Shown here: piece after piece, positions 1 through 64,000 of the stretch | How the letters are laid out: every line of letters starts with the position of its first letter | How positions within the stretch are numbered: position 1 is the first letter of the stretch | IMG/VR virus record: IMGVR_UViG_3300027741_000020 | Direction: 5' to 3' (one strand) | Source: a virus | Length of the DNA: 64,000 nt | Position numbers and translations under genes: made by a program | The notes under the pieces: generated by a model | The model's input: the letters and a program-made list of their open reading frames with translations, nothing else | The model's database searches: none | What the model was told of the DNA's origin: nothing

Positions 1-2
1 TT

Positions 3-1274
3 TCTCCAAATGAATTTACATTTAGAATAGTTCCAAATCAAAAAATTGCAAATGAAACATTTGATTTTAAATTTGAATTTTATGATATAAATTATGCACT
101 TGCGCCAATTACTGTTGAAACGGCTTATACATTTGTTGGTGGTAATAATTTATCAAAACGTTTTTTATTACAATACGCATCACTTGTTAATCCAAAAAAT
201 AAATTTATAGTTTCAAATAAAACGGGAGGAATATCTGGCTTGGATATAGCCCCAAATCAACCTACATTGGATATAAGTTGGGTTTTGAGCCAAACGAATG
301 GAGATGTACTATTCGTATCAAGTGCATATGATGAATATGATAATTACATATTACCAAGCGATGTATCTAGCCCATATCCTTATCCAGGTGGGTTAGATTA
401 TATTGCTACCACTCAAAGAAGTTTAACTTTTCAAAACTTTACAAGTTCATTAACAAATTCATCTCGAAGAGTTAAAAATATTTATTATACAGCAAGTGTA
501 GATGGTCTTACTCAATATTTTTCAATGTCGGCTGATTATACTGCTGCACCATTATATGTATTGCCTGTGGTTACAACGAATGCAGTATATTCTATTAATC
601 AAACATCCGTATCTGGTAGTGGTAGTGTAACAGTTGAACCCGTAACAGGCCACATATCTCCAGTGGAAGTTGGATTAGTTTTAAATGATACAACTGCGCC
701 TACTATCTTTGCAAATATAGCAAAAACATCCGAAAGTAGCTATACGTTGAACGTTCCGTTTAGTGGAAGTTTAACTGGATTAACTCCTGGAACAACTTAT
801 TATGTTAAAGCATATGCATCTGGTTCAATTGGTGCGGCATATGGTAATGAACTAACATTTACTACATTGCCTGGCACATCAAGTTTCCAAGTATATATTT
901 CCTCAAGTATGGCAGGATATTCTCCAACTATTCAAAATATTTTTATAAATAGTGGTAGTTTATTATTTAAAAATTCAGCAGGATTAAACGTTACATATCC
1001 ATTAACTGGCAGTGCGACATCATCATTAACATATAGTAGTAGTTATTATGATATAGCAATAACGGCATCTCAAAGTTTTCCATTAAGTAAAGGGCATCGC
1101 GCATATCTATCATTAGATCGTGTAAATAATAATGGAGGTATTGCTGAAAATATAGCTAATGTTAATATTGCGGCTGGGACATCATCGTTTGTATTTACAA
1201 ACGATGATGGCGAACCACTTAATATTCCTTGGCAATCTGAAACATATATTAGATTATCAATGTACCATACTTAA
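3..1274 (+). CDS. 5'-truncated Ser/Thr-rich virion (baseplate/tail-associated) protein with an FN3-like domain
   Basis: The frame of ORF 240..1274 stays open back to position 3 (SPNEFTFRIVPNQKIANETFDFKFEFYDIN...). FN3-like motif LTGLTPGTTYYVKAYA...YGNELTFTT. Confidence 0.6.
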   Translation, partial: SPNEFTFRIVPNQKIANETFDFKFEFYDINYALAPITVETAYTFVGGNNLSKRFLLQYASLVNPKNKFIVSNKTGGISGLDIAPNQPTLDISWVLSQTNGDVLFVSSAYDEYDNYILPSDVSSPYPYPGGLDYIATTQRSLTFQNFTSSLTNSSRRVKNIYYTASVDGLTQYFSMSADYTAAPLYVLPVVTTNAVYSINQTSVSGSGSVTVEPVTGHISPVEVGLVLNDTTAPTIFANIAKTSESSYTLNVPFSGSLTGLTPGTTYYVKAYASGSIGAAYGNELTFTTLPGTSSFQVYISSSMAGYSPTIQNIFINSGSLLFKNSAGLNVTYPLTGSATSSLTYSSSYYDIAITASQSFPLSKGHRAYLSLDRVNNNGGIAENIANVNIAAGTSSFVFTNDDGEPLNIPWQSETYIRLSMYHT

Positions 1275-1285
1275 ATAATTTTAAA

Positions 1286-2233
1286 ATGAAAAAATTACGT
1301 TACATTTGTGTACAACCACGCATTAAGTATTATAGTTGGCAAGTTGAAGTTATGATAAATAACTTTATAAAAAATGGAATAAGTGGTAATGATATGGATA
1401 TATTAATTGCCTACAATCCAAATGATTTAACGAGTTCGGAAGAAAATATAGAAAATTGGTATAAATTAGCAGATAGATACAACTATGTTCGTTTTTTCTT
1501 TTATGAAGATAGTAGAACGGATTTTAGTTATATTCCATCTGTTTATTTTAATATCTTAAAACAACATATAAAATCACACCCGTATCTGCAAGATGAAGTA
1601 TTATTTCTACATGATTGCGATATTGTGTTTACTAAATATGTAGATTTTTCGGATATGCTGAATGATGATATTTGGTATCTATCCGATACGGTTGGCTATA
1701 TAGGTACACAATACATTTTTACAAAAGGTCAAGATGTATATAATGGGATGTGTAATATAATCGGAATAGACCCATTGATACCAAAATTAATGAATAGTAA
1801 TTCCGGCGGAGCTCAACATATAGTAAAAAATACAACTTATGAGTATTGGGATAAAGTTGAAAATGATTCTATAAAATTATACAAATATTTTAATGATATA
1901 GAACCACAATGGGAAGGCGAAGGTGAGCCAATACAAAAATGGACAGCTGGTATGTGGTCGCTACTTTGGAATGCTTGGTTATTTGGAAACGAAACGCGAG
2001 TAGATAAAAGATTGGATTTTTGTTGGGCTACCGACCCGATTAAAGATTGGTATAATGTATCAATATTTCATAACGCAGGTGTAGTAGATAATCTCACAGC
2101 ACAATTCTATAAGGGAGCATTTCAAGAAGAATACCCATATGGAATAGACCCAACTAATTATAGCAAATCATACTGCTCATATAATTATGTAAATGAAATA
2201 ATACAAACTTCTAAAATATCTTGTCTTATATAA
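1286..2233 (+). CDS. GT-A fold glycosyltransferase, resembling peptidyl-serine galactosyltransferase/HPAT-type protein O-glycosyltransferases
   Basis: DxD motif (LHDCDIVF), N-terminal YYSWQ..M..F.K.G and C-terminal WTAGMW; resemblance to the GT96/GT95 families is from memory. Confidence 0.55.
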   Translation: MKKLRYICVQPRIKYYSWQVEVMINNFIKNGISGNDMDILIAYNPNDLTSSEENIENWYKLADRYNYVRFFFYEDSRTDFSYIPSVYFNILKQHIKSHPYLQDEVLFLHDCDIVFTKYVDFSDMLNDDIWYLSDTVGYIGTQYIFTKGQDVYNGMCNIIGIDPLIPKLMNSNSGGAQHIVKNTTYEYWDKVENDSIKLYKYFNDIEPQWEGEGEPIQKWTAGMWSLLWNAWLFGNETRVDKRLDFCWATDPIKDWYNVSIFHNAGVVDNLTAQFYKGAFQEEYPYGIDPTNYSKSYCSYNYVNEIIQTSKISCLI

Positions 2234-2265
2234 TTTGGAAAGTTCAGAAATTTTCCGTATGTTTA
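2234..2265 (+). promoter_or_regulatory. Bacteroidota-type primary-sigma promoter (-33/-7)
   Basis: TTTG (2234-2237), 20 nt, then TATGTTTA (2258-2265). Confidence 0.5.
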
Positions 2266-2406
2266 CATTTTTACTCTTGAAACTGATCAGCACTTATAGC
2301 ACTATAAAACTTAAATAATAAAAAAAGAATAATAAAAGTAATAACTGACAGCACTTCCAGACTTTTTGTCTTTAAAAGAATATTTATTTACTGAATATTT
2401 ATCTAT

Positions 2407-5400
2407 ATGAATATAATAAGCGAAATCACTAAACCACTTGTTACGAAGACTGTCGTTATATACGCAGGTCGTTTTCAACCATTTCACAAAGGGCATTACG
2501 ATGCTTATAAAAGACTTGTAAGTAAATTTGGACAAGATAGTGTATACATTGGCACTTCAAATGATACAAATGATTCTAAATCACCATTTAATTTTAATGA
2601 AAAAAAGAAAATTGCTACAACTATGTTTGGCATCCCTTCTAATCATTTTGTACAAATAAGAAATCCATATAAACCAGTTGAAATATTGCAGCATTTCGAT
2701 GGACAGACTACTCAATATATTGCTGCTGTTGGAGCAAAGGATGCGACACGTCTTCAAGGAAAATATTTCAAACCATATAACGGTAAGGCCGGTTATGGGT
2801 ATAATGAGATAGGATATGTTTGGCCAGTACCAGCAGAATCAAATCCAATATCAGGAACAGATGTTCGTAATGGTCTTGGTGGCGATGAAGAAAGTGCTAA
2901 GAAGTTTTTCCTTAAAGCTTATCCAAAATTTAATAAACAAATATTTACAATGATTACTGATAAAATAAAATCATTGCATGAGGCAGCACCAATGGTTGGC
3001 GCTGGTGAGGCTGGAAGTTTTGGACTAAATCCAACTAGATATGATGATGATGATGTTACGGAAGATGGTTTTCCAGGTGGAGTGGGTGTAGGGCTTACAT
3101 TACCCGGTGGATACATAAATGGTGCACCCAATCCAAAAGATGTAAAAAAATTAAGTAAAAAAATACATACTACGGATAGTAATAAAAAATATGTATATGA
3201 CCCAATTAGTGAAATAATAGCTAACGCAGTCACAGAGGAAGCATTTAACGAATTTATAAGTAACTACTTAAATGAAGCTGAACCAAATAAAGCATTAGAC
3301 CAGGATATTACATATAAAAATACAAAAGGTCAATCTAAAAAAATTAAAGCTAGAGATGCATTACGTTTACCAAAAGACCACCCTGCGCATATACAAGCTG
3401 CAAAAATAGCAGCTACTGCCGCACCAGCTGCTAAGACTGCCGGTAAACCGGATGTAAGTATACCTGGAAAGGTAGCAGGTTCTGTTGTTAAAAAGAGCGA
3501 TGGTAAGCCTGATATAACAATTCCTGGTAAAGATGGTAAGCCAAAACAACAAGGTCCGCCGCCTCCACCACCAATGCCGCCAAAAAAATTAAGTGGAGCT
3601 GAATTAAAATCCAATGCTGAAATGGCACCTGGAGAAAAGGAAGCTTCTAAAAAGAATGACGAAATAAAAGCATCACTCGATCATGAAATGTCAAAACTAT
3701 CAACTGATGATAAAAAATCGGTTGAAAGCGTAAATAACCCAGATTCTCCGGAAAGAAAGGATATGGCTGAAAAATCTAAAAGTTTTTTATCAAAAGTTGG
3801 TAATAAATTATGGAGTGGCGCCAAACATTGGGCTAATGAGAAAAAAGAAATGTGTCAAGGAGTTGGTGCTGCAATAAAAACATTAGCTACAGGCGGTAAA
3901 CTTGGTAGTGTAAAGGATGCAAATGGTAAATATGTACACCATACGGATTTTAAAAATAAAACTGTACAAATCGACCCAAAGACAGCAAAGGAAAAAACAG
4001 TATGGGTAGATAAATCGGATTTAACGCCTGAAGAAAAGAAATTAAAACATAAATCCGAGCATGAGGAACATCACCAAAAGCATTCATTAAAACATGCTGC
4101 AAAAGATATTGCATTACTTGCCGCATCATTGGTTGCAGGAGCAGCTATTGGTGGAGCCGTTGGTGGTGGTATTGCTGCAGCAAAAGCTGGGGCTGCACAC
4201 GGATTAGGACATGCGATTGGGCATGGCGCTGCGCATGGTGTAAGTGCAATTGCACACCACGGAGCAACAGGTATAGCCTCCCATGTTGGAAAGGATTTGA
4301 TAAAACACTCTGCGTTTGAAGCTATGGGACTTAAAGGACACCACGCCGCTGGAGCAACTGCCGCAGTTGGTGCAATTGGTCATTTAATGGAAGGCGATGA
4401 TAATAATGAGAATGATAATGATAAGAATGCAAAATTAGTGGATACATTACTAAAAAGGACTATGGAAGTAATGGCAACTTATAAAATGTCGGATGAGGAA
4501 TTATTAAAATCTATTAAGAATTATAATAAAAATTCAGAAAAGAATACAGCAAAAGATATACTAAAAACAATTAATGAATCTGTAACATTAGAAAAAGCAA
4601 AGAATATACAAGATTTTGTTGATTACGCTTGTGAAAGACTTAAACTTAAAGATAAACCAAAAGTAAAATTATTATTAGATGGTGAATATTCCAATGCCGT
4701 ATCTTCATTAGGTGGATATAGCCCGGTAACAAAAGATATATACGTTGTTGTGCCTGGTAGAATGACTGCCGATATATGTAGAACTATTGCACATGAATTG
4801 GTACATAGAAAGCAAGATGAAATGGGGATGCTACGAACTGAAAATGATGGCGATACTGGTTCACCAATAGAAAATCAAGCAAACGCTGTAGCAGGAATAC
4901 TATTAAGGGATTATGGTAAAAAGAATAAAGCAATTTATATGGAAAGCGTAAAATATATAAACGAAGTTAGCAACAATACTGGAGATGATGGTCAACCGGA
5001 TGGTGGATATCTGCCAGCTGGGCACAGACGTACGCTTGGAGCAAATGATGGTGTGAATAAAGGTGATGATTGGTTTACCGGCGGAGGTTACCTACAACTG
5101 GATTATCCAATAGCAGATGCAATATATGGTGCCGATGAAGAAAATATGTATACTGTAAAATATGTTGCTAGAAAATTAAGAAGGTCGATTGGTATAGATA
5201 CTAAATTTGAAAAGAGTGAAGAAAAGGCAATAGATGTAACTCAAGACAAAAAAAATGGAAAATTAACAGATGAAACTAATAGTAAACGTAATCTTACCGA
5301 AGTAAGTAAACGTGATATACATTTCAAAAATATATTCCAACATTATAGAGATGGCGATGCTAAAATGAAACAAAAAATAGCAGCAATAATTACCGGAAAT

Positions 5401-7455
5401 GCTTATGCAAAAATAAAAGAGATTCTAAAAGATATAATGGAAATGGGGCACAATGAGGTTGAAGAAATTGAAGACCAAATTGGAATATCATTATCTGAAA
5501 CTATTAAAAAAGTCGGTAGTAAATATATTGTATATCCAAAAAAAGGTGGTAAAAGATTAGGAACGCATAGCACATACAAATCGGCTAAAAAACAATTGGC
5601 AGCAATTGAAATTAATAAAGAAAGCTCAGAAGCTGATGGATATTATGGATCGGGAGCAAGCCGATGGGATGATGATACTCACTATAAAAATGAAAATATT
5701 ACTATCAATAATAAGCGTGCAAATACATTCCGCACAATTGAAGAAGCATTTGATAGTTTTTATGATAAAATGATTGAAGAAAATACATATGAAATACCAA
5801 CTATTAATGGTAAGCAAGCAATTACATTTAGAAAATTAGATGAAGCAAATGATATATTGGGCGCCATATCGCAAGATGGCGGCTCTACTACCGTAAAAAT
5901 GCCGTATTCAAAAAAATGGGAAGAATTTGATGATACGGCAGATAAATTATCAGATATTATTGGTTGGAAAAGATTACATCACCCAAGCGATTCATATGAA
6001 TATTATCGTAAAAATTTAGTAATCCCAACCTTTAATAGAAGTGAAGAAAATGGTAAAGGTAAACGTTGGATGCATCCAACTAAATCAAAAGAATATGCTG
6101 AGCATAAAAAAAGAACTTGGGAGGTTTGGCCATTTAATAATAGAGAAGAACCATACAATGAAGATCATGGTCAAGTTTATAAAATAAGAAGAAATGCATA
6201 TGTTGAACCAACGATTATAAAATCAATAAAAGAAAATATAAATGAATCAAAACTTTTATTAGAAGGTGGAGCATATGGACACATGTCACATCCATTTGAT
6301 GATATGGATTTAACGTTTGGTGACCTTAAAAATATTATTAGTAAAGCATTAGATGGTGATTTAGGAGTAGTAAGAGAAAAAACCGATGGACAGGCTTTGG
6401 CAATAAGTTGGAAAAACGGAAGATTGATTGCTGCAAGAAATAAAGGACATTTGCAAAACGCAGGAGCAAACGCAATGGGTATTGAAGAAGTTGCGGCTAA
6501 GTTTGCAGGACGTGGTGGACTAACAGATGCATACAACTTTGCAATGCGTGATTTATCTGCGGCAATTGCAGGATTGACAAAAGCTCAACGTGATAAAATA
6601 TTCAATGAAGGCAAATGTTTTATGAATATTGAAGTAATATGGCCTACATCTGTAAATGTAATACCATATGGACAAGCATTATTAGTATTTCATAATACTA
6701 CTTGCTATGATGTATCAGGTACAGCAATTAGTGGAGAGCAAACAACAGCAAGAATGTTGGCCGGAATGATTAAACAAATTAATGCAGATGTACAAAGTAA
6801 ATACACAATACAAGGGCCACCAATTACCGAAATACCAAAGAATCAAAATTTAAGTTCTCTTAAACCAAAATATTTTTCAAAACTTTCTAAATTACAAAAT
6901 GAATTTGGATTAACCGATAATGATACTATTTCATTATATCATCAAAGTTGGTGGGAAAATTTTATAAATAAAAAAGCTCCAGTTAAGGTTGATAAAATGA
7001 CAAAAGAAGCACTAGTTAGACGTTGGGCATTTGGTGATAAAACATTTAAGATTAATACAATATCAAACGCAGAATTGCAAAAATGGGCATTAAATACTGA
7101 TAAAGTTAATGTAGCAAAACAACAAAAAGATAATATCCGTCCATTTGAAGAAATATTTTTAGGAGTTGGAGCTGATATACTTTCATTTGTTGGGTCTGTA
7201 TTAACTGTACATCCTGATAAGGCAATTCGTAATATGAAAGATAGATTAAAGGCAACCGCAGAACAAGTTAGAACCGCCGGAAGTCCTGCTCAAATACAAA
7301 AATTAAAAACCGAATTACAAAGATTAAATAATTTAGGCGGTATTGATAAGATAGTTGCATCCGAAGGATTGGTATTCTTTTATAATGGAAAAACTTATAA
7401 GCTTACTGGAACGTTTGCCCCGCTTAACCAAATTTTGGGAATTTTTTACGAATAA
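2407..7455 (+). CDS. 1682-aa multidomain protein: HIGH-family nucleotidyltransferase, His/Gly/Ala-rich hydrophobic segment, HExxH zincin, C-terminal KxDG ligase-like domain; putative head-packaged polyprotein
   Basis: YAGRFQPFHKGH; IAHELVHRKQDE...ENQANA; EGGAYGHMSHPFDD...EKTDG; domains are separated by (I/L/M)xE sites. Confidence 0.7.
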   Translation: MNIISEITKPLVTKTVVIYAGRFQPFHKGHYDAYKRLVSKFGQDSVYIGTSNDTNDSKSPFNFNEKKKIATTMFGIPSNHFVQIRNPYKPVEILQHFDGQTTQYIAAVGAKDATRLQGKYFKPYNGKAGYGYNEIGYVWPVPAESNPISGTDVRNGLGGDEESAKKFFLKAYPKFNKQIFTMITDKIKSLHEAAPMVGAGEAGSFGLNPTRYDDDDVTEDGFPGGVGVGLTLPGGYINGAPNPKDVKKLSKKIHTTDSNKKYVYDPISEIIANAVTEEAFNEFISNYLNEAEPNKALDQDITYKNTKGQSKKIKARDALRLPKDHPAHIQAAKIAATAAPAAKTAGKPDVSIPGKVAGSVVKKSDGKPDITIPGKDGKPKQQGPPPPPPMPPKKLSGAELKSNAEMAPGEKEASKKNDEIKASLDHEMSKLSTDDKKSVESVNNPDSPERKDMAEKSKSFLSKVGNKLWSGAKHWANEKKEMCQGVGAAIKTLATGGKLGSVKDANGKYVHHTDFKNKTVQIDPKTAKEKTVWVDKSDLTPEEKKLKHKSEHEEHHQKHSLKHAAKDIALLAASLVAGAAIGGAVGGGIAAAKAGAAHGLGHAIGHGAAHGVSAIAHHGATGIASHVGKDLIKHSAFEAMGLKGHHAAGATAAVGAIGHLMEGDDNNENDNDKNAKLVDTLLKRTMEVMATYKMSDEELLKSIKNYNKNSEKNTAKDILKTINESVTLEKAKNIQDFVDYACERLKLKDKPKVKLLLDGEYSNAVSSLGGYSPVTKDIYVVVPGRMTADICRTIAHELVHRKQDEMGMLRTENDGDTGSPIENQANAVAGILLRDYGKKNKAIYMESVKYINEVSNNTGDDGQPDGGYLPAGHRRTLGANDGVNKGDDWFTGGGYLQLDYPIADAIYGADEENMYTVKYVARKLRRSIGIDTKFEKSEEKAIDVTQDKKNGKLTDETNSKRNLTEVSKRDIHFKNIFQHYRDGDAKMKQKIAAIITGNAYAKIKEILKDIMEMGHNEVEEIEDQIGISLSETIKKVGSKYIVYPKKGGKRLGTHSTYKSAKKQLAAIEINKESSEADGYYGSGASRWDDDTHYKNENITINNKRANTFRTIEEAFDSFYDKMIEENTYEIPTINGKQAITFRKLDEANDILGAISQDGGSTTVKMPYSKKWEEFDDTADKLSDIIGWKRLHHPSDSYEYYRKNLVIPTFNRSEENGKGKRWMHPTKSKEYAEHKKRTWEVWPFNNREEPYNEDHGQVYKIRRNAYVEPTIIKSIKENINESKLLLEGGAYGHMSHPFDDMDLTFGDLKNIISKALDGDLGVVREKTDGQALAISWKNGRLIAARNKGHLQNAGANAMGIEEVAAKFAGRGGLTDAYNFAMRDLSAAIAGLTKAQRDKIFNEGKCFMNIEVIWPTSVNVIPYGQALLVFHNTTCYDVSGTAISGEQTTARMLAGMIKQINADVQSKYTIQGPPITEIPKNQNLSSLKPKYFSKLSKLQNEFGLTDNDTISLYHQSWWENFINKKAPVKVDKMTKEALVRRWAFGDKTFKINTISNAELQKWALNTDKVNVAKQQKDNIRPFEEIFLGVGADILSFVGSVLTVHPDKAIRNMKDRLKATAEQVRTAGSPAQIQKLKTELQRLNNLGGIDKIVASEGLVFFYNGKTYKLTGTFAPLNQILGIFYE

Positions 7456-7493
7456 TTTGATATATATTTAAAACAGTTATAAAAACATATAGT

Positions 7494-8159
7494 ATGGCAA
7501 AAAGAACTAGCTTTGACCAAAAAGCAAAAGGAGTACACAAATCTCGTCAAAAAATAATTGATACGGTATTTGGTAGGGAAAATAATACACAACACACTTT
7601 TGGATATGAAGGTGAAATTGAGCCTGATAAAAAAGTTGGTGATATTTGGACTGATAAAGATGGTAAAACTTGGGAGCAAAAGGATGGATACAAAATATCA
7701 GTAACTAAGTTTGATGAAATACGTGAATATCTTAAGAAAATAACAACTTGTTCAAATCAAGATTGTAAAACCGATACATACATGCATACCGATAAAAAGC
7801 TAATAGCTAAAACAGGAATGTGTGTAGATTGTTTACAAAAATATGAAGAAGGATTAAAACTCGATGGAACATGGCCTTACTATGAGGATTATAAAATATC
7901 AAAAAATAAATTAAGTACGGTAAGAGAGTATAAAGAACAATACGAACAGGCACTAAAAGATTTATCAACTAAATTACAAATGGTAAATGAAGATGGTACT
8001 ATAAGTGAATGGAAATGGGATATTGATATTAATCAGGTTAGAAATGATATTGAAAACGATATAAATGGCGCAATTAATGCAATCGCACTTTTATTAGAAA
8101 GAATTGCATTGCTTGAAGAAAAGTTTATAGAATTAGGACATTCGGAATTAATAAAATAA
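7494..8159 (+). CDS. hypothetical protein with a putative Zn-binding Cys cluster
   Basis: 221-aa ORF with CSNQDC...CVDC; follows an AT-rich late-type motif. Confidence 0.55.
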   Translation: MAKRTSFDQKAKGVHKSRQKIIDTVFGRENNTQHTFGYEGEIEPDKKVGDIWTDKDGKTWEQKDGYKISVTKFDEIREYLKKITTCSNQDCKTDTYMHTDKKLIAKTGMCVDCLQKYEEGLKLDGTWPYYEDYKISKNKLSTVREYKEQYEQALKDLSTKLQMVNEDGTISEWKWDIDINQVRNDIENDINGAINAIALLLERIALLEEKFIELGHSELIK

Positions 8160-8163
8160 AAAT

Positions 8164-8571
8164 ATGAAAAATACAATCACAATCGTTCTTACCATTATAT
8201 GTTTGGTATTTGCGTACTTTACTTTCTTTGGTAATGACAATACGGAGTATAAAAAGAAATTATCAGAATTAGATGCAGCTAATAAAATATTAGAATTACA
8301 ACGTGATAGCTTGAATAATGATATTACACAATTAAAAACCGAATATACAAAACTTAACGTTAAAGATAGTATATTGAGTGTTACGATTCAAAATCAAGAC
8401 AATGAGATTGCAAAAGATATTGCAATAGCAAAAAAATCACAAGCTGCATTAAATAATATAAAACATACGCTTGAGCAAACTCGTCATCAAATTGATTCTG
8501 TTAAAGCACACCCGGCAAATCGCACAGGCAATGATTTATTAAACTCACTTAAAATAAAAACATCTAACTAA
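8164..8571 (+). CDS. membrane-anchored coiled-coil protein (i-spanin-like)
   Basis: N-terminal TM helix (ITIVLTIICLVFAYFTFF) followed by a long heptad coiled coil. Confidence 0.45.
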   Translation: MKNTITIVLTIICLVFAYFTFFGNDNTEYKKKLSELDAANKILELQRDSLNNDITQLKTEYTKLNVKDSILSVTIQNQDNEIAKDIAIAKKSQAALNNIKHTLEQTRHQIDSVKAHPANRTGNDLLNSLKIKTSN

Positions 8572-9065
8572 TGAAAAAAGTAATTTCAATAATAATTTCT
8601 GTATTAATATTTTGTACAGCCAAATCGCAAATCTCATATCCTAAATTTGATGTAGATTCTTTGGGTCAAAAAGTTGTTATATTAACTATTGAGCAAGCGC
8701 AAGCACTTGATAACAACTCCGATTTACTTATTCTTTTTGAAAAACTTAATGGGCAAATCGGCACATACGATAGTGTTTGCTTAAAGGTTGTTAATCAGAA
8801 AGACTCTATCATTAGCTCACAAACTATACAAATAAATAATTTAAAAAATCAATTAAAAATTAAAGATGAGAAGATTACAAATCTTCAATCAACTATTTCA
8901 AAACAAGATACTTTAGTAGTAAATCTCAATCAAACAATTGCAAATAAAAATACTGAAATTGCGTTACATAAAGAACAAATACAAAATGTAAAAAAGAATG
9001 CTCTTAAAAAGGGGGCTATAGTAGGTGTGATTGTGGGGATATTAATAAAGTGTCTTATTAAGTAA
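8571..9065 (+). CDS. exported coiled-coil protein with C-terminal hydrophobic anchor (spanin-like)
   Basis: Signal peptide MKKVISIIISVLIFCTAKS-Q, coiled coil, C-terminal GAIVGVIVGILI; start overlaps the upstream stop. Confidence 0.4.
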   Translation: MKKVISIIISVLIFCTAKSQISYPKFDVDSLGQKVVILTIEQAQALDNNSDLLILFEKLNGQIGTYDSVCLKVVNQKDSIISSQTIQINNLKNQLKIKDEKITNLQSTISKQDTLVVNLNQTIANKNTEIALHKEQIQNVKKNALKKGAIVGVIVGILIKCLIK

Positions 9066-9072
9066 GATAAAA

Positions 9073-10680
9073 ATGTCAGTACAATCGCAACCGAAAAAAA
9101 CATTAAAAGAAATTATAGCAGATGAATATCGTAAATGTGGATTAGACCCAGTTTACTTTATGAAAAAATACTGTGTTATCCAACACCCGACTCGTGGTAA
9201 AATACCATTTCACTTATATCCTTTTCAAGAGGATTGTATGATTGATTTTAAAAATAATCGTTTTAATATTATTCTTAAATCACGTCAACTTGGACTTTCA
9301 ACACTTTCCGCTGGATACATTCTTTGGAAAATGCTATTCAATCAGGACTTCAATGCGCTTGTTATCGCAACAAAAGTAACGGTAGCAAAAAACTTAGTTG
9401 AAAAAGTAAGAGTTATGCACGACCTTTTACCGATATGGTTGCGGGATGGTGGTAATAGCTCGGTTGAAGATAATAAACTATCACTCAAATTAAAGAATGG
9501 TTCACAATGTAAAGCAATTGCATCTTCACCTGATGCAGGACGTTCTGAAGCACTATCGCTATTAGTTGTTGATGAAGCGGCATTTATTCGTGATATCGAT
9601 GAAATCTGGCTATCGGCACAATCAACATTATCTACCGGTGGTTCGGCAATTGTATTATCTACGCCAAATGGTGTGGGTAATTGGTTTCATAAAATGTGGG
9701 TAGATGGTGAGAGTGGTGCAAATGGATTTCACAATATCAAACTACATTGGACGGTACATCCGGAAAGAAAGCAAGATTGGAGAGATGACCAAACTCGTAT
9801 TTTAGGAATTAAAGGCGCAGCACAAGAATGTGATTGTGATTTTGTAAGTTCAGGTGATACGGTAATCGACCCACATCTACTAATGTGGTACAAAGATACA
9901 TATGTAACCGACCCTGTCGAAAAACGTGGATTTGATGGAAACTTATGGGTATGGGAACATCCAAACTATAATCGTCAATATATGGTTGTAGCTGACGTTG
10001 CTCGTGGCGATGGCTCCGATTATTCTACTGCTCAAATAATTGATATAGAAGATAGCTCGCAAGTAGCAGAATATCGTGGCAAGATTGAAACAAAAGATTT
10101 TGGAAACTTTTTAACAGCAGTGGCAACCGAGTATAATAATGCGCTATTAGTTGTGGAAAACTCAAATGTAGGTTGGGCAACGATTCAGCAAATTATAGAT
10201 AGGGGATATGGTAATTTATTTTATATGAGTAATGACCTTAAATATATTGATGTTGAAAGGCAGATGAGCAATAAGTTTTACAGAGATGAAAGGCAAATGG
10301 TTGCTGGGTTTTCTACTACATCGAAGACTAGACCACTTATTATATCATCATTGGATTCATATATACAAAACAAAGATATTCTAATACGTTCAGTAAGACT
10401 AATAGATGAATTATTTACATTTATTTGGAATGGTGGTAGAGCGGAAGCTATGAAAGGATATAACGATGACCTTACTATGGCATTAGCAATCGGACTATGG
10501 GTAAGAAATACGGCATTAAGACTTAAACAAGAAGGGGTTGATTTGACAAAGAATATATTAAACGCATCGCATGTAGCAAAGTATGATAGTGTCTATACTA
10601 TAAATGGATTAAAATCAAATCCATATCAAATGGATGTTGGAAATGGTGAACAATCGAGCTTGACTTGGTTATTGGGTTAA
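9073..10680 (+). CDS. terL: terminase large subunit (T4 gp17-like)
   Basis: LKSRQLGLST Walker A, LLVVDEAAF Walker B, STPNG motif III, RNase H-like nuclease DVARGDGSDYS and C-terminal NDDLTMA. Confidence 0.97.
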   Translation: MSVQSQPKKTLKEIIADEYRKCGLDPVYFMKKYCVIQHPTRGKIPFHLYPFQEDCMIDFKNNRFNIILKSRQLGLSTLSAGYILWKMLFNQDFNALVIATKVTVAKNLVEKVRVMHDLLPIWLRDGGNSSVEDNKLSLKLKNGSQCKAIASSPDAGRSEALSLLVVDEAAFIRDIDEIWLSAQSTLSTGGSAIVLSTPNGVGNWFHKMWVDGESGANGFHNIKLHWTVHPERKQDWRDDQTRILGIKGAAQECDCDFVSSGDTVIDPHLLMWYKDTYVTDPVEKRGFDGNLWVWEHPNYNRQYMVVADVARGDGSDYSTAQIIDIEDSSQVAEYRGKIETKDFGNFLTAVATEYNNALLVVENSNVGWATIQQIIDRGYGNLFYMSNDLKYIDVERQMSNKFYRDERQMVAGFSTTSKTRPLIISSLDSYIQNKDILIRSVRLIDELFTFIWNGGRAEAMKGYNDDLTMALAIGLWVRNTALRLKQEGVDLTKNILNASHVAKYDSVYTINGLKSNPYQMDVGNGEQSSLTWLLG

Positions 10681-10693
10681 ATCAAATTTTTAT

Positions 10694-10701
10694 ATATTTA
10701 T
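10694..10701 (+). promoter_or_regulatory. putative phage late promoter motif ATATTTAT (representative copy)
   Basis: The same octamer sits a short distance upstream of many structural-gene starts (see finding). Confidence 0.6.
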
Positions 10702-10718
10702 AGATTGGATGATGAAAC

Positions 10719-11906
10719 ATGATAAAGCTAAGAGATATGCTAAATAAAGTAGGTGGGCCCACACCAAAACCACATTCTTCTACGCAAACACAAAATGAAG
10801 ATTTAAACAAATGGTTTAAAGAAAAATGGGTAAATATAGGAAAAAAAGTAAATGGTAAACATCCACCATGTGGCACTTCCGGTAAAAAAGTGGTTTATGC
10901 AAAATGTGTTCCTGCAGCTAAAGCAGCTGGAATGAGTAAAAAAGAAAAGGAAAGTGCCACTAGAAGAAAACGAGCAGCACAAAACGCAGCAGATAGAGGT
11001 GGTAAGAATAGTAATGGACAAGGAAAGACTCCGATATATGTTTCTACTAAAACAAAAAATGAAGGATGGAGTCAAAAATATAAAAATAGTATAAATTGTA
11101 ATAATCCAAAAGGTTTCTCTCAAAAAGCACATTGCAAAGGAAAGAAAAAAAATGAAACTATGAATATTGAAGAAAGACTAAACCTCTTTTTAGAGAAGAA
11201 TTGCCCAACTGATAAAGCAAAGTGGGCAGCATCTAAGGTAGCAGCTAAATCTAAATTCGATGTATACCCGTCAGCATACGCAAATGGATGGGCAGCAAAG
11301 AACTATAAAGGTAAAGGCGGTGGTTGGCGAAGTTGTAGTGAATCCGTAGTAAATGAAGATTGTTGGGATGGATATAAAAATGTAGGTGGAAAAATGAAAA
11401 ATGGTAAAATGGTGCCAAATTGTGTTCCTATAAATGAAGAAACCGCTGAACTTAATTGCGATGAAAACGGAAATTGTTGGGAATTAGAACCACCAAGATA
11501 TCCAAGCGATTCAATGGCAAATAGAACTATGGAAGAAGAAATCGATGAATATGATGTAGAAACCATAGAAGAAGAAAAATCTTTTATAAAATTTATGAGA
11601 GAATATAATCAATTACTATCTGAAGCAACTTGCCCATGTTTATTGGAAGCTGAGTATCAAGGACGTAACGTAAAGCTTGGTAAAATAATGCAAGGAGATA
11701 TTAAAAAATTCAAAGTATATGTTAAGAACGATAAAGGAAATGTTGTTAAAGTAAATTTTGGATTTGGTGGTAGTTCGGCCGGCGGAAAAAGAATGGTAAT
11801 TAAGAAAAATAATCCTGCAAGAAGAAAATCATTTAGAGCAAGAATGAATTGTGATAGTCCCGGTCCAAGATGGAAAGCAAGATATTGGGCATGTCGTACT
11901 TGGTAA
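10719..11906 (+). CDS. putative internal head protein made of short basic Cys/Trp-containing modules
   Basis: Lies between terminase and portal. MIKLRDML N-terminus; modules such as KFDVYPSAYANGW, CWDGYKNVG and ARRKSFRARMNC...ARYWAC are separated by xNE/LLE sites. Confidence 0.6.
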   Translation: MIKLRDMLNKVGGPTPKPHSSTQTQNEDLNKWFKEKWVNIGKKVNGKHPPCGTSGKKVVYAKCVPAAKAAGMSKKEKESATRRKRAAQNAADRGGKNSNGQGKTPIYVSTKTKNEGWSQKYKNSINCNNPKGFSQKAHCKGKKKNETMNIEERLNLFLEKNCPTDKAKWAASKVAAKSKFDVYPSAYANGWAAKNYKGKGGGWRSCSESVVNEDCWDGYKNVGGKMKNGKMVPNCVPINEETAELNCDENGNCWELEPPRYPSDSMANRTMEEEIDEYDVETIEEEKSFIKFMREYNQLLSEATCPCLLEAEYQGRNVKLGKIMQGDIKKFKVYVKNDKGNVVKVNFGFGGSSAGGKRMVIKKNNPARRKSFRARMNCDSPGPRWKARYWACRTW

Positions 11907-11930
11907 TATCAAAAATTTTTCATACATTTG
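11899..11930 (+). promoter_or_regulatory. Bacteroidota-type promoter upstream of the portal gene
   Basis: CTTG (imperfect -33), 20 nt, then TACATTTG (11923-11930). Confidence 0.45.
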
Positions 11931-11946
11931 AATTTAATAAAATAAT

Positions 11947-13665
11947 ATGGCAGATAAATCAATATATAGTAGGTTACAAAAACTATTTTCAACCAATACG
12001 ATAGTTCGTAAAACTCCTAAAGGTACAAAGGTAATTGATACCGATGAGTATCAAAATATGACTACAAACCTTGTGGATAGGTTTATGAAACTAAAGGTTA
12101 CAAACTATTCCACAGGTCAAATTGACTCATCACTAGCATATCAGCAAGTTAGAATAGATCTTTTCAGAGATTATGATTCAATGGACCAAGACCCGATATT
12201 ATCATCTGCATTAGATATTTTTGCAGACGAATGCACGGCTCGTAATGAAACCGGACAAGTATTAAAAATACATCATGATGATCATAATGTAAAGCAAATC
12301 CTTGAAAATCTTTTTTATGATATCCTTAATGTAGAGTTTAATCTTTGGCCATGGACTAGAAATCTTGTAAAATATGGAGATTTCTTTCTACAATTGGAAA
12401 TGTCTGAAGGTGTTGGTATTGTAAATGTTTATCCATATTCGCCTTATGAAATAAGTCGTGTTGAAAACTTTGACCCTAAAAATCCACAAAGAGTTAAATT
12501 TGTATACGCACCATATCAAAATCCATTAGGAGCATATGGGCAAACTACAAAAAAAGAATTTGAAAATTACGAAATAGCTCACTTCCGTCTAAATTCAGAT
12601 TCAAACTTTTTACCATATGGTAAAGCAATGATTGAAGGCGGCCGCCGTGTTTGGAAACAAATACAATTAATGGAAGATGCAATGATATTGCATAAAATAA
12701 TGAGAGCGCCTGAAAAACGTATTTTTAAAATTGATGTTGGTAATATACCGCCTACCGAAGTTGATAACTACATCCAAAAAATTATAAACAACTCTAAAAA
12801 AGTTCCATTTGTAGATGAAAGGACTGGTGACTATAATCTTAAATTCAATGTTCAAAATATGATTGAAGATTATTATTTACCTGTACGTGGTAGTGATAAT
12901 GGCACTTCAATAGATACTTTAAAAGGATTGGAGTATAGTATGATTGATGAACTTAACTATCTTAAAAATAAGTTAATGGCATCTCTTAAAATTCCAAAGG
13001 CATATATGGGGTATGAGGAAGATACCGGTGGTAAAGCAACATTGGCATCTTTAGATATAAGATTTGCAAAAACAATAGAAAGAATACAGCGTGTATTGGT
13101 TTCCGAATTGACTAAAATAGCTATCATACATTTATACTCACAAGGTATTGATGATGAAAGATTGACAGAATTTAGTCTTGAACTTACACTTCCTTCAAAA
13201 ATATATGAACAAGAGCAAGTTGAATTATATAAATCTAAAGTTGAATTAATAAGCTCAATGCAGAATACAAAAATGTTTTCAAAAGAATGGATGTATCATT
13301 CTATTATGAAGATGGCTAAAGATGAACAAGATGAGCAGACACTTGCTATATTAGAAGATGTTAAGCAAGCATTTAGATTGACTTCAATTGAAACGCAAGG
13401 TGTAGACCCTGCGGCTCAAACCGAAGAACAACCAACTAATGTAGAGGAAGAAATAAAAAAGATAAAAACGGAATTAGAAGAAGATGGTAAAGTAGGTAGA
13501 CCAAAAGATACGGTACGATATGGTAAAGATGACCATCCATTAGGACGTGACCCACTTGGTATTAAGAAATTAAAACAAAAAGAAGGTAGCGTTAAATTCA
13601 AACCTCGTAACAATTATCAAGAGATATTTAAGGATATGGATGGTAATAAAAAAATTGTTTTATAA
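11947..13665 (+). CDS. portal protein (T4 gp20-like)
   Basis: MEDAMILHKIMRAPEKRIFKIDVGNIP and EDYYLPVRG...IDTLKG are T4-like portal motifs; position after terL. Confidence 0.95.
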   Translation: MADKSIYSRLQKLFSTNTIVRKTPKGTKVIDTDEYQNMTTNLVDRFMKLKVTNYSTGQIDSSLAYQQVRIDLFRDYDSMDQDPILSSALDIFADECTARNETGQVLKIHHDDHNVKQILENLFYDILNVEFNLWPWTRNLVKYGDFFLQLEMSEGVGIVNVYPYSPYEISRVENFDPKNPQRVKFVYAPYQNPLGAYGQTTKKEFENYEIAHFRLNSDSNFLPYGKAMIEGGRRVWKQIQLMEDAMILHKIMRAPEKRIFKIDVGNIPPTEVDNYIQKIINNSKKVPFVDERTGDYNLKFNVQNMIEDYYLPVRGSDNGTSIDTLKGLEYSMIDELNYLKNKLMASLKIPKAYMGYEEDTGGKATLASLDIRFAKTIERIQRVLVSELTKIAIIHLYSQGIDDERLTEFSLELTLPSKIYEQEQVELYKSKVELISSMQNTKMFSKEWMYHSIMKMAKDEQDEQTLAILEDVKQAFRLTSIETQGVDPAAQTEEQPTNVEEEIKKIKTELEEDGKVGRPKDTVRYGKDDHPLGRDPLGIKKLKQKEGSVKFKPRNNYQEIFKDMDGNKKIVL

Positions 13666-13801
13666 TTTTACACTTAATAATCTTTAAAATATATAATTTG
13701 ACATACTAAATACATTTAAAATAATAAAAATCATATTTATTATTAATGGTTATAGTAAACGAATAAAAATTATATATTTATATCTGACAAATTATAAATT
13801 G

Positions 13802-14671
13802 ATGAAAAAAATAAAACATTCAAAATTCAAAAATACCGGATTTATATTTGAATTACTGGTAAGGCAAATTACTTCCGAAATAATGTCATCAAACAAATCG
13901 GTTGCGGAAAAAATTTTAAAAGAACATTTCAACTCCAAAAAAGAATTATCTAAAGAATTAAAACTTTATCAATACTTAGTTAATGAAAAGTATAATTCTG
14001 AAAGCAAAGCAGAAAAATTCATTGATACGATATGCGAAGCTCGTAAAAGACTTGATGAAACTAAACTTACAAAAGAAAAATATAACTTAATAAAGATAAT
14101 CAAAGAACAATATGGTTTGGAGGAGTTTATAAAATCACCAATATCAAACTATAAGGCTTTAGCATCAATTTATAAAATATTTGAAGTAACAGTTTCCAAT
14201 GAACAATACGATCCAACCGATATTGTAAATTCACGTTTCACAATTACAGAAAACATAATTAATACATCTATTCAAAATAAAGATAATAAGATTAAAGATG
14301 CTGTATTAGAGGAATATCGTAAACAAGATGAAGACCTTCGTGCAATATCTTATAAACTACTTGTTGAATCATTTAATAAAAAATATAAAAATCTTAGTAA
14401 TGAACAAAAAGGACTTTTAAGAGAATATATTAATAATATAAACAACACAGGTAAATTAAGTGAGTATGTTACTAATCAGATTACAACTCTTAGTGCAAAT
14501 TTAAAAGAAGTTGGTATAAAAATTAATGATAAAGTAACTAAAATTAAATTAGCAGAAACAATAGCTAATATTAAAAAAATCAAATCCGTAAAACGTATCA
14601 AAGAAGAACATCTATCTGCATTGATGATGACTTACGAACTTTTGGGTGAATTGAAAAATAAGATAAAATAA
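13802..14671 (+). CDS. hypothetical head-module protein
   Basis: Lys-rich helical ORF downstream of the portal; ATG at 13802 (the ORF track starts at TTG 13799); two ATATTTAT motifs upstream. Confidence 0.6.
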   Translation: MKKIKHSKFKNTGFIFELLVRQITSEIMSSNKSVAEKILKEHFNSKKELSKELKLYQYLVNEKYNSESKAEKFIDTICEARKRLDETKLTKEKYNLIKIIKEQYGLEEFIKSPISNYKALASIYKIFEVTVSNEQYDPTDIVNSRFTITENIINTSIQNKDNKIKDAVLEEYRKQDEDLRAISYKLLVESFNKKYKNLSNEQKGLLREYINNINNTGKLSEYVTNQITTLSANLKEVGIKINDKVTKIKLAETIANIKKIKSVKRIKEEHLSALMMTYELLGELKNKIK

Positions 14672-14678
14672 ATAAGAT

Positions 14679-14924
14679 ATGACAAATTTTAGAACAAGTA
14701 ATGCAGCTACATACACTACCGGTCAATCGGGATCATTACAAAATGCTTGGGGTATATTAGCAACAACAGGCTCTGCCGGAGTTCTAACATTAGACGGAGG
14801 AAATCCTACACTAAGAGGCGCATACGCAACTATGAGTATAGCACATGTAGCTACTGGGTTTCCGTTTCCATGCTATGTAAGAAGTGTATCGGTAACAGCA
14901 GGAACTGTATATGTTTTAGCATAA
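14679..14924 (+). CDS. small hypothetical beta-rich virion protein
   Basis: 81-aa ORF in operon order, Ser/Thr/Gly-rich. Confidence 0.5.
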   Translation: MTNFRTSNAATYTTGQSGSLQNAWGILATTGSAGVLTLDGGNPTLRGAYATMSIAHVATGFPFPCYVRSVSVTAGTVYVLA

Positions 14925-14945
14925 TAAAAATAAAATCAATTAACT

Positions 14946-15530
14946 ATGCCAGCGGTAAGTAAATCACAACAAAAATTAATGGGAATTGTACATGCTATCC
15001 AAAAAGGAGAAGCAAACCCAAAAGATTTCAGCAAAGGAGCACAAGATATGGCTAAAAATATGAAAAAATCCGATGTTAAAGATTTTGCATCAACAAAGCA
15101 AAAAGGACTTCCTGATAAAAAAGAAAATACGGATAAACTAAAAGAGTATATTCGTAAAATGGTTAGAGAAATGGGTACAACGGGTGCGGTTGATGGATAT
15201 AATACACCATTTGCATTTGGCAAACGTGGCAATGAAAAAGCAAAAGCTAAAAAGCAAGCCGATTTGACTGGGTATACTCCAGTAAATGAAAATCGTTGGT
15301 TAGAACTAAAAAAAGAAGATAGTCCAGCTAACGCCAAAATAAACAAAGGTATCTCAAACATAAATAAACAACTTGCTGAAATGGAAAAGTTTATGGATTG
15401 GTATGGTAGATTGAAGCAAGAGAGTGGTGTTACGAATGAAACTTTTTGGAAAGCAACAAATCGTAACATTTATACGATTAAAGAAAGATTAGTGAGGCTT
15501 GAGCAGAAAATTCGTAAAATATCTGAATAA
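14946..15530 (+). CDS. putative internal head protein with a DUF3008-like N-terminus
   Basis: MPAVSKSQQKLMG...ASTKQKGLPDK; internal VRE|M and VNE|N sites. Confidence 0.5.
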   Translation: MPAVSKSQQKLMGIVHAIQKGEANPKDFSKGAQDMAKNMKKSDVKDFASTKQKGLPDKKENTDKLKEYIRKMVREMGTTGAVDGYNTPFAFGKRGNEKAKAKKQADLTGYTPVNENRWLELKKEDSPANAKINKGISNINKQLAEMEKFMDWYGRLKQESGVTNETFWKATNRNIYTIKERLVRLEQKIRKISE

Positions 15531-16147
15531 TGAATTTAACGGAATTAGAAAATATTGTTGAGGAAATTGTAAGAGAAGAGATGGAGTATCAACAGCTCTT
15601 CAAAGCCATGCTAAAGGCAACTGGTAAAAATATTCCTACAATGAGTGATACGGAGAAGAAGAAGTTTTTTAATGCCGTAGATAAAGCATATAAAGCTAAG
15701 ACAGAAGGTAGGCTAACTGGGTATAAAGAAAATATGGATGAAGGTTTCATATCCGGATTAATATCATTAATGACAGTGGCAATAATTGGTAAAGTAATTT
15801 TTTACTATTTTATACAATTAGTAGATAAGGGTATGAAATACTTTTCTTCTGATGATAAAAAATTAGAAGTAGTTGTTAAGAAAATATTAAAAGAGTTATC
15901 GGATAATAAATCGTTCATAGATGATGTTACCAATATGATTAATAAAAACAAAGGAATTGATCAAGTAACAGCCAACAAGATTTTAAAAATGGGATATACT
16001 CAAGACCTAATTAAGAAATATACCGCAAAGGGTGATATTGATAAGAACAAACTTGAGAATGAATTAAAAACCATATTTTTTAAATCTTGGGAAGATTCAA
16101 ATGTTGTATCAACAATAACCGATAAAATTAAAAATGATATTAAATAA
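15530..16147 (+). CDS. hypothetical head-module protein with one hydrophobic segment
   Basis: 205-aa ORF coupled to its neighbours; ISGLISLMTVAIIGKVIFYYF segment. Confidence 0.5.
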   Translation: MNLTELENIVEEIVREEMEYQQLFKAMLKATGKNIPTMSDTEKKKFFNAVDKAYKAKTEGRLTGYKENMDEGFISGLISLMTVAIIGKVIFYYFIQLVDKGMKYFSSDDKKLEVVVKKILKELSDNKSFIDDVTNMINKNKGIDQVTANKILKMGYTQDLIKKYTAKGDIDKNKLENELKTIFFKSWEDSNVVSTITDKIKNDIK

Positions 16148-16737
16148 TGAATAAAGGACTCTTAATAGAAACACATTTATTTGAAGCAAAAATACAAGAG
16201 GAAGATAATGGAACTTTCCTTGTTAAAGGTATCCTACAAAGAGCTGGAGCCCCAAATCAAAATAAACGTAGATATCCAAAGGAAATTCTTAAAAGAGAAT
16301 GTGATAAGTATCAACAACTTATTAAAGAAAGACGTGCTTTGGGAGAACTTGACCATCCAGATTCACCTGTAATCAATCTTAAAAATGTTTCACATAATAT
16401 TAGAGAAATCTATTGGGAAGGCGATGATGTATGTGGTGTAGTAGAAATATTATCAACACCATCTGGAAATATACTAAGAGAACTTCTAAAAAATAATATT
16501 CGTTTAGGAATTAGTAGTAGAGGTTTGGGTTCTGTAAAAGAAATGAACGATGGAACGGTTATGGTTCAGGAAGATTTTGAAATTATAGGTTGGGATTTCG
16601 TTTCAAACCCATCAACGCATGGTGCATTTATGGCGCCAATGAATGAAAGTAAGCAATGGCAGAAAATCGCAGATGAATGTGGTAAATGGTGTCGCTCACA
16701 TGACTTAATGCGAGAAATTCTTATCGAATTAAATTAA
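16147..16737 (+). CDS. prohead core protease (T4 gp21-like)
   Basis: NQNKRRYP, ALGELDHP, VSH and LGISSRGLGS (catalytic His/Ser region), WDFVSNPSTHGA. Confidence 0.95.
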   Translation: MNKGLLIETHLFEAKIQEEDNGTFLVKGILQRAGAPNQNKRRYPKEILKRECDKYQQLIKERRALGELDHPDSPVINLKNVSHNIREIYWEGDDVCGVVEILSTPSGNILRELLKNNIRLGISSRGLGSVKEMNDGTVMVQEDFEIIGWDFVSNPSTHGAFMAPMNESKQWQKIADECGKWCRSHDLMREILIELN

Positions 16738-16766
16738 TTAATATATTTATACAAAACAATAATAAA

Positions 16767-17132
16767 ATGAAAAAAACAATTTTACAAGAAGTTAAAGCAA
16801 TAAACAAAATTGCAGGAACTAAAATTACAAAGCAACAAGAGATTGCATTAATTAAGGAAAGACTTCAAAACTTAAATGAGGCAACAGGACCATATTACTC
16901 GACAGGATATGAAGCAGGTGGTAATGGCAAGACCGGTAAGTTGGATAAAACAACACCAGAAGGAAAATATATAGCTGCTAAAATAAATCAACTATATACA
17001 TTGATAAATGATAAAAAATTACTTGATTTTACCGAAGGATATGTAAAATCAATGGCAACATCGGTACTAAGATTCGATGGAATAAATAGTGTTCCAAAAG
17101 TATTATTACAAATAAGAGAGAAAAATAAATAA
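16767..17132 (+). CDS. putative internal head protein
   Basis: Head cluster; MKKTILQE| and LNE|A sites; ATATTTAT at 16743-16750. Confidence 0.45.
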   Translation: MKKTILQEVKAINKIAGTKITKQQEIALIKERLQNLNEATGPYYSTGYEAGGNGKTGKLDKTTPEGKYIAAKINQLYTLINDKKLLDFTEGYVKSMATSVLRFDGINSVPKVLLQIREKNK

Positions 17133-17136
17133 ATAA

Positions 17137-17823
17137 ATGGCAAAATTAATAAATCTAATACCCGCTAATCAAAAATCACAACAAAAATTAGCAGAATCTT
17201 TTGAAGATCCATTAGAAGGATTTCCTAAAGAGTATAAAGAATTACTTAAAAAACTCCAAAGAAGTAATGATCCAGCTGAAAGAACAATGTTGATAAATAA
17301 GATGAATGTTATTAGAAAAAACATCAAACTTAAACCATTAACAAATGAAGCTTTGGAAGATATGGAAGTATCTTTGCCGTCTACTATGGAAAGATTTTTG
17401 AATAAAACCATTGATATAATTAAATCTTATAAGCTTCCTAGAAAAAAAGAACAACTTGTAATAGCAAAGATGGTCGATGCATTAGGAATGAGTCCAAATG
17501 AATTAACTCAAGTTGTATCTAAATTAAAAAAATACGATATTGTTCATAAGGAAGATATTGAAAACAATGACCACAATTATATGGGTGAAACCGTTAATAA
17601 ATCTACAATAAAAGATTTTCTTAAAGATTTTAACAATAATCCTGATATTTTATCATCAGGGGCTCGTGAAGCAAATGGATATATTACTATATATTTAGAT
17701 GGCAAAGATGTGCATGATGAATTTCTAGCAACACTTAAATTAGCAAAAACTAAGTATAAAGATAAACTAAAAAGAATTAACTCTGGAGCTGAAGATATAT
17801 TGAAGTTTAAAGTTATAAAGTAA
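17137..17823 (+). CDS. putative internal head protein
   Basis: MAKLINLIP N-terminus; LAE|S and TNE|A sites; head cluster. Confidence 0.45.
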   Translation: MAKLINLIPANQKSQQKLAESFEDPLEGFPKEYKELLKKLQRSNDPAERTMLINKMNVIRKNIKLKPLTNEALEDMEVSLPSTMERFLNKTIDIIKSYKLPRKKEQLVIAKMVDALGMSPNELTQVVSKLKKYDIVHKEDIENNDHNYMGETVNKSTIKDFLKDFNNNPDILSSGAREANGYITIYLDGKDVHDEFLATLKLAKTKYKDKLKRINSGAEDILKFKVIK

Positions 17824-17887
17824 TCATTTGGTAGTAAGAATTAGATGATTTAATTAAAAACCACTTGGATACTAAAAAAGATAAATA

Positions 17888-18376
17888 ATGATACGTTTAA
17901 AAGATATACTAAAAGAAACCGAAGAATACCAACAAATGCCAAAAGAATTAAAAAAGCATTTTTTGGAAATTATATCTACATATGGGCATCATAGAGAGGG
18001 TATGAATCGAAAATCGGATATTCGTAGTATAGCAGAGACACTGGGTGCAATCGCTGATGCGGCTCAGGAGTACACTCTACATGAAGCAGGTGATTGGTTT
18101 GATAGGGTTACAATTAAACGTAATATGGGCGAGCTAAAGAACTTACAAAAGAAATTTGAGAAAGAGGCAATTGAAGCAAAAAGCCAAGAGGAAAGACTTG
18201 AGGCACTTTACGAAGATATGGGACATGTTTTAGGACGTTACTTTGAAATCGCAGAAATAAGTGAGCAAGAAATGCAACAAAGACTTGGACTTAAAGGTAA
18301 TCAGAGTAAAATTGATATGAATAAGAACGGAAAGATTGACTCACAAGATTTTAAAATATTGAGAAAACAAAAATAA
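17888..18376 (+). CDS. putative internal head protein with a C-terminal EF-hand-like motif
   Basis: MIRLKDILKE N-terminus; DMNKNGKIDSQDF at the C-terminus. Confidence 0.5.
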   Translation: MIRLKDILKETEEYQQMPKELKKHFLEIISTYGHHREGMNRKSDIRSIAETLGAIADAAQEYTLHEAGDWFDRVTIKRNMGELKNLQKKFEKEAIEAKSQEERLEALYEDMGHVLGRYFEIAEISEQEMQQRLGLKGNQSKIDMNKNGKIDSQDFKILRKQK

Positions 18377-18381
18377 ATAAA

Positions 18382-18753
18382 ATGGAACAATTAGCATCAT
18401 TATTTTTTCACAGCAGAACACAAGCGCATGTATTCCACTTAGGAGTTAAAGGACCTGGAGCATATGCAGCACATGTGGCATTACAAGCGTACTATGACGA
18501 AATAATAGGATTAGTAGATGGATTAGTAGAATCGTATCAGGGCAAATACGGACTTATTAAATTTCAACCAGTTAATGGTTTAGATACTAATTGTGATATT
18601 GAAAATATAATTAAGTATTTTGAAAAATTATGTGGAGCACTTGAAAAGATAAGAACCGATAAAAAATTACAAGATACTTGGATTCAAAATCAAATAGACA
18701 ACATTTCGGAATTATTATATTCAACAAAATATAAGTTAGTAAATTTACAATAA
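18382..18753 (+). CDS. ferritin/Dps-like four-helix protein (DUF5856-like)
   Basis: HSRTQAHVFHL...H.AL..YYDEI...VDGLVESYQGKYG pattern. Confidence 0.65.
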   Translation: MEQLASLFFHSRTQAHVFHLGVKGPGAYAAHVALQAYYDEIIGLVDGLVESYQGKYGLIKFQPVNGLDTNCDIENIIKYFEKLCGALEKIRTDKKLQDTWIQNQIDNISELLYSTKYKLVNLQ

Positions 18754-18768
18754 GATACACCCTACATA

Positions 18769-18822
18769 TAAATTAAAAGCTTAGAAATAATACCAATTTT
18801 TAAGCTTTTAATTTATTTTTTT
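18769..18822 (+). terminator. intrinsic terminator-like hairpin
   Basis: 15-bp inverted repeat taaattaaaagctta (18769-18783) / taagcttttaattta (18801-18815) followed by a T run. Confidence 0.65.
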
Positions 18823-18979
18823 ATATATATTATCAAATATCCCATCTCATATGGGATTATATTTTTTAGACATAGTTGATTAATGAATACCCTTCCCTAT
18901 AAGGTGTGACCGAACAATCAACATAATTACATTGGAGTTCCTACACTAATAACTTCACAAACAAATTTAAGTAAAAAAA

Positions 18980-20203
18980 ATGGCAAATTCAAAATTATTG
19001 AAAGAAGCAATCGCTGATGCCAAAGCCGTTAAAGAAACTGCTTTAGCAAACGCAAAACTCGCTCTTGAAGAAGCATTTACTCCAAGACTACAATCTATCT
19101 TATCTCAAAAGATGAGACAAGAAGCAGAAATGGAAGATGATGACACTGAACAAGTAGATGAGGAATTAGATTCATCTGACATTGGAACAAAGGTAGGTCA
19201 AGACAAAGCTGATACTCCTGCAAAACAACCAACATTAGATGCTGATACTGAATTAGCACCGGGTATGAAAAAATCCACTGCTAAAAGAGGTCTTGAAGAT
19301 CCAAACAGAACAATCGTAGACACTCTCATGGAAGATGAAATGGGAATGGAAGATGAAAAGGATCAAGAAATCGCTGAATTACGTGCTCGTTTAGCAGAGC
19401 TTGAAGGAGATGATGAAACTCCTGAAGGCGATGAAAATTATGGCATGGAAGATGAAGGCGATGATATGGGTATGGATTCTGACGAAGACGGTGAAGATTA
19501 TGATGTTACCGGCGACGAAGATGAGGATACCGAAGAAGATGACATGGACTTAGAATCTATCATTCGTGAATTAGAAGCTCAACTTGGAGACGAGGAAGGC
19601 GATAAAGAAGAAGAAGATGAAAGTTCAATGTATGAGGATTATGCAGACGGTTCTGATGCCGGAACTGATAAATCCGAAGATCCTAAAGTAGTAACAAACG
19701 AAGATGAAGAAGAAAAGGATGATGTAATCGACTTAGAAGAAATTCTTCGTGAAATGGAAGCTGACTTAAAAGATGAAGAGGAAATGAAAAACCCAGCTGA
19801 AGCTGAAAAAGATGGAGCTCTTACAGCTGAGTTAAAACAAGCTTACAGCACAATCAAATCGTTACAAGGAACAATCAATGAAGTTAATTTACTTAACGCT
19901 AAATTATTGTTCGCAAACAAATTATTCAGAGCACATAACATGACTAACGAACAAAAAGTTAAAGTTATCGAAACTTTGGATAGAACAAAATCGGTTAGAG
20001 AAGTTAAATTGGTTTACTCTACATTAGCAGAGAATTTCAAATATGTACCATCTAACAAAACTGTTAAAAAAGCAATCTCTGAAGGATTCGCAGCTAGCAA
20101 AATAGTTAAATCAACTAAACCAGCTGTAGCACAAAAACAAGTAATAAATGAAAGTGCTGTGATTTCTGATAGATTTAAAAAATTAGCAGGTATTATTAAA
20201 TAA
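18980..20203 (+). CDS. prohead scaffold/core protein (T4 gp22-like)
   Basis: Very acidic coiled-coil protein immediately before the major capsid gene; LLKEAIADAKAVKETA and EVNLLNAKLLF motifs. Confidence 0.85.
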   Translation: MANSKLLKEAIADAKAVKETALANAKLALEEAFTPRLQSILSQKMRQEAEMEDDDTEQVDEELDSSDIGTKVGQDKADTPAKQPTLDADTELAPGMKKSTAKRGLEDPNRTIVDTLMEDEMGMEDEKDQEIAELRARLAELEGDDETPEGDENYGMEDEGDDMGMDSDEDGEDYDVTGDEDEDTEEDDMDLESIIRELEAQLGDEEGDKEEEDESSMYEDYADGSDAGTDKSEDPKVVTNEDEEEKDDVIDLEEILREMEADLKDEEEMKNPAEAEKDGALTAELKQAYSTIKSLQGTINEVNLLNAKLLFANKLFRAHNMTNEQKVKVIETLDRTKSVREVKLVYSTLAENFKYVPSNKTVKKAISEGFAASKIVKSTKPAVAQKQVINESAVISDRFKKLAGIIK

Positions 20204-20225
20204 TCAAAATAAAAATTAAATTAAA

Positions 20226-21860
20226 ATGAACTTAACAAAATTAATGACAGGTGCTAACCCACAAAGCATTATGCTTGAACAAACTAGAGGTTTGAAAGCA
20301 AAGTGGGAAAGAACTGGTTTACTTGAAGGAGTAGGCGCAGAATCAACTAAGCATGGTATGGCAGTAATGCTTGAAAACCAAGCTAAACAATTACTTGATG
20401 AGGCTACCCGTACAGGTACAGCAGCAGGTTCAGAAGAATGGGCAGGTGTAGCTCTTCCGTTAGTAAGACGTATCTTTGGTAGCATTGCTGCAAAAGAGTT
20501 CGTTTCAGTACAACCGATGAACTTACCTTCTGGTCTTATTTTCTATATGGATTTCAAATATAGTACAGCAACAGCACAAAACCAACCAGCTTCTGGTTCT
20601 TCTTTGTATGGTGCAGGCGGTGCATTTGGACAAGATTCATTAAACGCATCTGGTAACAAACTTGGATCAACACAAGATACAACTGGTGGTTTATATGGAG
20701 CTGGTCGTTTTGGATATACTGTTAATGACCAAACTACAACAGGTATTACGGCTACATTATTGACTGCATCTTTAGCAGATATTGCGTTTGATTTAACAAA
20801 CACAACTTTATCTTCTTCTGTAGCAGCAGGTACGGCTAGAAAAATGACTGTATTAACAAGTACTTTAACTAATCCAGACCTTAATGCTGTTAGAACATTC
20901 TCAATATCTGGTTCAGGTACAAACTTTGCATACTATCCGCAGTTTACCGCAACTAGTGGTTCAGGCGCTGGTACGGCTATCGTTTTCCTTGCAACAGGTG
21001 TAACTGCAACTGGTACGCAAACTGTAGGTGTATCTTTCAATGCACAACCTACCGCTGCAAACCGTGGTGATTTTGAAGATAGAACAGGCGCTGATATTGT
21101 TATTCCAGAAATTGAATTGGAATTAAAATCAGAACCAATCGTTGCTAAAACTCGTAAGTTAAAAGCAATTTGGACTCCTGAACTTGCACAAGATTTGAAC
21201 GCATATCACTCAATTGACGCTGAAGCTGAATTAACTCAAATGTTAAGTGAGTACATCTCTTTGGAAATCGACTTAGAAATCCTTGAAATGTTACAATTAA
21301 ACGCTTTAACAGTTGATTATTGGTCTGCTCGTGTTGGATACGATTACAACTCTTCTACCACCTCTTTCGCAGTTGATACTAACGCAGTTCAAGCATCGGC
21401 TTATAACAAATCAACATGGTTCCAGACTTTGGGTATTAAATTACAAAAAGTTTCTAACAAAATTCACCAATTAACAATGCGTGGTGGAGCAAACTTCATA
21501 GTTGCATCTCCAAACGTATGTACAATTCTTGAATCAATGAACGGATTTGCATCTAACCCTGGTAAAGATGCTCTTCAATTCGCAGCAGGTGTATCACAAA
21601 TTGGTGCAATCTCTAATCGTTTTGATGTTTATAAGAACCCGTATATGACGGAAAACGTTATCTTATTAGGCTTTAAAGGAAGTAACTTCTTTGAAACAGG
21701 TGCTGTATATGCTCCATATGTTCCATTGATTATGACTCCTTTAGTGTACGACCCAACTAACTTCACTCCTAGACGTGGAGTTATGACTCGTTACGCTAAG
21801 AAGATAGTTAGACCCGAATTTTACGGTAAAATCGTAATCGAAGGTTTGAACACTCTTTAA
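20226..21860 (+). CDS. major capsid protein (T4 gp23-like)
   Basis: VSVQPMNLPSGLIFY, KTRKLKAIWTPELAQDLNAYH, EISLEIDLEI, YAPYVPL...P.NFTPRRGVMTRYA. Confidence 0.98.
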   Translation: MNLTKLMTGANPQSIMLEQTRGLKAKWERTGLLEGVGAESTKHGMAVMLENQAKQLLDEATRTGTAAGSEEWAGVALPLVRRIFGSIAAKEFVSVQPMNLPSGLIFYMDFKYSTATAQNQPASGSSLYGAGGAFGQDSLNASGNKLGSTQDTTGGLYGAGRFGYTVNDQTTTGITATLLTASLADIAFDLTNTTLSSSVAAGTARKMTVLTSTLTNPDLNAVRTFSISGSGTNFAYYPQFTATSGSGAGTAIVFLATGVTATGTQTVGVSFNAQPTAANRGDFEDRTGADIVIPEIELELKSEPIVAKTRKLKAIWTPELAQDLNAYHSIDAEAELTQMLSEYISLEIDLEILEMLQLNALTVDYWSARVGYDYNSSTTSFAVDTNAVQASAYNKSTWFQTLGIKLQKVSNKIHQLTMRGGANFIVASPNVCTILESMNGFASNPGKDALQFAAGVSQIGAISNRFDVYKNPYMTENVILLGFKGSNFFETGAVYAPYVPLIMTPLVYDPTNFTPRRGVMTRYAKKIVRPEFYGKIVIEGLNTL

Positions 21861-21884
21861 TAGTATTTAGAGTATTATAAGTAG

Positions 21885-21913
21885 AAGGGAGAAGAAATTC
21901 TCCCTTTTATTTT
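21885..21913 (+). terminator. intrinsic terminator after the major capsid gene
   Basis: aagggagaa-gaaa-ttctccctt stem-loop followed by ttatttt. Confidence 0.85.
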
Positions 21914-21941
21914 GCCTTTTCCATAAAATTCCGTATATTTA
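21911..21941 (+). promoter_or_regulatory. promoter for the GIY-YIG gene (host-type, overlapping the late motif)
   Basis: TTTG (21911-21914), 19 nt, then TATATTTA(TA). Confidence 0.5.
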
Positions 21942-21955
21942 TATAAAATAGTTTT

Positions 21956-22513
21956 ATGGATATTATATACAAACTCACATCGCCAAAAGGTAAAGTTTAC
22001 ATTGGTAGGACGAATGATTTTCAAACAAGATTGAATCAACATAAGCATAATGCTATGATTAATAGAAAATCAAATTCTTTATATAGAGCAATTCGTAAAT
22101 ATGGTTGGGATAATTTTAAAAAAGAAATACTATGCGAAGTTGATGCCGATATTTCTCAAAAAATAGAAGAAGAATTGATAATCGCATATAATTCAGTAAA
22201 AACTGGGTATAATGATACATACGCCGGTGGGGGTGGTAATTTATGGAAAGATAGAAAAGATACGAATGAGTATACGGAATTTGTTGAAAAAATGAAAAAA
22301 ATAAATCAATCAAATAGAATGCATGGCAAAACTCATTCAGATAATACAAAGGAACTACAAAAAGAAAAAGCAAAGGGTAGATACTCATTAGATTGGTTTA
22401 TAGATAGGAATGGCGATACCGAAGGAACCCGATTATACGAAGAAAGGCGCCAGTGGTTAAAGAACAGAAACTTATTAAAAGATGCTAATGGAAGATTTAT
22501 AAGTAGTTCTTAA
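21956..22513 (+). mobile_element. free-standing GIY-YIG homing endonuclease
   Basis: MDIIYKLTS...KVYIGRT...R..QH, a conserved E and GYN, followed by a basic NUMOD-like tail (MHGKTHSDNTK). Confidence 0.85.
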
Positions 22514-22560
22514 TAATTTTTATATTTATAAGAGAATAATAATCATAATTCTCAAATTAT

Positions 22561-23736
22561 ATGTCTTTAAACTTAAAATGGCCTGGAAGTGGTTCTGCTA
22601 TATTTGGCAATACTCCATTTGCACTATACGATGATGACTCTGATTTTCAAAATGAAGGACCAAGAATGGCAGTATGGTGTGCCAAGCGATTAGGATATCC
22701 GATTATTGATGTCGAATTAATAGATGAACAATTCTATGCATGCTTTGAAGAAGCAGTATCGGAGTATTCGGCACAGGTAAATCAGTTTAATATCCGAAAC
22801 AATCTTGATAAACTAATAGGTAGAAAATCTGGAACAAATTATACTCAAAAATTAGTTGAAGGCTCGGCGATAGTATCTGCGTTTCGTATGTCGCAAGCAT
22901 ATGGTACATTGGTCGGTGCTGGTGGCCCAACGGATTATAAAAAAGCTTATATAAAATTACAACCATCTGTACAAACTTATGATTTAACACAAACAACATT
23001 TGATGCCACTACCAACGAACCACTCGATGCTGATATTATTAGGGATGTTGTTAAGGTGTATTATGATGCACCACCCGCTATTACTCGTTTCTTTGACCCA
23101 TATTCAGTCGGTGCACAAGGTACGTTAAACCTAATTAGTGAGTTGGGATTTGGTAACTATTCGCCCGCTGCACAATTCTTAATGATGCCACTTTATGAAG
23201 ATGTATTAAGAATGCAACAAATTGAATTTAATGATACAATTCGTAAATCGGCATATACATTTAATATAGTAAATAATACAATTACGGTATTTCCAGTTCC
23301 ATCAAAAATGTCGCCATCATTAACACGACTTTATTTTGACTATTTTGAAAGAGAAAGTTTTGAAAATAACTCTACAATTGTAAAAGGAAGTGTGGTATCC
23401 GATTATTCCGATATTAAATACGACTTTATTCAATATGCTAATATAAATGATGTTGGAAGACAATGGATACGAAAATATACATTAGCATTATCAAAAGAAT
23501 TACTTGGTGCAATTAGAGAAAAGTATAATGAAATCCCAGTACCAGATGCAACTATTTCATTAGATGGTGCAGCTTTAAGAAGTGAGGCTCAAGTTGAGAA
23601 AGATAACTTAGTGACACAATTAAGAGAAAACCTTGAAGAGTTGACGAGAGCAAAGCAATTGGAAAACAGAAAAAATGAAGTAGAAGTACATCAAGAAATG
23701 TTAAAAGCAATACCACTTAAAATATATGTAGGATAA
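22561..23736 (+). CDS. neck/head-tail adaptor protein (gp13-like)
   Basis: Position after the capsid gene; LGYPIIDVEL and WIRKYTLALSKELLG...LDG motifs typical of T4-like neck proteins. Confidence 0.75.
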   Translation: MSLNLKWPGSGSAIFGNTPFALYDDDSDFQNEGPRMAVWCAKRLGYPIIDVELIDEQFYACFEEAVSEYSAQVNQFNIRNNLDKLIGRKSGTNYTQKLVEGSAIVSAFRMSQAYGTLVGAGGPTDYKKAYIKLQPSVQTYDLTQTTFDATTNEPLDADIIRDVVKVYYDAPPAITRFFDPYSVGAQGTLNLISELGFGNYSPAAQFLMMPLYEDVLRMQQIEFNDTIRKSAYTFNIVNNTITVFPVPSKMSPSLTRLYFDYFERESFENNSTIVKGSVVSDYSDIKYDFIQYANINDVGRQWIRKYTLALSKELLGAIREKYNEIPVPDATISLDGAALRSEAQVEKDNLVTQLRENLEELTRAKQLENRKNEVEVHQEMLKAIPLKIYVG

Positions 23737-23737
23737 T

Positions 23738-24193
23738 ATGCCAAAATTTATATCAAATCGAGATGTTGCATTTTTTAAAGGTATAGCTAGAGAAGTAGTC
23801 GATGCCGTAGTACAAAATGCTATTGTATTATATAAAGTAAATTTAACAGAAACACGCGTAAATTTATATGGCGAGTCTATGAATAAGACATGGCATAAGG
23901 GTGTACAACTATATGCATTAATAAATAAAGACCCCGAATCTGCAAGATACGAAGGGTTTGGCCCAGAAACTGATCAGAATATAGAGTTCCGATTGGATAG
24001 ATGGATGTGTGAAGAAAAGAATACATATCCTGAAATTGGTGATGTTATATTTTTTAATGAGGCATATTTTGAAATTGATAATACAACTGAAATACAATAT
24101 AGTGGTGGATTGCCAGAATTTAGTTTCAGTATCGTTTGTCAAACATTTATGGTTTCTAAATCTAATCTTAATATAGAAGCAAGAATAAACTAA
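23738..24193 (+). CDS. head closure/neck protein (gp14-like)
   Basis: NLYGES...PEIGDVIFF...FEID pattern; synteny. Confidence 0.65.
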   Translation: MPKFISNRDVAFFKGIAREVVDAVVQNAIVLYKVNLTETRVNLYGESMNKTWHKGVQLYALINKDPESARYEGFGPETDQNIEFRLDRWMCEEKNTYPEIGDVIFFNEAYFEIDNTTEIQYSGGLPEFSFSIVCQTFMVSKSNLNIEARIN

Positions 24194-24194
24194 T

Positions 24195-25292
24195 ATGGCA
24201 CAAAATCCTTTAAGAAAAACCGATAGAATATTTCAAATAAAACGTGAAGCAAACGATGTTAAGCAGAGCGTAACTTTATTTGATGTTGATTCTGCCATGC
24301 TCACATATTTGGAAGATGTTGTATTACCAAAATTAGACGATAATGGGATATCTATAAAGATACCAGTAATATATGGTAATTCGGAAAGATGGAACGGAGC
24401 TCGTAGACAAGGTGTATATAGAGATATACATGGTAAGATACAATTACCAATAATGATGTTACGAAGAACGACCATTGCAAAAAATGATTCAATGCCAATG
24501 TTAAACCGACATGTATCATATCAAGCCATTACGAGATGGTCTAAAGATAATCGTTATGATAGATTTGGACTAATGACAGGTGTATCGCCAAAATATGATA
24601 TTTATAATGTAACAATGCCAGACTATGTAGATATAAATTATGAATGTATGGGTTGGGCATCATTTACAGAGCAACTTAATACGATAGTTGAATCTTTAAC
24701 ATGGGCATCCGATGAATATTGGGGAGATAAAACAAAATTCAAATTTAATACAACTATTACTGATTACACAATTGTAAATGAAGTTGGCGAAGGTACTGAG
24801 CGTATTAATCGTGTAGAATTTAATTTGAATGTTAAAGCATATTTATTACCTGAACAATTTGATGGTGAAAGTACAACTAAAAAGGGATTCAACGTAAGCA
24901 AACTTATTATTTCAAATGAAGTGGATTTGACGGCAAATGGTAGATTGGAAAACCTTTTAGTAAATGAATCATCTTATAATTCAAATAAAGATGTTGTAGA
25001 CTATCTTGCCATAAATACAACAAATACCGCAACTGTATCGGTTGCAAATACAATAAATTTTTCTGTTATTAAACTAATCCCACCACCAGTTATTATAGCT
25101 GGCGGTATAACTACGAGTTTGACCGCAAATAGTATTGGATACGATATAAAAGTTTATAAAAATACAAATACTCTATTGACACAGGGTTCGGATTTTGTAG
25201 TAACATATACAAATAATAATTTGACATTTACAAGTCTAAATGCGGCAATTGGCGATACAATTACTATTATCGGTAAGTTTATAAATTTATAA
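24195..25292 (+). CDS. tail terminator/sheath stabiliser (gp15-like) with a C-terminal Ig-like extension
   Basis: IPVIYGNSERW and LPIMMLRR motifs; synteny after the neck genes. Confidence 0.65.
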   Translation: MAQNPLRKTDRIFQIKREANDVKQSVTLFDVDSAMLTYLEDVVLPKLDDNGISIKIPVIYGNSERWNGARRQGVYRDIHGKIQLPIMMLRRTTIAKNDSMPMLNRHVSYQAITRWSKDNRYDRFGLMTGVSPKYDIYNVTMPDYVDINYECMGWASFTEQLNTIVESLTWASDEYWGDKTKFKFNTTITDYTIVNEVGEGTERINRVEFNLNVKAYLLPEQFDGESTTKKGFNVSKLIISNEVDLTANGRLENLLVNESSYNSNKDVVDYLAINTTNTATVSVANTINFSVIKLIPPPVIIAGGITTSLTANSIGYDIKVYKNTNTLLTQGSDFVVTYTNNNLTFTSLNAAIGDTITIIGKFINL

Positions 25293-25319
25293 TAAAATAT
25301 TTATACATAAAATAATAAT

Positions 25320-25706
25320 ATGGCAGCTGGAAAATATAATTTTACAATAGAACAGGGAACAACTGTTAATTTTGAATTACAATATAAAAATGCAAGTGGT
25401 AGTGCTATTAATTTGACTGGTTATAGTGCTAGAATGCAAATAAGACCTGATTATGCAGATAATACAAAAACTTCATATCTTTATATATCAAGTTCTTTAA
25501 ATAGCGATGGGACGGGGCTTAATTTTAGCGGTTCAAGCAATCTAAATTCACCAACATCTGGAACGATAGGAGTATATATATCTGCCGCATCTTCATCGGC
25601 ATTACATTTTGATACGGCAGTATATGATTTGGAATTGCAAACCGGAAGTTTGGTAACAAGATTATTACAAGGTACAATAAAACTAAGTAAAGAAGTAACA
25701 CGTTAA
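25320..25706 (+). CDS. small beta-sandwich virion/fibre-attachment protein
   Basis: YNFTIEQGTT...INLTGYSARMQIR...AVYDLEL...RLLQG pattern; precedes the fibre genes. Confidence 0.6.
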   Translation: MAAGKYNFTIEQGTTVNFELQYKNASGSAINLTGYSARMQIRPDYADNTKTSYLYISSSLNSDGTGLNFSGSSNLNSPTSGTIGVYISAASSSALHFDTAVYDLELQTGSLVTRLLQGTIKLSKEVTR

Positions 25707-25708
25707 CA

Positions 25709-27622
25709 ATGGCAGATACATCATTAAATATAATATCATCGGATGCAAATTCGGTATCGGTGACAAGTCAAAATAGCTCTGTTACTATTAATACGAATGG
25801 AGTTACCAATGATATAACAATTCCAGCATCGGAAATATCCACTGTGCGAATTGTAACAGTCGGCCCACCAGGCCCAACGGGCCCACCTGGATCATCCGGT
25901 GGAGCAGGTTCGGGATTCCCCTTTTCAGGAAGCGGAGTTATAAGCGGTAGTTTACTTATATCTGGTAGTGGATTAATTGTAACGGGATCTATATTTGTAA
26001 CAAACGGATTTACAGGATCATTGTTTGGTACAGCTAGTTGGGCCACAAACTTTGTATCTGCTTCGTATTATGTTTTAAATAATCAGACTAGTTCATTTAT
26101 AACAAGCGGAAGTATTGGAATAACTCAAACAATAAGTGGTAGCTTAGCAATAAGTCAAAACTTAACAATGTTGGGCACATCATCAATTATATATGGCACA
26201 GCATCAAATTCATTAACTGCTTCTTATATAACCCCATTAAGTCAAAGTGTTATTATAACTGGTTCAATAACACTTGCTGGTGGTTCTAGATTAACAAATC
26301 AGTATGATTATTCCAGTATTGATATACAAGCGGGCCCAGGAGGATATGTGGAATTATTATCAAATAATACACAAACATCTATTTGGGTTACTGATGAAAA
26401 TGCAAATATTATCACATCAGCTGGAGATTATTATTGGGGATTTAACAAAGATGGTACAACAACGATACCAGGCGGAGTAAATATTAGCGGTAGCCAAACA
26501 ATAACAGGTTCATTAAGTGTAACCACAGGTATAACTGGATCATTGTTTGGTACAGCAAGTTGGGCTAGAAACTTTGTATCGGCTTCGTATTACGTTTTAA
26601 ATAATCAGACTAGTAGCTTTGTTCAAAATTCACAGACTAGCTCATTCTTATTAAATAGTGTTACAAGTTCGATGCTATCTTTGTATGTACAAAATAGTTA
26701 TACATCATCTGTCAATACTTCTATAAGTAACTTAAATACTACAACTGCAAGTTTAAATACTTCTATAAGTAACTTAAATACTACAACTGCAAGTTTAAAT
26801 ACTTCTATAAGTAACTTAAATACATTCACCGCATCTGTTATAGTAAATTATGTAGCAAATACACAAACTGGCTCATTTGTAACAAATTCAAAAACAGGTT
26901 CATTCATAACAATCGGAAGTAGCGGAATAACTCAAACAATAAGTGGTAGCTTGGTAATAAGTCAAAACTTAACGGTGTTGGGTAGTTCATCGATTGTATA
27001 TGTTACATCTTCTCAATTAAATATTAGTACAAACATAATTACTGTAAATACTTCAACTCCCGCAATAAGATTTGGAGGATTAGCAGTTTACGATTCGGGA
27101 TCAACAGGTAAAACGGGATCTATATTATGGGATAGTCAAAACGATCAATGGATATATAGTAACCCATCGGGTGCACTTTATGATGGTGCCTTATTTTTAG
27201 TAGGACCAAGAAACAATACTGGTATGGGTAATGAATCCCCAATCAATATAGGGTATGCAGCTGTAGGGGATGGTGGACATCATATGACTTCATCCTTAAT
27301 TTATAATAGTGGCTCTTTAATACGATTGGAAACTAATACTCAAATAACGGGATCACTCAATGTATCGAATGGTATAACCGGTTCACTACAATCATTAAAA
27401 GCGGCATCTGGATCTGTAGCATCTTTTAGTGGTACTCCAAGGATATCAAGCGTAACATTCACATCTACATTTGCAAATAATTTATATGCAGTAAATGTAA
27501 TTGGAGAAGATGCAAGAATGTGGACAATAGAATCAAAAACATCAGCAGGATTCACAATAAATTCAAATTCATCAGTTGCATTAACGGGTCCAGTATATTG
27601 GATAGCAACATCATATAATTAA
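25709..27622 (+). CDS. tail fibre/whisker protein
   Basis: Short collagen-like GPPGPTGPP, many [IV][TS]GSL repeats, a 14-aa coiled-coil tandem repeat and internal duplications. Confidence 0.75.
   Translation: MADTSLNIISSDANSVSVTSQNSSVTINTNGVTNDITIPASEISTVRIVTVGPPGPTGPPGSSGGAGSGFPFSGSGVISGSLLISGSGLIVTGSIFVTNGFTGSLFGTASWATNFVSASYYVLNNQTSSFITSGSIGITQTISGSLAISQNLTMLGTSSIIYGTASNSLTASYITPLSQSVIITGSITLAGGSRLTNQYDYSSIDIQAGPGGYVELLSNNTQTSIWVTDENANIITSAGDYYWGFNKDGTTTIPGGVNISGSQTITGSLSVTTGITGSLFGTASWARNFVSASYYVLNNQTSSFVQNSQTSSFLLNSVTSSMLSLYVQNSYTSSVNTSISNLNTTTASLNTSISNLNTTTASLNTSISNLNTFTASVIVNYVANTQTGSFVTNSKTGSFITIGSSGITQTISGSLVISQNLTVLGSSSIVYVTSSQLNISTNIITVNTSTPAIRFGGLAVYDSGSTGKTGSILWDSQNDQWIYSNPSGALYDGALFLVGPRNNTGMGNESPINIGYAAVGDGGHHMTSSLIYNSGSLIRLETNTQITGSLNVSNGITGSLQSLKAASGSVASFSGTPRISSVTFTSTFANNLYAVNVIGEDARMWTIESKTSAGFTINSNSSVALTGPVYWIATSYN
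26714..26823 (+). repeat. 42-nt in-frame tandem repeat (about 2.6 copies) encoding NTSISNLNTTTASL
   Basis: aatacttctataagtaacttaaatactacaactgcaagttta at 26714 and 26756, plus a partial copy at 26798. Confidence 0.95.
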
Positions 27623-27625
27623 AAT

Positions 27626-28063
27626 ATGGGAATTATAATAAATGGAACGCTTAACATAAACAATTTAAGTAAGACTAGTATTCGTAGTGAATATATACCG
27701 GTTTCAACCTACTTGGTGACTTACGATGCTGGATTATTAACAATACTAACCATTGGTAGTCTATCCGGTGCAAGACTCACCCCAGCCGCAAACAATATAA
27801 TAGTACCATTGGCACACCAATTTGATGCATCTTATACGGTTTATAGCGGATCTGCACCTCTAATTAATAACACACCAATAACACTAACGCTTAATAAGGG
27901 ACTGGCAGATACGGTATATAACGTAGGCATTGTGTATTATAATAAGAATGGAATTGCACAATCAACTTTAGCATTATCACCTGGAGCAGATAGTTATACA
28001 TTTAATGTTACTACTAATCAAAATGACTCAGTTGAATTTTATGTAAATACATTTAACGATTAA
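27626..28063 (+). CDS. hypothetical beta-rich tail-associated protein
   Basis: 145-aa ORF within the fibre cluster; M.I.ING start shared with the next ORF. Confidence 0.5.
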   Translation: MGIIINGTLNINNLSKTSIRSEYIPVSTYLVTYDAGLLTILTIGSLSGARLTPAANNIIVPLAHQFDASYTVYSGSAPLINNTPITLTLNKGLADTVYNVGIVYYNKNGIAQSTLALSPGADSYTFNVTTNQNDSVEFYVNTFND

Positions 28064-28075
28064 TTAAAAACCAAA

Positions 28076-28495
28076 ATGCCAATAAATATAAATGGATATT
28101 CTAGAATAAATCGGAACGGTAGTATTAACATAAATACCGACCCTATGTTTGGTGTGCTACCTACAAATTTGCAAGTTTCATCGGATAATAATCCATCAAA
28201 TGCACTTTATATAAGTTCGGTATCAATAGGAGGAGGGCCCGCCTATATTATTAAAACAGGAACTTTTCCAGTGTATGGCAATGATGCAGCTGGTAATACA
28301 TTTTTATATGGGCATCATTTTGGAGGAACATCCATAACTATCTATGAATATACCGGCACTGCTACTATACAATTATATATAAATGGTGTAGAAATAGCAG
28401 CTGATATTAATGTGTTTATAGATCCACACATCTATACCTATACATTTACAGAAACGGATATAATACAAATTTCATTCACATCAATTATTTATTAA
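28076..28495 (+). CDS. hypothetical beta-rich tail-associated protein
   Basis: 139-aa ORF within the fibre cluster. Confidence 0.5.
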   Translation: MPININGYSRINRNGSININTDPMFGVLPTNLQVSSDNNPSNALYISSVSIGGGPAYIIKTGTFPVYGNDAAGNTFLYGHHFGGTSITIYEYTGTATIQLYINGVEIAADINVFIDPHIYTYTFTETDIIQISFTSIIY

Positions 28496-28498
28496 CAT

Positions 28499-30757
28499 AT
28501 GGCAATATTTTATACAGACACAGCGAGTTTTAATTCACTATCAGTTACAGGAAGTACTGTAATGTCGGCATCATCAAACAATCAAGCTCTACAACTTATT
28601 GGGAGTGGTTCTAATATATTTAGTGTAACCGGCAGTGGTGGTGGAATATTTGCTATAAATGATATAGCGGCTACTGATACAACTTTATTTTCAGTTTCAA
28701 CAGGCAGCACTAATATATTTTCAATCGACCAATCTAAAAATATAAGTATATCAGGTTCAATCTTTGTAACGGGCTCAAATAACTTTAATGGCAATACAAC
28801 AATAACAGGATCATTAATTACGTCAGGCGGTTTGGCAACCTTTAGAAATGGTGCAACGATAACAGGATCACTTAATGTATCCAATGGTGTAACCGGTTCT
28901 TTACTCGGCACATCATCATATGCATTAGTAGTACCTGCAACTGGTATAGTAGGAAACATAATAAGAATAGCAACTGGTTCGGTTACAGCTTCAGTTACAA
29001 CAACTGGATTTACAGTAGTGAGTGGTAGTATGACTGAATTATCCGTAACAGGTACAGGTGTTACTATGGGTAATGTTATAACAGATACACATAGAGTAAC
29101 AGGTTCATTAAATGTAACTGGTTCATTAAACGTATCAGGTTCTGCTACATTTAATACAACAGCAAGCGGATCAGGAGTTATTGGTACATCGTTTATCCAA
29201 ACAATATCTCCTACTGGAAGTACTCAAATACTTTACGGGTTAAAATCAGCGATGACAGTTTCTAATCCCAATAGCTTTACTGAAAACTCAAGAGCAATAG
29301 ACGTTTCATTATCACCAGGTCAATTAGTATTTACCAATGCTACTAGCCTTACCAGTTATGCTGCCGGTGGTGGAGACTCACCAACACTCGTAATTAATAG
29401 AACAGCTAGTTCTGGATTTTCTAACTTATATTTTGCCGGTAGTGGAACAAATGGTGCAGGGATACGATGGAATACGGGTGGTGAATTAAGAATACAGTCA
29501 TCCTTTTCTGCCGATAATGGAGCATGTATAACTTTCTTGACCGGTAATATTGAAAGAGCTAGATTTACTTCAGGTAGTACAGGTAATTTTGTAATAGGTA
29601 CTACAGCAGATAACGGATATAGGTTACAAGTATCATCAAGTATATCAGGTTCACTATCAGTAACCGGTGCTGTATCAGCAAGTGCGGCCTTGGCAAGATC
29701 AGTATTAATGACACCTACACTAATAGCATCTGCTAGTAACGATGTATTAGTTGCACAAGATATCTCACCTACATTTACAACTAGTCCATTTTCACCGGTA
29801 AGTACCGTTGCTCTTAGATTACAATCTGGATCTTTAGTAATGGGTACAACAGGAAATGTAGTTAATAGTCAAGCAACCAGTAAACCTAGTATACTTATTA
29901 ATTCTACACAAGGTGTCCATGTTACAAGTAACCTAGCCAGTAATCCACCATCTTTCTACAACGGTAATACTTATGGTTATTCAATAGCTGGAACTGGTTA
30001 TGCTAATGGAGTAGCAGTCTCTATAGCTGGTAACAATGCGAATGATATAATTAACGGAACAGGATTTGGAGTTGCCGTATATAACGGTAATTCAAGTTTT
30101 TGTAGTATTACTACACCTGCAGTAGGTAAAACTGTGTATAACTATGCATCCATTCCAGTATACAACGGTGGAATATATACTAGTAGTGTACAATATGGAT
30201 TCTTTAGTAGACCATATTTCGGTACCGGTACTACTAATACACTTGGTACATTCGTTGATTTTACAACAGATCCTGCAGTTTTACAAGGTACAGTAACAGC
30301 GTCGATAGCAAATAGGTACGGTGTATACTTAAATCATGACGCTAACAGTGTTACTACTGGTAGCTGGGGTGTTTATCAAACAAATGTAAATGTAAAAAAT
30401 TATTTTAACGGTAATACAATAATTGGCGGTACTGCTACCGATAATGGTTATAAATTACAAGTATCACCAGGTCCATCAGGCTCACTATGGGTATCGGGGT
30501 CAGCTGTAATAACAGGTTCTCTATTCATGCCTTCGGGTTCAAATGCGAGAGTAGGTACAGCAACACTGGTAGCAGGTAATACACTAGTAAGCAATACAAC
30601 AGTTACTGCTAACTCATTAATTTATCTAACCACTCAAATAGTAGGAGGAACACCAGGAGCATTATACATAGGTGCTAAATCAGCCGGTACTTCATTTGCA
30701 GTATCATCATCAAACGTAGCCGATACATCAACCTTTGCATACTTTATAATCAACTAA
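28499..30757 (+). CDS. tail fibre / receptor-binding protein
   Basis: Ser/Thr/Gly-rich with [IV]TGSLNV repeats; C-terminal GTATLVAG...TVTANSLIYLT...AGTSF...DTST domain typical of phage fibres. Confidence 0.75.
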   Translation: MAIFYTDTASFNSLSVTGSTVMSASSNNQALQLIGSGSNIFSVTGSGGGIFAINDIAATDTTLFSVSTGSTNIFSIDQSKNISISGSIFVTGSNNFNGNTTITGSLITSGGLATFRNGATITGSLNVSNGVTGSLLGTSSYALVVPATGIVGNIIRIATGSVTASVTTTGFTVVSGSMTELSVTGTGVTMGNVITDTHRVTGSLNVTGSLNVSGSATFNTTASGSGVIGTSFIQTISPTGSTQILYGLKSAMTVSNPNSFTENSRAIDVSLSPGQLVFTNATSLTSYAAGGGDSPTLVINRTASSGFSNLYFAGSGTNGAGIRWNTGGELRIQSSFSADNGACITFLTGNIERARFTSGSTGNFVIGTTADNGYRLQVSSSISGSLSVTGAVSASAALARSVLMTPTLIASASNDVLVAQDISPTFTTSPFSPVSTVALRLQSGSLVMGTTGNVVNSQATSKPSILINSTQGVHVTSNLASNPPSFYNGNTYGYSIAGTGYANGVAVSIAGNNANDIINGTGFGVAVYNGNSSFCSITTPAVGKTVYNYASIPVYNGGIYTSSVQYGFFSRPYFGTGTTNTLGTFVDFTTDPAVLQGTVTASIANRYGVYLNHDANSVTTGSWGVYQTNVNVKNYFNGNTIIGGTATDNGYKLQVSPGPSGSLWVSGSAVITGSLFMPSGSNARVGTATLVAGNTLVSNTTVTANSLIYLTTQIVGGTPGALYIGAKSAGTSFAVSSSNVADTSTFAYFIIN

Positions 30758-30766
30758 AAATATAAT

Positions 30767-30982
30767 ATGAAAGAAATAACAATTACAACAACAAAAGTAA
30801 TAACCAAAATAAAATGGTTTATGACAGGCTATCCAGTGAGTACAATGAGTTACTATGAACTACAGACCGAAAGTGGAGAAGTGGTAAGTAGCGGTACTTT
30901 AAATATACCCCAAGAAGTAATAGATGTATGGGGGATAGACGATAGTGTGATAGAAAACTATATAATAAGTCAAATCAGTTAA
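30767..30982 (+). CDS. small fibre-associated/assembly protein
   Basis: 71 aa directly after the fibre gene; G.LNIP.EV...WG.DD..I pattern. Confidence 0.5.
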   Translation: MKEITITTTKVITKIKWFMTGYPVSTMSYYELQTESGEVVSSGTLNIPQEVIDVWGIDDSVIENYIISQIS

Positions 30983-31074
30983 AATAAAATATAATGTATA
31001 AGCTCCGATTTGGCTATTAATTTAAAAATTTTATAGTATTATACTATATAATTTATGTTTTGATTTTGAATATT

Positions 31075-31082
31075 ATATTTAT
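31075..31082 (+). promoter_or_regulatory. putative late promoter motif ATATTTAT upstream of the tail sheath gene
   Basis: Intergenic, about 33 nt before ATG 31115. Confidence 0.6.
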
Positions 31083-31114
31083 ATTGAGAAATCAAAATTT
31101 AAAAACAATATACA

Positions 31115-33451
31115 ATGGCAGAAAAAATAGTATCACCAGGCGTATTCACAAGAGAAAACGACCTATCATTTTTACAGCAAGGAGTTGCTGCAATTGGCGC
31201 AGCATTCATAGGGCCTTTTAAAGAAGGGCCAATAGTACCAACTATCGTAGAATCGCAAGCAGATTTTCAAACTTTATTCGGAACGGTAGATGATACATAT
31301 TACACACCATTAGCAGTACAATCGTATCTTAAAGAATCTGGAACGGCTACAATATGTAGAGTTTTGGGATTGAATGGATATAGTGCTTCTGTTCCAATTT
31401 TATTATCGGTAACATCTGGTAGTGGAGCTAGTGCATACACTGCTTCTATTGCTGTATTGTTCCCAACATCAAATAATACATTATCAACGGGATTGAGTGG
31501 ATCTAATATATTCGCAACATCTTCAGTAGGAGCTGGTGATTTTAATATAACCATTACCGGATCTAACTCAAATACTTTTTCTGGTTCAACTTCAATTGAT
31601 CCAGATGATCCTAATAATATTATAAATGTATTCGGAAATGACCCGTTAGGACCTAAAGGCGCATATGTATACGCATTCTTTAAAAATATCAAATATAGTG
31701 CTACTAATACGACTGGTAAAATACCTTTCGATGCTTTTAGTTCAGCATCATTTACCCTATTAGGTACACAGCAATTTGCAATGGATGCAAAAGAAGCACG
31801 TACTCCTTACATCCAATCACAATTAATCGCAGGTCAAAGATATAATCTATTTCGTTTTGAAACAATTGGAGCAGGCAACGCAGCAAACACTAAAGTAAAA
31901 ATTGGCATCTCAAATATTAAAAGAGCAGGTTCTGTATCTGGAACTGATTATGGTACGTTTACTATAACTGTTAGAGCATTCGATGATACCAATAAAACAA
32001 AGAGTGTATTAGAAACATATACAAATCTAAACCTTGACCCAACATCGGCAAATTATATTTATAGAGTAATTGGTGATAGATATAAAAGTATCTCAAGCAC
32101 TGGTAAAATTACTGAATATGGTGATTGGGTAAACAATTCAAAATATGTTAGACTTGTTAGTGCATATAGAGATGCATCATTAGATACCTCATTGATACCA
32201 ACACCGGCCGTACCTTATGGACACGCTCCGTATCAATTACCATTTACCATACCATCACCATTAGCAGCAACTATACCTTCGGCATCTATTGTAGCAGCAG
32301 ATTCAACAACTTTTGGTGGTATTGATTTGGATTTTAATGCGGATAATGATATATACCTTGCACCAATACCAAGCACAAACACAGCAGCAACAACGGGTTC
32401 AAACGTAGCAATCACATTAGATACTACATTTAATTACCCACTTACAGGTTCTGCCGCAGCTGATATTGCAGTTAGAAACTTGATTGTAGCATTCCAAGAA
32501 GGATTTGATGGTATGGCGCCAACAATTGTAAAGGCAAAAGGAGCTGATATTGTACCAGGTAATACACAAGGATTTGACCTTACTACATCTACTTCAATGG
32601 GTAGTTTGGCATACGCTAAACATATTAACGCATTATCAAATTCAGACGAATGGGATATTAATATGGTAGTAGCACCTGGTGTTATTAAAAGATTACACAA
32701 TTCAACGGCAACATCTATAATTGATATGGTTGAATATCGTTCTGACGCCTTCTATATTATGGATACAACTGCATACGCAGATACTATCGAACAAGCGACT
32801 ATACAGGCCGCAGCAGTAGATACTAACTACGCAGCAACTTACTATCCTTGGATTAAAACAATTGATGTAAATACTAACAAACTTATATCCGTACCGCCTT
32901 CTGTATTGTTACCTGGCGTTTTCGCAAGCAATGATAGAGTAGCAGCTGAATGGTTCGCACCAGCAGGTTTAAATCGTGGTGGACTTACCGGAGCAGTTAG
33001 TGTATTGAATAGATTAACACACGCTGAAAGAGATACGTTGTATGAAGGAAAGGTAAATCCAATCGCTCAATTCCCTGGAACCGGAATCGTAGTATTTGGA
33101 CAAAAAACGCTTCAAAGTAAAGCATCTGCATTAGATAGAATTAATGTACGCAGACTTTTATTGACTGTTAGAAAATATATCGCATCAACTTCTAAATACT
33201 TAATTTTTGAACAAAATACAGCAACAACTCGTAATAAGTTCATAAACATAGCTAATCCTTACTTAGAGGCTATACAACAAAGACAAGGTTTATACGCTTT
33301 CAAAGTGGTGATGGATGAAACAAATAATACTCCGGATGTAATTGATAGAAACTTCTTAAAAGGTTCAATTTACTTACAACCTACTAAAACGGCGGAATTT
33401 ATCCAAATTGATTTCAACATTTTACCAACCGGAGCATCTTTTGGTGGATAA
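31115..33451 (+). CDS. tail sheath protein (gp18-like)
   Basis: IVSPGVFTRENDLS; WFAPAGLNRG; VNPIAQFPGTG.VVFGQKTL; RINVRRLL; LQPTKTAEFIQIDF. Confidence 0.97.
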   Translation: MAEKIVSPGVFTRENDLSFLQQGVAAIGAAFIGPFKEGPIVPTIVESQADFQTLFGTVDDTYYTPLAVQSYLKESGTATICRVLGLNGYSASVPILLSVTSGSGASAYTASIAVLFPTSNNTLSTGLSGSNIFATSSVGAGDFNITITGSNSNTFSGSTSIDPDDPNNIINVFGNDPLGPKGAYVYAFFKNIKYSATNTTGKIPFDAFSSASFTLLGTQQFAMDAKEARTPYIQSQLIAGQRYNLFRFETIGAGNAANTKVKIGISNIKRAGSVSGTDYGTFTITVRAFDDTNKTKSVLETYTNLNLDPTSANYIYRVIGDRYKSISSTGKITEYGDWVNNSKYVRLVSAYRDASLDTSLIPTPAVPYGHAPYQLPFTIPSPLAATIPSASIVAADSTTFGGIDLDFNADNDIYLAPIPSTNTAATTGSNVAITLDTTFNYPLTGSAAADIAVRNLIVAFQEGFDGMAPTIVKAKGADIVPGNTQGFDLTTSTSMGSLAYAKHINALSNSDEWDINMVVAPGVIKRLHNSTATSIIDMVEYRSDAFYIMDTTAYADTIEQATIQAAAVDTNYAATYYPWIKTIDVNTNKLISVPPSVLLPGVFASNDRVAAEWFAPAGLNRGGLTGAVSVLNRLTHAERDTLYEGKVNPIAQFPGTGIVVFGQKTLQSKASALDRINVRRLLLTVRKYIASTSKYLIFEQNTATTRNKFINIANPYLEAIQQRQGLYAFKVVMDETNNTPDVIDRNFLKGSIYLQPTKTAEFIQIDFNILPTGASFGG

Positions 33452-33463
33452 TTTAAAAAAACA

Positions 33464-33471
33464 ATATTTAT
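33464..33471 (+). promoter_or_regulatory. putative late promoter motif ATATTTAT upstream of the tail tube gene
   Basis: Intergenic, about 28 nt before ATG 33500. Confidence 0.6.
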
Positions 33472-33499
33472 TATTACGAAACAATTAAAATAAAATAAA

Positions 33500-33988
33500 A
33501 TGCCAGATATATTAGGATTTGACCAAATGTTCTATACTAATTTTGAACCGAAATTAGGTAATAGATTTATAATGGAAATAGACGGAATACAATCATATTT
33601 AGTTAAGACCGCTGCTAGACCAACATTTACATCGGAAGTAGTTGAGCTTGACCATATTAACGTAAAAAGAAAAATAAAAGGTAAATCTACATGGGATGAT
33701 GTATCAATCACATTATATGACCCCATTGTACCATCCGGCGCACAGCAAGTGATGGACTGGGTGAGATTATCACATGAATCATTAACAGGTCGTGATGGAT
33801 ACGCAGCTTTCTACAAAAAAGATATTAATTTCTATTTACTTGGACCAGTAGGTGATAAAATAGAGCAATGGACATTAAAAGGAGCATTTATCAGTTCGGC
33901 AAACTTTGGTGAGCTAGATTGGAGTTCAAATGACCCACTTTCAATAGAATTGACACTTACCTACGATTACGCTATATTAGAGTATTAA
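33500..33988 (+). CDS. tail tube protein (gp19-like)
   Basis: FEPKLGNRF, WDDVSITLYDP, YKKDI...LGPVGD.IEQWTLKGAF; follows the sheath gene. Confidence 0.93.
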   Translation: MPDILGFDQMFYTNFEPKLGNRFIMEIDGIQSYLVKTAARPTFTSEVVELDHINVKRKIKGKSTWDDVSITLYDPIVPSGAQQVMDWVRLSHESLTGRDGYAAFYKKDINFYLLGPVGDKIEQWTLKGAFISSANFGELDWSSNDPLSIELTLTYDYAILEY

Positions 33989-34010
33989 TCTATTAAAAAA
34001 CAAAATAATA

Positions 34011-34050
34011 AAAAGGGACGCACTTATGGTGTTGTCCCTTTTCTTTTTTT
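34011..34050 (+). terminator. intrinsic terminator after the tail tube gene
   Basis: aaaagggac (34011-34019) / gtccctttt (34034-34042) stem followed by a T run. Confidence 0.85.
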
Positions 34051-34107
34051 AAAAACATTATATATATTATTAAACACACTATTACAAACTAAAATAAAGT
34101 TATAAAA

Positions 34108-34929
34108 ATGGACGAACAAATCGAACAACAAATTACTAGAGGATTAGGAAAAGCACCCACTCCACCGCAATCACAAAAAACATATCCATTTCCGACTGAA
34201 GTTATATCATTGCCGTCAAAAGGCTTGGTATATCCAGAAAGTAATCCATTATCCAAAGGAGAGCTTACTGTTAAATTAATGACAGCAAAGGAAGAGGATA
34301 TTTTAACATCTGCCAATTTAATTAAAAAAGGTATACAACTTGATAAGCTTTTAGAATCAATTGTAGTTGAGCCTGGTGTTAATATAAACGATTTAGTTAT
34401 TGGCGATAAAAACGCAATACTCATAACAAGTCGTATTCTTGCATTTGGAGCAAATTATGATGTTAAATTAAACGACCCATTTGACGGTGATGAAGTTAAT
34501 ACGGTCATTGATTTATCTAAAATAAAAATCAAAGAAATAGATGAATCATTATTAAATAGAAATAATGAATATGACTTTGTATTACCAATATCAAATACTC
34601 CTATTAAGTTTAAAATTTTAACACACGGTGACGAATTGGTTATTAATAAGGATATTGAAGCTAGTGAGAAAACATTAAAGACGGGTAATGAGATTACAAC
34701 ACGATACAGAAAAATTATTATCGAAGTTGATGGTAATAGAGAGTTCGGAGCAATCAGTAATTTTGTAACAAATCGTTTATTAGCCGGAGATTCAAAAGCA
34801 TTGCGAAAGTATATTAGTAAAATAACTCCTGATTTAGATTTGACATTTGATTATACATCCCCTGTAACTGGTGACACGGAGGCACTTCGTATTCCTTTTG
34901 GAGTGAGCTTTTTTTACCCTACCGACTGA
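34108..34929 (+). CDS. baseplate hub/tail assembly chaperone (gp26-like)
   Basis: LPSKGLVYP...MTAKEEDILT; located between tube and tape measure; ends in a T7 slippery run. Confidence 0.8.
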   Translation: MDEQIEQQITRGLGKAPTPPQSQKTYPFPTEVISLPSKGLVYPESNPLSKGELTVKLMTAKEEDILTSANLIKKGIQLDKLLESIVVEPGVNINDLVIGDKNAILITSRILAFGANYDVKLNDPFDGDEVNTVIDLSKIKIKEIDESLLNRNNEYDFVLPISNTPIKFKILTHGDELVINKDIEASEKTLKTGNEITTRYRKIIIEVDGNREFGAISNFVTNRLLAGDSKALRKYISKITPDLDLTFDYTSPVTGDTEALRIPFGVSFFYPTD

Positions 34930-35134
34930 TTATAGCGTTTATCTTCATAAAAAAATATTTCAAATGGTATATTATTCCAATGGTGGATTCAATTGGAATG
35001 ATGTATACTATATGCCTACAAAACTTCGAGAATTTTATTATCGAGAACTTACAGGTGCTAAGGATGCAGAGAAAAAGCAATTTGATGAATCATCTCGTAA
35101 GTCCAAATCAGCATCAATGGTAAGACGTAAGTAA
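34907..35134 (+). CDS. frameshift extension of the tail chaperone (G-T type), missed by the ORF track
   Basis: The +1 frame opens after TGA 34904-34906 exactly at the T7 run: AFFTLPTDYSVYLHKKIFQMVYYSNGGFNWNDVYYMPTKLREFYYREL...VRRK*; no ATG until well inside. Confidence 0.7.
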   Translation, partial: AFFTLPTDYSVYLHKKIFQMVYYSNGGFNWNDVYYMPTKLREFYYRELTGAKDAEKKQFDESSRKSKSASMVRRK

Positions 35135-35179
35135 TTTAATTTAGTTTGTTTATATTTATGTGTATATAATAATAACACT

Positions 35180-35431
35180 ATGCCCAAACGTAGACTGGTA
35201 GAAGCAAAACTTCTTGATAAAATATTTGACTTTTTTGGTTCAAGTAATCCCGCAAAGAAAGAAAAATTCTTAGATACTGTTAGAAAAACCGATCCCCAAT
35301 TGGCAAACGCATTTGATGGTTGGGAAGATTCTTTTATTGACCTTATGACAAAAGTAAAAAAAATAAAAGAAAAGCGTGGAATGGATACAAGTTATACCGA
35401 TTCTCTTATTAAAAAATATAGAGGATATTAA
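35180..35431 (+). CDS. small hypothetical protein
   Basis: 83-aa ORF with its own ATATTTAT motif (35152-35159). Confidence 0.5.
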   Translation: MPKRRLVEAKLLDKIFDFFGSSNPAKKEKFLDTVRKTDPQLANAFDGWEDSFIDLMTKVKKIKEKRGMDTSYTDSLIKKYRGY

Positions 35432-35452
35432 TCATATTATTTATAGTATACA

Positions 35453-38400
35453 ATGGCAGTAAATAAAAATGAAATAACAGGTCAAGAGCAGTTGAATAAG
35501 TTGTTAAAAGATTATGAAAAAACTCTTAAAACAATAAAAGACCTCAAACGAAATCTTTTTGATGGCGATAAACTACAATCGTCAATGATTACCGAGCAAG
35601 TCAAAAAATCAAAAGATTTAAAGAAGCAGATTGATGAAATAAATAAAGCCATTGATAATCAGGTACAAGATTATGAGGATATGGATGATACTTTAATTAG
35701 TATCGGAAATACAATGAAAAAAAACCAAAAATTAGCACAAATAACAGCTGATAATTTTGGAAAAGTAAAAGATGTATCATTAAGTATAGCTACATTGCTT
35801 AAAGAGGGTGGGGTACAAAATACAAAAACCCAAAAGCAAGTAATAGCTATAAATGATGCATATAAAAACATGCATACATCTATAGCAAAAGCCAATAAAG
35901 AATATGCATTAGGTAGAATATCAAATGAAGATCGTGTAGCACTTATTAAACGTGAAGCAGATGAATTTCAAGACGTAGCTAGTATGATTGATATGAGCAA
36001 AGTATCATCGGAAGAATTACGAGGAGTTATTGGCGGTATGACCAAAGAGGGGGAAATGTTTAGTAAAAGTATGAAGGGAGCTACGGTACAATCAGAAGGA
36101 CTAGATAGAGTGATGGGTAGCTTTAGTGGTATACCAGCAATGGGTGAATTAAATACATTATTAAAAACAAACATAAAAGATACATTAGCATTTAAGGCGG
36201 CAACATTCGCATTAGGTGCCGCATTGGCAAAGGTGGCATATGATTACTTTGGTGCACCGATTGAAGTAGCAATGCAAAATGAGTTTGACATTAGAAAGAA
36301 TCGTATTCAAACTGCTATGGATGTTAAAAAGCTTGAAATAGAAGCACAGTTTATCCCTAGAAAAATAGAAAATGAAAGGCAAAGAAATCAGATTGACACA
36401 GCTAATAATATTAATCAAATCCAAATAGATGGTGCATTTGCCGTACAAAAGGCAATGGTTCAATTTAATTCGCAGTTGAAGCAAGGTGCTGCACAATTTG
36501 AAGCAGCTTCTAAAACCGCATTATTTGGCAAAGGTATTGGTAGTATAGGATATGGTGCAGCTCAAATGCAATTAGCAGGAGTGGGTGCTGAGCAAGTTGC
36601 ATCGGCAATGACCGCAGCAGCTTCTGCAACTGGTAAAATGCCATCATCGGCTGTAGCGGCAGATATGGCAATAATGGCAACAAGGACTGGACAATCCGTT
36701 GATAATATAGCAGAAATAAATGAATACTTCCAGAGAACTGATAAGGTATCTGCAAAAACTGCAATGAATTTACAAGAGGGACTTAGAGCAATGGCAGACC
36801 AAGCACATATTGGACTTGGTAAGTTAATGGAAGAAATTGCACAAAATTCAAAGGATGCACTTTCATATCAAATTAAAAGTGGACCTGCATTAGCAAAGCA
36901 AGTTGCATACGCACAAACTTTGGGGGTCAGTTTTGGCGATATAGCCAAAGCAGGTAAAAATATGGTACTAAATTATAAAGATAGTATCAAATCGGAAATG
37001 CAGCTAAGTACATTATTAGGAAAGCAAGTAGACCTATCAGAGGTTAGAGCTAAGTTTGCATCCGGAGATACGGAAGGCGGCTTGAAAGCATTAAAATCAC
37101 AAGGATTAGACCCCAAAGATATGGATATGTTCCAGCAAGAAGCCTTACAACAAGCTCTTGGTGGATTGGATTTAAGCTCTATATCAAAGGTAGCACAGAA
37201 TACTGGCGCAGCAGTTGGTGGATTGCAAGCAGGAAGCGCAAAAGGTGGCAATCAACAATTTTTAGGAACAAAGCAAGCAGCAGAACAAACATTAGCCGCA
37301 AAAAGTGCACAAATATCAGCAGCTACGGCAATAATTGATGCAAAACTTTCAGGCCAAATAACCGATGCGTATCTAAATTCTCCTGGGTATAAAACGTACC
37401 TAATGGCTCAAAATGATATGGCCAAAAAGGAAGCTGAATTAGCAAATACAATCCAAGCCGCAGTACTAGCAAGTAAAGAATATCAAAAACTTCAGGTCGA
37501 ACAAATAAAAGAGCAGGAGAAATTTGATATAGGTAAAACTTTAAGAGAGGGATTGGTTACTGCAGGTGGTGGTTTATTAACAACCGGAATGAGTAAGATG
37601 TTTGGAAAAAAAGGTGGTGATATTGCAGGAATGATAACTGGTGGTGGAGGCGGAGGCGAAGAAGGTGGCGATGGTGGTGGAGGCGGTGGAGCGGCAGAAG
37701 GGCCTATTGCAAGTGTAGCTGCACAAATTGAAGCAGCAGCTCCGGTATTAGAAAAAGCAAAACCTTTAGGTAAAGGAATAGCAGAATTTGGTAAAGGAAT
37801 AGGTAATTTCTTAAAAAGTGTTGGTAAAGGATTTGGTGCGTTAATTGAAGGTGTACTAACCGGATTAGCAGCTGGATTAAAAGCATTTGCAGACCCTATG
37901 ATATTAGTAGGAGCCGGTATATTAGCAGGTTCTATCACTTTGATAGGAGCAGGAATAGCAGGAGCTGCTTGGATATTGGGTAAAGCATTACCAACATTAG
38001 CAGAAGGATTTATGGCATTCAATGGTATCAATGGTGATAATTTAAAAGATGTGGGGGTAGGAGTTGCTGCATTAGGAGTTGGTATGGCAGCAATGGGAGC
38101 AGGAGCTGTATTATCTGGTATAGGTAATTTAGTTGGTAGTTTATTTGGCGGTGGCATAGAAGATACGATTAAAAAAGTAGAAAAATTTGCAGAAGCAAAT
38201 ATTAACGCTGATAAAGTAAAAAATAATGCAGATGCAATCGTAGCATATTCAAAAGCAATGGCAGCATCTGGATTAGGAAATGCTGCAAGTGGACTTGGTA
38301 ATATGGTTGGTGGTATTGCAAATGGTATTGCAAAATTCTTTGGAGGTGATACCGAATTACCAATAGATAAGATGGCAAAATTTGGAGCTTCGGAAATTGC

Positions 38401-39535
38401 AAATGCGGATACAATTAAGAAAAATGCGGAAACATTTACTGCATTTGCTACCGCAATGGATTCATATAAAGGTAGTGGTGGTTCGTTGGGTGGTGTATTA
38501 GCAGATGGATTGGGTAAATTCTTTAAAGTAAAACCACCAATAGAACAAATGAAGGAATTTGGTAAAGAATTACTTGTTCCTGATAATACTATATTAAAAG
38601 CAAATGCAGAAGCATTTACCGTATTTGGTAATGCAATGGCAACATATAAAGGAAGTGGTGCTGGAATTGGTGATGCATTAGCACAAGGTGTATCATCTTT
38701 CTTAAAAGTACCAACCCCATTAGGTAAATTTAAAGAATTTGCGGCAATAGATGGGATTGATGTACAAAAAACAAAAAATAACGCAGAAGCATTTACCGCA
38801 TTTGGTAATGCAATGGCAACATACAAAGGTTCAGGCGAAGGCTTCTGGTCTAGTTTAGGAGAAGGAATATCATCTTTCTTTGGTGGTGGTAAAGAGGATT
38901 TAATTACTAAATTCCAAAGATTCGCAGCATTAGACGCAGGTGGAGTAACTGCGATATCAACAGCAATTGGAAGTTTTAATACTAATTTATCGGGATTTAA
39001 TTCAGAAAGTGCCGAAGCAGTTGGTACTGGTATGGCAAGTGTTGCAAAAGCTACAACTGATTATTTAACAGCAGATAGAACGGCCGCAGTTAATGCATTC
39101 GCAACTTCTATTGGATTTTTAAATTCTCAATTAATGGGATTGGCTGGTGTCGGACGTTTAATGGAAACAACAACATTAGCATTTATGAACCTTGCATCCG
39201 CTTTACAAAGTTTAGCAGCAGTTAATACAAAAGCAATTAATGATATACCTTGGATAAGAATGACTGCATTTGCAGGAGCAGGTGGTAGAATTACATTGGC
39301 ACAAAGTGCAAATAATAACTTTAACATAGCACAGGATAGTGCAAAAAACATTGCACATATGGACCAACAAATAACACAGCTTGTGCTAGTAAATAAAAAC
39401 CTACAAGCACTAATGGCAGTAATGACGGATAATGCACAAGCCGCAACTGTATTACAAATAGATGGTAGACAGGTTACTGATATGATTAAAAGAAGAGCAG
39501 ATAATGCAAAAGCAATGAATCCGGCCAAAGGTTAA
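35453..39535 (+). CDS. tape measure protein
   Basis: 1360-aa Ala/Gly-rich helical protein after tube and chaperone; about 59-aa repeats NAEAFT.FGNAMATYKG.G; hydrophobic segments. Confidence 0.9.
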   Translation: MAVNKNEITGQEQLNKLLKDYEKTLKTIKDLKRNLFDGDKLQSSMITEQVKKSKDLKKQIDEINKAIDNQVQDYEDMDDTLISIGNTMKKNQKLAQITADNFGKVKDVSLSIATLLKEGGVQNTKTQKQVIAINDAYKNMHTSIAKANKEYALGRISNEDRVALIKREADEFQDVASMIDMSKVSSEELRGVIGGMTKEGEMFSKSMKGATVQSEGLDRVMGSFSGIPAMGELNTLLKTNIKDTLAFKAATFALGAALAKVAYDYFGAPIEVAMQNEFDIRKNRIQTAMDVKKLEIEAQFIPRKIENERQRNQIDTANNINQIQIDGAFAVQKAMVQFNSQLKQGAAQFEAASKTALFGKGIGSIGYGAAQMQLAGVGAEQVASAMTAAASATGKMPSSAVAADMAIMATRTGQSVDNIAEINEYFQRTDKVSAKTAMNLQEGLRAMADQAHIGLGKLMEEIAQNSKDALSYQIKSGPALAKQVAYAQTLGVSFGDIAKAGKNMVLNYKDSIKSEMQLSTLLGKQVDLSEVRAKFASGDTEGGLKALKSQGLDPKDMDMFQQEALQQALGGLDLSSISKVAQNTGAAVGGLQAGSAKGGNQQFLGTKQAAEQTLAAKSAQISAATAIIDAKLSGQITDAYLNSPGYKTYLMAQNDMAKKEAELANTIQAAVLASKEYQKLQVEQIKEQEKFDIGKTLREGLVTAGGGLLTTGMSKMFGKKGGDIAGMITGGGGGGEEGGDGGGGGGAAEGPIASVAAQIEAAAPVLEKAKPLGKGIAEFGKGIGNFLKSVGKGFGALIEGVLTGLAAGLKAFADPMILVGAGILAGSITLIGAGIAGAAWILGKALPTLAEGFMAFNGINGDNLKDVGVGVAALGVGMAAMGAGAVLSGIGNLVGSLFGGGIEDTIKKVEKFAEANINADKVKNNADAIVAYSKAMAASGLGNAASGLGNMVGGIANGIAKFFGGDTELPIDKMAKFGASEIANADTIKKNAETFTAFATAMDSYKGSGGSLGGVLADGLGKFFKVKPPIEQMKEFGKELLVPDNTILKANAEAFTVFGNAMATYKGSGAGIGDALAQGVSSFLKVPTPLGKFKEFAAIDGIDVQKTKNNAEAFTAFGNAMATYKGSGEGFWSSLGEGISSFFGGGKEDLITKFQRFAALDAGGVTAISTAIGSFNTNLSGFNSESAEAVGTGMASVAKATTDYLTADRTAAVNAFATSIGFLNSQLMGLAGVGRLMETTTLAFMNLASALQSLAAVNTKAINDIPWIRMTAFAGAGGRITLAQSANNNFNIAQDSAKNIAHMDQQITQLVLVNKNLQALMAVMTDNAQAATVLQIDGRQVTDMIKRRADNAKAMNPAKG
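38426..38840 (+). repeat. degenerate 177-180-nt internal repeats of the tape measure gene
   Basis: gcagaagcatttaccg.atttggtaatgcaatggcaacata.aaagg near 38606 and 38783, with a weaker copy near 38426. Confidence 0.75.
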
Positions 39536-39594
39536 GCAGGGTTAAGAAATAATCGTATTTTAATTTATAGCATATTTATATAAAAGAATATTAA

Positions 39595-40950
39595 ATGGCA
39601 ACCATATTAGATTTATTTAAAAAGAAAAATAGTGAATTATACGGAATAACTGCCAAAATATTAATCAACACCAGAGGTTTTGTTGATATTCCAAAAAAAG
39701 CCGCACTACTAACGTCATCGCCAAACACATTGGCAGACCTTATTGGTAATCAAATTGGTGGTGCATTGGGTGGTAATGCAAATAGACCTTCCGATACAAT
39801 ATTCAAAAGTGATAAAATATTTGCTAAACCAATAACTTTAACCGCAGTAACTCAAGCTCAATTAAGAAGAGCCGCAGATGAATTAGATAGGCCAGTATTT
39901 ATAAAAGAAAATCCTGCTCCTGGTTCATTAATCGCAAAAATAAAACAAACGGGCGCATCGCCTGCACAGGTGGCGGCTCAAATCGCAGTAAATGCAATAA
40001 ATAATTATGGTAGTAAATCTGGTATTAAAAAACTATCCGCTGCTATTAAAGGCATCGGTAATGAGCAAGTTGGATATGGTACACAGTATAGTAGATTAGA
40101 TATTGGTGGCAAACCACTTGTAAAAACTTCAAAATTTAGTAACCAATATCCAGTATATGAGCAACATACAAACCAACGTACAAATAGGAAAGAATGGATA
40201 CGAAGTGTGGTACAGAATAGGATTAGCGATACGCCGGTAGCTGGGATTTCTAAATTTGATTTGTTTAATAACGATATATTAGAAACTCAATACACAGATG
40301 AAACATTTAAAGCTGCATTAACTACATATAATAAAACAGCAACGCCATATGTTAAGTTTAAGCTATATGGTAAAGGTACGAATAATCTAATAATATTGCC
40401 GGGAACAATAAGTGGAATATCGGAAGATTTCTCACCGGAAGTATCTAATTTTAAATATGTTGGGTCGCCATTCAATTTATATAGATATGGTGGAGTTGAA
40501 AGAACTCTAAAGTTTGAATTAAAGATGTATTTCTTAAACGATACACAAAAGGAAAATATGAAGATTAACTTAGATAGAATCCGTAAGTTAGTTTTTCCAG
40601 ATGAAAAAATATCAACAATACAATACGCTAATAATACATACTCGCCGATTGTATTTAATCCAAACTTAGTATATTTGACTATTCCTGGATTATACAAAGA
40701 TACACTTGGTATAGTTGATTCACTTGGTATTAGTATAGAAGATACCGTACCATGGGTAACTACGTTTGGTACTGATCCAAAGACAATTAAATTAGACGGA
40801 ACAAATGCAAAAGAACCATACCCATCCGTATTTAATGTAAGTATTGGTATGAAAGTAATAGAACACCCATCGATTGAAGATAATACATATGTATATGGTG
40901 AATCCAAAGAAAAGAATAATACTTACACAAATTATTTTACAGGGTATTAG
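39595..40950 (+). CDS. baseplate/tube-initiator protein (gp48/gp54-like C-terminal domain)
   Basis: ISGISEDFSP......Y.G.P...Y.YGG.ER.L.F.LK; position after the tape measure gene. Confidence 0.65.
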   Translation: MATILDLFKKKNSELYGITAKILINTRGFVDIPKKAALLTSSPNTLADLIGNQIGGALGGNANRPSDTIFKSDKIFAKPITLTAVTQAQLRRAADELDRPVFIKENPAPGSLIAKIKQTGASPAQVAAQIAVNAINNYGSKSGIKKLSAAIKGIGNEQVGYGTQYSRLDIGGKPLVKTSKFSNQYPVYEQHTNQRTNRKEWIRSVVQNRISDTPVAGISKFDLFNNDILETQYTDETFKAALTTYNKTATPYVKFKLYGKGTNNLIILPGTISGISEDFSPEVSNFKYVGSPFNLYRYGGVERTLKFELKMYFLNDTQKENMKINLDRIRKLVFPDEKISTIQYANNTYSPIVFNPNLVYLTIPGLYKDTLGIVDSLGISIEDTVPWVTTFGTDPKTIKLDGTNAKEPYPSVFNVSIGMKVIEHPSIEDNTYVYGESKEKNNTYTNYFTGY

Positions 40951-40971
40951 TGATAATTAATATAATAAATA

Positions 40972-41274
40972 ATGGCAAACAGATATAGATACACATTAAC
41001 GGCAGCTGATAGTGATACTCAACGGGTATATATGAAAAGCACCATATATCCAAAGATAAAAGCTACAGATAATGATATATATGCCATAACCGATGCAGGC
41101 GACAGATTCGACTTACTTGCTAAAAAATATTATGGCGATGAAGCATATTGGTGGATTATTGCAACTGCAAATAATATGAATGATGGAAACTTCTTTATAA
41201 AGGAAGGGATACAAATAAGAATACCATCTAATATAAATGCAATATTAAATGATTTAGAAAGAATAAATAAATAA
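40972..41274 (+). CDS. LysM-like baseplate protein (gp53/tail X-like)
   Basis: GDRFDLLAKKYYGDEAYWWIIATAN...G.QIRIP. Confidence 0.85.
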   Translation: MANRYRYTLTAADSDTQRVYMKSTIYPKIKATDNDIYAITDAGDRFDLLAKKYYGDEAYWWIIATANNMNDGNFFIKEGIQIRIPSNINAILNDLERINK

Positions 41275-41278
41275 AGTT

Positions 41279-43735
41279 ATGCCATTCCCATATTTAACGC
41301 CATTCCTGCCTTGGATAACCGATATATTGCAAGAAAGAGAAGATAATCAAGTATCAAATATATTTAAAAATCCATATGCAATGATAACATCAGCTGCGTT
41401 GGTAGTGCAGGGTGCAGGGATTGCATCAAATGATGAAAAAACTCGTGCAGAAGATATTGAAAATAAAATAAAAAATCCACCACCAGAATCATATAAAGGG
41501 TGCATTATTGCAAATAACATAAATTCACTAGCTTTATCATATTCAACTGCGGAAACGATAGTTGGAATTGATTTTGACGGTAAACCTATTAAAGTAGCTA
41601 ACGGAGAAACCGGTAGAAAAGTATCAACTCCAATAATAGAATCAATTACAATGGACTCCGGTGGTACAAATGCTGCATTAAAAAGCGCAAAGGTTACAGT
41701 TAGATGCTTTACATTAAAGCAGTTTGAAATGTTTGAATTGTTTTTTATGAAACCTGGTATGAGTGTAATCGTTGAATGGGGTGATTCTACAATATTAACA
41801 ACTAAACCAAAACCAGCTGGAACTACAAACGGTACACCCGTAACAAATAAACGTAGTCATAATACGTTTCAAAATGGAACGAAAGTCGAAGTAAAGCCAT
41901 TCAAAGACCCATCGGAGGCATTAATTATCAATCAAGATGGTAATAAAACATATGATACATTTTGTAAAAACTTTTCAAAATATTTTAGATCGGATACAAC
42001 TGCGATTGCAAAATATTTAGAAAGAATTGAAAACTCATTAGGTTCATACGATTTAGTGGCTGGTAAAGTTTTAGATTATTCGTTTTCTATAAATGAAGAT
42101 GGGACATATAGTTGTAATTTTGAAGTTTCACAGGGAAATCAGATAAATATGGCAATACCATGTAACCCAACTAAAGATTCATCAAAAGAAAAAACAAAAT
42201 CAAATGATGTTGATATAACTAAAACGACACAAATAATTGAACAAATAGCATCAGATTTTAATTTAGATTCCGATATATTTAAACAAATACTCAAAGATAA
42301 AGTAGTTGAGCATGCAGATGGAACTAAGGAAACTGATTGGAGTAGGGATTGGTTCAACTTCTTAAAAATAAATAAGCTACAAAAAGATACCGTAGCATCA
42401 TCGGATGCGTATATATCATTACGATTTATATTAGTTGTATTGATGAACTATGTACTATATCAAAAGGATGGTAAAACTGCAATTGATACGGATTTCTTTG
42501 AACTAACATTGCCAGTTTTTAAAATAGGTAATAAAAAAGTTGAAGTAATTCCTGTAACATCAAATAGATACATGATATCAAGTTCTCCTGATATAATATT
42601 TCCAACTGATAAATTACCAATGCCGTTTGCTCGAAATCCTAAAGGAAAGGATTTTAAAGAAGAGGATAATAAAATAACAATACCAGATGACCCCACAACT
42701 AAAGATGGTAAAATAAATGGATATAATTTTCATTTAAGTAATCCACTACAATATAATAGCCAGCATGATATACAAATTCCATCTACACAAAATAGTGATT
42801 ATAGGTTGGGAGATGCTTTAAGTATATTTATAAAATACCAAACAGTTGTAAAAGCTTGGAGAAAATCGTATACTCGTATTGATTTTTTAGAGCAAATACT
42901 TGGCACAGTAAATGATGCAAGTTATGGATTGTTCAGACTTGTATATGGATTGCAAGATACGGATGGTAAACCAACCGTTGTGGATTATAAACTGGCGCCG
43001 CCAGCTATCCAAACTGAAAATAATAATACTGGTTATAGATTTAAACCAACTACAATTAAATCAATAGTTAAGCAATTTAGTTTTAATTTTGAAATGAGCA
43101 ACCTTGTAGCTGGTAGGACTATTTTCAATTCGTCAAAATTTTTAGATAATGCATTACAAAAATCAAATGCAAAAAATATAAACGGAGAGATACCATTACC
43201 ACCGGATGCTTACAAATCTATTGATAATTCTTCATTTGGTAATGCGGATGGATACTATTCAATTAATAATGTTGAGCTATTGGTAATGAAAGAGAAATTC
43301 CAACAGGCACAAGCACTACGGGCAAAAAATATAAAAGAGGAAGATCCAAAAAAAGAGGCAACAAAAGAAGCTCAAGATTTGAATGATGTAATAAAAAATA
43401 AATCAATTAAATTTCTAATGAATCCGGTATCACCAAAGGATCCAATTACCCTCATATATACTGATTCTACATTAATTCAAAATAAAATACATAAATCTGA
43501 AAAAGATAATGCCGATAAAACCGGTAAAAAAAAATCAACATTATCTCCGATTGAAGTTACTATAACTATTGACGGATTTAGTGGATTCAGATGTGGCCAG
43601 TATTTTAATATAGATGGTGTTCCTGAAATATATAATCAAATTGGAGTATTTCAGATTACCGAAATTTCTCATTCTGTACAAAAATCGGAATGGACAACAA
43701 CCATAAAGGCAGATTTTAGAATAATGAATAAATAG
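41279..43735 (+). CDS. baseplate hub protein (gp27/gp44-like, large)
   Basis: P.IESI...A.V...CF...QF...E.FFMKPGMSV.VEWG; C-terminal TIDGFSGFRCGQYF...FQITEISH.V...W.T. Confidence 0.65.
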   Translation: MPFPYLTPFLPWITDILQEREDNQVSNIFKNPYAMITSAALVVQGAGIASNDEKTRAEDIENKIKNPPPESYKGCIIANNINSLALSYSTAETIVGIDFDGKPIKVANGETGRKVSTPIIESITMDSGGTNAALKSAKVTVRCFTLKQFEMFELFFMKPGMSVIVEWGDSTILTTKPKPAGTTNGTPVTNKRSHNTFQNGTKVEVKPFKDPSEALIINQDGNKTYDTFCKNFSKYFRSDTTAIAKYLERIENSLGSYDLVAGKVLDYSFSINEDGTYSCNFEVSQGNQINMAIPCNPTKDSSKEKTKSNDVDITKTTQIIEQIASDFNLDSDIFKQILKDKVVEHADGTKETDWSRDWFNFLKINKLQKDTVASSDAYISLRFILVVLMNYVLYQKDGKTAIDTDFFELTLPVFKIGNKKVEVIPVTSNRYMISSSPDIIFPTDKLPMPFARNPKGKDFKEEDNKITIPDDPTTKDGKINGYNFHLSNPLQYNSQHDIQIPSTQNSDYRLGDALSIFIKYQTVVKAWRKSYTRIDFLEQILGTVNDASYGLFRLVYGLQDTDGKPTVVDYKLAPPAIQTENNNTGYRFKPTTIKSIVKQFSFNFEMSNLVAGRTIFNSSKFLDNALQKSNAKNINGEIPLPPDAYKSIDNSSFGNADGYYSINNVELLVMKEKFQQAQALRAKNIKEEDPKKEATKEAQDLNDVIKNKSIKFLMNPVSPKDPITLIYTDSTLIQNKIHKSEKDNADKTGKKKSTLSPIEVTITIDGFSGFRCGQYFNIDGVPEIYNQIGVFQITEISHSVQKSEWTTTIKADFRIMNK

Positions 43736-43747
43736 TAATTATATAGT

Positions 43748-44125
43748 ATGTATACCGATATAGCAGAAGATTTGGACCAATTTAAAATTGACAAACCAAC
43801 CACAAATGTGCCAAGCCCAAATGATGATGATTATCGAATTGGATTTATTAGAAGATACTTTATTAGAAGGTCTAATGATATAGATGCGCATATATTTGAA
43901 GTAGACGATGTGGAACATTCCAAATATATAAATAACCCATTCTGGACAATAGATTCTGTTAAGTGGAGAATATCTGGCCCAATATCGCCTGTATATAAAG
44001 ATGATGGAACTCTTATAGATAAAGGTGTTACCAATTCAAATAAAGCAGCAATTGGATTGGCAGCAAAAAATCTAAAAAATATAGCACTATACCTGCCAAA
44101 TCTACTGCAATTCTACCTTAAATAA
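43748..44125 (+). CDS. hypothetical baseplate-associated protein
   Basis: P...DY..GFIRRYFIRR...W.ISGP pattern at the end of the baseplate operon. Confidence 0.5.
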   Translation: MYTDIAEDLDQFKIDKPTTNVPSPNDDDYRIGFIRRYFIRRSNDIDAHIFEVDDVEHSKYINNPFWTIDSVKWRISGPISPVYKDDGTLIDKGVTNSNKAAIGLAAKNLKNIALYLPNLLQFYLK

Positions 44126-44130
44126 ATTAA

Positions 44131-44162
44131 TTTCGTAAATCAGAATATTTTTTGTATATTTG
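44131..44162 (+). promoter_or_regulatory. Bacteroidota-type promoter of the PolA-like gene
   Basis: TTTC (imperfect -33), 20 nt, then TATATTTG (44155-44162); ATG at 44169. Confidence 0.55.
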
Positions 44163-44168
44163 GTTCGT

Positions 44169-45434
44169 ATGAATTTAATAGAAAATACTCTGACATTAGC
44201 AAATTTCATAGAGTCCAAACCTAAAATTGGACTAATTGTGCCCGTATGGTCTTCGCCTAAGGCACATGAGTTTGGCAATACTATGTCATTCATATACTAT
44301 CGAACAAATGAGGATGAAGGTATTATAAACTTTAAGCATATAGATGCTGAAACTGTTGCAGAGTTCGACTTAACAAAGGTAATAGATGCACATACATTAG
44401 TTTTAGGTAATCGTTATATTAGGACTCAGGGACTAGATTATGAGTGGGTATACTTTGAGGAGTATGGTAAACCATTTGTGTTTATAGACTTCGTAGAATC
44501 GGTTTATAGAGGGTATAGGAACGATTATAACGAGATGCATGATTGTATACCATTAATGAAGTGGTATGAAATTCTTAGGACTATACCTGATATACAAAAT
44601 ATAAAAGATTGGTATAGACCATATTCAGACGCCATAACGGAATTAGGAAAAATTGAAGGGGCTGGGGTAAAGGTCGATGATAAAAAATTTATTGATACCT
44701 TTGGCTTCGATGCCCAGTATATCTACAACGGCATAGTGTATACAAAATATAATCCATACACGGTAACCGGTAGACCTTCCAATAGACATCTTAACATAAA
44801 TTACTCTGCTCTCAATAAAGGAGATAGAAGTAGAGAGTCCATAATAAGCCGGTTTAGGGGTGGTACATTGATTGGGTTTGATTTTGAATCATATCACATA
44901 CGAATAATCGGTAAGCTTGTAGGTTATGTGTTTCCTACGGGGGTTACGGCTCACGAACATCTTGCGGAATACTACGGAGTAGATGCAGAGGCTTCAAAAT
45001 CCATAACATTTACTTATCTATATGGTGGTATATCGGATGAAGTCAAAGATATACCATTCTTTCAAAAGGTGGCGGAGTGGTTAGACCGGATGTGGGCCGG
45101 GTTTGTAATTTCGGGAAATCTTACGACTCCACTATACAAACGCCGAATCCATTTTAGCCGGATAGAATCACCAACGAAACAAAAGGTATTTAATTACCTA
45201 TTACAAGCCCTTGAGACTGAAATAAACTATAAGAAAATTGGTGAGTTAAACCGAATAATGAGTGAGGTGAAATCCAAACCTGTTTTATATACATACGATG
45301 CGTTCCTTATAGATACCGAACCGACTGAAAGGGATTGGGTTTTGAGTGAGGTTAAAGCCCTATTAGAAGTGGGTGGATTTCCTGTCCGCACATACGAAGG
45401 AAATAATTACAATCATTTAGAAGTGTTATCTTAA
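44169..45434 (+). CDS. minimal family A DNA polymerase (polymerase domain only)
   Basis: TVTGRPSN, motif A GFDFESYHIR, motif B SKSITFTYLYG, motif C YTYDAF; likely start ATG 44169. Confidence 0.8.
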   Translation: MNLIENTLTLANFIESKPKIGLIVPVWSSPKAHEFGNTMSFIYYRTNEDEGIINFKHIDAETVAEFDLTKVIDAHTLVLGNRYIRTQGLDYEWVYFEEYGKPFVFIDFVESVYRGYRNDYNEMHDCIPLMKWYEILRTIPDIQNIKDWYRPYSDAITELGKIEGAGVKVDDKKFIDTFGFDAQYIYNGIVYTKYNPYTVTGRPSNRHLNINYSALNKGDRSRESIISRFRGGTLIGFDFESYHIRIIGKLVGYVFPTGVTAHEHLAEYYGVDAEASKSITFTYLYGGISDEVKDIPFFQKVAEWLDRMWAGFVISGNLTTPLYKRRIHFSRIESPTKQKVFNYLLQALETEINYKKIGELNRIMSEVKSKPVLYTYDAFLIDTEPTERDWVLSEVKALLEVGGFPVRTYEGNNYNHLEVLS

Positions 45435-45495
45435 AAAAAGTATATTTATGTCATATAATCATATATGTAATTATATAATTGATTAAATAAACCGA

Positions 45496-45774
45496 ATGAT
45501 AAAACTCAAGACACTATTACCTGAAGCGATAACTCAATCTGATTGGCCAACGCTTATTGGTAAAGAATTGGTACTAACTGGTAATATAAAATTAACGCCA
45601 AGAGAAGTACGACCTATCATAGTTACGGCAAAGGTAGGAGAAACAATTACGGTAGAAGCAACACCATATCAGAAACAACCAAACATTGTTACTGTTTCAT
45701 ATAAAGGTACGCTGTATACTGCGAATGTGACTAGTGTATTATCAAATTCAAATATAAAAATAAATAAAAGATGA
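45496..45774 (+). CDS. small putative internal head protein
   Basis: MIKLKTLLPE|A N-terminus; late motif at 45442-45449. Confidence 0.5.
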   Translation: MIKLKTLLPEAITQSDWPTLIGKELVLTGNIKLTPREVRPIIVTAKVGETITVEATPYQKQPNIVTVSYKGTLYTANVTSVLSNSNIKINKR

Positions 45775-47594
45775 ATATAGATTTTCAAGAAATTCTTAAA
45801 GAGTTGGAGTATAGAGTACCACATGGTATTATAAACTTAAACGAAGAACATCAGGTTACAAAATTAGTCGAAATACTTCGTGAGAACGGAGTTAGCGATG
45901 CCAATGAACTTGCTCAAAAGGCAAGAGGTTATTTTGGGTTTATAAATGAAGCAGCTACAGATATTATAGTAAAAAATAAAAAATCTGGACACATCTACAA
46001 AGTTAAAAAGATGGATCCATCAGTTCATGTAGTTCCAAAACCAGCAGAAATACAGGCCGCTACCGACTTTTATGGTGGAAAATTACCAGTATCCGATAAA
46101 GACCCTAAGTTAAAAGGTAAAGCCGTATTTGGTGGTAAAGGTGCATCGGTATTTCCAAAAGATAAAGAATCCACTAAATCAAAAATAATTGGTGGTAAAG
46201 ATAAAACTCTTTCTAAAATAGACACACTTAATAGTAAAGAATACAAACAAAAACAACAACCTGATGATGCTACATTTGAAAAAAAGAATAAAGCAAATCA
46301 AGTAGGACCTCCGCCACAACTATATAAATTACCAGTAGAAGTTGTAAAAAACGCAAAAGTTCCACCAAGACATTTAGTCGCATTGGAAAGAATGATGAAC
46401 TCTAAATTCAGTAATGATACTGCTAAATGGAGTCATTTTTCCGATTTACCAGGAGGAGCAGGGCAAATATCAGCACAAGCTGGTGAATTGATGACAATGA
46501 TAGGAACTACTATGGATGACAAATCAGCAGACACATTTTATAAATCATTAATGGATCACGAAGCCGCTCAATTGGCAAAAAATCCAAATTTAAAAAATGA
46601 GGCCACTAGAATTGTAACTAAAAGTTGGATACAAGCCGCAATGAATAATAGAAAGGCAATTCGTAATAGACTATCTAAAGAATATCCAAATTCTACGATA
46701 ACAGCTGGAGCGTGGGATACGCAGGGAGAAGTTGAAGCTATGGGTTTAAAAGATTATAAGAAGAATAAAGGATATTCAACAGATGCATACTTTAAAATAA
46801 AAACAAAAGGTGGTGATGAAATATTGGATGAAGTATCTTTGAAAAAATCAACCGCAGTAAATTTCTTAAACTCAGGAACAGGTAAACTTTCGGAATGGGA
46901 TCCTAATTTACCTGATAATATTAATCCAAATATATATCAATCAAACGAAAGAAAAAATTTATATACATTTGGTTCAAAAAATGTAAAAGCATTGGAAAAT
47001 GCGGCTCAAAAAGATACTGAACTACAATCAATCCTAAAAGCAAAAAAGATGTCATTAAATGATGCATTGGATAAACTTAAAGCTGGTAAAGGATCTAGGG
47101 ATATAAATAAAGTTGTAATGGCATCCATACAATCCGCTGCAAAGCAAGGCGATAAAGCATCTCAATCGTATTTAGAATTAGTACAAAAAAACCATAAAGA
47201 ACATCAACATGCTGTTATTAAGGCTTTGGGAACTAATCCAAAATTAAAGCAAGGTATGTTGAGCTCAATAAGAGAGGAATTTCCACTTAAAGCAGTTGGT
47301 GAGGGTGAGGAATCAATGGCCATTGGACCAAATTCATTAGATAGAGCAATACTTAAAAATATATTTAAAACATCGGATTTTGACCAAATTAAACAAGGAT
47401 TAACAGCTGTGACAGATGCAGAACCGCCATATTTGGCATATAAAGCTGCAACTTCTAAAGATATTATACCAATTGCTACTATTAGTGTTAGAGAAGATGG
47501 TGTTGGATATGGTGGACAAATTAAATTTGAAATGCAATTGGATAAGCGTTTTGCTAAAATATTAGAACAAGCTAACAAAGAAATATACGGATAA
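45771..47594 (+). CDS. hypothetical protein, possibly a PD-(D/E)xK nuclease with a head-processing N-terminus
   Basis: ILKE| and FINE|A sites; YSTDAYF...DEVSLKK nuclease-like motif. Confidence 0.45.
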   Translation: MNIDFQEILKELEYRVPHGIINLNEEHQVTKLVEILRENGVSDANELAQKARGYFGFINEAATDIIVKNKKSGHIYKVKKMDPSVHVVPKPAEIQAATDFYGGKLPVSDKDPKLKGKAVFGGKGASVFPKDKESTKSKIIGGKDKTLSKIDTLNSKEYKQKQQPDDATFEKKNKANQVGPPPQLYKLPVEVVKNAKVPPRHLVALERMMNSKFSNDTAKWSHFSDLPGGAGQISAQAGELMTMIGTTMDDKSADTFYKSLMDHEAAQLAKNPNLKNEATRIVTKSWIQAAMNNRKAIRNRLSKEYPNSTITAGAWDTQGEVEAMGLKDYKKNKGYSTDAYFKIKTKGGDEILDEVSLKKSTAVNFLNSGTGKLSEWDPNLPDNINPNIYQSNERKNLYTFGSKNVKALENAAQKDTELQSILKAKKMSLNDALDKLKAGKGSRDINKVVMASIQSAAKQGDKASQSYLELVQKNHKEHQHAVIKALGTNPKLKQGMLSSIREEFPLKAVGEGEESMAIGPNSLDRAILKNIFKTSDFDQIKQGLTAVTDAEPPYLAYKAATSKDIIPIATISVREDGVGYGGQIKFEMQLDKRFAKILEQANKEIYG

Positions 47595-47992
47595 TGAATA
47601 CACAACTACTTTGCTTATTTACTATAAAGGATGAATTGGATAAATCAATAGATTTTATACTTACTAATTACACACTAATCAATCCTAATGTATTCATTTT
47701 GGAAAACAAATCCAGAATAGAGGAAGCGTTTATAACATTCAATGTGGAGAAGGGTTCTGCGGCAATACAATCCGAATGGAAAACCATATTGGTACATAGG
47801 AAGAAACAATCCAATACTATATACACTATAAATGCCCTAAACGAAGTAGTTAAGTCCAAAACAGGAGGACAGACTGATAATTCATTTATGATTGATTGGG
47901 AAGAATTTAGAAACTGTATTCTTATTACATCTAACTTCGGCCATAAAAAAATACCTACAAAAGTATTTAAGACTTTGAATTTGGAAAATTAA
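47594..47992 (+). CDS. hypothetical protein
   Basis: 132-aa ORF (MNTQLLCLFT...HRKKQSNTIYTINALN) coupled to the upstream gene. Confidence 0.6.
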   Translation: MNTQLLCLFTIKDELDKSIDFILTNYTLINPNVFILENKSRIEEAFITFNVEKGSAAIQSEWKTILVHRKKQSNTIYTINALNEVVKSKTGGQTDNSFMIDWEEFRNCILITSNFGHKKIPTKVFKTLNLEN

Positions 47993-48011
47993 AATATTTT
48001 TCGTATATTTG
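47980..48011 (+). promoter_or_regulatory. Bacteroidota consensus promoter
   Basis: Perfect TTTG, 20 nt, TATATTTG; ATG at 48016. Confidence 0.75.
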
Positions 48012-48015
48012 TTGT

Positions 48016-48366
48016 ATGCCAGCAAGGAAATATAAACCAATAGAGATTACAACGGACTCTCCCGATAATATATTCACTACACACCGATTGGATTTAGCTA
48101 AATCAATTGTGGATGCTATTGATTTTAGCTTTCGTAATAAAAAGAGTTATGTAGATTTTGCTCATATCATAATTAGAGGTACATTAGATATTACATTATC
48201 AATAGATAGTAGAGAATATATAGACCTGATAGAAACAAATCTTCCACACTTAATAGAATTTGAAGAATACGAACTATGTGCTAAGGCAATCAAACTTAAA
48301 AATAAAATACAAAAATCAAATGAAAAGGTTACTAAGTATGTTTCGGAAACGGCAGGTACAAACTGA
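48016..48366 (+). CDS. hypothetical protein with a UvrB/C-like coiled motif
   Basis: C-terminal EFEEYELCAKAIKLKNK. Confidence 0.5.
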   Translation: MPARKYKPIEITTDSPDNIFTTHRLDLAKSIVDAIDFSFRNKKSYVDFAHIIIRGTLDITLSIDSREYIDLIETNLPHLIEFEEYELCAKAIKLKNKIQKSNEKVTKYVSETAGTN

Positions 48367-48976
48367 GCCATATTTTTGGGATGATAGATTGGCTAAATTA
48401 CCTATATGTGTAGATTTAGTTAAGAACTATCCACAAATAAAAAAAGAAGTATTAGCGTTTATATCTAACCCAGAAGCGCTACACGATTATCCAAAATACA
48501 AAATATACGGCAGCGATAATTACTTATATGAAAATTATTGGAAAGCTGTTCCTATATCCCGATTTAAAGATGAATACATTTCAGAAAATTCAAATGAGCA
48601 AGAAATGGAATTTATTAATGGTGTTATAGATAATGCAAAACAAAACTGTCCAACAATTCAAAACATAATTTCAAAATTAGAATCCGAAGGAAATTTAGCA
48701 AACTCATTTATTAGTAGATTGGTACCAGGTTCAATAATACATCCACATACGGGATGGGCACAAAATTGGATGCGTATTCATTTAGGATTAGTATGTGACC
48801 CAAAATGCGAAATAAAAGTTGGAGAAGAAACTAGAATTTGGAAAGAGGGAAAATTAATAGCATTTAAAGATGGCGGACCATATATGCACAGCGTTAAACA
48901 TAATGGAGAAACAGAAAGAATAATCTTATCAGTAGATATTTCTCTTGATTATATACAAAACTTTTTAAACAAATAA
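48320..48976 (+). CDS. aspartyl/asparaginyl beta-hydroxylase-family 2OG-Fe(II) dioxygenase (LpxO-like)
   Basis: SRLVPGSIIHPHTG...RIHLGL...W.EGK...F......H...H.G...RIIL.VD; likely start ATG 48320. Confidence 0.85.
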   Translation: MKRLLSMFRKRQVQTEPYFWDDRLAKLPICVDLVKNYPQIKKEVLAFISNPEALHDYPKYKIYGSDNYLYENYWKAVPISRFKDEYISENSNEQEMEFINGVIDNAKQNCPTIQNIISKLESEGNLANSFISRLVPGSIIHPHTGWAQNWMRIHLGLVCDPKCEIKVGEETRIWKEGKLIAFKDGGPYMHSVKHNGETERIILSVDISLDYIQNFLNK

Positions 48977-48982
48977 ATTACA

Positions 48983-49207
48983 ATGAGCAAAGAAATGATA
49001 AACGGGCCTGCGCACTATGGTGGAGCAGATAATCCGTATGAAGTAATAAAGGTATGCGAAGCATGGGGATTAGATATAGATGCCTACCTATTCAATGTAG
49101 TTAAATATGTGGCAAGAGCCGGTAAAAAAGACCCACAAAAGGAACTGGAAGACCTAAAAAAGGCAGAATTTTACCTACGAAGAAGAATAAATAAGATTGA
49201 AAAATAA
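48983..49207 (+). CDS. DUF3310 family protein
   Basis: INGPAHYGG...EVI...NVVKYVARAGKK...EDLKKA.FYL. Confidence 0.85.
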   Translation: MSKEMINGPAHYGGADNPYEVIKVCEAWGLDIDAYLFNVVKYVARAGKKDPQKELEDLKKAEFYLRRRINKIEK

Positions 49208-49208
49208 A

Positions 49209-49240
49209 TTTGGTAAAACCAATAATTTTTCGTAGATTTA
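49209..49240 (+). promoter_or_regulatory. Bacteroidota-type promoter of the SSB/RecA operon
   Basis: TTTG, 20 nt, then TAGATTTA (49233-49240). Confidence 0.6.
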
Positions 49241-49338
49241 CTATATCAAATGATAAAAAGGTTATATTTAGTAATAGAGATATTGCAATAAACCTCAAAC
49301 TTAAACTTAATTTTTAAACTTTAAAACAAACAACAAAA

Positions 49339-50196
49339 ATGGACATTTCATTAGCATTGAATCGCTTTAAAAGCCTTCAAAACACATCAAAGAAGTCTGA
49401 CTTAATTTGGAAGCCAGCAAACGGAAAATCACTTATTCGTATTGTTCCGTATAAGTTCAACAAAGACCTTCCTTTCATTGAACTTTATTTTCATTACAAC
49501 ATTAACAACAAAACTTATCTAAGTCCCGTTTCATTTGGTAGACCTGACCCAATCGTTGAGTTTGCAGAAAAACTTAAACGTACAGGCGATACCGATGATT
49601 GGAAAGCAGGTAAGAAAATGGAGCCGAAACTTCGTACATTTGTACCCGTAATTGTACGTGGTAAAGAAAACGAAGGAGTAAAGTTTTGGGGTTTTGGTAA
49701 GACTGTTTATCAGGACATATTAGGTTACATAGCGGATCCTGATTATGGGGATATTACTGACCCAAACAACGGTAGAGATATTGTGTTGGAAGTAACATCG
49801 GCTGAAGAATCGAACGCATCTTATCCTACGACCACAATCCGTGTTAAACCGGCAACTTCTAAGATACATTCCGATCCGGAAACTGTAAATGAGTTGATGA
49901 ACAATCAAAGAGAGATTACTGAATTATATTCAGAATTATCTTACGCAGAGTTAAAAACTATTCTTGAAAATTGGTTAAATCCATCGGCAGCAGCTGGTGA
50001 AGATGAAATCGTTGATGAATTAGAAGCACCAAAACCTGCAGCTAAAACCACTACAAATGTGGCACCTTTGAAATCTACTTTAGCAAAAGAGATTGAAGCA
50101 GGGCAGCTTTCAGATTTACCTTGGGAAAAGGAAGCAGCAAAACCAAAAGCAAAAGATGATGTAGCATCTGCTTTTGATGATTTATTCAATTCATAA
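49339..50196 (+). CDS. single-stranded DNA-binding protein (T4 gp32-like)
   Basis: WKP..GK..IRIVP...PF.ELYFHY; VKFWGFGKTVY..I; GDITDP..GRDI; acidic tail ending FDDLFNS. Confidence 0.88.
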   Translation: MDISLALNRFKSLQNTSKKSDLIWKPANGKSLIRIVPYKFNKDLPFIELYFHYNINNKTYLSPVSFGRPDPIVEFAEKLKRTGDTDDWKAGKKMEPKLRTFVPVIVRGKENEGVKFWGFGKTVYQDILGYIADPDYGDITDPNNGRDIVLEVTSAEESNASYPTTTIRVKPATSKIHSDPETVNELMNNQREITELYSELSYAELKTILENWLNPSAAAGEDEIVDELEAPKPAAKTTTNVAPLKSTLAKEIEAGQLSDLPWEKEAAKPKAKDDVASAFDDLFNS

Positions 50197-50210
50197 TTAA
50201 AACCAACTAA

Positions 50211-51317
50211 ATGGCCAAAAAAGTAGTAGATGACTTAGCAAGTATTCTTGCTGACTCCCTAAACAAGCAAAATAAAGAAGGTAAGATTGCATACTTTCTA
50301 ACAGGAGATGGCGGTGATGCTCCAACCAATGTAAAGGATTGGGTATCCACCGGAAACGCAATGTTAGATGTAGCAATATCAAACCGACCTTATGGTGGCT
50401 TGCCTGTTGGCCGTATTACAGAACTTACGGGTTTAGAGCAGAGTGGAAAATCTCTGCTCTCTGCCCATCTTCTGGCTGAAACACAAAAGAAGGGGGGTGT
50501 TGCGGTTTTAATAGATACGGAAACAGCAGTAAATAGAGATTTTTTAGAGGCATTAGGAATGGATATATCCAAACTCCTATATGTTTCAGTAGATACGGTA
50601 GAAGGTATCTTTGAGGCTTGTGAAACTATTATTGAGAAAGTAAGAACATCTGATAAAGATAGACTTGTAACAATCGTAGTAGATTCAGTAGCAGCAGCTT
50701 CTACATTAAAAGAATTGGATGCCGATTATGGTAAGGATGGGTATGCAACGGATAAGGCAATTATCATTTCCAAAGCAATGAGAAAGATAACCAATATGAT
50801 TGGTCGTCAAAGTATAGCATTAATATTCACAAATCAATTAAGACAGAAGATGAACGCAATGGCATTCTCTGACCCTTGGACAACATCGGGAGGTAAAGCA
50901 TTAGCATTCCACGCATCAGTTAGATTGAGATTAAAGAATATGGGTTCACTTAAAGCAGGAGATAGAATTGTAGGTATTAAAGTTAGAGCACAAGTAGTTA
51001 AGAATCGTATGGGACCACCATTAAGACACGCTGACTTTGAGATTTACTTTGATAGGGGAATTGATAACTATGGTAGTTGGCTTTCTCTAATGAAAGAAAA
51101 TAAAATTGTAAAGCAAGGCGGTGCTTGGTATGAATATACTGATACCGATACTGGTGAGATAATCAAATTCCAATCAAAAGATTTTTCAAAGATATTAGAA
51201 GATGAAGCATTGAAATCACAAATATATCTAAGGATATGTGAGGCAACAATATTACAATACAAATCAACAACGGATGAAGTTGAAATAACAACGGACGTAG
51301 CATATGAGTCAGATTAA
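50211..51317 (+). CDS. recA: RecA/UvsX recombinase
   Basis: GLPVGRITELTGLEQSGKS Walker A; IVVDSVAA; FTNQLR; TTSGGKALAFHASVRL. Confidence 0.96.
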   Translation: MAKKVVDDLASILADSLNKQNKEGKIAYFLTGDGGDAPTNVKDWVSTGNAMLDVAISNRPYGGLPVGRITELTGLEQSGKSLLSAHLLAETQKKGGVAVLIDTETAVNRDFLEALGMDISKLLYVSVDTVEGIFEACETIIEKVRTSDKDRLVTIVVDSVAAASTLKELDADYGKDGYATDKAIIISKAMRKITNMIGRQSIALIFTNQLRQKMNAMAFSDPWTTSGGKALAFHASVRLRLKNMGSLKAGDRIVGIKVRAQVVKNRMGPPLRHADFEIYFDRGIDNYGSWLSLMKENKIVKQGGAWYEYTDTDTGEIIKFQSKDFSKILEDEALKSQIYLRICEATILQYKSTTDEVEITTDVAYESD

Positions 51318-52362
51318 CAAAAAGTATTTAGATATACTAAAACAAATAGATGATGAACATAAGGAGTTTGGTGATTTACAAAGAAACACCAAAACATTGG
51401 TTATAGACGGTTTAAACACTTTTATTAGGTCTTGGTCAACAGCACCAAACCTTAATGATAATGGCGACCACATTGGAGGCATAGTCGGTACTTTAAAAAG
51501 TATCGGCTTCGCTATCCGAACACTCAACCCAACCAGAGTAGTTATCGTTTTTGATGGCAAAGGCGGCTCTAATTCCAGAAAGGAGATATTCGCAGGGTAC
51601 AAATCCGAAAGAGGTAAGAATAAGATTAAAATGAGGTTAAATCGTGCATACGAAGACCTTATGAATGCAGAAGAAGAAAGCGCATCAATGAAACGTCAAA
51701 TGCATGCACTTGGTGAATTACTATCATGTTTGCCCGTTAGTATAATGATTTACGATGGGATTGAGGCTGATGATGTTATGGCTTACATAGCAACAACGCT
51801 TCGTAAAGAAAATGAGAAAGTGATACTAATGAGCTCAGATAAGGACTTCCTACAATTAGTTAATAAAGATGTAAGTGTATATTCGCCTTCTAAAAAGAAA
51901 ATCTATAATATAGATGAAGTAGTAGAGGAATTTGGAATACACCCACATAACTTCATTAATTTTCGTATGGTAGATGGTGATAAATCTGATAATGTTGGCG
52001 GAGTGAATGGATTAGGGCTTAAAACAATTATCAAATCGTTTCCGATATTAACAGAATCAAAAGTACATACTACTGATACAATGGTAGAATATGTAAACTC
52101 ACTACCTAAAAAAACAAAAGCTCACGAATTATTCTTAAATAATTTGGAAATTTGCGAAAGAAATCGTAAATTGATGCAATTATCGGAGCCAGAGTTTAGT
52201 GGAAATCTTCGTATGAAAATTATGGATAGATACAATGAACCAACTGTAAAGTTTGATAAGCAATCATTCTTAAAGTTTGGTTTGAAAAACAAAGTTATAG
52301 ACGGATTTAAAGATATTAATGATTGGCTAAAAAGCACATTCTCACATCTTGTAAAATTTTAA
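51304..52362 (+). CDS. 5'-3' exonuclease / RNase H (FEN-like)
   Basis: LVIDGLNTFIR; VFDGKGG..R; YK..R; EADDV; SSDKDFLQL; GDKSDNV.GV.GLGLKT. Confidence 0.93.
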   Translation: MSQINKKYLDILKQIDDEHKEFGDLQRNTKTLVIDGLNTFIRSWSTAPNLNDNGDHIGGIVGTLKSIGFAIRTLNPTRVVIVFDGKGGSNSRKEIFAGYKSERGKNKIKMRLNRAYEDLMNAEEESASMKRQMHALGELLSCLPVSIMIYDGIEADDVMAYIATTLRKENEKVILMSSDKDFLQLVNKDVSVYSPSKKKIYNIDEVVEEFGIHPHNFINFRMVDGDKSDNVGGVNGLGLKTIIKSFPILTESKVHTTDTMVEYVNSLPKKTKAHELFLNNLEICERNRKLMQLSEPEFSGNLRMKIMDRYNEPTVKFDKQSFLKFGLKNKVIDGFKDINDWLKSTFSHLVKF

Positions 52363-52381
52363 AAACAAAAAACAATAATTT

Positions 52382-52687
52382 ATGGCAGACAAATTAGCAA
52401 AACCTATTGGAGATAGAGTTCTCCTTACGGAAATCGAAGTAACAGAAACAAAAACAGCAACCGGAATTATCATCCCAGATTCTGTAAGACAAGAGGATGT
52501 TAAAAGAGCAATTGTAGAAGCAATTGGCGATGGTATTTACACACAATCAGGAACACTTATTCCTATGAATGTAAAAGTTGGTGATGAAGTAATCTTACCA
52601 CCATATCATCAGGGACAAGAAATTAAAATCGCAGGTAAAAAATATACCTTATTAAGAGAATCCGAAATATTAATGATTATTTTTTAA
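52382..52687 (+). CDS. groES: co-chaperonin GroES
   Basis: KPIGDRVLL...KTATGIIIPD...V.A.G.G...VKVGDEV...LRESEIL. Confidence 0.95.
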   Translation: MADKLAKPIGDRVLLTEIEVTETKTATGIIIPDSVRQEDVKRAIVEAIGDGIYTQSGTLIPMNVKVGDEVILPPYHQGQEIKIAGKKYTLLRESEILMIIF

Positions 52688-52707
52688 CTAAAACAAAACA
52701 TGGAATT

Positions 52708-52953
52708 ATGAAGTGTATTAAAGCAATTAGAGCAACAAAGCATTCAGCAGTAGGTGATATTAAACGAGTAACCGAAGTTGAAGCAGATGAGAAAGTAAGT
52801 ACGGGCTATTGGAAATTTATTCCTAAGATGGAATGGAAATCGGCGACACGTAACAAAATCGTAAAAGTAGAAGTAGTTACGGAAACGCAACCAGAAAATG
52901 TAGAAGGTAAGACTAAATTTAAGAAAGGAAATAAAAACAAAAGGAGTAATTAA
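52708..52953 (+). CDS. small basic hypothetical protein
   Basis: 81-aa ORF; W..IPK.EWK pattern; coupled to the helicase gene. Confidence 0.5.
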   Translation: MKCIKAIRATKHSAVGDIKRVTEVEADEKVSTGYWKFIPKMEWKSATRNKIVKVEVVTETQPENVEGKTKFKKGNKNKRSN

Positions 52954-54311
52954 TGGAAGCAGTAGATACACTAGTCAAATATGGCCAATCGTATCAATCT
53001 AAAGTAGTAGCTTCCTTAATATCAGATGTAAAGTTTCTTGAACAAGTTTACGAAATCACCAAACCTGCATTTTTTGAATCCGAAGCAAACCGATGGATTA
53101 TAGATATGGTGCTACAATACTTTTCGGAGTATCGTACAATACCAACGATGGAGGTTTTTAAAATCAAAACTGGCGAAATAGAGGATAAAGTCCTAAAGCA
53201 AACGGTTGTAGAACAATTAAAAAATGTTTATCAGCAAATTGGCTCAGAGGAATTACCATATGTTAGAAAAGAGTTTTTAACATTCGCTAAAAATCAAAAA
53301 GTAAAAGAAGCATTATTTCAATCCGTAGACCTCCTAAAAGCAGGTAATTATGATAAGATTATAGATACAATGATGGCAGCATCAAAGGTAGGAGTAGAAT
53401 CCGATTTAGGTTTGGATTATATTCAAAACTTTGAATCTATAATGGATAATGTAAAACGTGACTCCTGTCCGACTGGGTGGGATGTTATTGATGAATTAAT
53501 GGATGGTGGACTCGGACCCGGTGAGTTGGGAGTTGTAATGGCGCCCTCCGGCATTGGTAAGAGTTGGTTTCTCTCAAAGATTGCATGTGCGGCTTTGCAG
53601 AAAGGAATGGACGTACTACATTATACTTTGGAATTATCCGAAAGTTATGTAGGACAAAGATATACAACAATCCTCACAGGCATTCAGACATCGGAGCATT
53701 TACAAAGAAAGGACGAGATTATTCGTAGGATTAAAGCAATGCCAGGTAGAGTTCGTATCAAATATTATCCACCACAATTCGCATCAGCCAAAACAATAGC
53801 AGCTCATATTGAGAAGATAAGAGCAACCGGATTCAAACCCGCTCTAATAATCATTGACTACGCTGACCTTCTCAAATCTGGCAATAGAGGTGGTGATGGG
53901 TTATACGCTGAATTGGGTGGAATATACGAAGAATTACGTGGGTTAAGTGGTGAAGCAGGAATACCTGTTTGGACAGCAACTCAAACGAATAGAGCAGCAA
54001 TTGACCACGAGGTTATTCAGGCGGATTCAGTTGGTGACTCGTATAAGAAAGTTCAAACCGCTGATTTCATAATGAGTGTTAGTAGAAAAACAAAAGATAA
54101 GTTATCAAAGACCGGTCGTATTCATATTGTAAAGAATAGGTTTGGACCAGATGGACTAACCTTTCCAGCAAAGATTGATACCTATCACGGTATTATGGAT
54201 GTATTCGCAGAAAACTCCGCTGATGGTCAAATGGCAACAAAAGAGAGTAAGAATGGTGAGGGATTGGAAAAAAAGTTACTACATAAAAAGTATGTAGAAA
54301 ATATGGGTTAA
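52953..54311 (+). CDS. dnaB: DnaB-like replicative helicase (gp41-like)
   Basis: MAPSGIGKS Walker A; YTLEL; IIIDYADL; VWTATQTNR; KNRFG.DG. Confidence 0.95.
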   Translation: MEAVDTLVKYGQSYQSKVVASLISDVKFLEQVYEITKPAFFESEANRWIIDMVLQYFSEYRTIPTMEVFKIKTGEIEDKVLKQTVVEQLKNVYQQIGSEELPYVRKEFLTFAKNQKVKEALFQSVDLLKAGNYDKIIDTMMAASKVGVESDLGLDYIQNFESIMDNVKRDSCPTGWDVIDELMDGGLGPGELGVVMAPSGIGKSWFLSKIACAALQKGMDVLHYTLELSESYVGQRYTTILTGIQTSEHLQRKDEIIRRIKAMPGRVRIKYYPPQFASAKTIAAHIEKIRATGFKPALIIIDYADLLKSGNRGGDGLYAELGGIYEELRGLSGEAGIPVWTATQTNRAAIDHEVIQADSVGDSYKKVQTADFIMSVSRKTKDKLSKTGRIHIVKNRFGPDGLTFPAKIDTYHGIMDVFAENSADGQMATKESKNGEGLEKKLLHKKYVENMG

Positions 54312-54355
54312 TAAGTATTAGATTTTAAAAAAAATAATTACTAAAAAACCACATT

Positions 54356-54429
54356 TTTTTCAAAGAAAACCAGAGTGTTTAGTTAAATAGTTAATATTTA
54401 TCTTTACATTTTCTGGTTTTCCTGAAAAA
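54356..54429 (+). repeat. 18-bp inverted repeat upstream of the RNR gene
   Basis: tttttcaagaaaaccaga (54356-54373) / tctggttttcctgaaaaa (54412-54429), one mismatch; ATATTTAT lies in the loop. Confidence 0.8.
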
Positions 54430-54466
54430 TATTATACACACTTAAAATAAAAAAATTACAAACAAA

Positions 54467-56323
54467 ATGGACATTTCACAAAAAATTTTATCAGAAATTA
54501 CAGTCTATATGAAGTATGCAAAGTATAGACCTGAATTACAAAGACGTGAGACTTGGTATGAGTTGGTTACGCGTAATATGGAAATGCATATAAAAAAATA
54601 CCCAAAATTAGAGCAAGAGATTAGAGAGAATTACAAATTTGTATATGATAAAAAAGTATTACCATCGATGCGTTCAATGCAGTTCGCAGGTAAACCAATT
54701 GAAATCAGTCCTAATCGTATCTACAATTGTGCATTTGCACCGATTGATGATTGGAGAGTATTCGCAGAAATTATGTTTCTACTTTTAGGTGGAACGGGGG
54801 TTGGATATTCGGTACAAAAACACCACGTAGAACAATTGCCAGAAATCAGAAAGCCAAACGCAGATAAGACTAGACGTTTCCTTATTGGAGATAGTATTGA
54901 AGGTTGGGCAGATGCTATATCGGTATTAGTTAAAGCATACTTCTATGGTGGAAGTAAGCCGGTATTTGATTTCAGAGATATTAGACCAAAAGGAGCAAGG
55001 CTTGTAACATCAGGCGGTAAAGCACCAGGACCACAACCACTTAAAGAATGCTTAATCAAATTAGAAGGTATTTTAGAAAGTAAAAATGATGGTGATAAGT
55101 TAAGACCTATTGAAGTACATGATATGGTTTGCCACATTGCCGATGCGGTATTAGCAGGCGGTATTCGTAGAGCAGCACTTATTTCTCTATTCAGCGCATC
55201 TGATGATGAAATGATTAGTTGTAAGAGTGGTGCATGGTGGGAAACGAACCCACAAAGAGGTCGGGCTAATAACTCCGTTTCTCTAATGAGACACAAAATG
55301 ACAAAGGAATACTTTATGGATTTGTGGAAGCGGATTGAAGCAAGTGGAGCAGGTGAACCTGGCATCTATCTTTCAAACGATAAAGATTGGGGAACTAATC
55401 CATGTTGTGAGATTGCATTAAGACCTTTCCAATTCTGCAATCTATGCGAAGTGAATGTATCCGATGTTGTAGACCAAACCGATCTTAATGAGAGAGTTAA
55501 AGCAGCATCATTCATTGGTACATTGCAAGCCGGCTATACCGACTTCCACTATCTTCGTCCAATATGGCAGAGAACAACTGAAAAGGATGCACTTATTGGA
55601 GTATCAATGACTGGTATTGGAAGTGGTGCAGTTCTTAAATTGAATATGAAAGAGGCTGCAAGGGTAGTTAAAGAAGAAAACGCAAGAGTTGCAATAGAGT
55701 TGGACATCAATGTTTCAGCAAGAACAACAACTGTAAAGCCAGCAGGAACTACATCATTAACATTAGGTACATCATCAGGCATTCACGCTTGGCACAACGA
55801 TTACTACATTCGTAGAGTAAGAGTAGGTAAGAATGAATCAATTTATACACATTTAGCAATTCATCATCCAGAATTAATTGAAGATGAATATTTCCGACCA
55901 CATGATACGGCAGTAATTGGTATTCCACAAATGGCACCTGAAAATGCTATCCTTCGTAGTGAATCGCCAATTCAATTATTGGAAAGGGTTAAAAGAGTAC
56001 ATCACGAATGGATAAAACCTGGGCATAGAGGTGGAAGTAATACCCATAACGTATCAGCAACGGTTTCAATCCGTGAGCATGAGTGGAAAGCAGTTGGTGA
56101 ATGGATGTGGGAAAATAAAGAATTTTACAACGGTTTATCGGTATTGCCATATGACGGTGGTTCTTATATACAAGCTCCTTTTACTGACTGTACAGAGGAA
56201 GAATATGAAAAACTCATGTCAACTCTTACGGATATTGATTTATCAAAAGTAGTGGAACTGGATGATGAGACAGACTTATCCGGAGAACTTGCGTGTTCTG
56301 GCGGGGCATGCGAAATAAAATAA
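54467..56323 (+). CDS. nrdJ: class II (adenosylcobalamin-dependent) ribonucleotide reductase
   Basis: LPSMRSMQFAG, YNCAF, GGTGVG, GGIRRAA, TNPCCEI, CNLCE, TTVKPAGT, C-terminal ACSGGACE; no beta subunit nearby. Confidence 0.92.
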   Translation: MDISQKILSEITVYMKYAKYRPELQRRETWYELVTRNMEMHIKKYPKLEQEIRENYKFVYDKKVLPSMRSMQFAGKPIEISPNRIYNCAFAPIDDWRVFAEIMFLLLGGTGVGYSVQKHHVEQLPEIRKPNADKTRRFLIGDSIEGWADAISVLVKAYFYGGSKPVFDFRDIRPKGARLVTSGGKAPGPQPLKECLIKLEGILESKNDGDKLRPIEVHDMVCHIADAVLAGGIRRAALISLFSASDDEMISCKSGAWWETNPQRGRANNSVSLMRHKMTKEYFMDLWKRIEASGAGEPGIYLSNDKDWGTNPCCEIALRPFQFCNLCEVNVSDVVDQTDLNERVKAASFIGTLQAGYTDFHYLRPIWQRTTEKDALIGVSMTGIGSGAVLKLNMKEAARVVKEENARVAIELDINVSARTTTVKPAGTTSLTLGTSSGIHAWHNDYYIRRVRVGKNESIYTHLAIHHPELIEDEYFRPHDTAVIGIPQMAPENAILRSESPIQLLERVKRVHHEWIKPGHRGGSNTHNVSATVSIREHEWKAVGEWMWENKEFYNGLSVLPYDGGSYIQAPFTDCTEEEYEKLMSTLTDIDLSKVVELDDETDLSGELACSGGACEIK

Positions 56324-56324
56324 T

Positions 56325-56516
56325 TTGAAAAAAGAATATATAGAGATGGTACACTACTATTTAGAAAATGGTAAGATTGTATTCACCGAACAATATCATA
56401 AGGAGCGTGGGTGGTGCTGTGGAAATAAATGCAGACACTGCCCATATCATCCTATTCATCAAAAAGGAAATCAAATTTTATGGCAAGCAACGAATCAACA
56501 AAACACAAAGAGTTGA
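56325..56516 (+). CDS. DUF5522-like small Cys-rich protein
   Basis: YYLENG..VFT..YH..RG.CCGN.CRHCPY. Confidence 0.8.
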   Translation: MKKEYIEMVHYYLENGKIVFTEQYHKERGWCCGNKCRHCPYHPIHQKGNQILWQATNQQNTKS

Positions 56517-57208
56517 CGGAAAAAATTAGAGAACAAAAGCAAGGTCCTAAAGGTCCAATTAAGTTTCAACTACAATTAAACGATGAGCAAAAAATTGCAA
56601 AAGATAAAATACTAAGTAATGCTATTACGGTATTGAGTGGTAAAGCCGGTAGTGGTAAAACGTTATTAGCATGCCAGGTTGCATTGGATTTATTATTTAA
56701 GAAATCAATTCAAAAAATCGTTATCACAAGACCAACCGTAAGTAAAGAAGAAATCGGTTTTTTACCTGGTGACCTTCGTGAGAAAATGGAACCCTGGATG
56801 CAACCAATCTATTCAAACTTTTACCAACTCTACAATAGAGAAAAAATTGATGAAATTATTGAAAATGGTACGGTTGAAATTGTACCTGTAGCATTTATGA
56901 GAGGACGTACATTTTTGGATAGTTTTATTATTGTAGATGAGGCCCAAAACTGCACACACGACCAAATGGAAATGATTACTTCTCGTTTGGGGGTTCGTAG
57001 TAAAATGGTTATATGTGGTGATACACAACAAGTGGATTTAAAATCGCGTGGTGAAAGTGGATTTAAGTTTTTACTATCGGCGGCTAGACGTGTTAAAGAT
57101 ATGGAATCAATGACATTGCTTACAAATCATAGACACTCAATAGTAGATGCTCTATTGGAAGAATATGATAAATTTAAACAAGAACAAGAGCAATTTAAAA
57201 AGAAATAA
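56480..57208 (+). CDS. phoH: PhoH-family ATPase
   Basis: GKAGSGKT; ITRP; GFLPGDLREK..PW; FMRGRTF; DEAQN; GDTQQ.D; HRH. Likely start ATG 56480. Confidence 0.95.
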   Translation: MASNESTKHKELTEKIREQKQGPKGPIKFQLQLNDEQKIAKDKILSNAITVLSGKAGSGKTLLACQVALDLLFKKSIQKIVITRPTVSKEEIGFLPGDLREKMEPWMQPIYSNFYQLYNREKIDEIIENGTVEIVPVAFMRGRTFLDSFIIVDEAQNCTHDQMEMITSRLGVRSKMVICGDTQQVDLKSRGESGFKFLLSAARRVKDMESMTLLTNHRHSIVDALLEEYDKFKQEQEQFKKK

Positions 57209-57311
57209 TAGATATGAGTATGATAAAACTAAGAATAGCTATAAAGAAGCTGTACATGCCTTAGATAATATAATACAAGAAAATAAATTATAATAAATAA
57301 ATAAATAAATT

Positions 57312-57575
57312 ATGTTAGTAGTTAAAAAGTTTTCCGCAACATATTGTGGACCGTGTAGAGCATTGGCACCAGTAATGAACGAAATAAAAAGCCAATTTAG
57401 TGGTGTGAAATTTGAGGAATACGATGTTGATAATTTTCCTCATGTAGCAGAAAAATGCCGAGTAAGTTCAGTTCCTACCGTAATCATTGAGAAAGACGGT
57501 TTAGAATTAGAAAGATTTACCGGATTATCTTCAAAGATGGCATACATCAATGCAATTAACGAAAGATTAAAATAA
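57312..57575 (+). CDS. trxA: thioredoxin
   Basis: FSATYCGPCR; V.SVPT. Confidence 0.93.
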   Translation: MLVVKKFSATYCGPCRALAPVMNEIKSQFSGVKFEEYDVDNFPHVAEKCRVSSVPTVIIEKDGLELERFTGLSSKMAYINAINERLK

Positions 57576-57589
57576 TAATATATATTGTT

Positions 57590-58699
57590 ATGATAAAACT
57601 CACCGACTTACTAGAAAATATTATCAAAGAAGATGGCTCTGATAAACAATTCAAATTAAATGCCTCACAATATAAAGCATTTGGACAAATATTATCAAAT
57701 TTTGATGCCGATATTGATAGTATTACATTAAATATGGATGAGGCTCCAAAGCCTAACTATACAAAAATGACGCCTGATGAATTAGAAGCTAGTGGTGCCG
57801 TTGTTGCAATAGATAAATCCGTAATTAGTAATCTTAATAACTTTTTAGAAGAAGGAATGATTGCAAAGAACTGGTATGAGGATATGAATAAAAAAATGTT
57901 AGATGCACTTGGTGAATCCGATGGTTGCTTATTTTTAATATTAATGGCCATATTTTCACCTCAAAATAAATTATCTCAAAACTTTCTACTTGCAGCTAAA
58001 TGTTTTGAAGGTATAAAATCGGATATTAATGATTCAAACAAACGAGAAACATTTATAACAATGATTTCATTAGATGCAAATACGTTATATAATAAATTAA
58101 AGGCTGGCGAATATAAAGATATGGCATCTGTACAAAAAATAATACCACATTCATTGAGTGTAAGATCGTATCTTTCTAATCTAACTAGAGTATTGAGATT
58201 ATACGCAGCTAAAGGTTTTAAATTTAATAAGGCTGATGTTGTTGCCGAAATCGCTAAAGCATTTACACCAACGGGAGCACTTACAAAACAAACGGTAATA
58301 TCAGCTGAGAAAGTTTTTTCTTTTACTCTAAATCTTTTAGACCCTTCATATGAATTAGAAGGCGGTTGGCTGCCAGTTACAATGGATACCTGGATGGCAT
58401 CGTTTTTCTATCCACAAATGTCAAAAAAAGATAAAACAAAATTGTTAGGAAAAACTGCCAATTATGTATATATGGCAAAACTTACACAACAATTAGCAAG
58501 CAAATTTGGAATGAAACCAATAGAAATGCAAGCTATAATATGGGTAGCTAAAATTAAAGAAAAGCAAGGGGCAAATTACGATGTTACATTTGATAATGCG
58601 ATTAAAAAAAACCTTGATAAATTAAAAGTAAAAGTTGATGAAATGGGTGATATTAAAACATTTTATCAAAAAGTCATTAGCGTAGTTGGTAAATCATAA
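57590..58699 (+). CDS. helical protein with HhH-glycosylase-like motifs and a head-targeting-like N-terminus
   Basis: MIKLTDLLE|NIIKE|D; AIFSPQN...N...A; KVFSF..NL; VTMDTW; A..LA.KFGM.P.EMQA.IW. Confidence 0.45.
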   Translation: MIKLTDLLENIIKEDGSDKQFKLNASQYKAFGQILSNFDADIDSITLNMDEAPKPNYTKMTPDELEASGAVVAIDKSVISNLNNFLEEGMIAKNWYEDMNKKMLDALGESDGCLFLILMAIFSPQNKLSQNFLLAAKCFEGIKSDINDSNKRETFITMISLDANTLYNKLKAGEYKDMASVQKIIPHSLSVRSYLSNLTRVLRLYAAKGFKFNKADVVAEIAKAFTPTGALTKQTVISAEKVFSFTLNLLDPSYELEGGWLPVTMDTWMASFFYPQMSKKDKTKLLGKTANYVYMAKLTQQLASKFGMKPIEMQAIIWVAKIKEKQGANYDVTFDNAIKKNLDKLKVKVDEMGDIKTFYQKVISVVGKS

Positions 58700-58706
58700 T
58701 ATTTAA

Positions 58707-58738
58707 TTTGGTAAATCCAAAAAAAAGTCGTATATTTA
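58707..58738 (+). promoter_or_regulatory. Bacteroidota-type promoter heading the putative DNA modification operon
   Basis: TTTG, 20 nt, then TATATTTA; ATG at 58743. Confidence 0.65.
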
Positions 58739-58742
58739 CCAT

Positions 58743-58943
58743 ATGAAATTAGTAGGAGAATCGCATCCAATGCATAAACTGACTGAAGTACAGGTTACGC
58801 AAATAAGGGATTTATGGAAAATTGGACATAGAAACATAAAAGTTCTTGCCAGAAATAATGGCGTATCTCAAACTAATATAAAAAAAATAGTTACAAACAA
58901 AACCTGGACGCACATGTTAAAGTGGCCGTATGAAAGAGTTTAA
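58743..58943 (+). CDS. stand-alone HTH domain of the type found C-terminal to HNH homing endonucleases
   Basis: GESHPMHKLTE.QV..IR.L...LA...GVS...I..IV..K.W.H, with no HNH catalytic part. Confidence 0.7.
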   Translation: MKLVGESHPMHKLTEVQVTQIRDLWKIGHRNIKVLARNNGVSQTNIKKIVTNKTWTHMLKWPYERV

Positions 58944-59694
58944 TAAGTTATATTGTGATATTTCAAAGTTATCTATAAGACCTGTAAATAAATCCATAGC
59001 AAAAGACATAATAGTTAATAATCACTACAGTGGTATTTGGACTAAAGTATCTTATGCGTTGGGTTTGTTCTACACATCAGATGACTCACACCAATTCTTT
59101 AGCGGTGTTAATGAAAAGCTAATAGGGGTTGCCTGTTATGGTGACCCAGTCGGCAGACACTCCGGCGCATCAATTTCCGAAGTATTAGATAGGACAGAAG
59201 TATTAGAATTAACTCGTCTATTCGTATTTGACGGGTATGGTTCTAATATTGAAAGTTGGTTTGTAGGACAAACTTTCGATTGGTTACGTCAAAACGCATC
59301 CAATATCAAAGCACTTGTTTCATATTCCGACCCGAAAGCAGGTCACGTTGGAACTATTTACCAAGCAACAAATTGGATATATCAGGGTAATCGTATTAGG
59401 CCAAATGATAGTTGGAGCTTCAAATGGACTGAAGATGATGAATGGCATCATAGCCGGACATCATATGTTAAGTTCGGAACGAATGACCCGAAGATTATAC
59501 AAACAATGACATCGACTCCCTTTTGGATTAAAAAAGAACCACGTAAGCATAGGTATGTTTACATTCTTGCAGATAAGCGTGATAAGAAAAGAATATTGAA
59601 AGAATTAAAATATCCCTCGTTACCTTATCCAAAAACAAATGTGGAGTTTATTGAAGAAATACATAAATTAGAACCAATTGAAAGAGTTAAATAA
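58930..59694 (+). CDS. mom: Mom-like DNA modification protein (GNAT fold), paralog 1
   Basis: IIVNNHYS...LIGVACYG.P...ELTRLF...SWFVG...LVSYSD...H.GTIYQATNWIYQG...KHRY.Y.L...LPYPK. Confidence 0.8.
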   Translation: MKEFNKLYCDISKLSIRPVNKSIAKDIIVNNHYSGIWTKVSYALGLFYTSDDSHQFFSGVNEKLIGVACYGDPVGRHSGASISEVLDRTEVLELTRLFVFDGYGSNIESWFVGQTFDWLRQNASNIKALVSYSDPKAGHVGTIYQATNWIYQGNRIRPNDSWSFKWTEDDEWHHSRTSYVKFGTNDPKIIQTMTSTPFWIKKEPRKHRYVYILADKRDKKRILKELKYPSLPYPKTNVEFIEEIHKLEPIERVK

Positions 59695-60481
59695 AATATA
59701 TTGCGATACATCAAGAGTATCAGTTAGAGAAATTGGCAAATCAGCTGCAAAAGAAATAATTGTAAAGAAACACTATACGCATGCGTGGACTGCGTGTAGA
59801 TACGCATTGGGCATATTCTATAAGACTGATGAAGTAACCGTATTAGGCGATAGTGATAAACTCATAGGAGTATTAGTATATGGATTTCCGGTTGGAGCTA
59901 GAGCAGCACTTTCAATATCGGAAACTCTTACAAAAGATAATGTATTGGAATTGACAAGACTTTATTGCGATGATGGATATGGCTCTAACATTGAAAGTTA
60001 TGCTATCGGACAATCGTTCAAATGGTTTAGAGAAAACGATAAAGCAATTAAGGTACTAATATCATATGCGGATAATGGGCAAGACCATTTAGGAGGAATA
60101 TACCAGGCAACAAATTGGATTTATCAGGGACCATCCACATCAATAGCACTGATGCCAAATTACGGAATATCACTTACGGAAAATCCATATAACTGGATTC
60201 ATAGTAGAACTGTTTATAGTATGTGGGGCTCTTCAAATTTAGAACATCTAAAAAGAGAAATTGGAAAAAATGGTTATCCAAAATTTTGGAGAAGAATGGA
60301 ATCCGGAAAACACAGATATATACAAGTCGTAGTAGCAGATAAAAAAGAAAAAAAAGCACTAATTAAAAGTTTAAAGCATAAAACTATACCATACCCAAAA
60401 TCCGCTGAATTGTATAATAAAGAAATAGAATGCCATATCACTATACCTCCTGAAAATAATATACAAAAATCTTTTTGGTAA
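59678..60481 (+). CDS. mom: Mom-like DNA modification protein (GNAT fold), paralog 2
   Basis: Same motif set (ELTRLY, LISYAD...H.GGIYQATNWIYQG, KHRYI, IPYPK); TTG start overlapping paralog 1. Confidence 0.8.
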   Translation: MKELNKIYCDTSRVSVREIGKSAAKEIIVKKHYTHAWTACRYALGIFYKTDEVTVLGDSDKLIGVLVYGFPVGARAALSISETLTKDNVLELTRLYCDDGYGSNIESYAIGQSFKWFRENDKAIKVLISYADNGQDHLGGIYQATNWIYQGPSTSIALMPNYGISLTENPYNWIHSRTVYSMWGSSNLEHLKREIGKNGYPKFWRRMESGKHRYIQVVVADKKEKKALIKSLKHKTIPYPKSAELYNKEIECHITIPPENNIQKSFW

Positions 60482-60505
60482 TCTCAGGTATTTTTCGTAT
60501 ATTAC
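60474..60505 (+). promoter_or_regulatory. Bacteroidota-type internal promoter for the DruA-like/GT/PolB genes
   Basis: TTTG, 20 nt, then TATATTAC; ATG at 60509. Confidence 0.5.
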
Positions 60506-60508
60506 ATT

Positions 60509-61735
60509 ATGAAATTTTGGGAAACAGGCGAAACAGCCACAGCAGAAGTATTTGACTACAAAGCAATGAAAGAGAAGTTTATAGCAAATTTGGACTATCT
60601 TAAAACTATGTCAGTTGAAGAGCAAACACTATATAAAAAATGGATGGAATGGAACGAAGACCTACCAACTAATATGAAGCGTTTGCCAGTATTACAATCA
60701 CATTTTGATTCATTATGGCTACCAACCGATATTATGGATAAGGAATTGACTATCGCACAAATTCAAGCGCTAGACCCTTATGTTGAAATTGTTGAAGATA
60801 ATCCAAAGGAAGCAACTCGTTGGACGGATATTAGAAAGTTAATTCATACAATGGAGTTTCAGGCTAATCCAGGTCGTAATGTAAAATGCTATGTAAAGGA
60901 TAGGACTAGTGGTAAAATACTTGGACAGATTTGTTTAGGTAGTGATATTACTTCACTTGGTGTTCGTGATGGATATATTGGTTGGGGCAAGGAAGATAAG
61001 TTTAAGAATGGTAAGTTGAATAATACAACAATCGCAACTACAATCGTATCAACACAGCCATTTGGATATAACTTTTTGGGTGGTAAGTTAATCGCAGCGC
61101 TAGCAACATCGCCGGAGGTTAGAGATTATTGGAAGAAAAAATATGATAATGTGCTAATAGGTGTTGGTACAACTTCTCTTTACGGAATCCACTCACAATA
61201 TAATGGTATTCCACACTTTAAAACATTGGGTGAAAGTAAAGGCAAAATCAGTACAAAGCCAGATGATAAGGTGTATGACCCGTGGCACCAATGGTTAAAA
61301 GAAAATCGTGCAGATTGGTATAAAACACATATCCTATTAGAACGTGAAAGAAACGGAGCAAATATGGGTTATGAAAAAAACGGACCTGTAAGTGGTATTA
61401 AACAAAAGATTATTCAGGCTATATTCAAAGAGCTTGGAATTAAAGGAAACGCTTATGACCACGGATTTCAACGTGGTGTTTACTTCGCACAAATGTATGA
61501 TAATGGCAATGAGTTCCTATGTTCAAAGATAGATGAATCTCAATTAGTTCTTAAACAAAAGTTTGCAGAAGGAAACGCTTACACTGTAAAATGGTGGAAG
61601 GATAAAGCAATCAAACGCTATGAGAAAATGCATAGTGAAGGTAAAATCAAACCAGAAGCACTATTTTATGTAGATGCAATCGGAATGACTTGGGAAGGAA
61701 TGAAATCACATTATTTAAAAGAAGTAGGAAGATAA
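60509..61735 (+). CDS. DUF4338/DruA-like protein (predicted GNAT-related fold)
   Basis: PGRN....V.D..SGK.LG.I.LGS; RD.YIGW; QPFGYNFLGGKLIA.L..S.EVR..W.KKY; TTSLYG..SQYN; RGVY. Confidence 0.75.
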   Translation: MKFWETGETATAEVFDYKAMKEKFIANLDYLKTMSVEEQTLYKKWMEWNEDLPTNMKRLPVLQSHFDSLWLPTDIMDKELTIAQIQALDPYVEIVEDNPKEATRWTDIRKLIHTMEFQANPGRNVKCYVKDRTSGKILGQICLGSDITSLGVRDGYIGWGKEDKFKNGKLNNTTIATTIVSTQPFGYNFLGGKLIAALATSPEVRDYWKKKYDNVLIGVGTTSLYGIHSQYNGIPHFKTLGESKGKISTKPDDKVYDPWHQWLKENRADWYKTHILLERERNGANMGYEKNGPVSGIKQKIIQAIFKELGIKGNAYDHGFQRGVYFAQMYDNGNEFLCSKIDESQLVLKQKFAEGNAYTVKWWKDKAIKRYEKMHSEGKIKPEALFYVDAIGMTWEGMKSHYLKEVGR

Positions 61736-61736
61736 T

Positions 61737-62843
61737 ATGAAATTTTGGGAAACAGAAGTTGATATAAACGCAAGAAAAGTTTTGGTTATACCAAATATTA
61801 CAAATTCACAAAATATAGAAAAGGACTCGTTTGTAGATGTTATATATAATCATATTTTAGGACTCAAAGAGTATGGTTCTTACTATTGGCACATACTATT
61901 ACCACAGCCAGTTAAAAAGCTAAATTTAGACAACGTAAAGCAACATATAATACCATTTTCAGGCGATATGATTAAAATGAGAACATATCCACCTGATATG
62001 AATAGATTGCTTGAAACATTGGATTATGATTCAATATACTCACATCTTCCAGACTGGCCTCAAGTTGGTAGATATAAAAATTCATTTGATACAAAAATAA
62101 TTGGATATTGCCATTGGTGGGAAATGAAAACCTGTAACGCTGAAGACCGTAAGAATAAATGGCGTTGGATGCCTATTGAATTACTTGGTGTATCACAAAT
62201 GGAAACTTGCTTTCTAAATACACAAGAACAAAAAGATAGGGTTTTGGCCGAAGCTAAAATGTGGTTCAATGATGAATTTGTTTCTAATTTAGATAATATA
62301 TTGACTGTTTGGAATTTGGGAATTGAAAAATCAAAAATTATAAAAGCTCCAACTAAAAAAGAAAAGATTATAGTTTTCAACCATAGAGCAGCCGCTTATA
62401 AAGGTTATCCGAAATTTATAGAATTAATGAAGGAATATAGAGAACGTAGGCAGGATTTCAAAGTATGGGTGCCACAATTAGATGGAAAGCCTGAAGTAAG
62501 TTGGATTGATAATACAAAAGTGGCAAAGCACGATTATTATAAAAAATTACAAAGTTGTACGGTTGGAATACAAATGAGGCAAACAAATTATGGGTGGAGT
62601 GTAGCAGCTACGGATTGTATGATGAATGGAACGCCGATGATATTTCAGGAATCAGAATGTTACAAAGAGATTGACCCTAATGGTTTATTTTTTAAATTCA
62701 AAAAAGACCTTTTTGAAATGTTAGATAAATTGTTGGATGATGGGGAATACATAACCAACCAATCGGTTAGAAGTATAGATAGAGCAAACGACTTGGCCTT
62801 AAATGATAAAAAAATGTTTGAGGTATTAAGTAAAAAATTGTAA
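61737..62843 (+). CDS. GT-B fold (GT4-like) glycosyltransferase
   Basis: FNHR....KGY..F; Y..L......I; WSVAATDCMMNGTPMI matches the E/D-x7 nucleotide-sugar-binding region of GT4. Confidence 0.8.
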   Translation: MKFWETEVDINARKVLVIPNITNSQNIEKDSFVDVIYNHILGLKEYGSYYWHILLPQPVKKLNLDNVKQHIIPFSGDMIKMRTYPPDMNRLLETLDYDSIYSHLPDWPQVGRYKNSFDTKIIGYCHWWEMKTCNAEDRKNKWRWMPIELLGVSQMETCFLNTQEQKDRVLAEAKMWFNDEFVSNLDNILTVWNLGIEKSKIIKAPTKKEKIIVFNHRAAAYKGYPKFIELMKEYRERRQDFKVWVPQLDGKPEVSWIDNTKVAKHDYYKKLQSCTVGIQMRQTNYGWSVAATDCMMNGTPMIFQESECYKEIDPNGLFFKFKKDLFEMLDKLLDDGEYITNQSVRSIDRANDLALNDKKMFEVLSKKL

Positions 62844-62851
62844 ATAACGAT

Positions 62852-64000
62852 ATGGCATATAAAAATATATATTACGAAAGAAATAAAAACCTTATGCATA
62901 TATGGGATGATGCAACCGGGTACACTACAATACCATACCGAAAATATGCGTATAAAAAAGACCCAAATGGACAGCATCGTTCAATGTATGGCGATAAATT
63001 GACTCGTATTGGTAAGTGGGAAAAAGATGATGCAGAAGACCTGTTTGAATCGGATGTACCAGAAACAACAAGAGTATTAGTGGATATGTACGATTCCGAT
63101 TTACCGTCAACAGGACATACTGTATTAACCTTTGATATTGAGGTTGAAATGATTACAGGATTACCAAATACTAGAGAAGCTAAAAACGAAATAACAGCAA
63201 TCGCTGCACAAGATAATATCAGTAGAGTGTACGATGTGTTTGTTTTAGATAAAAGCAAAAAAATTAAAAACAATGCTAAAAACTTTGATAAGGATGGTAG
63301 GAAAGTTAATGTTCACGTTTTCGATAACGAGAAAAATCTCCTACTTGCATTTCTTGATTATTACGAAGAAATTAACCCAACTATTTTAACCGGATGGAAT
63401 ATTGACTTCTTTGATATTCCATATCTTTACAATCGTATAAAAAATGTATGTAGTGAGGGACACGCTAAACGGCTTTCACCAATCGGACAATGTTTCTATT
63501 CACCATACCGTGAGAAGTGGAGTTTTGGTGGTGTGAGCATTTTGGACTACATTAACCTATATAAAACTTACACTTATACATTGGAAAGTAGCTACACACT
63601 TAACTATATTGCTACAAAGGAATTAGGGCGTGGTAAGGTTGAATACGAAGGTAATTTGGATGACCTCTTTGAAAATGATTTGGAAAAATTCATTGAGTAT
63701 AACATTGTGGATGTGGAGCTTGTAGCAGCGATGGATGATAAGTTACAATTCATTGAGTTATGTAGAGCAGTTTGTCACGCAGGGTTTGTACCATATGAAG
63801 ATTATATATTTTCTTCAAAGTGGTTGGAAGGAGCATGCTTGGGGTATCTTAAAAAGAAAGGATTAGTAGCAACAAATAAACCAAAAGACCGTAAGGAACG
63901 AATGCAGGCTCTACGTGATAACAATGAAGAGAAATTCATTGGAGCATATGTAAAGGAGCCTATTGTGGGCAAGTATGATTGGATTTATGATTTGGATTTG
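62852..64000 (+). CDS. polB: family B DNA polymerase (gp43-like), 3'-truncated; absent from the ORF track
   Basis: Manual translation from ATG 62852 stays open to the window end: ExoI TFDIEVE, ExoII TGWNIDFFDIPYL, ExoIII EYNIVDV, then GAYVKEP...YDLDL (region II). Confidence 0.95.
   Translation, partial: MAYKNIYYERNKNLMHIWDDATGYTTIPYRKYAYKKDPNGQHRSMYGDKLTRIGKWEKDDAEDLFESDVPETTRVLVDMYDSDLPSTGHTVLTFDIEVEMITGLPNTREAKNEITAIAAQDNISRVYDVFVLDKSKKIKNNAKNFDKDGRKVNVHVFDNEKNLLLAFLDYYEEINPTILTGWNIDFFDIPYLYNRIKNVCSEGHAKRLSPIGQCFYSPYREKWSFGGVSILDYINLYKTYTYTLESSYTLNYIATKELGRGKVEYEGNLDDLFENDLEKFIEYNIVDVELVAAMDDKLQFIELCRAVCHAGFVPYEDYIFSSKWLEGACLGYLKKKGLVATNKPKDRKERMQALRDNNEEKFIGAYVKEPIVGKYDWIYDLDL

What the first reader, a model, noticed from the sequence alone, without database searches (positions are those of the whole stretch)
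58930..62843. Candidate new DNA hypermodification system: two Mom paralogs + DruA/DUF4338-like protein + GT-B glycosyltransferase, directly upstream of PolB
Seen: four tightly packed genes next to the replicative polymerase. Two are tandem Mom-like GNAT proteins that differ in the substrate-side loops (SGIWTKVSY versus THAWTACRY; PNDSWSF versus TSIALMPNYGI). The third is a DUF4338-like protein and the fourth a GT4-like enzyme. Established: Mu Mom converts adenine to N6-carbamoylmethyl-adenine and blocks restriction (recent work reports Gly-tRNA as the donor), and phage GT-B enzymes glycosylate modified bases. Inference: a multi-step or multi-base modification, for example different aminoacyl donors or sequence contexts for each Mom, with the product further acylated or glycosylated. 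I know of no characterised pathway with this combination.
Basis: partly seen in the sequence, partly recalled or inferred. Interest (0 to 1): 0.88.

Follow-up and report, generated by a model that had tools for sequence, protein, structure and literature searches.

The report
Phage Mom pair plus replisome-linked enzymes
An abundant uncultured aquatic T4-like phage keeps two intact copies of the Mu "Mom" DNA-adenine-modifying enzyme beside a separately transcribed pair of enzymes (a DruA-family acyltransferase and a glycosyltransferase) wired into its DNA-polymerase/clamp genes; the genes are real and conserved, but a single joined pathway is not shown.

Summary
The window holds Mom1 (58930-59694), Mom2 (59678-60481), a DruA/DUF4338 protein (60509-61735) and a GT-B glycosyltransferase (61737-62843), followed by PolB.

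Both Moms keep the family-wide catalytic residues. They come from one old duplication that is retained across relatives. Genomes with a single Mom keep the Mom2 type.

The DruA-like protein is a GNAT whose nearest solved structure is Mu Mom, but only at fold level. In other lineages its domain is fused to ParB or UDG domains. The GT is a generic GT4-like fold with no cultured-phage homolog.

Synteny in 80 related viral contigs shows two separable units. The Mom pair can lie about 20 kb away. DruA-like and GT always stay with PolB and the clamp, and DruA-like has its own conserved promoter-like element.

Mom2 (C-terminus), DruA-like and GT (N-termini) carry conserved Phe-Trp tags that resemble PolB's clamp-binding tail. 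A GT-clamp fold test gave only weak support.

No route to a hydroxylated base was found.

The single multi-step pathway reading is therefore only partly supported. This scan has already met the same system in at least 8 other genomes, with similar follow-up verdicts.

The parts
58708..58736 (+). Promoter-like element TTGGTA-N17-TATATT directly upstream of the 66-aa ORF
   Evidence: it shares the TTTGGTAA...TCGTATA(T)TTAC...ATGAAATT layout with the element upstream of DruA-like. There are 3 matches in the window against 0.45 expected.
58743..58943 (+). 66-aa conserved small ORF that overlaps the Mom1 start by 14 nt. It has weak likeness to the C-terminal (DNA-binding) part of phage HNH endonucleases and sits where com sits ahead of mom in Mu. 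Function unknown.
   Evidence: It lies immediately upstream of the Mom gene(s) in nearly all related loci. It has no Cys zinc finger, so it is not a Com homolog.
58930..59694 (+). Mom1: Mom-family GNAT (254 aa), the accessory paralog
   Evidence: PF25680 150 bits. PDB 8bv8 E 1e-9. Catalytic set H58/Y59/R111/S124/D149/Y159/W181 conserved. Absent from several relatives that keep Mom2.
59678..60481 (+). Mom2: Mom-family GNAT (267 aa), the core paralog, with an invariant C-terminal aromatic pair (FW; YW in L053)
   Evidence: PF25680 150 bits. Catalytic set conserved. It is the only Mom in single-Mom relatives, for example L013, L059 and L074. Monophyletic group with support 96/92.
60475..60503 (+). 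Promoter-like element TTGGTA-N17-TATATT heading the DruA-like/GT/PolB unit
   Evidence: Of 76 strict matches in 960 kb of related loci, 27 end within 40 nt upstream of a DruA-like start; none directly precede Mom1, Mom2 or PolB.
60509..61735 (+). DruA/DUF4338-family GNAT-fold protein (408 aa) with a disordered N-terminal MKFWET tag
   Evidence: PF14236 65 bits, PADLOC DruA 72 bits. AF2 pLDDT 91.6. Top hit in an exhaustive PDB comparison is Mu Mom 8bv8_B, Z 9.7, 172 aligned residues, rmsd 4.0; the next GNATs score Z 8.5 or less. N-terminal MxFW(D/E) is conserved across lineages.
61737..62843 (+). GT-B (GT4-like) glycosyltransferase (368 aa) with a disordered N-terminal MKFWET tag
   Evidence: AF2 pLDDT 83.5. 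Foldseek hits MshA, PimA, BshA and PglA at E 1e-13 to 1e-10, TMq 0.6-0.7. R217 and K222 in the HRAAAYKG motif and F3/W4 are invariant in 24-25 homologs. It lies directly upstream of PolB in most of the 80 loci.
62852..64000 (+). Family B DNA polymerase (gp43-type), N-terminal part; it runs off the window
   Evidence: PF03104 88.6 bits. 48.6% identical to Microcystis phage Mel-JY01 PolB. In relatives the C-terminus ends ...(K/Q)FF(S/A/G)F.

Best explanation
The stretch holds two separable units inside the replication gene block of an uncultured aquatic T4-like phage of about 190 kb. Unit 1 (58743-60481) is a small conserved ORF plus Mom1 and Mom2. These are two anciently duplicated Mom-family GNATs, both apparently catalytically intact. 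By homology to Mu Mom, they most likely transfer an aminoacyl group from charged tRNA to N6 of adenine in double-stranded phage DNA, as protection against restriction. They differ mainly next to the H58/Y59 site and in the HTH-like DNA-binding insertion, so the likeliest division of labour is different DNA sequence contexts. Mom2 is the core enzyme and Mom1 an add-on. Unit 2 (60475-62843, running into PolB) has its own promoter-like element. It encodes a DruA-family GNAT and a GT4-like glycosyltransferase that always travel with PolB and the probable sliding-clamp gene. Both carry an N-terminal Phe-Trp-acid tag on a floppy tail. Mom2 ends in Phe-Trp and PolB ends in FFxF. I infer that these tags dock the enzymes on the clamp or replisome, so that they act on freshly made DNA. 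What is shown: gene identities, folds, conservation, synteny and motifs. What is inferred: the substrates, the donors, the docking, and any chemical link between the units.
For: Mom identity and catalytic residues. These are read against the mutagenesis in PMC13219725. One old duplication with both copies retained. Mom2 as the sole copy in single-Mom genomes. Paralog-specific segments coincide with Mu residues 60-67 and the 175-209 insertion, which the paper assigns to DNA binding. DruA-like is a GNAT with Mom as its top structural hit. Distant DruA-like proteins are fused to ParB_N, UDG and homing-endonuclease modules. DruA-like lies next to the probable clamp gene or just upstream of GT-PolB in every lineage, including relatives at 43-48% identity. 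The promoter-like element is specific to DruA-like starts. The terminal FW tags are conserved, lie in segments with pLDDT below 50, and are unique among the window's 77 plus-strand ORFs. Complex prediction of the probable clamp with GT gave weak support: median ipSAE 0.60 (runs 0.17, 0.74, 0.60) against a best control of 0.00. That mark was reached by 58 of 80 solved complexes and 2 of 110 mismatched pairs. However, only 7 of those 80 solved complexes, and both mismatches that passed, scored 0.60 or under. The runs agree in at least 42% of contacts and the partner pLDDT is at least 80. My own alignments were used, so these counts hold only roughly. Inserts at the same locus in relatives share a nucleic-acid modification and restriction theme: a DNA methylase and DUF262/NsnA-like proteins.
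Against: There is no chemistry of any kind: all substrates and donors are inferred. hhalign finds no sequence-level link between DruA-like and Mom, and Z 9.7 is only about 1 unit above generic GNATs. The DruA-like protein keeps a Q-x-x-G...GGK loop after strand 4, read by eye from the sequence and model. That resembles a CoA-binding loop, so it may use acyl-CoA on a non-DNA target. The GT's closest folds act on small molecules, lipids or proteins, and known DNA glycosyltransferases rank low. The clamp identity itself rests on weak hits (PCNA_C E 0.0045; phrog_947 E 8e-4), its size and its position. The complex test reported no interface, so it cannot be tied to the FW tag. Cultured pelagiphage DruA-like proteins lack the MxFW start.
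Confidence: 0.5

Rival explanations
1. One reading: one integrated multi-step pathway. A Mom paralog installs an aminoacyl-derived group on adenine (possibly from a hydroxyl-bearing amino acid), and DruA-like and/or GT then acylate or glycosylate it to build a composite hypermodified base.
For: The four genes are contiguous in the window and its closest relatives. Complete relatives that were checked carry all the families. Three of the four share the FW tag. A RimK-type amino-acid ligase sits between the two Moms in one lineage, which hints at elaboration of an aminoacyl adduct.
Against: The Mom pair lies about 20 kb from DruA-GT in a complete 195-kb relative. DruA-like occurs without an adjacent Mom in cultured pelagiphages. 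The two units have separate promoter-like elements. The known Mom product, N6-carbamoylmethyl-adenine, offers no hydroxyl for a GT (PMC13219725). Co-occurrence inside one phage lineage's core genome is not evidence of a functional link.
Confidence: 0.15
2. Only the Moms act on DNA. DruA-like and GT are early-expressed enzymes with non-DNA substrates, for example acylation or glycosylation of phage or host proteins or of a metabolite, and they sit next to PolB only because of shared timing.
For: The GT's best structural neighbours are small-molecule, lipid and protein GT4 enzymes and actinophage glycosyltransferases. Several further GT1-family genes lie 6-16 kb away in relatives, which fits a wider glycan programme. 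No hydroxylated-base pathway was found. DruA-like keeps a CoA-type loop (by-eye reading of the sequence and model).
Against: Linkage of DruA-like and GT to PolB and the clamp survives three different gene orders, down to 43-48% identity. The DruA domain is fused to ParB_N and UDG elsewhere. The shared terminal tag resembles PolB's tail. The GT-clamp fold test gave weak support (score 0.60 against control 0.00, with the caveats given under the best explanation).
Confidence: 0.3
3. Mom1 and Mom2 work as an obligate heterodimer, with one catalytic and one targeting subunit, rather than as two independent enzymes.
For: Mu Mom is a functional dimer. The genes overlap and are likely co-translated. 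Mom1 was never seen without Mom2.
Against: Both paralogs keep the full catalytic set. Mom2 occurs alone in several relatives, including a complete 266-kb genome, so Mom2 at least is self-sufficient.
Confidence: 0.12

Closest known systems
Bacteriophage Mu Mom (PF25680; PDB 8bv8; PMC13219725)
   Same: Both paralogs are full-length family members with H58, Y59, R111, S124, D149, Y159 and W181 conserved and an insertion at the same place. Like Mu's mom, they are preceded by a small overlapping ORF.
   Different: About 27-28% identity to Mu Mom. There are two diverged copies in tandem, in a large lytic T4-like phage rather than a temperate transposable one. Mu R151 is K or G here, which is the family norm. 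The Mu dimer residue W48 is not kept. The upstream ORF is not a Com zinc finger. Mom2 has a C-terminal FW tail.
DruA (DUF4338, PF14236) of type I Druantia anti-phage defence
   Same: Clear family membership by Pfam and PADLOC models, and a GNAT fold, as the Aravind group stated for DUF4338 (PMC10853773).
   Different: It is encoded by a phage, with no DruB-E partners, and sits among replisome genes with an N-terminal FW tag. The biochemical activity of DruA itself is unknown, so nothing can be transferred from it. Phage DruA-like genes in Synechococcus phages were noted, without characterisation, in the Phold preprint (10.1101/2025.08.05.668817).
GT4-type GT-B glycosyltransferases (MshA, BshA, PimA, PglA)
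   Same: Two-Rossmann GT-B fold (TMq 0.6-0.7), with a conserved R...KG motif in the C-terminal domain where GT4 enzymes bind the nucleotide-sugar phosphate.
   Different: Below the Pfam gathering scores. The EX7E motif is degenerate (N284...T292-D293). It is restricted to phages, with no homolog in 50,697 cultured-phage records. The acceptor is unknown.
T4 alpha/beta-glucosyltransferases and the phage HY126 5-hydroxycytosine arabinosyltransferase (DNA glycosyltransferases)
   Same: Phage GT-B enzymes encoded among replication genes. From my own recollection, not checked here, T4 alpha-GT has been reported to interact with the gp45 clamp.
   Different: No specific structural closeness: HY126 ranks 23 in the PDB search and a DNA alpha-GT ranks 29 in the viral library (TM 0.50). 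Relatives have no hydroxymethylase or hydroxylase pathway.
T4/RB69 gp45 clamp-interaction peptides on gp43, gp55 and gp33
   Same: A short aromatic motif on a disordered terminal tail. This lineage's PolB ends in ...KKFFSF, as expected of a clamp-binding tail.
   Different: Here the motif is Phe-Trp. It is N-terminal in two of the three enzymes, and the carriers are modification-type enzymes. Binding is untested apart from a weak fold-based score.

Membership tests
Mom (PF25680) | Profile match above the curated cut-off over the full domain | tested here: met
   150.1 and 150.2 bits against a cut-off of 27.1, covering profile positions 2-202 of 202
Mom (PF25680) | Active-site residues H58, Y59, R111, S124, D149, Y159 (Mu numbering) | tested here: met
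   H58, Y59, R111, S124 and Y159 are invariant across both paralog groups and 5 cultured-phage Moms. D149 is invariant among the cultured-phage Moms and is N in one Mom2 ortholog, L068
Mom (PF25680) | R151, essential in Mu | tested here: not met
   K or N in the Mom1 group and G or E in the Mom2 group. Other family members also have M, K, S or G here, so this is a Mu peculiarity and not a family-defining residue
Mom (PF25680) | HTH-like insertion containing W181 | tested here: met
   An insertion is present at the same alignment position and W181 is invariant in both groups. The Mom structures were not modelled here
Mom (PF25680) | Aminoacyl-tRNA donor and N6-adenine product in dsDNA | not testable with these tools
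   Requires biochemistry or nucleoside mass spectrometry
DruA / DUF4338 (PF14236) | Profile match above the curated cut-off | tested here: met
   65.2 bits against a cut-off of 27; PADLOC DruA model E 1.2e-20
DruA / DUF4338 (PF14236) | GNAT fold | tested here: met
   Model pLDDT 91.6. The top 50 structural hits are overwhelmingly GNAT-superfamily acyltransferases, led by Mu Mom at Z 9.7
Type I Druantia system | DruA encoded together with DruB-DruE | tested here: not met
   The neighbours are Mom, GT, PolB and the probable clamp in all 80 loci and in more distant relatives. None of the proteins scanned here against PADLOC or Pfam matched a Dru component other than DruA
GT4 / Glycos_transf_1 | Pfam match above the gathering score | tested here: not met
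   22.4 bits against 26.4, and 17.0 against 28.5
GT-B fold glycosyltransferases | Two Rossmann-like domains superposable on solved GT-B enzymes | tested here: met
   Foldseek E 1e-13, TMq 0.66-0.70 to MshA and a mycobacterial mannosyltransferase
GT4 / Glycos_transf_1 | EX7E motif and the R/K phosphate-binding pair | tested here: inconclusive
   R217 and K222 are invariant. The EX7E position reads N284...T292-D293. This was judged by eye, without a structural alignment
Phage DNA glycosyltransferases (T4 AGT/BGT, HY126 type) | Specific structural or sequence likeness | tested here: inconclusive
   HY126 GT ranks 23 in the PDB search (TMq 0.57-0.62); a DNA alpha-GT ranks 29 in the viral library (TM 0.50)
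Phage DNA glycosyltransferases (T4 AGT/BGT, HY126 type) | A companion pathway that makes a hydroxylated base | tested here: not met
   Relatives carry a canonical ThyA (345 bits to the NCBIfam thymidylate synthase equivalog) or ThyX, interchangeably. Only thymidylate-synthase-type enzymes were searched for
Clamp-interacting peptide carriers | Conserved aromatic motif on a disordered terminus | tested here: met
Clamp-interacting peptide carriers | Physical binding to the clamp | tested here: inconclusive
   Complex prediction gave weak support: 0.60 against a best control of 0.00, with no interface reported

The most novel reading that the evidence does not exclude
Mom2, the DruA-like acyltransferase and the glycosyltransferase all ride on the phage sliding clamp through Phe-Trp end-tags and modify DNA as it leaves the polymerase. 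Together they would build one or more adenine adducts more complex than Mu's. This would also reveal DruA as a DNA acyltransferase, and so point to what the DruA component of type I Druantia defence does.
Probability: 0.13. Interest if true: 0.9.

Novelty: new variant of a known kind. Interest (0 to 1): 0.6.

Why it matters
Mom chemistry (aminoacyl-tRNA onto DNA adenine) was worked out only recently, and for a single enzyme. Here a very abundant uncultured aquatic phage lineage has kept two diverged Mom enzymes over a long period. That is a natural experiment on what sets Mom's target or donor specificity. The adjacent DruA-family protein is the phage counterpart of a defence component whose activity is unknown. 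Three leads make that activity directly testable: Mom is its nearest solved structure, it is linked to the clamp gene, and its domain is fused to ParB and UDG elsewhere. If the Phe-Trp tags prove to be clamp hooks, they would show how phages couple DNA modification to replication.

Tried and rejected
- **Megablast of the cassette against cultured phages:** no match.
- **GT protein against cultured phages:** no match.
- **Sequence search of PDB:** nothing for GT and nothing meaningful for DruA-like.
- **NCBIfam:** nothing for any of the four proteins.
- **hhalign of the DruA-like profile against the Mom profile:** probability 1%, so no sequence-level homology is claimed.
- **Foldseek on DruA-like:** only weak p300/GNAT rows. 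The exhaustive aligner was needed.
- **Loss of R151 as a sign of inactivity or new chemistry:** rejected, because the position varies across the whole family.
- **Phage tRNA-Gly as specific support for a Gly donor:** rejected, because a complete relative carries a near-full tRNA set.
- **hmC or hmU pathway as a source of a GT acceptor:** not found.
- **Likeness to the HY126 DNA arabinosyltransferase:** not specific.
- **Generic promoter and terminator scan:** counts at chance level. Only the repeated TTGGTA...TATATT element proved informative.
- **Whole genome of the window:** not held.
- **Literature:** no paper was found on tandem Mom paralogs or on a Mom/DruA/GT association.

Full report
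**Observation.** The four ORFs are at the coordinates given, all on the + strand and tightly packed.
- Mom1 (58930-59694) and Mom2 (59678-60481) each score about 150 bits on Pfam Mom, against a cut-off of 27.1, and both hit the PHROG Mom family. They are 46% identical to each other.
- The third ORF (60509-61735) is a DruA/DUF4338 family member by Pfam, PHROGs and PADLOC.
- The fourth (61737-62843) has only sub-threshold Pfam glycosyltransferase hits. Its AlphaFold model (pLDDT 83.5) is nonetheless a clear GT-B fold, closest to GT4 enzymes such as MshA, BshA, PimA and PglA.
- A family B polymerase starts 8 nt later.

**What phage this is.**
- There is no DNA-level match in 50,697 cultured phage records.
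- PolB is 48.6% identical to that of Microcystis phage Mel-JY01.
- The DruA-like protein is 30-33% identical to those of Pelagibacter myophages Mosig and HTVC008M.
- The GT alone has 831 metagenomic homologs and 168 related IMG/VR stretches.
- Related contigs reach 180-266 kb and are rated complete.
- In Mel-JY01 the slot between thioredoxin and PolB holds only two small genes. The cassette therefore occupies a plasticity region.

**The Mom pair.** I aligned both paralogs with Mu Mom and five cultured-phage Moms and read the result against the published mutagenesis (PMC13219725).
- H58, Y59, R111, S124 and Y159 are invariant throughout. D149 is N in one Mom2 ortholog (L068). W181 is invariant within this lineage's two groups and Mu.
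- R151, essential in Mu, is K/N in the Mom1 group and G/E in the Mom2 group. It is equally variable in other Moms, so it is a Mu peculiarity and not a sign of inactivity.
- Mom1 and Mom2 form two ortholog groups split by a supported branch (96/92, and in 100% of bootstrap trees). They are sisters relative to other Moms. This means one old duplication with both copies kept.
- Genomes with one Mom keep the Mom2 type, including a complete 266-kb relative. Mom1 was never seen alone.
- The paralog-specific segments lie next to H58/Y59 and in the HTH-like insertion. The Mu paper assigns that insertion to major-groove DNA binding. I therefore favour different sequence contexts over different donors.
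- A conserved 66-aa ORF (58743-58943) overlaps the Mom1 start and precedes the Mom gene(s) in nearly every lineage. It is in the same position as Mu com but has no zinc finger.

**The DruA-like protein.**
- With a 46-sequence alignment drawn from an exhaustive search, the model reaches pLDDT 91.6.
- Compared against 48,161 representative PDB chains, the best hit is Mu Mom itself (8bv8_B: Z 9.7, 172 residues, rmsd 4.0). Ordinary GNATs follow at Z 8.5 or less.
- Profile-profile comparison finds no sequence signal, so the kinship is at fold level only.
- Distant family members fuse the domain to ParB_N, to a uracil-DNA-glycosylase domain and to homing-endonuclease modules. That points to work at DNA.
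- After strand 4 it keeps a Q-x-x-G...GGK loop, which Mom lacks. This is a by-eye reading and may mean an acyl-CoA donor.

**The glycosyltransferase.**
- R217 and K222 (HRAAAYKG) are invariant, which fits nucleotide-sugar binding. The EX7E motif is degenerate.
- Its nearest viral structures are an uncharacterised uncultured-phage protein and Arthrobacter-phage glycosyltransferases. Known DNA glycosyltransferases rank low.
- Relatives encode a canonical ThyA or a ThyX, interchangeably, so I see no route to a hydroxymethylated pyrimidine acceptor.
- Several other GT1-family genes lie 6-16 kb away in relatives.

**Linkage.** The survey of 80 related loci shows three layouts:
- Mom1-Mom2-DruA-GT-PolB, as in the window.
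- GT-PolB-clamp-DruA, with the Moms upstream.
- PolB-clamp-DruA-GT, with the Mom pair about 20 kb away in a complete genome.

GT or DruA-like always adjoins PolB or the 237-aa probable clamp. That protein has weak PCNA_C and processivity-factor hits, the right size, and a position ahead of the clamp loader. The clamp-DruA adjacency persists at 43-48% identity, and in one such lineage a single Mom sits between the clamp-loader subunits. A TTGGTA-N17-TATATT element precedes both the 66-aa ORF and DruA-like. Across related loci, 27 of 76 strict matches sit within 40 nt upstream of a DruA-like start and none directly precede Mom1, Mom2 or PolB. I therefore read the stretch as two transcription units.

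**End-tags.**
- PolB ends in ...(K/Q)FF(S/A/G)F.
- Mom2 ends in an invariant aromatic pair (FW, or YW in L053).
- DruA-like and GT, which have unrelated folds, both start MxFW(D/E) on tails with pLDDT below 50.
- No other plus-strand ORF in the window has such termini.

A fold test of the probable clamp with GT gave weak support:
- The median score was 0.60 (runs 0.17, 0.74, 0.60) against a best control of 0.00.
- The mark was reached by 58 of 80 solved complexes and 2 of 110 mismatched pairs.
- However, only 7 of those 80 solved complexes, and both mismatches that passed, scored 0.60 or under.
- The runs agree in at least 42% of contacts and the partner pLDDT is at least 80. My own alignments were used, and no interface was given.

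This raises my odds of replisome docking a little, but it does not establish it.

**Verdict.** The claim of one multi-step pathway is only partly supported. The evidence fits a Mom-pair unit for DNA adenine modification, plus a separable replisome-linked DruA-like/GT unit of unknown chemistry. I found no paper describing tandem Mom paralogs or this gene association. The scan has already flagged the same system in at least 8 other genomes, and follow-ups there reached similar verdicts. I read those notes only after reaching my own conclusions.

Noticed in passing
L060:4553-5437: In one related lineage a RimK-family ATP-grasp alpha-L-glutamate ligase (TIGR00768, 236 bits) sits between Mom1 and Mom2. 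It could extend an aminoacyl adduct, or it could be unrelated.
   Followed up: partly
L034:2901-5067 and L034:6307-8001; L015:6456-7997: Other lineages carry inserts in the cassette. L034 has an N6/N4 DNA methylase plus a 415-aa protein with no Pfam hit between the Moms. L034 and L015 have DUF262/GmrSD_N-like proteins (PADLOC NsnA hit for L015) next to the GT. The locus is a hot-spot for modification and restriction genes.
   Followed up: partly
window 57590-58699: The DUF7178 gene upstream of the cassette has no counterpart in any of the 80 related loci. Even the 96%-identical relative L003 goes straight from thioredoxin to the 66-aa ORF. It is probably a recent insertion.
   Followed up: partly
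L011:11676-12128 and L011:15997-17103: Directly after PolB lies a 150-aa ORF with a weak GNAT hit. After the clamp loader comes a radical SAM/SPASM enzyme. Neither was examined further.
   Followed up: no
L112:569-4728 and 10041-10868: A more distant relative has a single Mom between the clamp-loader subunits, next to ClpP. A NAMPT/NUDIX/nucleotidyltransferase (NAD salvage) block lies upstream of the clamp-DruA pair.
   Followed up: no
L099, L097 (G007:1-5224); L102, L093 (G006:1-3901): Complete relatives carry arrays of 14-23 tRNA genes covering nearly all amino acids, including two tRNA-Gly.
   Followed up: partly
L105:3155-4666 (Polaribacter phage P12002L): The closest cultured-phage Mom (46% identical to Mom1) sits directly after a DNA methyltransferase, and it also ends in an aromatic residue (...CDW).
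   Followed up: no
window 54467-56323: A 618-aa ribonucleotide reductase has only weak Pfam scores (class II-type insertion domain at 30.6 bits). It is a divergent RNR.
   Followed up: no
window 2407-7455 and 35453-39535: Two very long ORFs (1682 and 1360 aa) in the structural region were not examined here.
   Followed up: no
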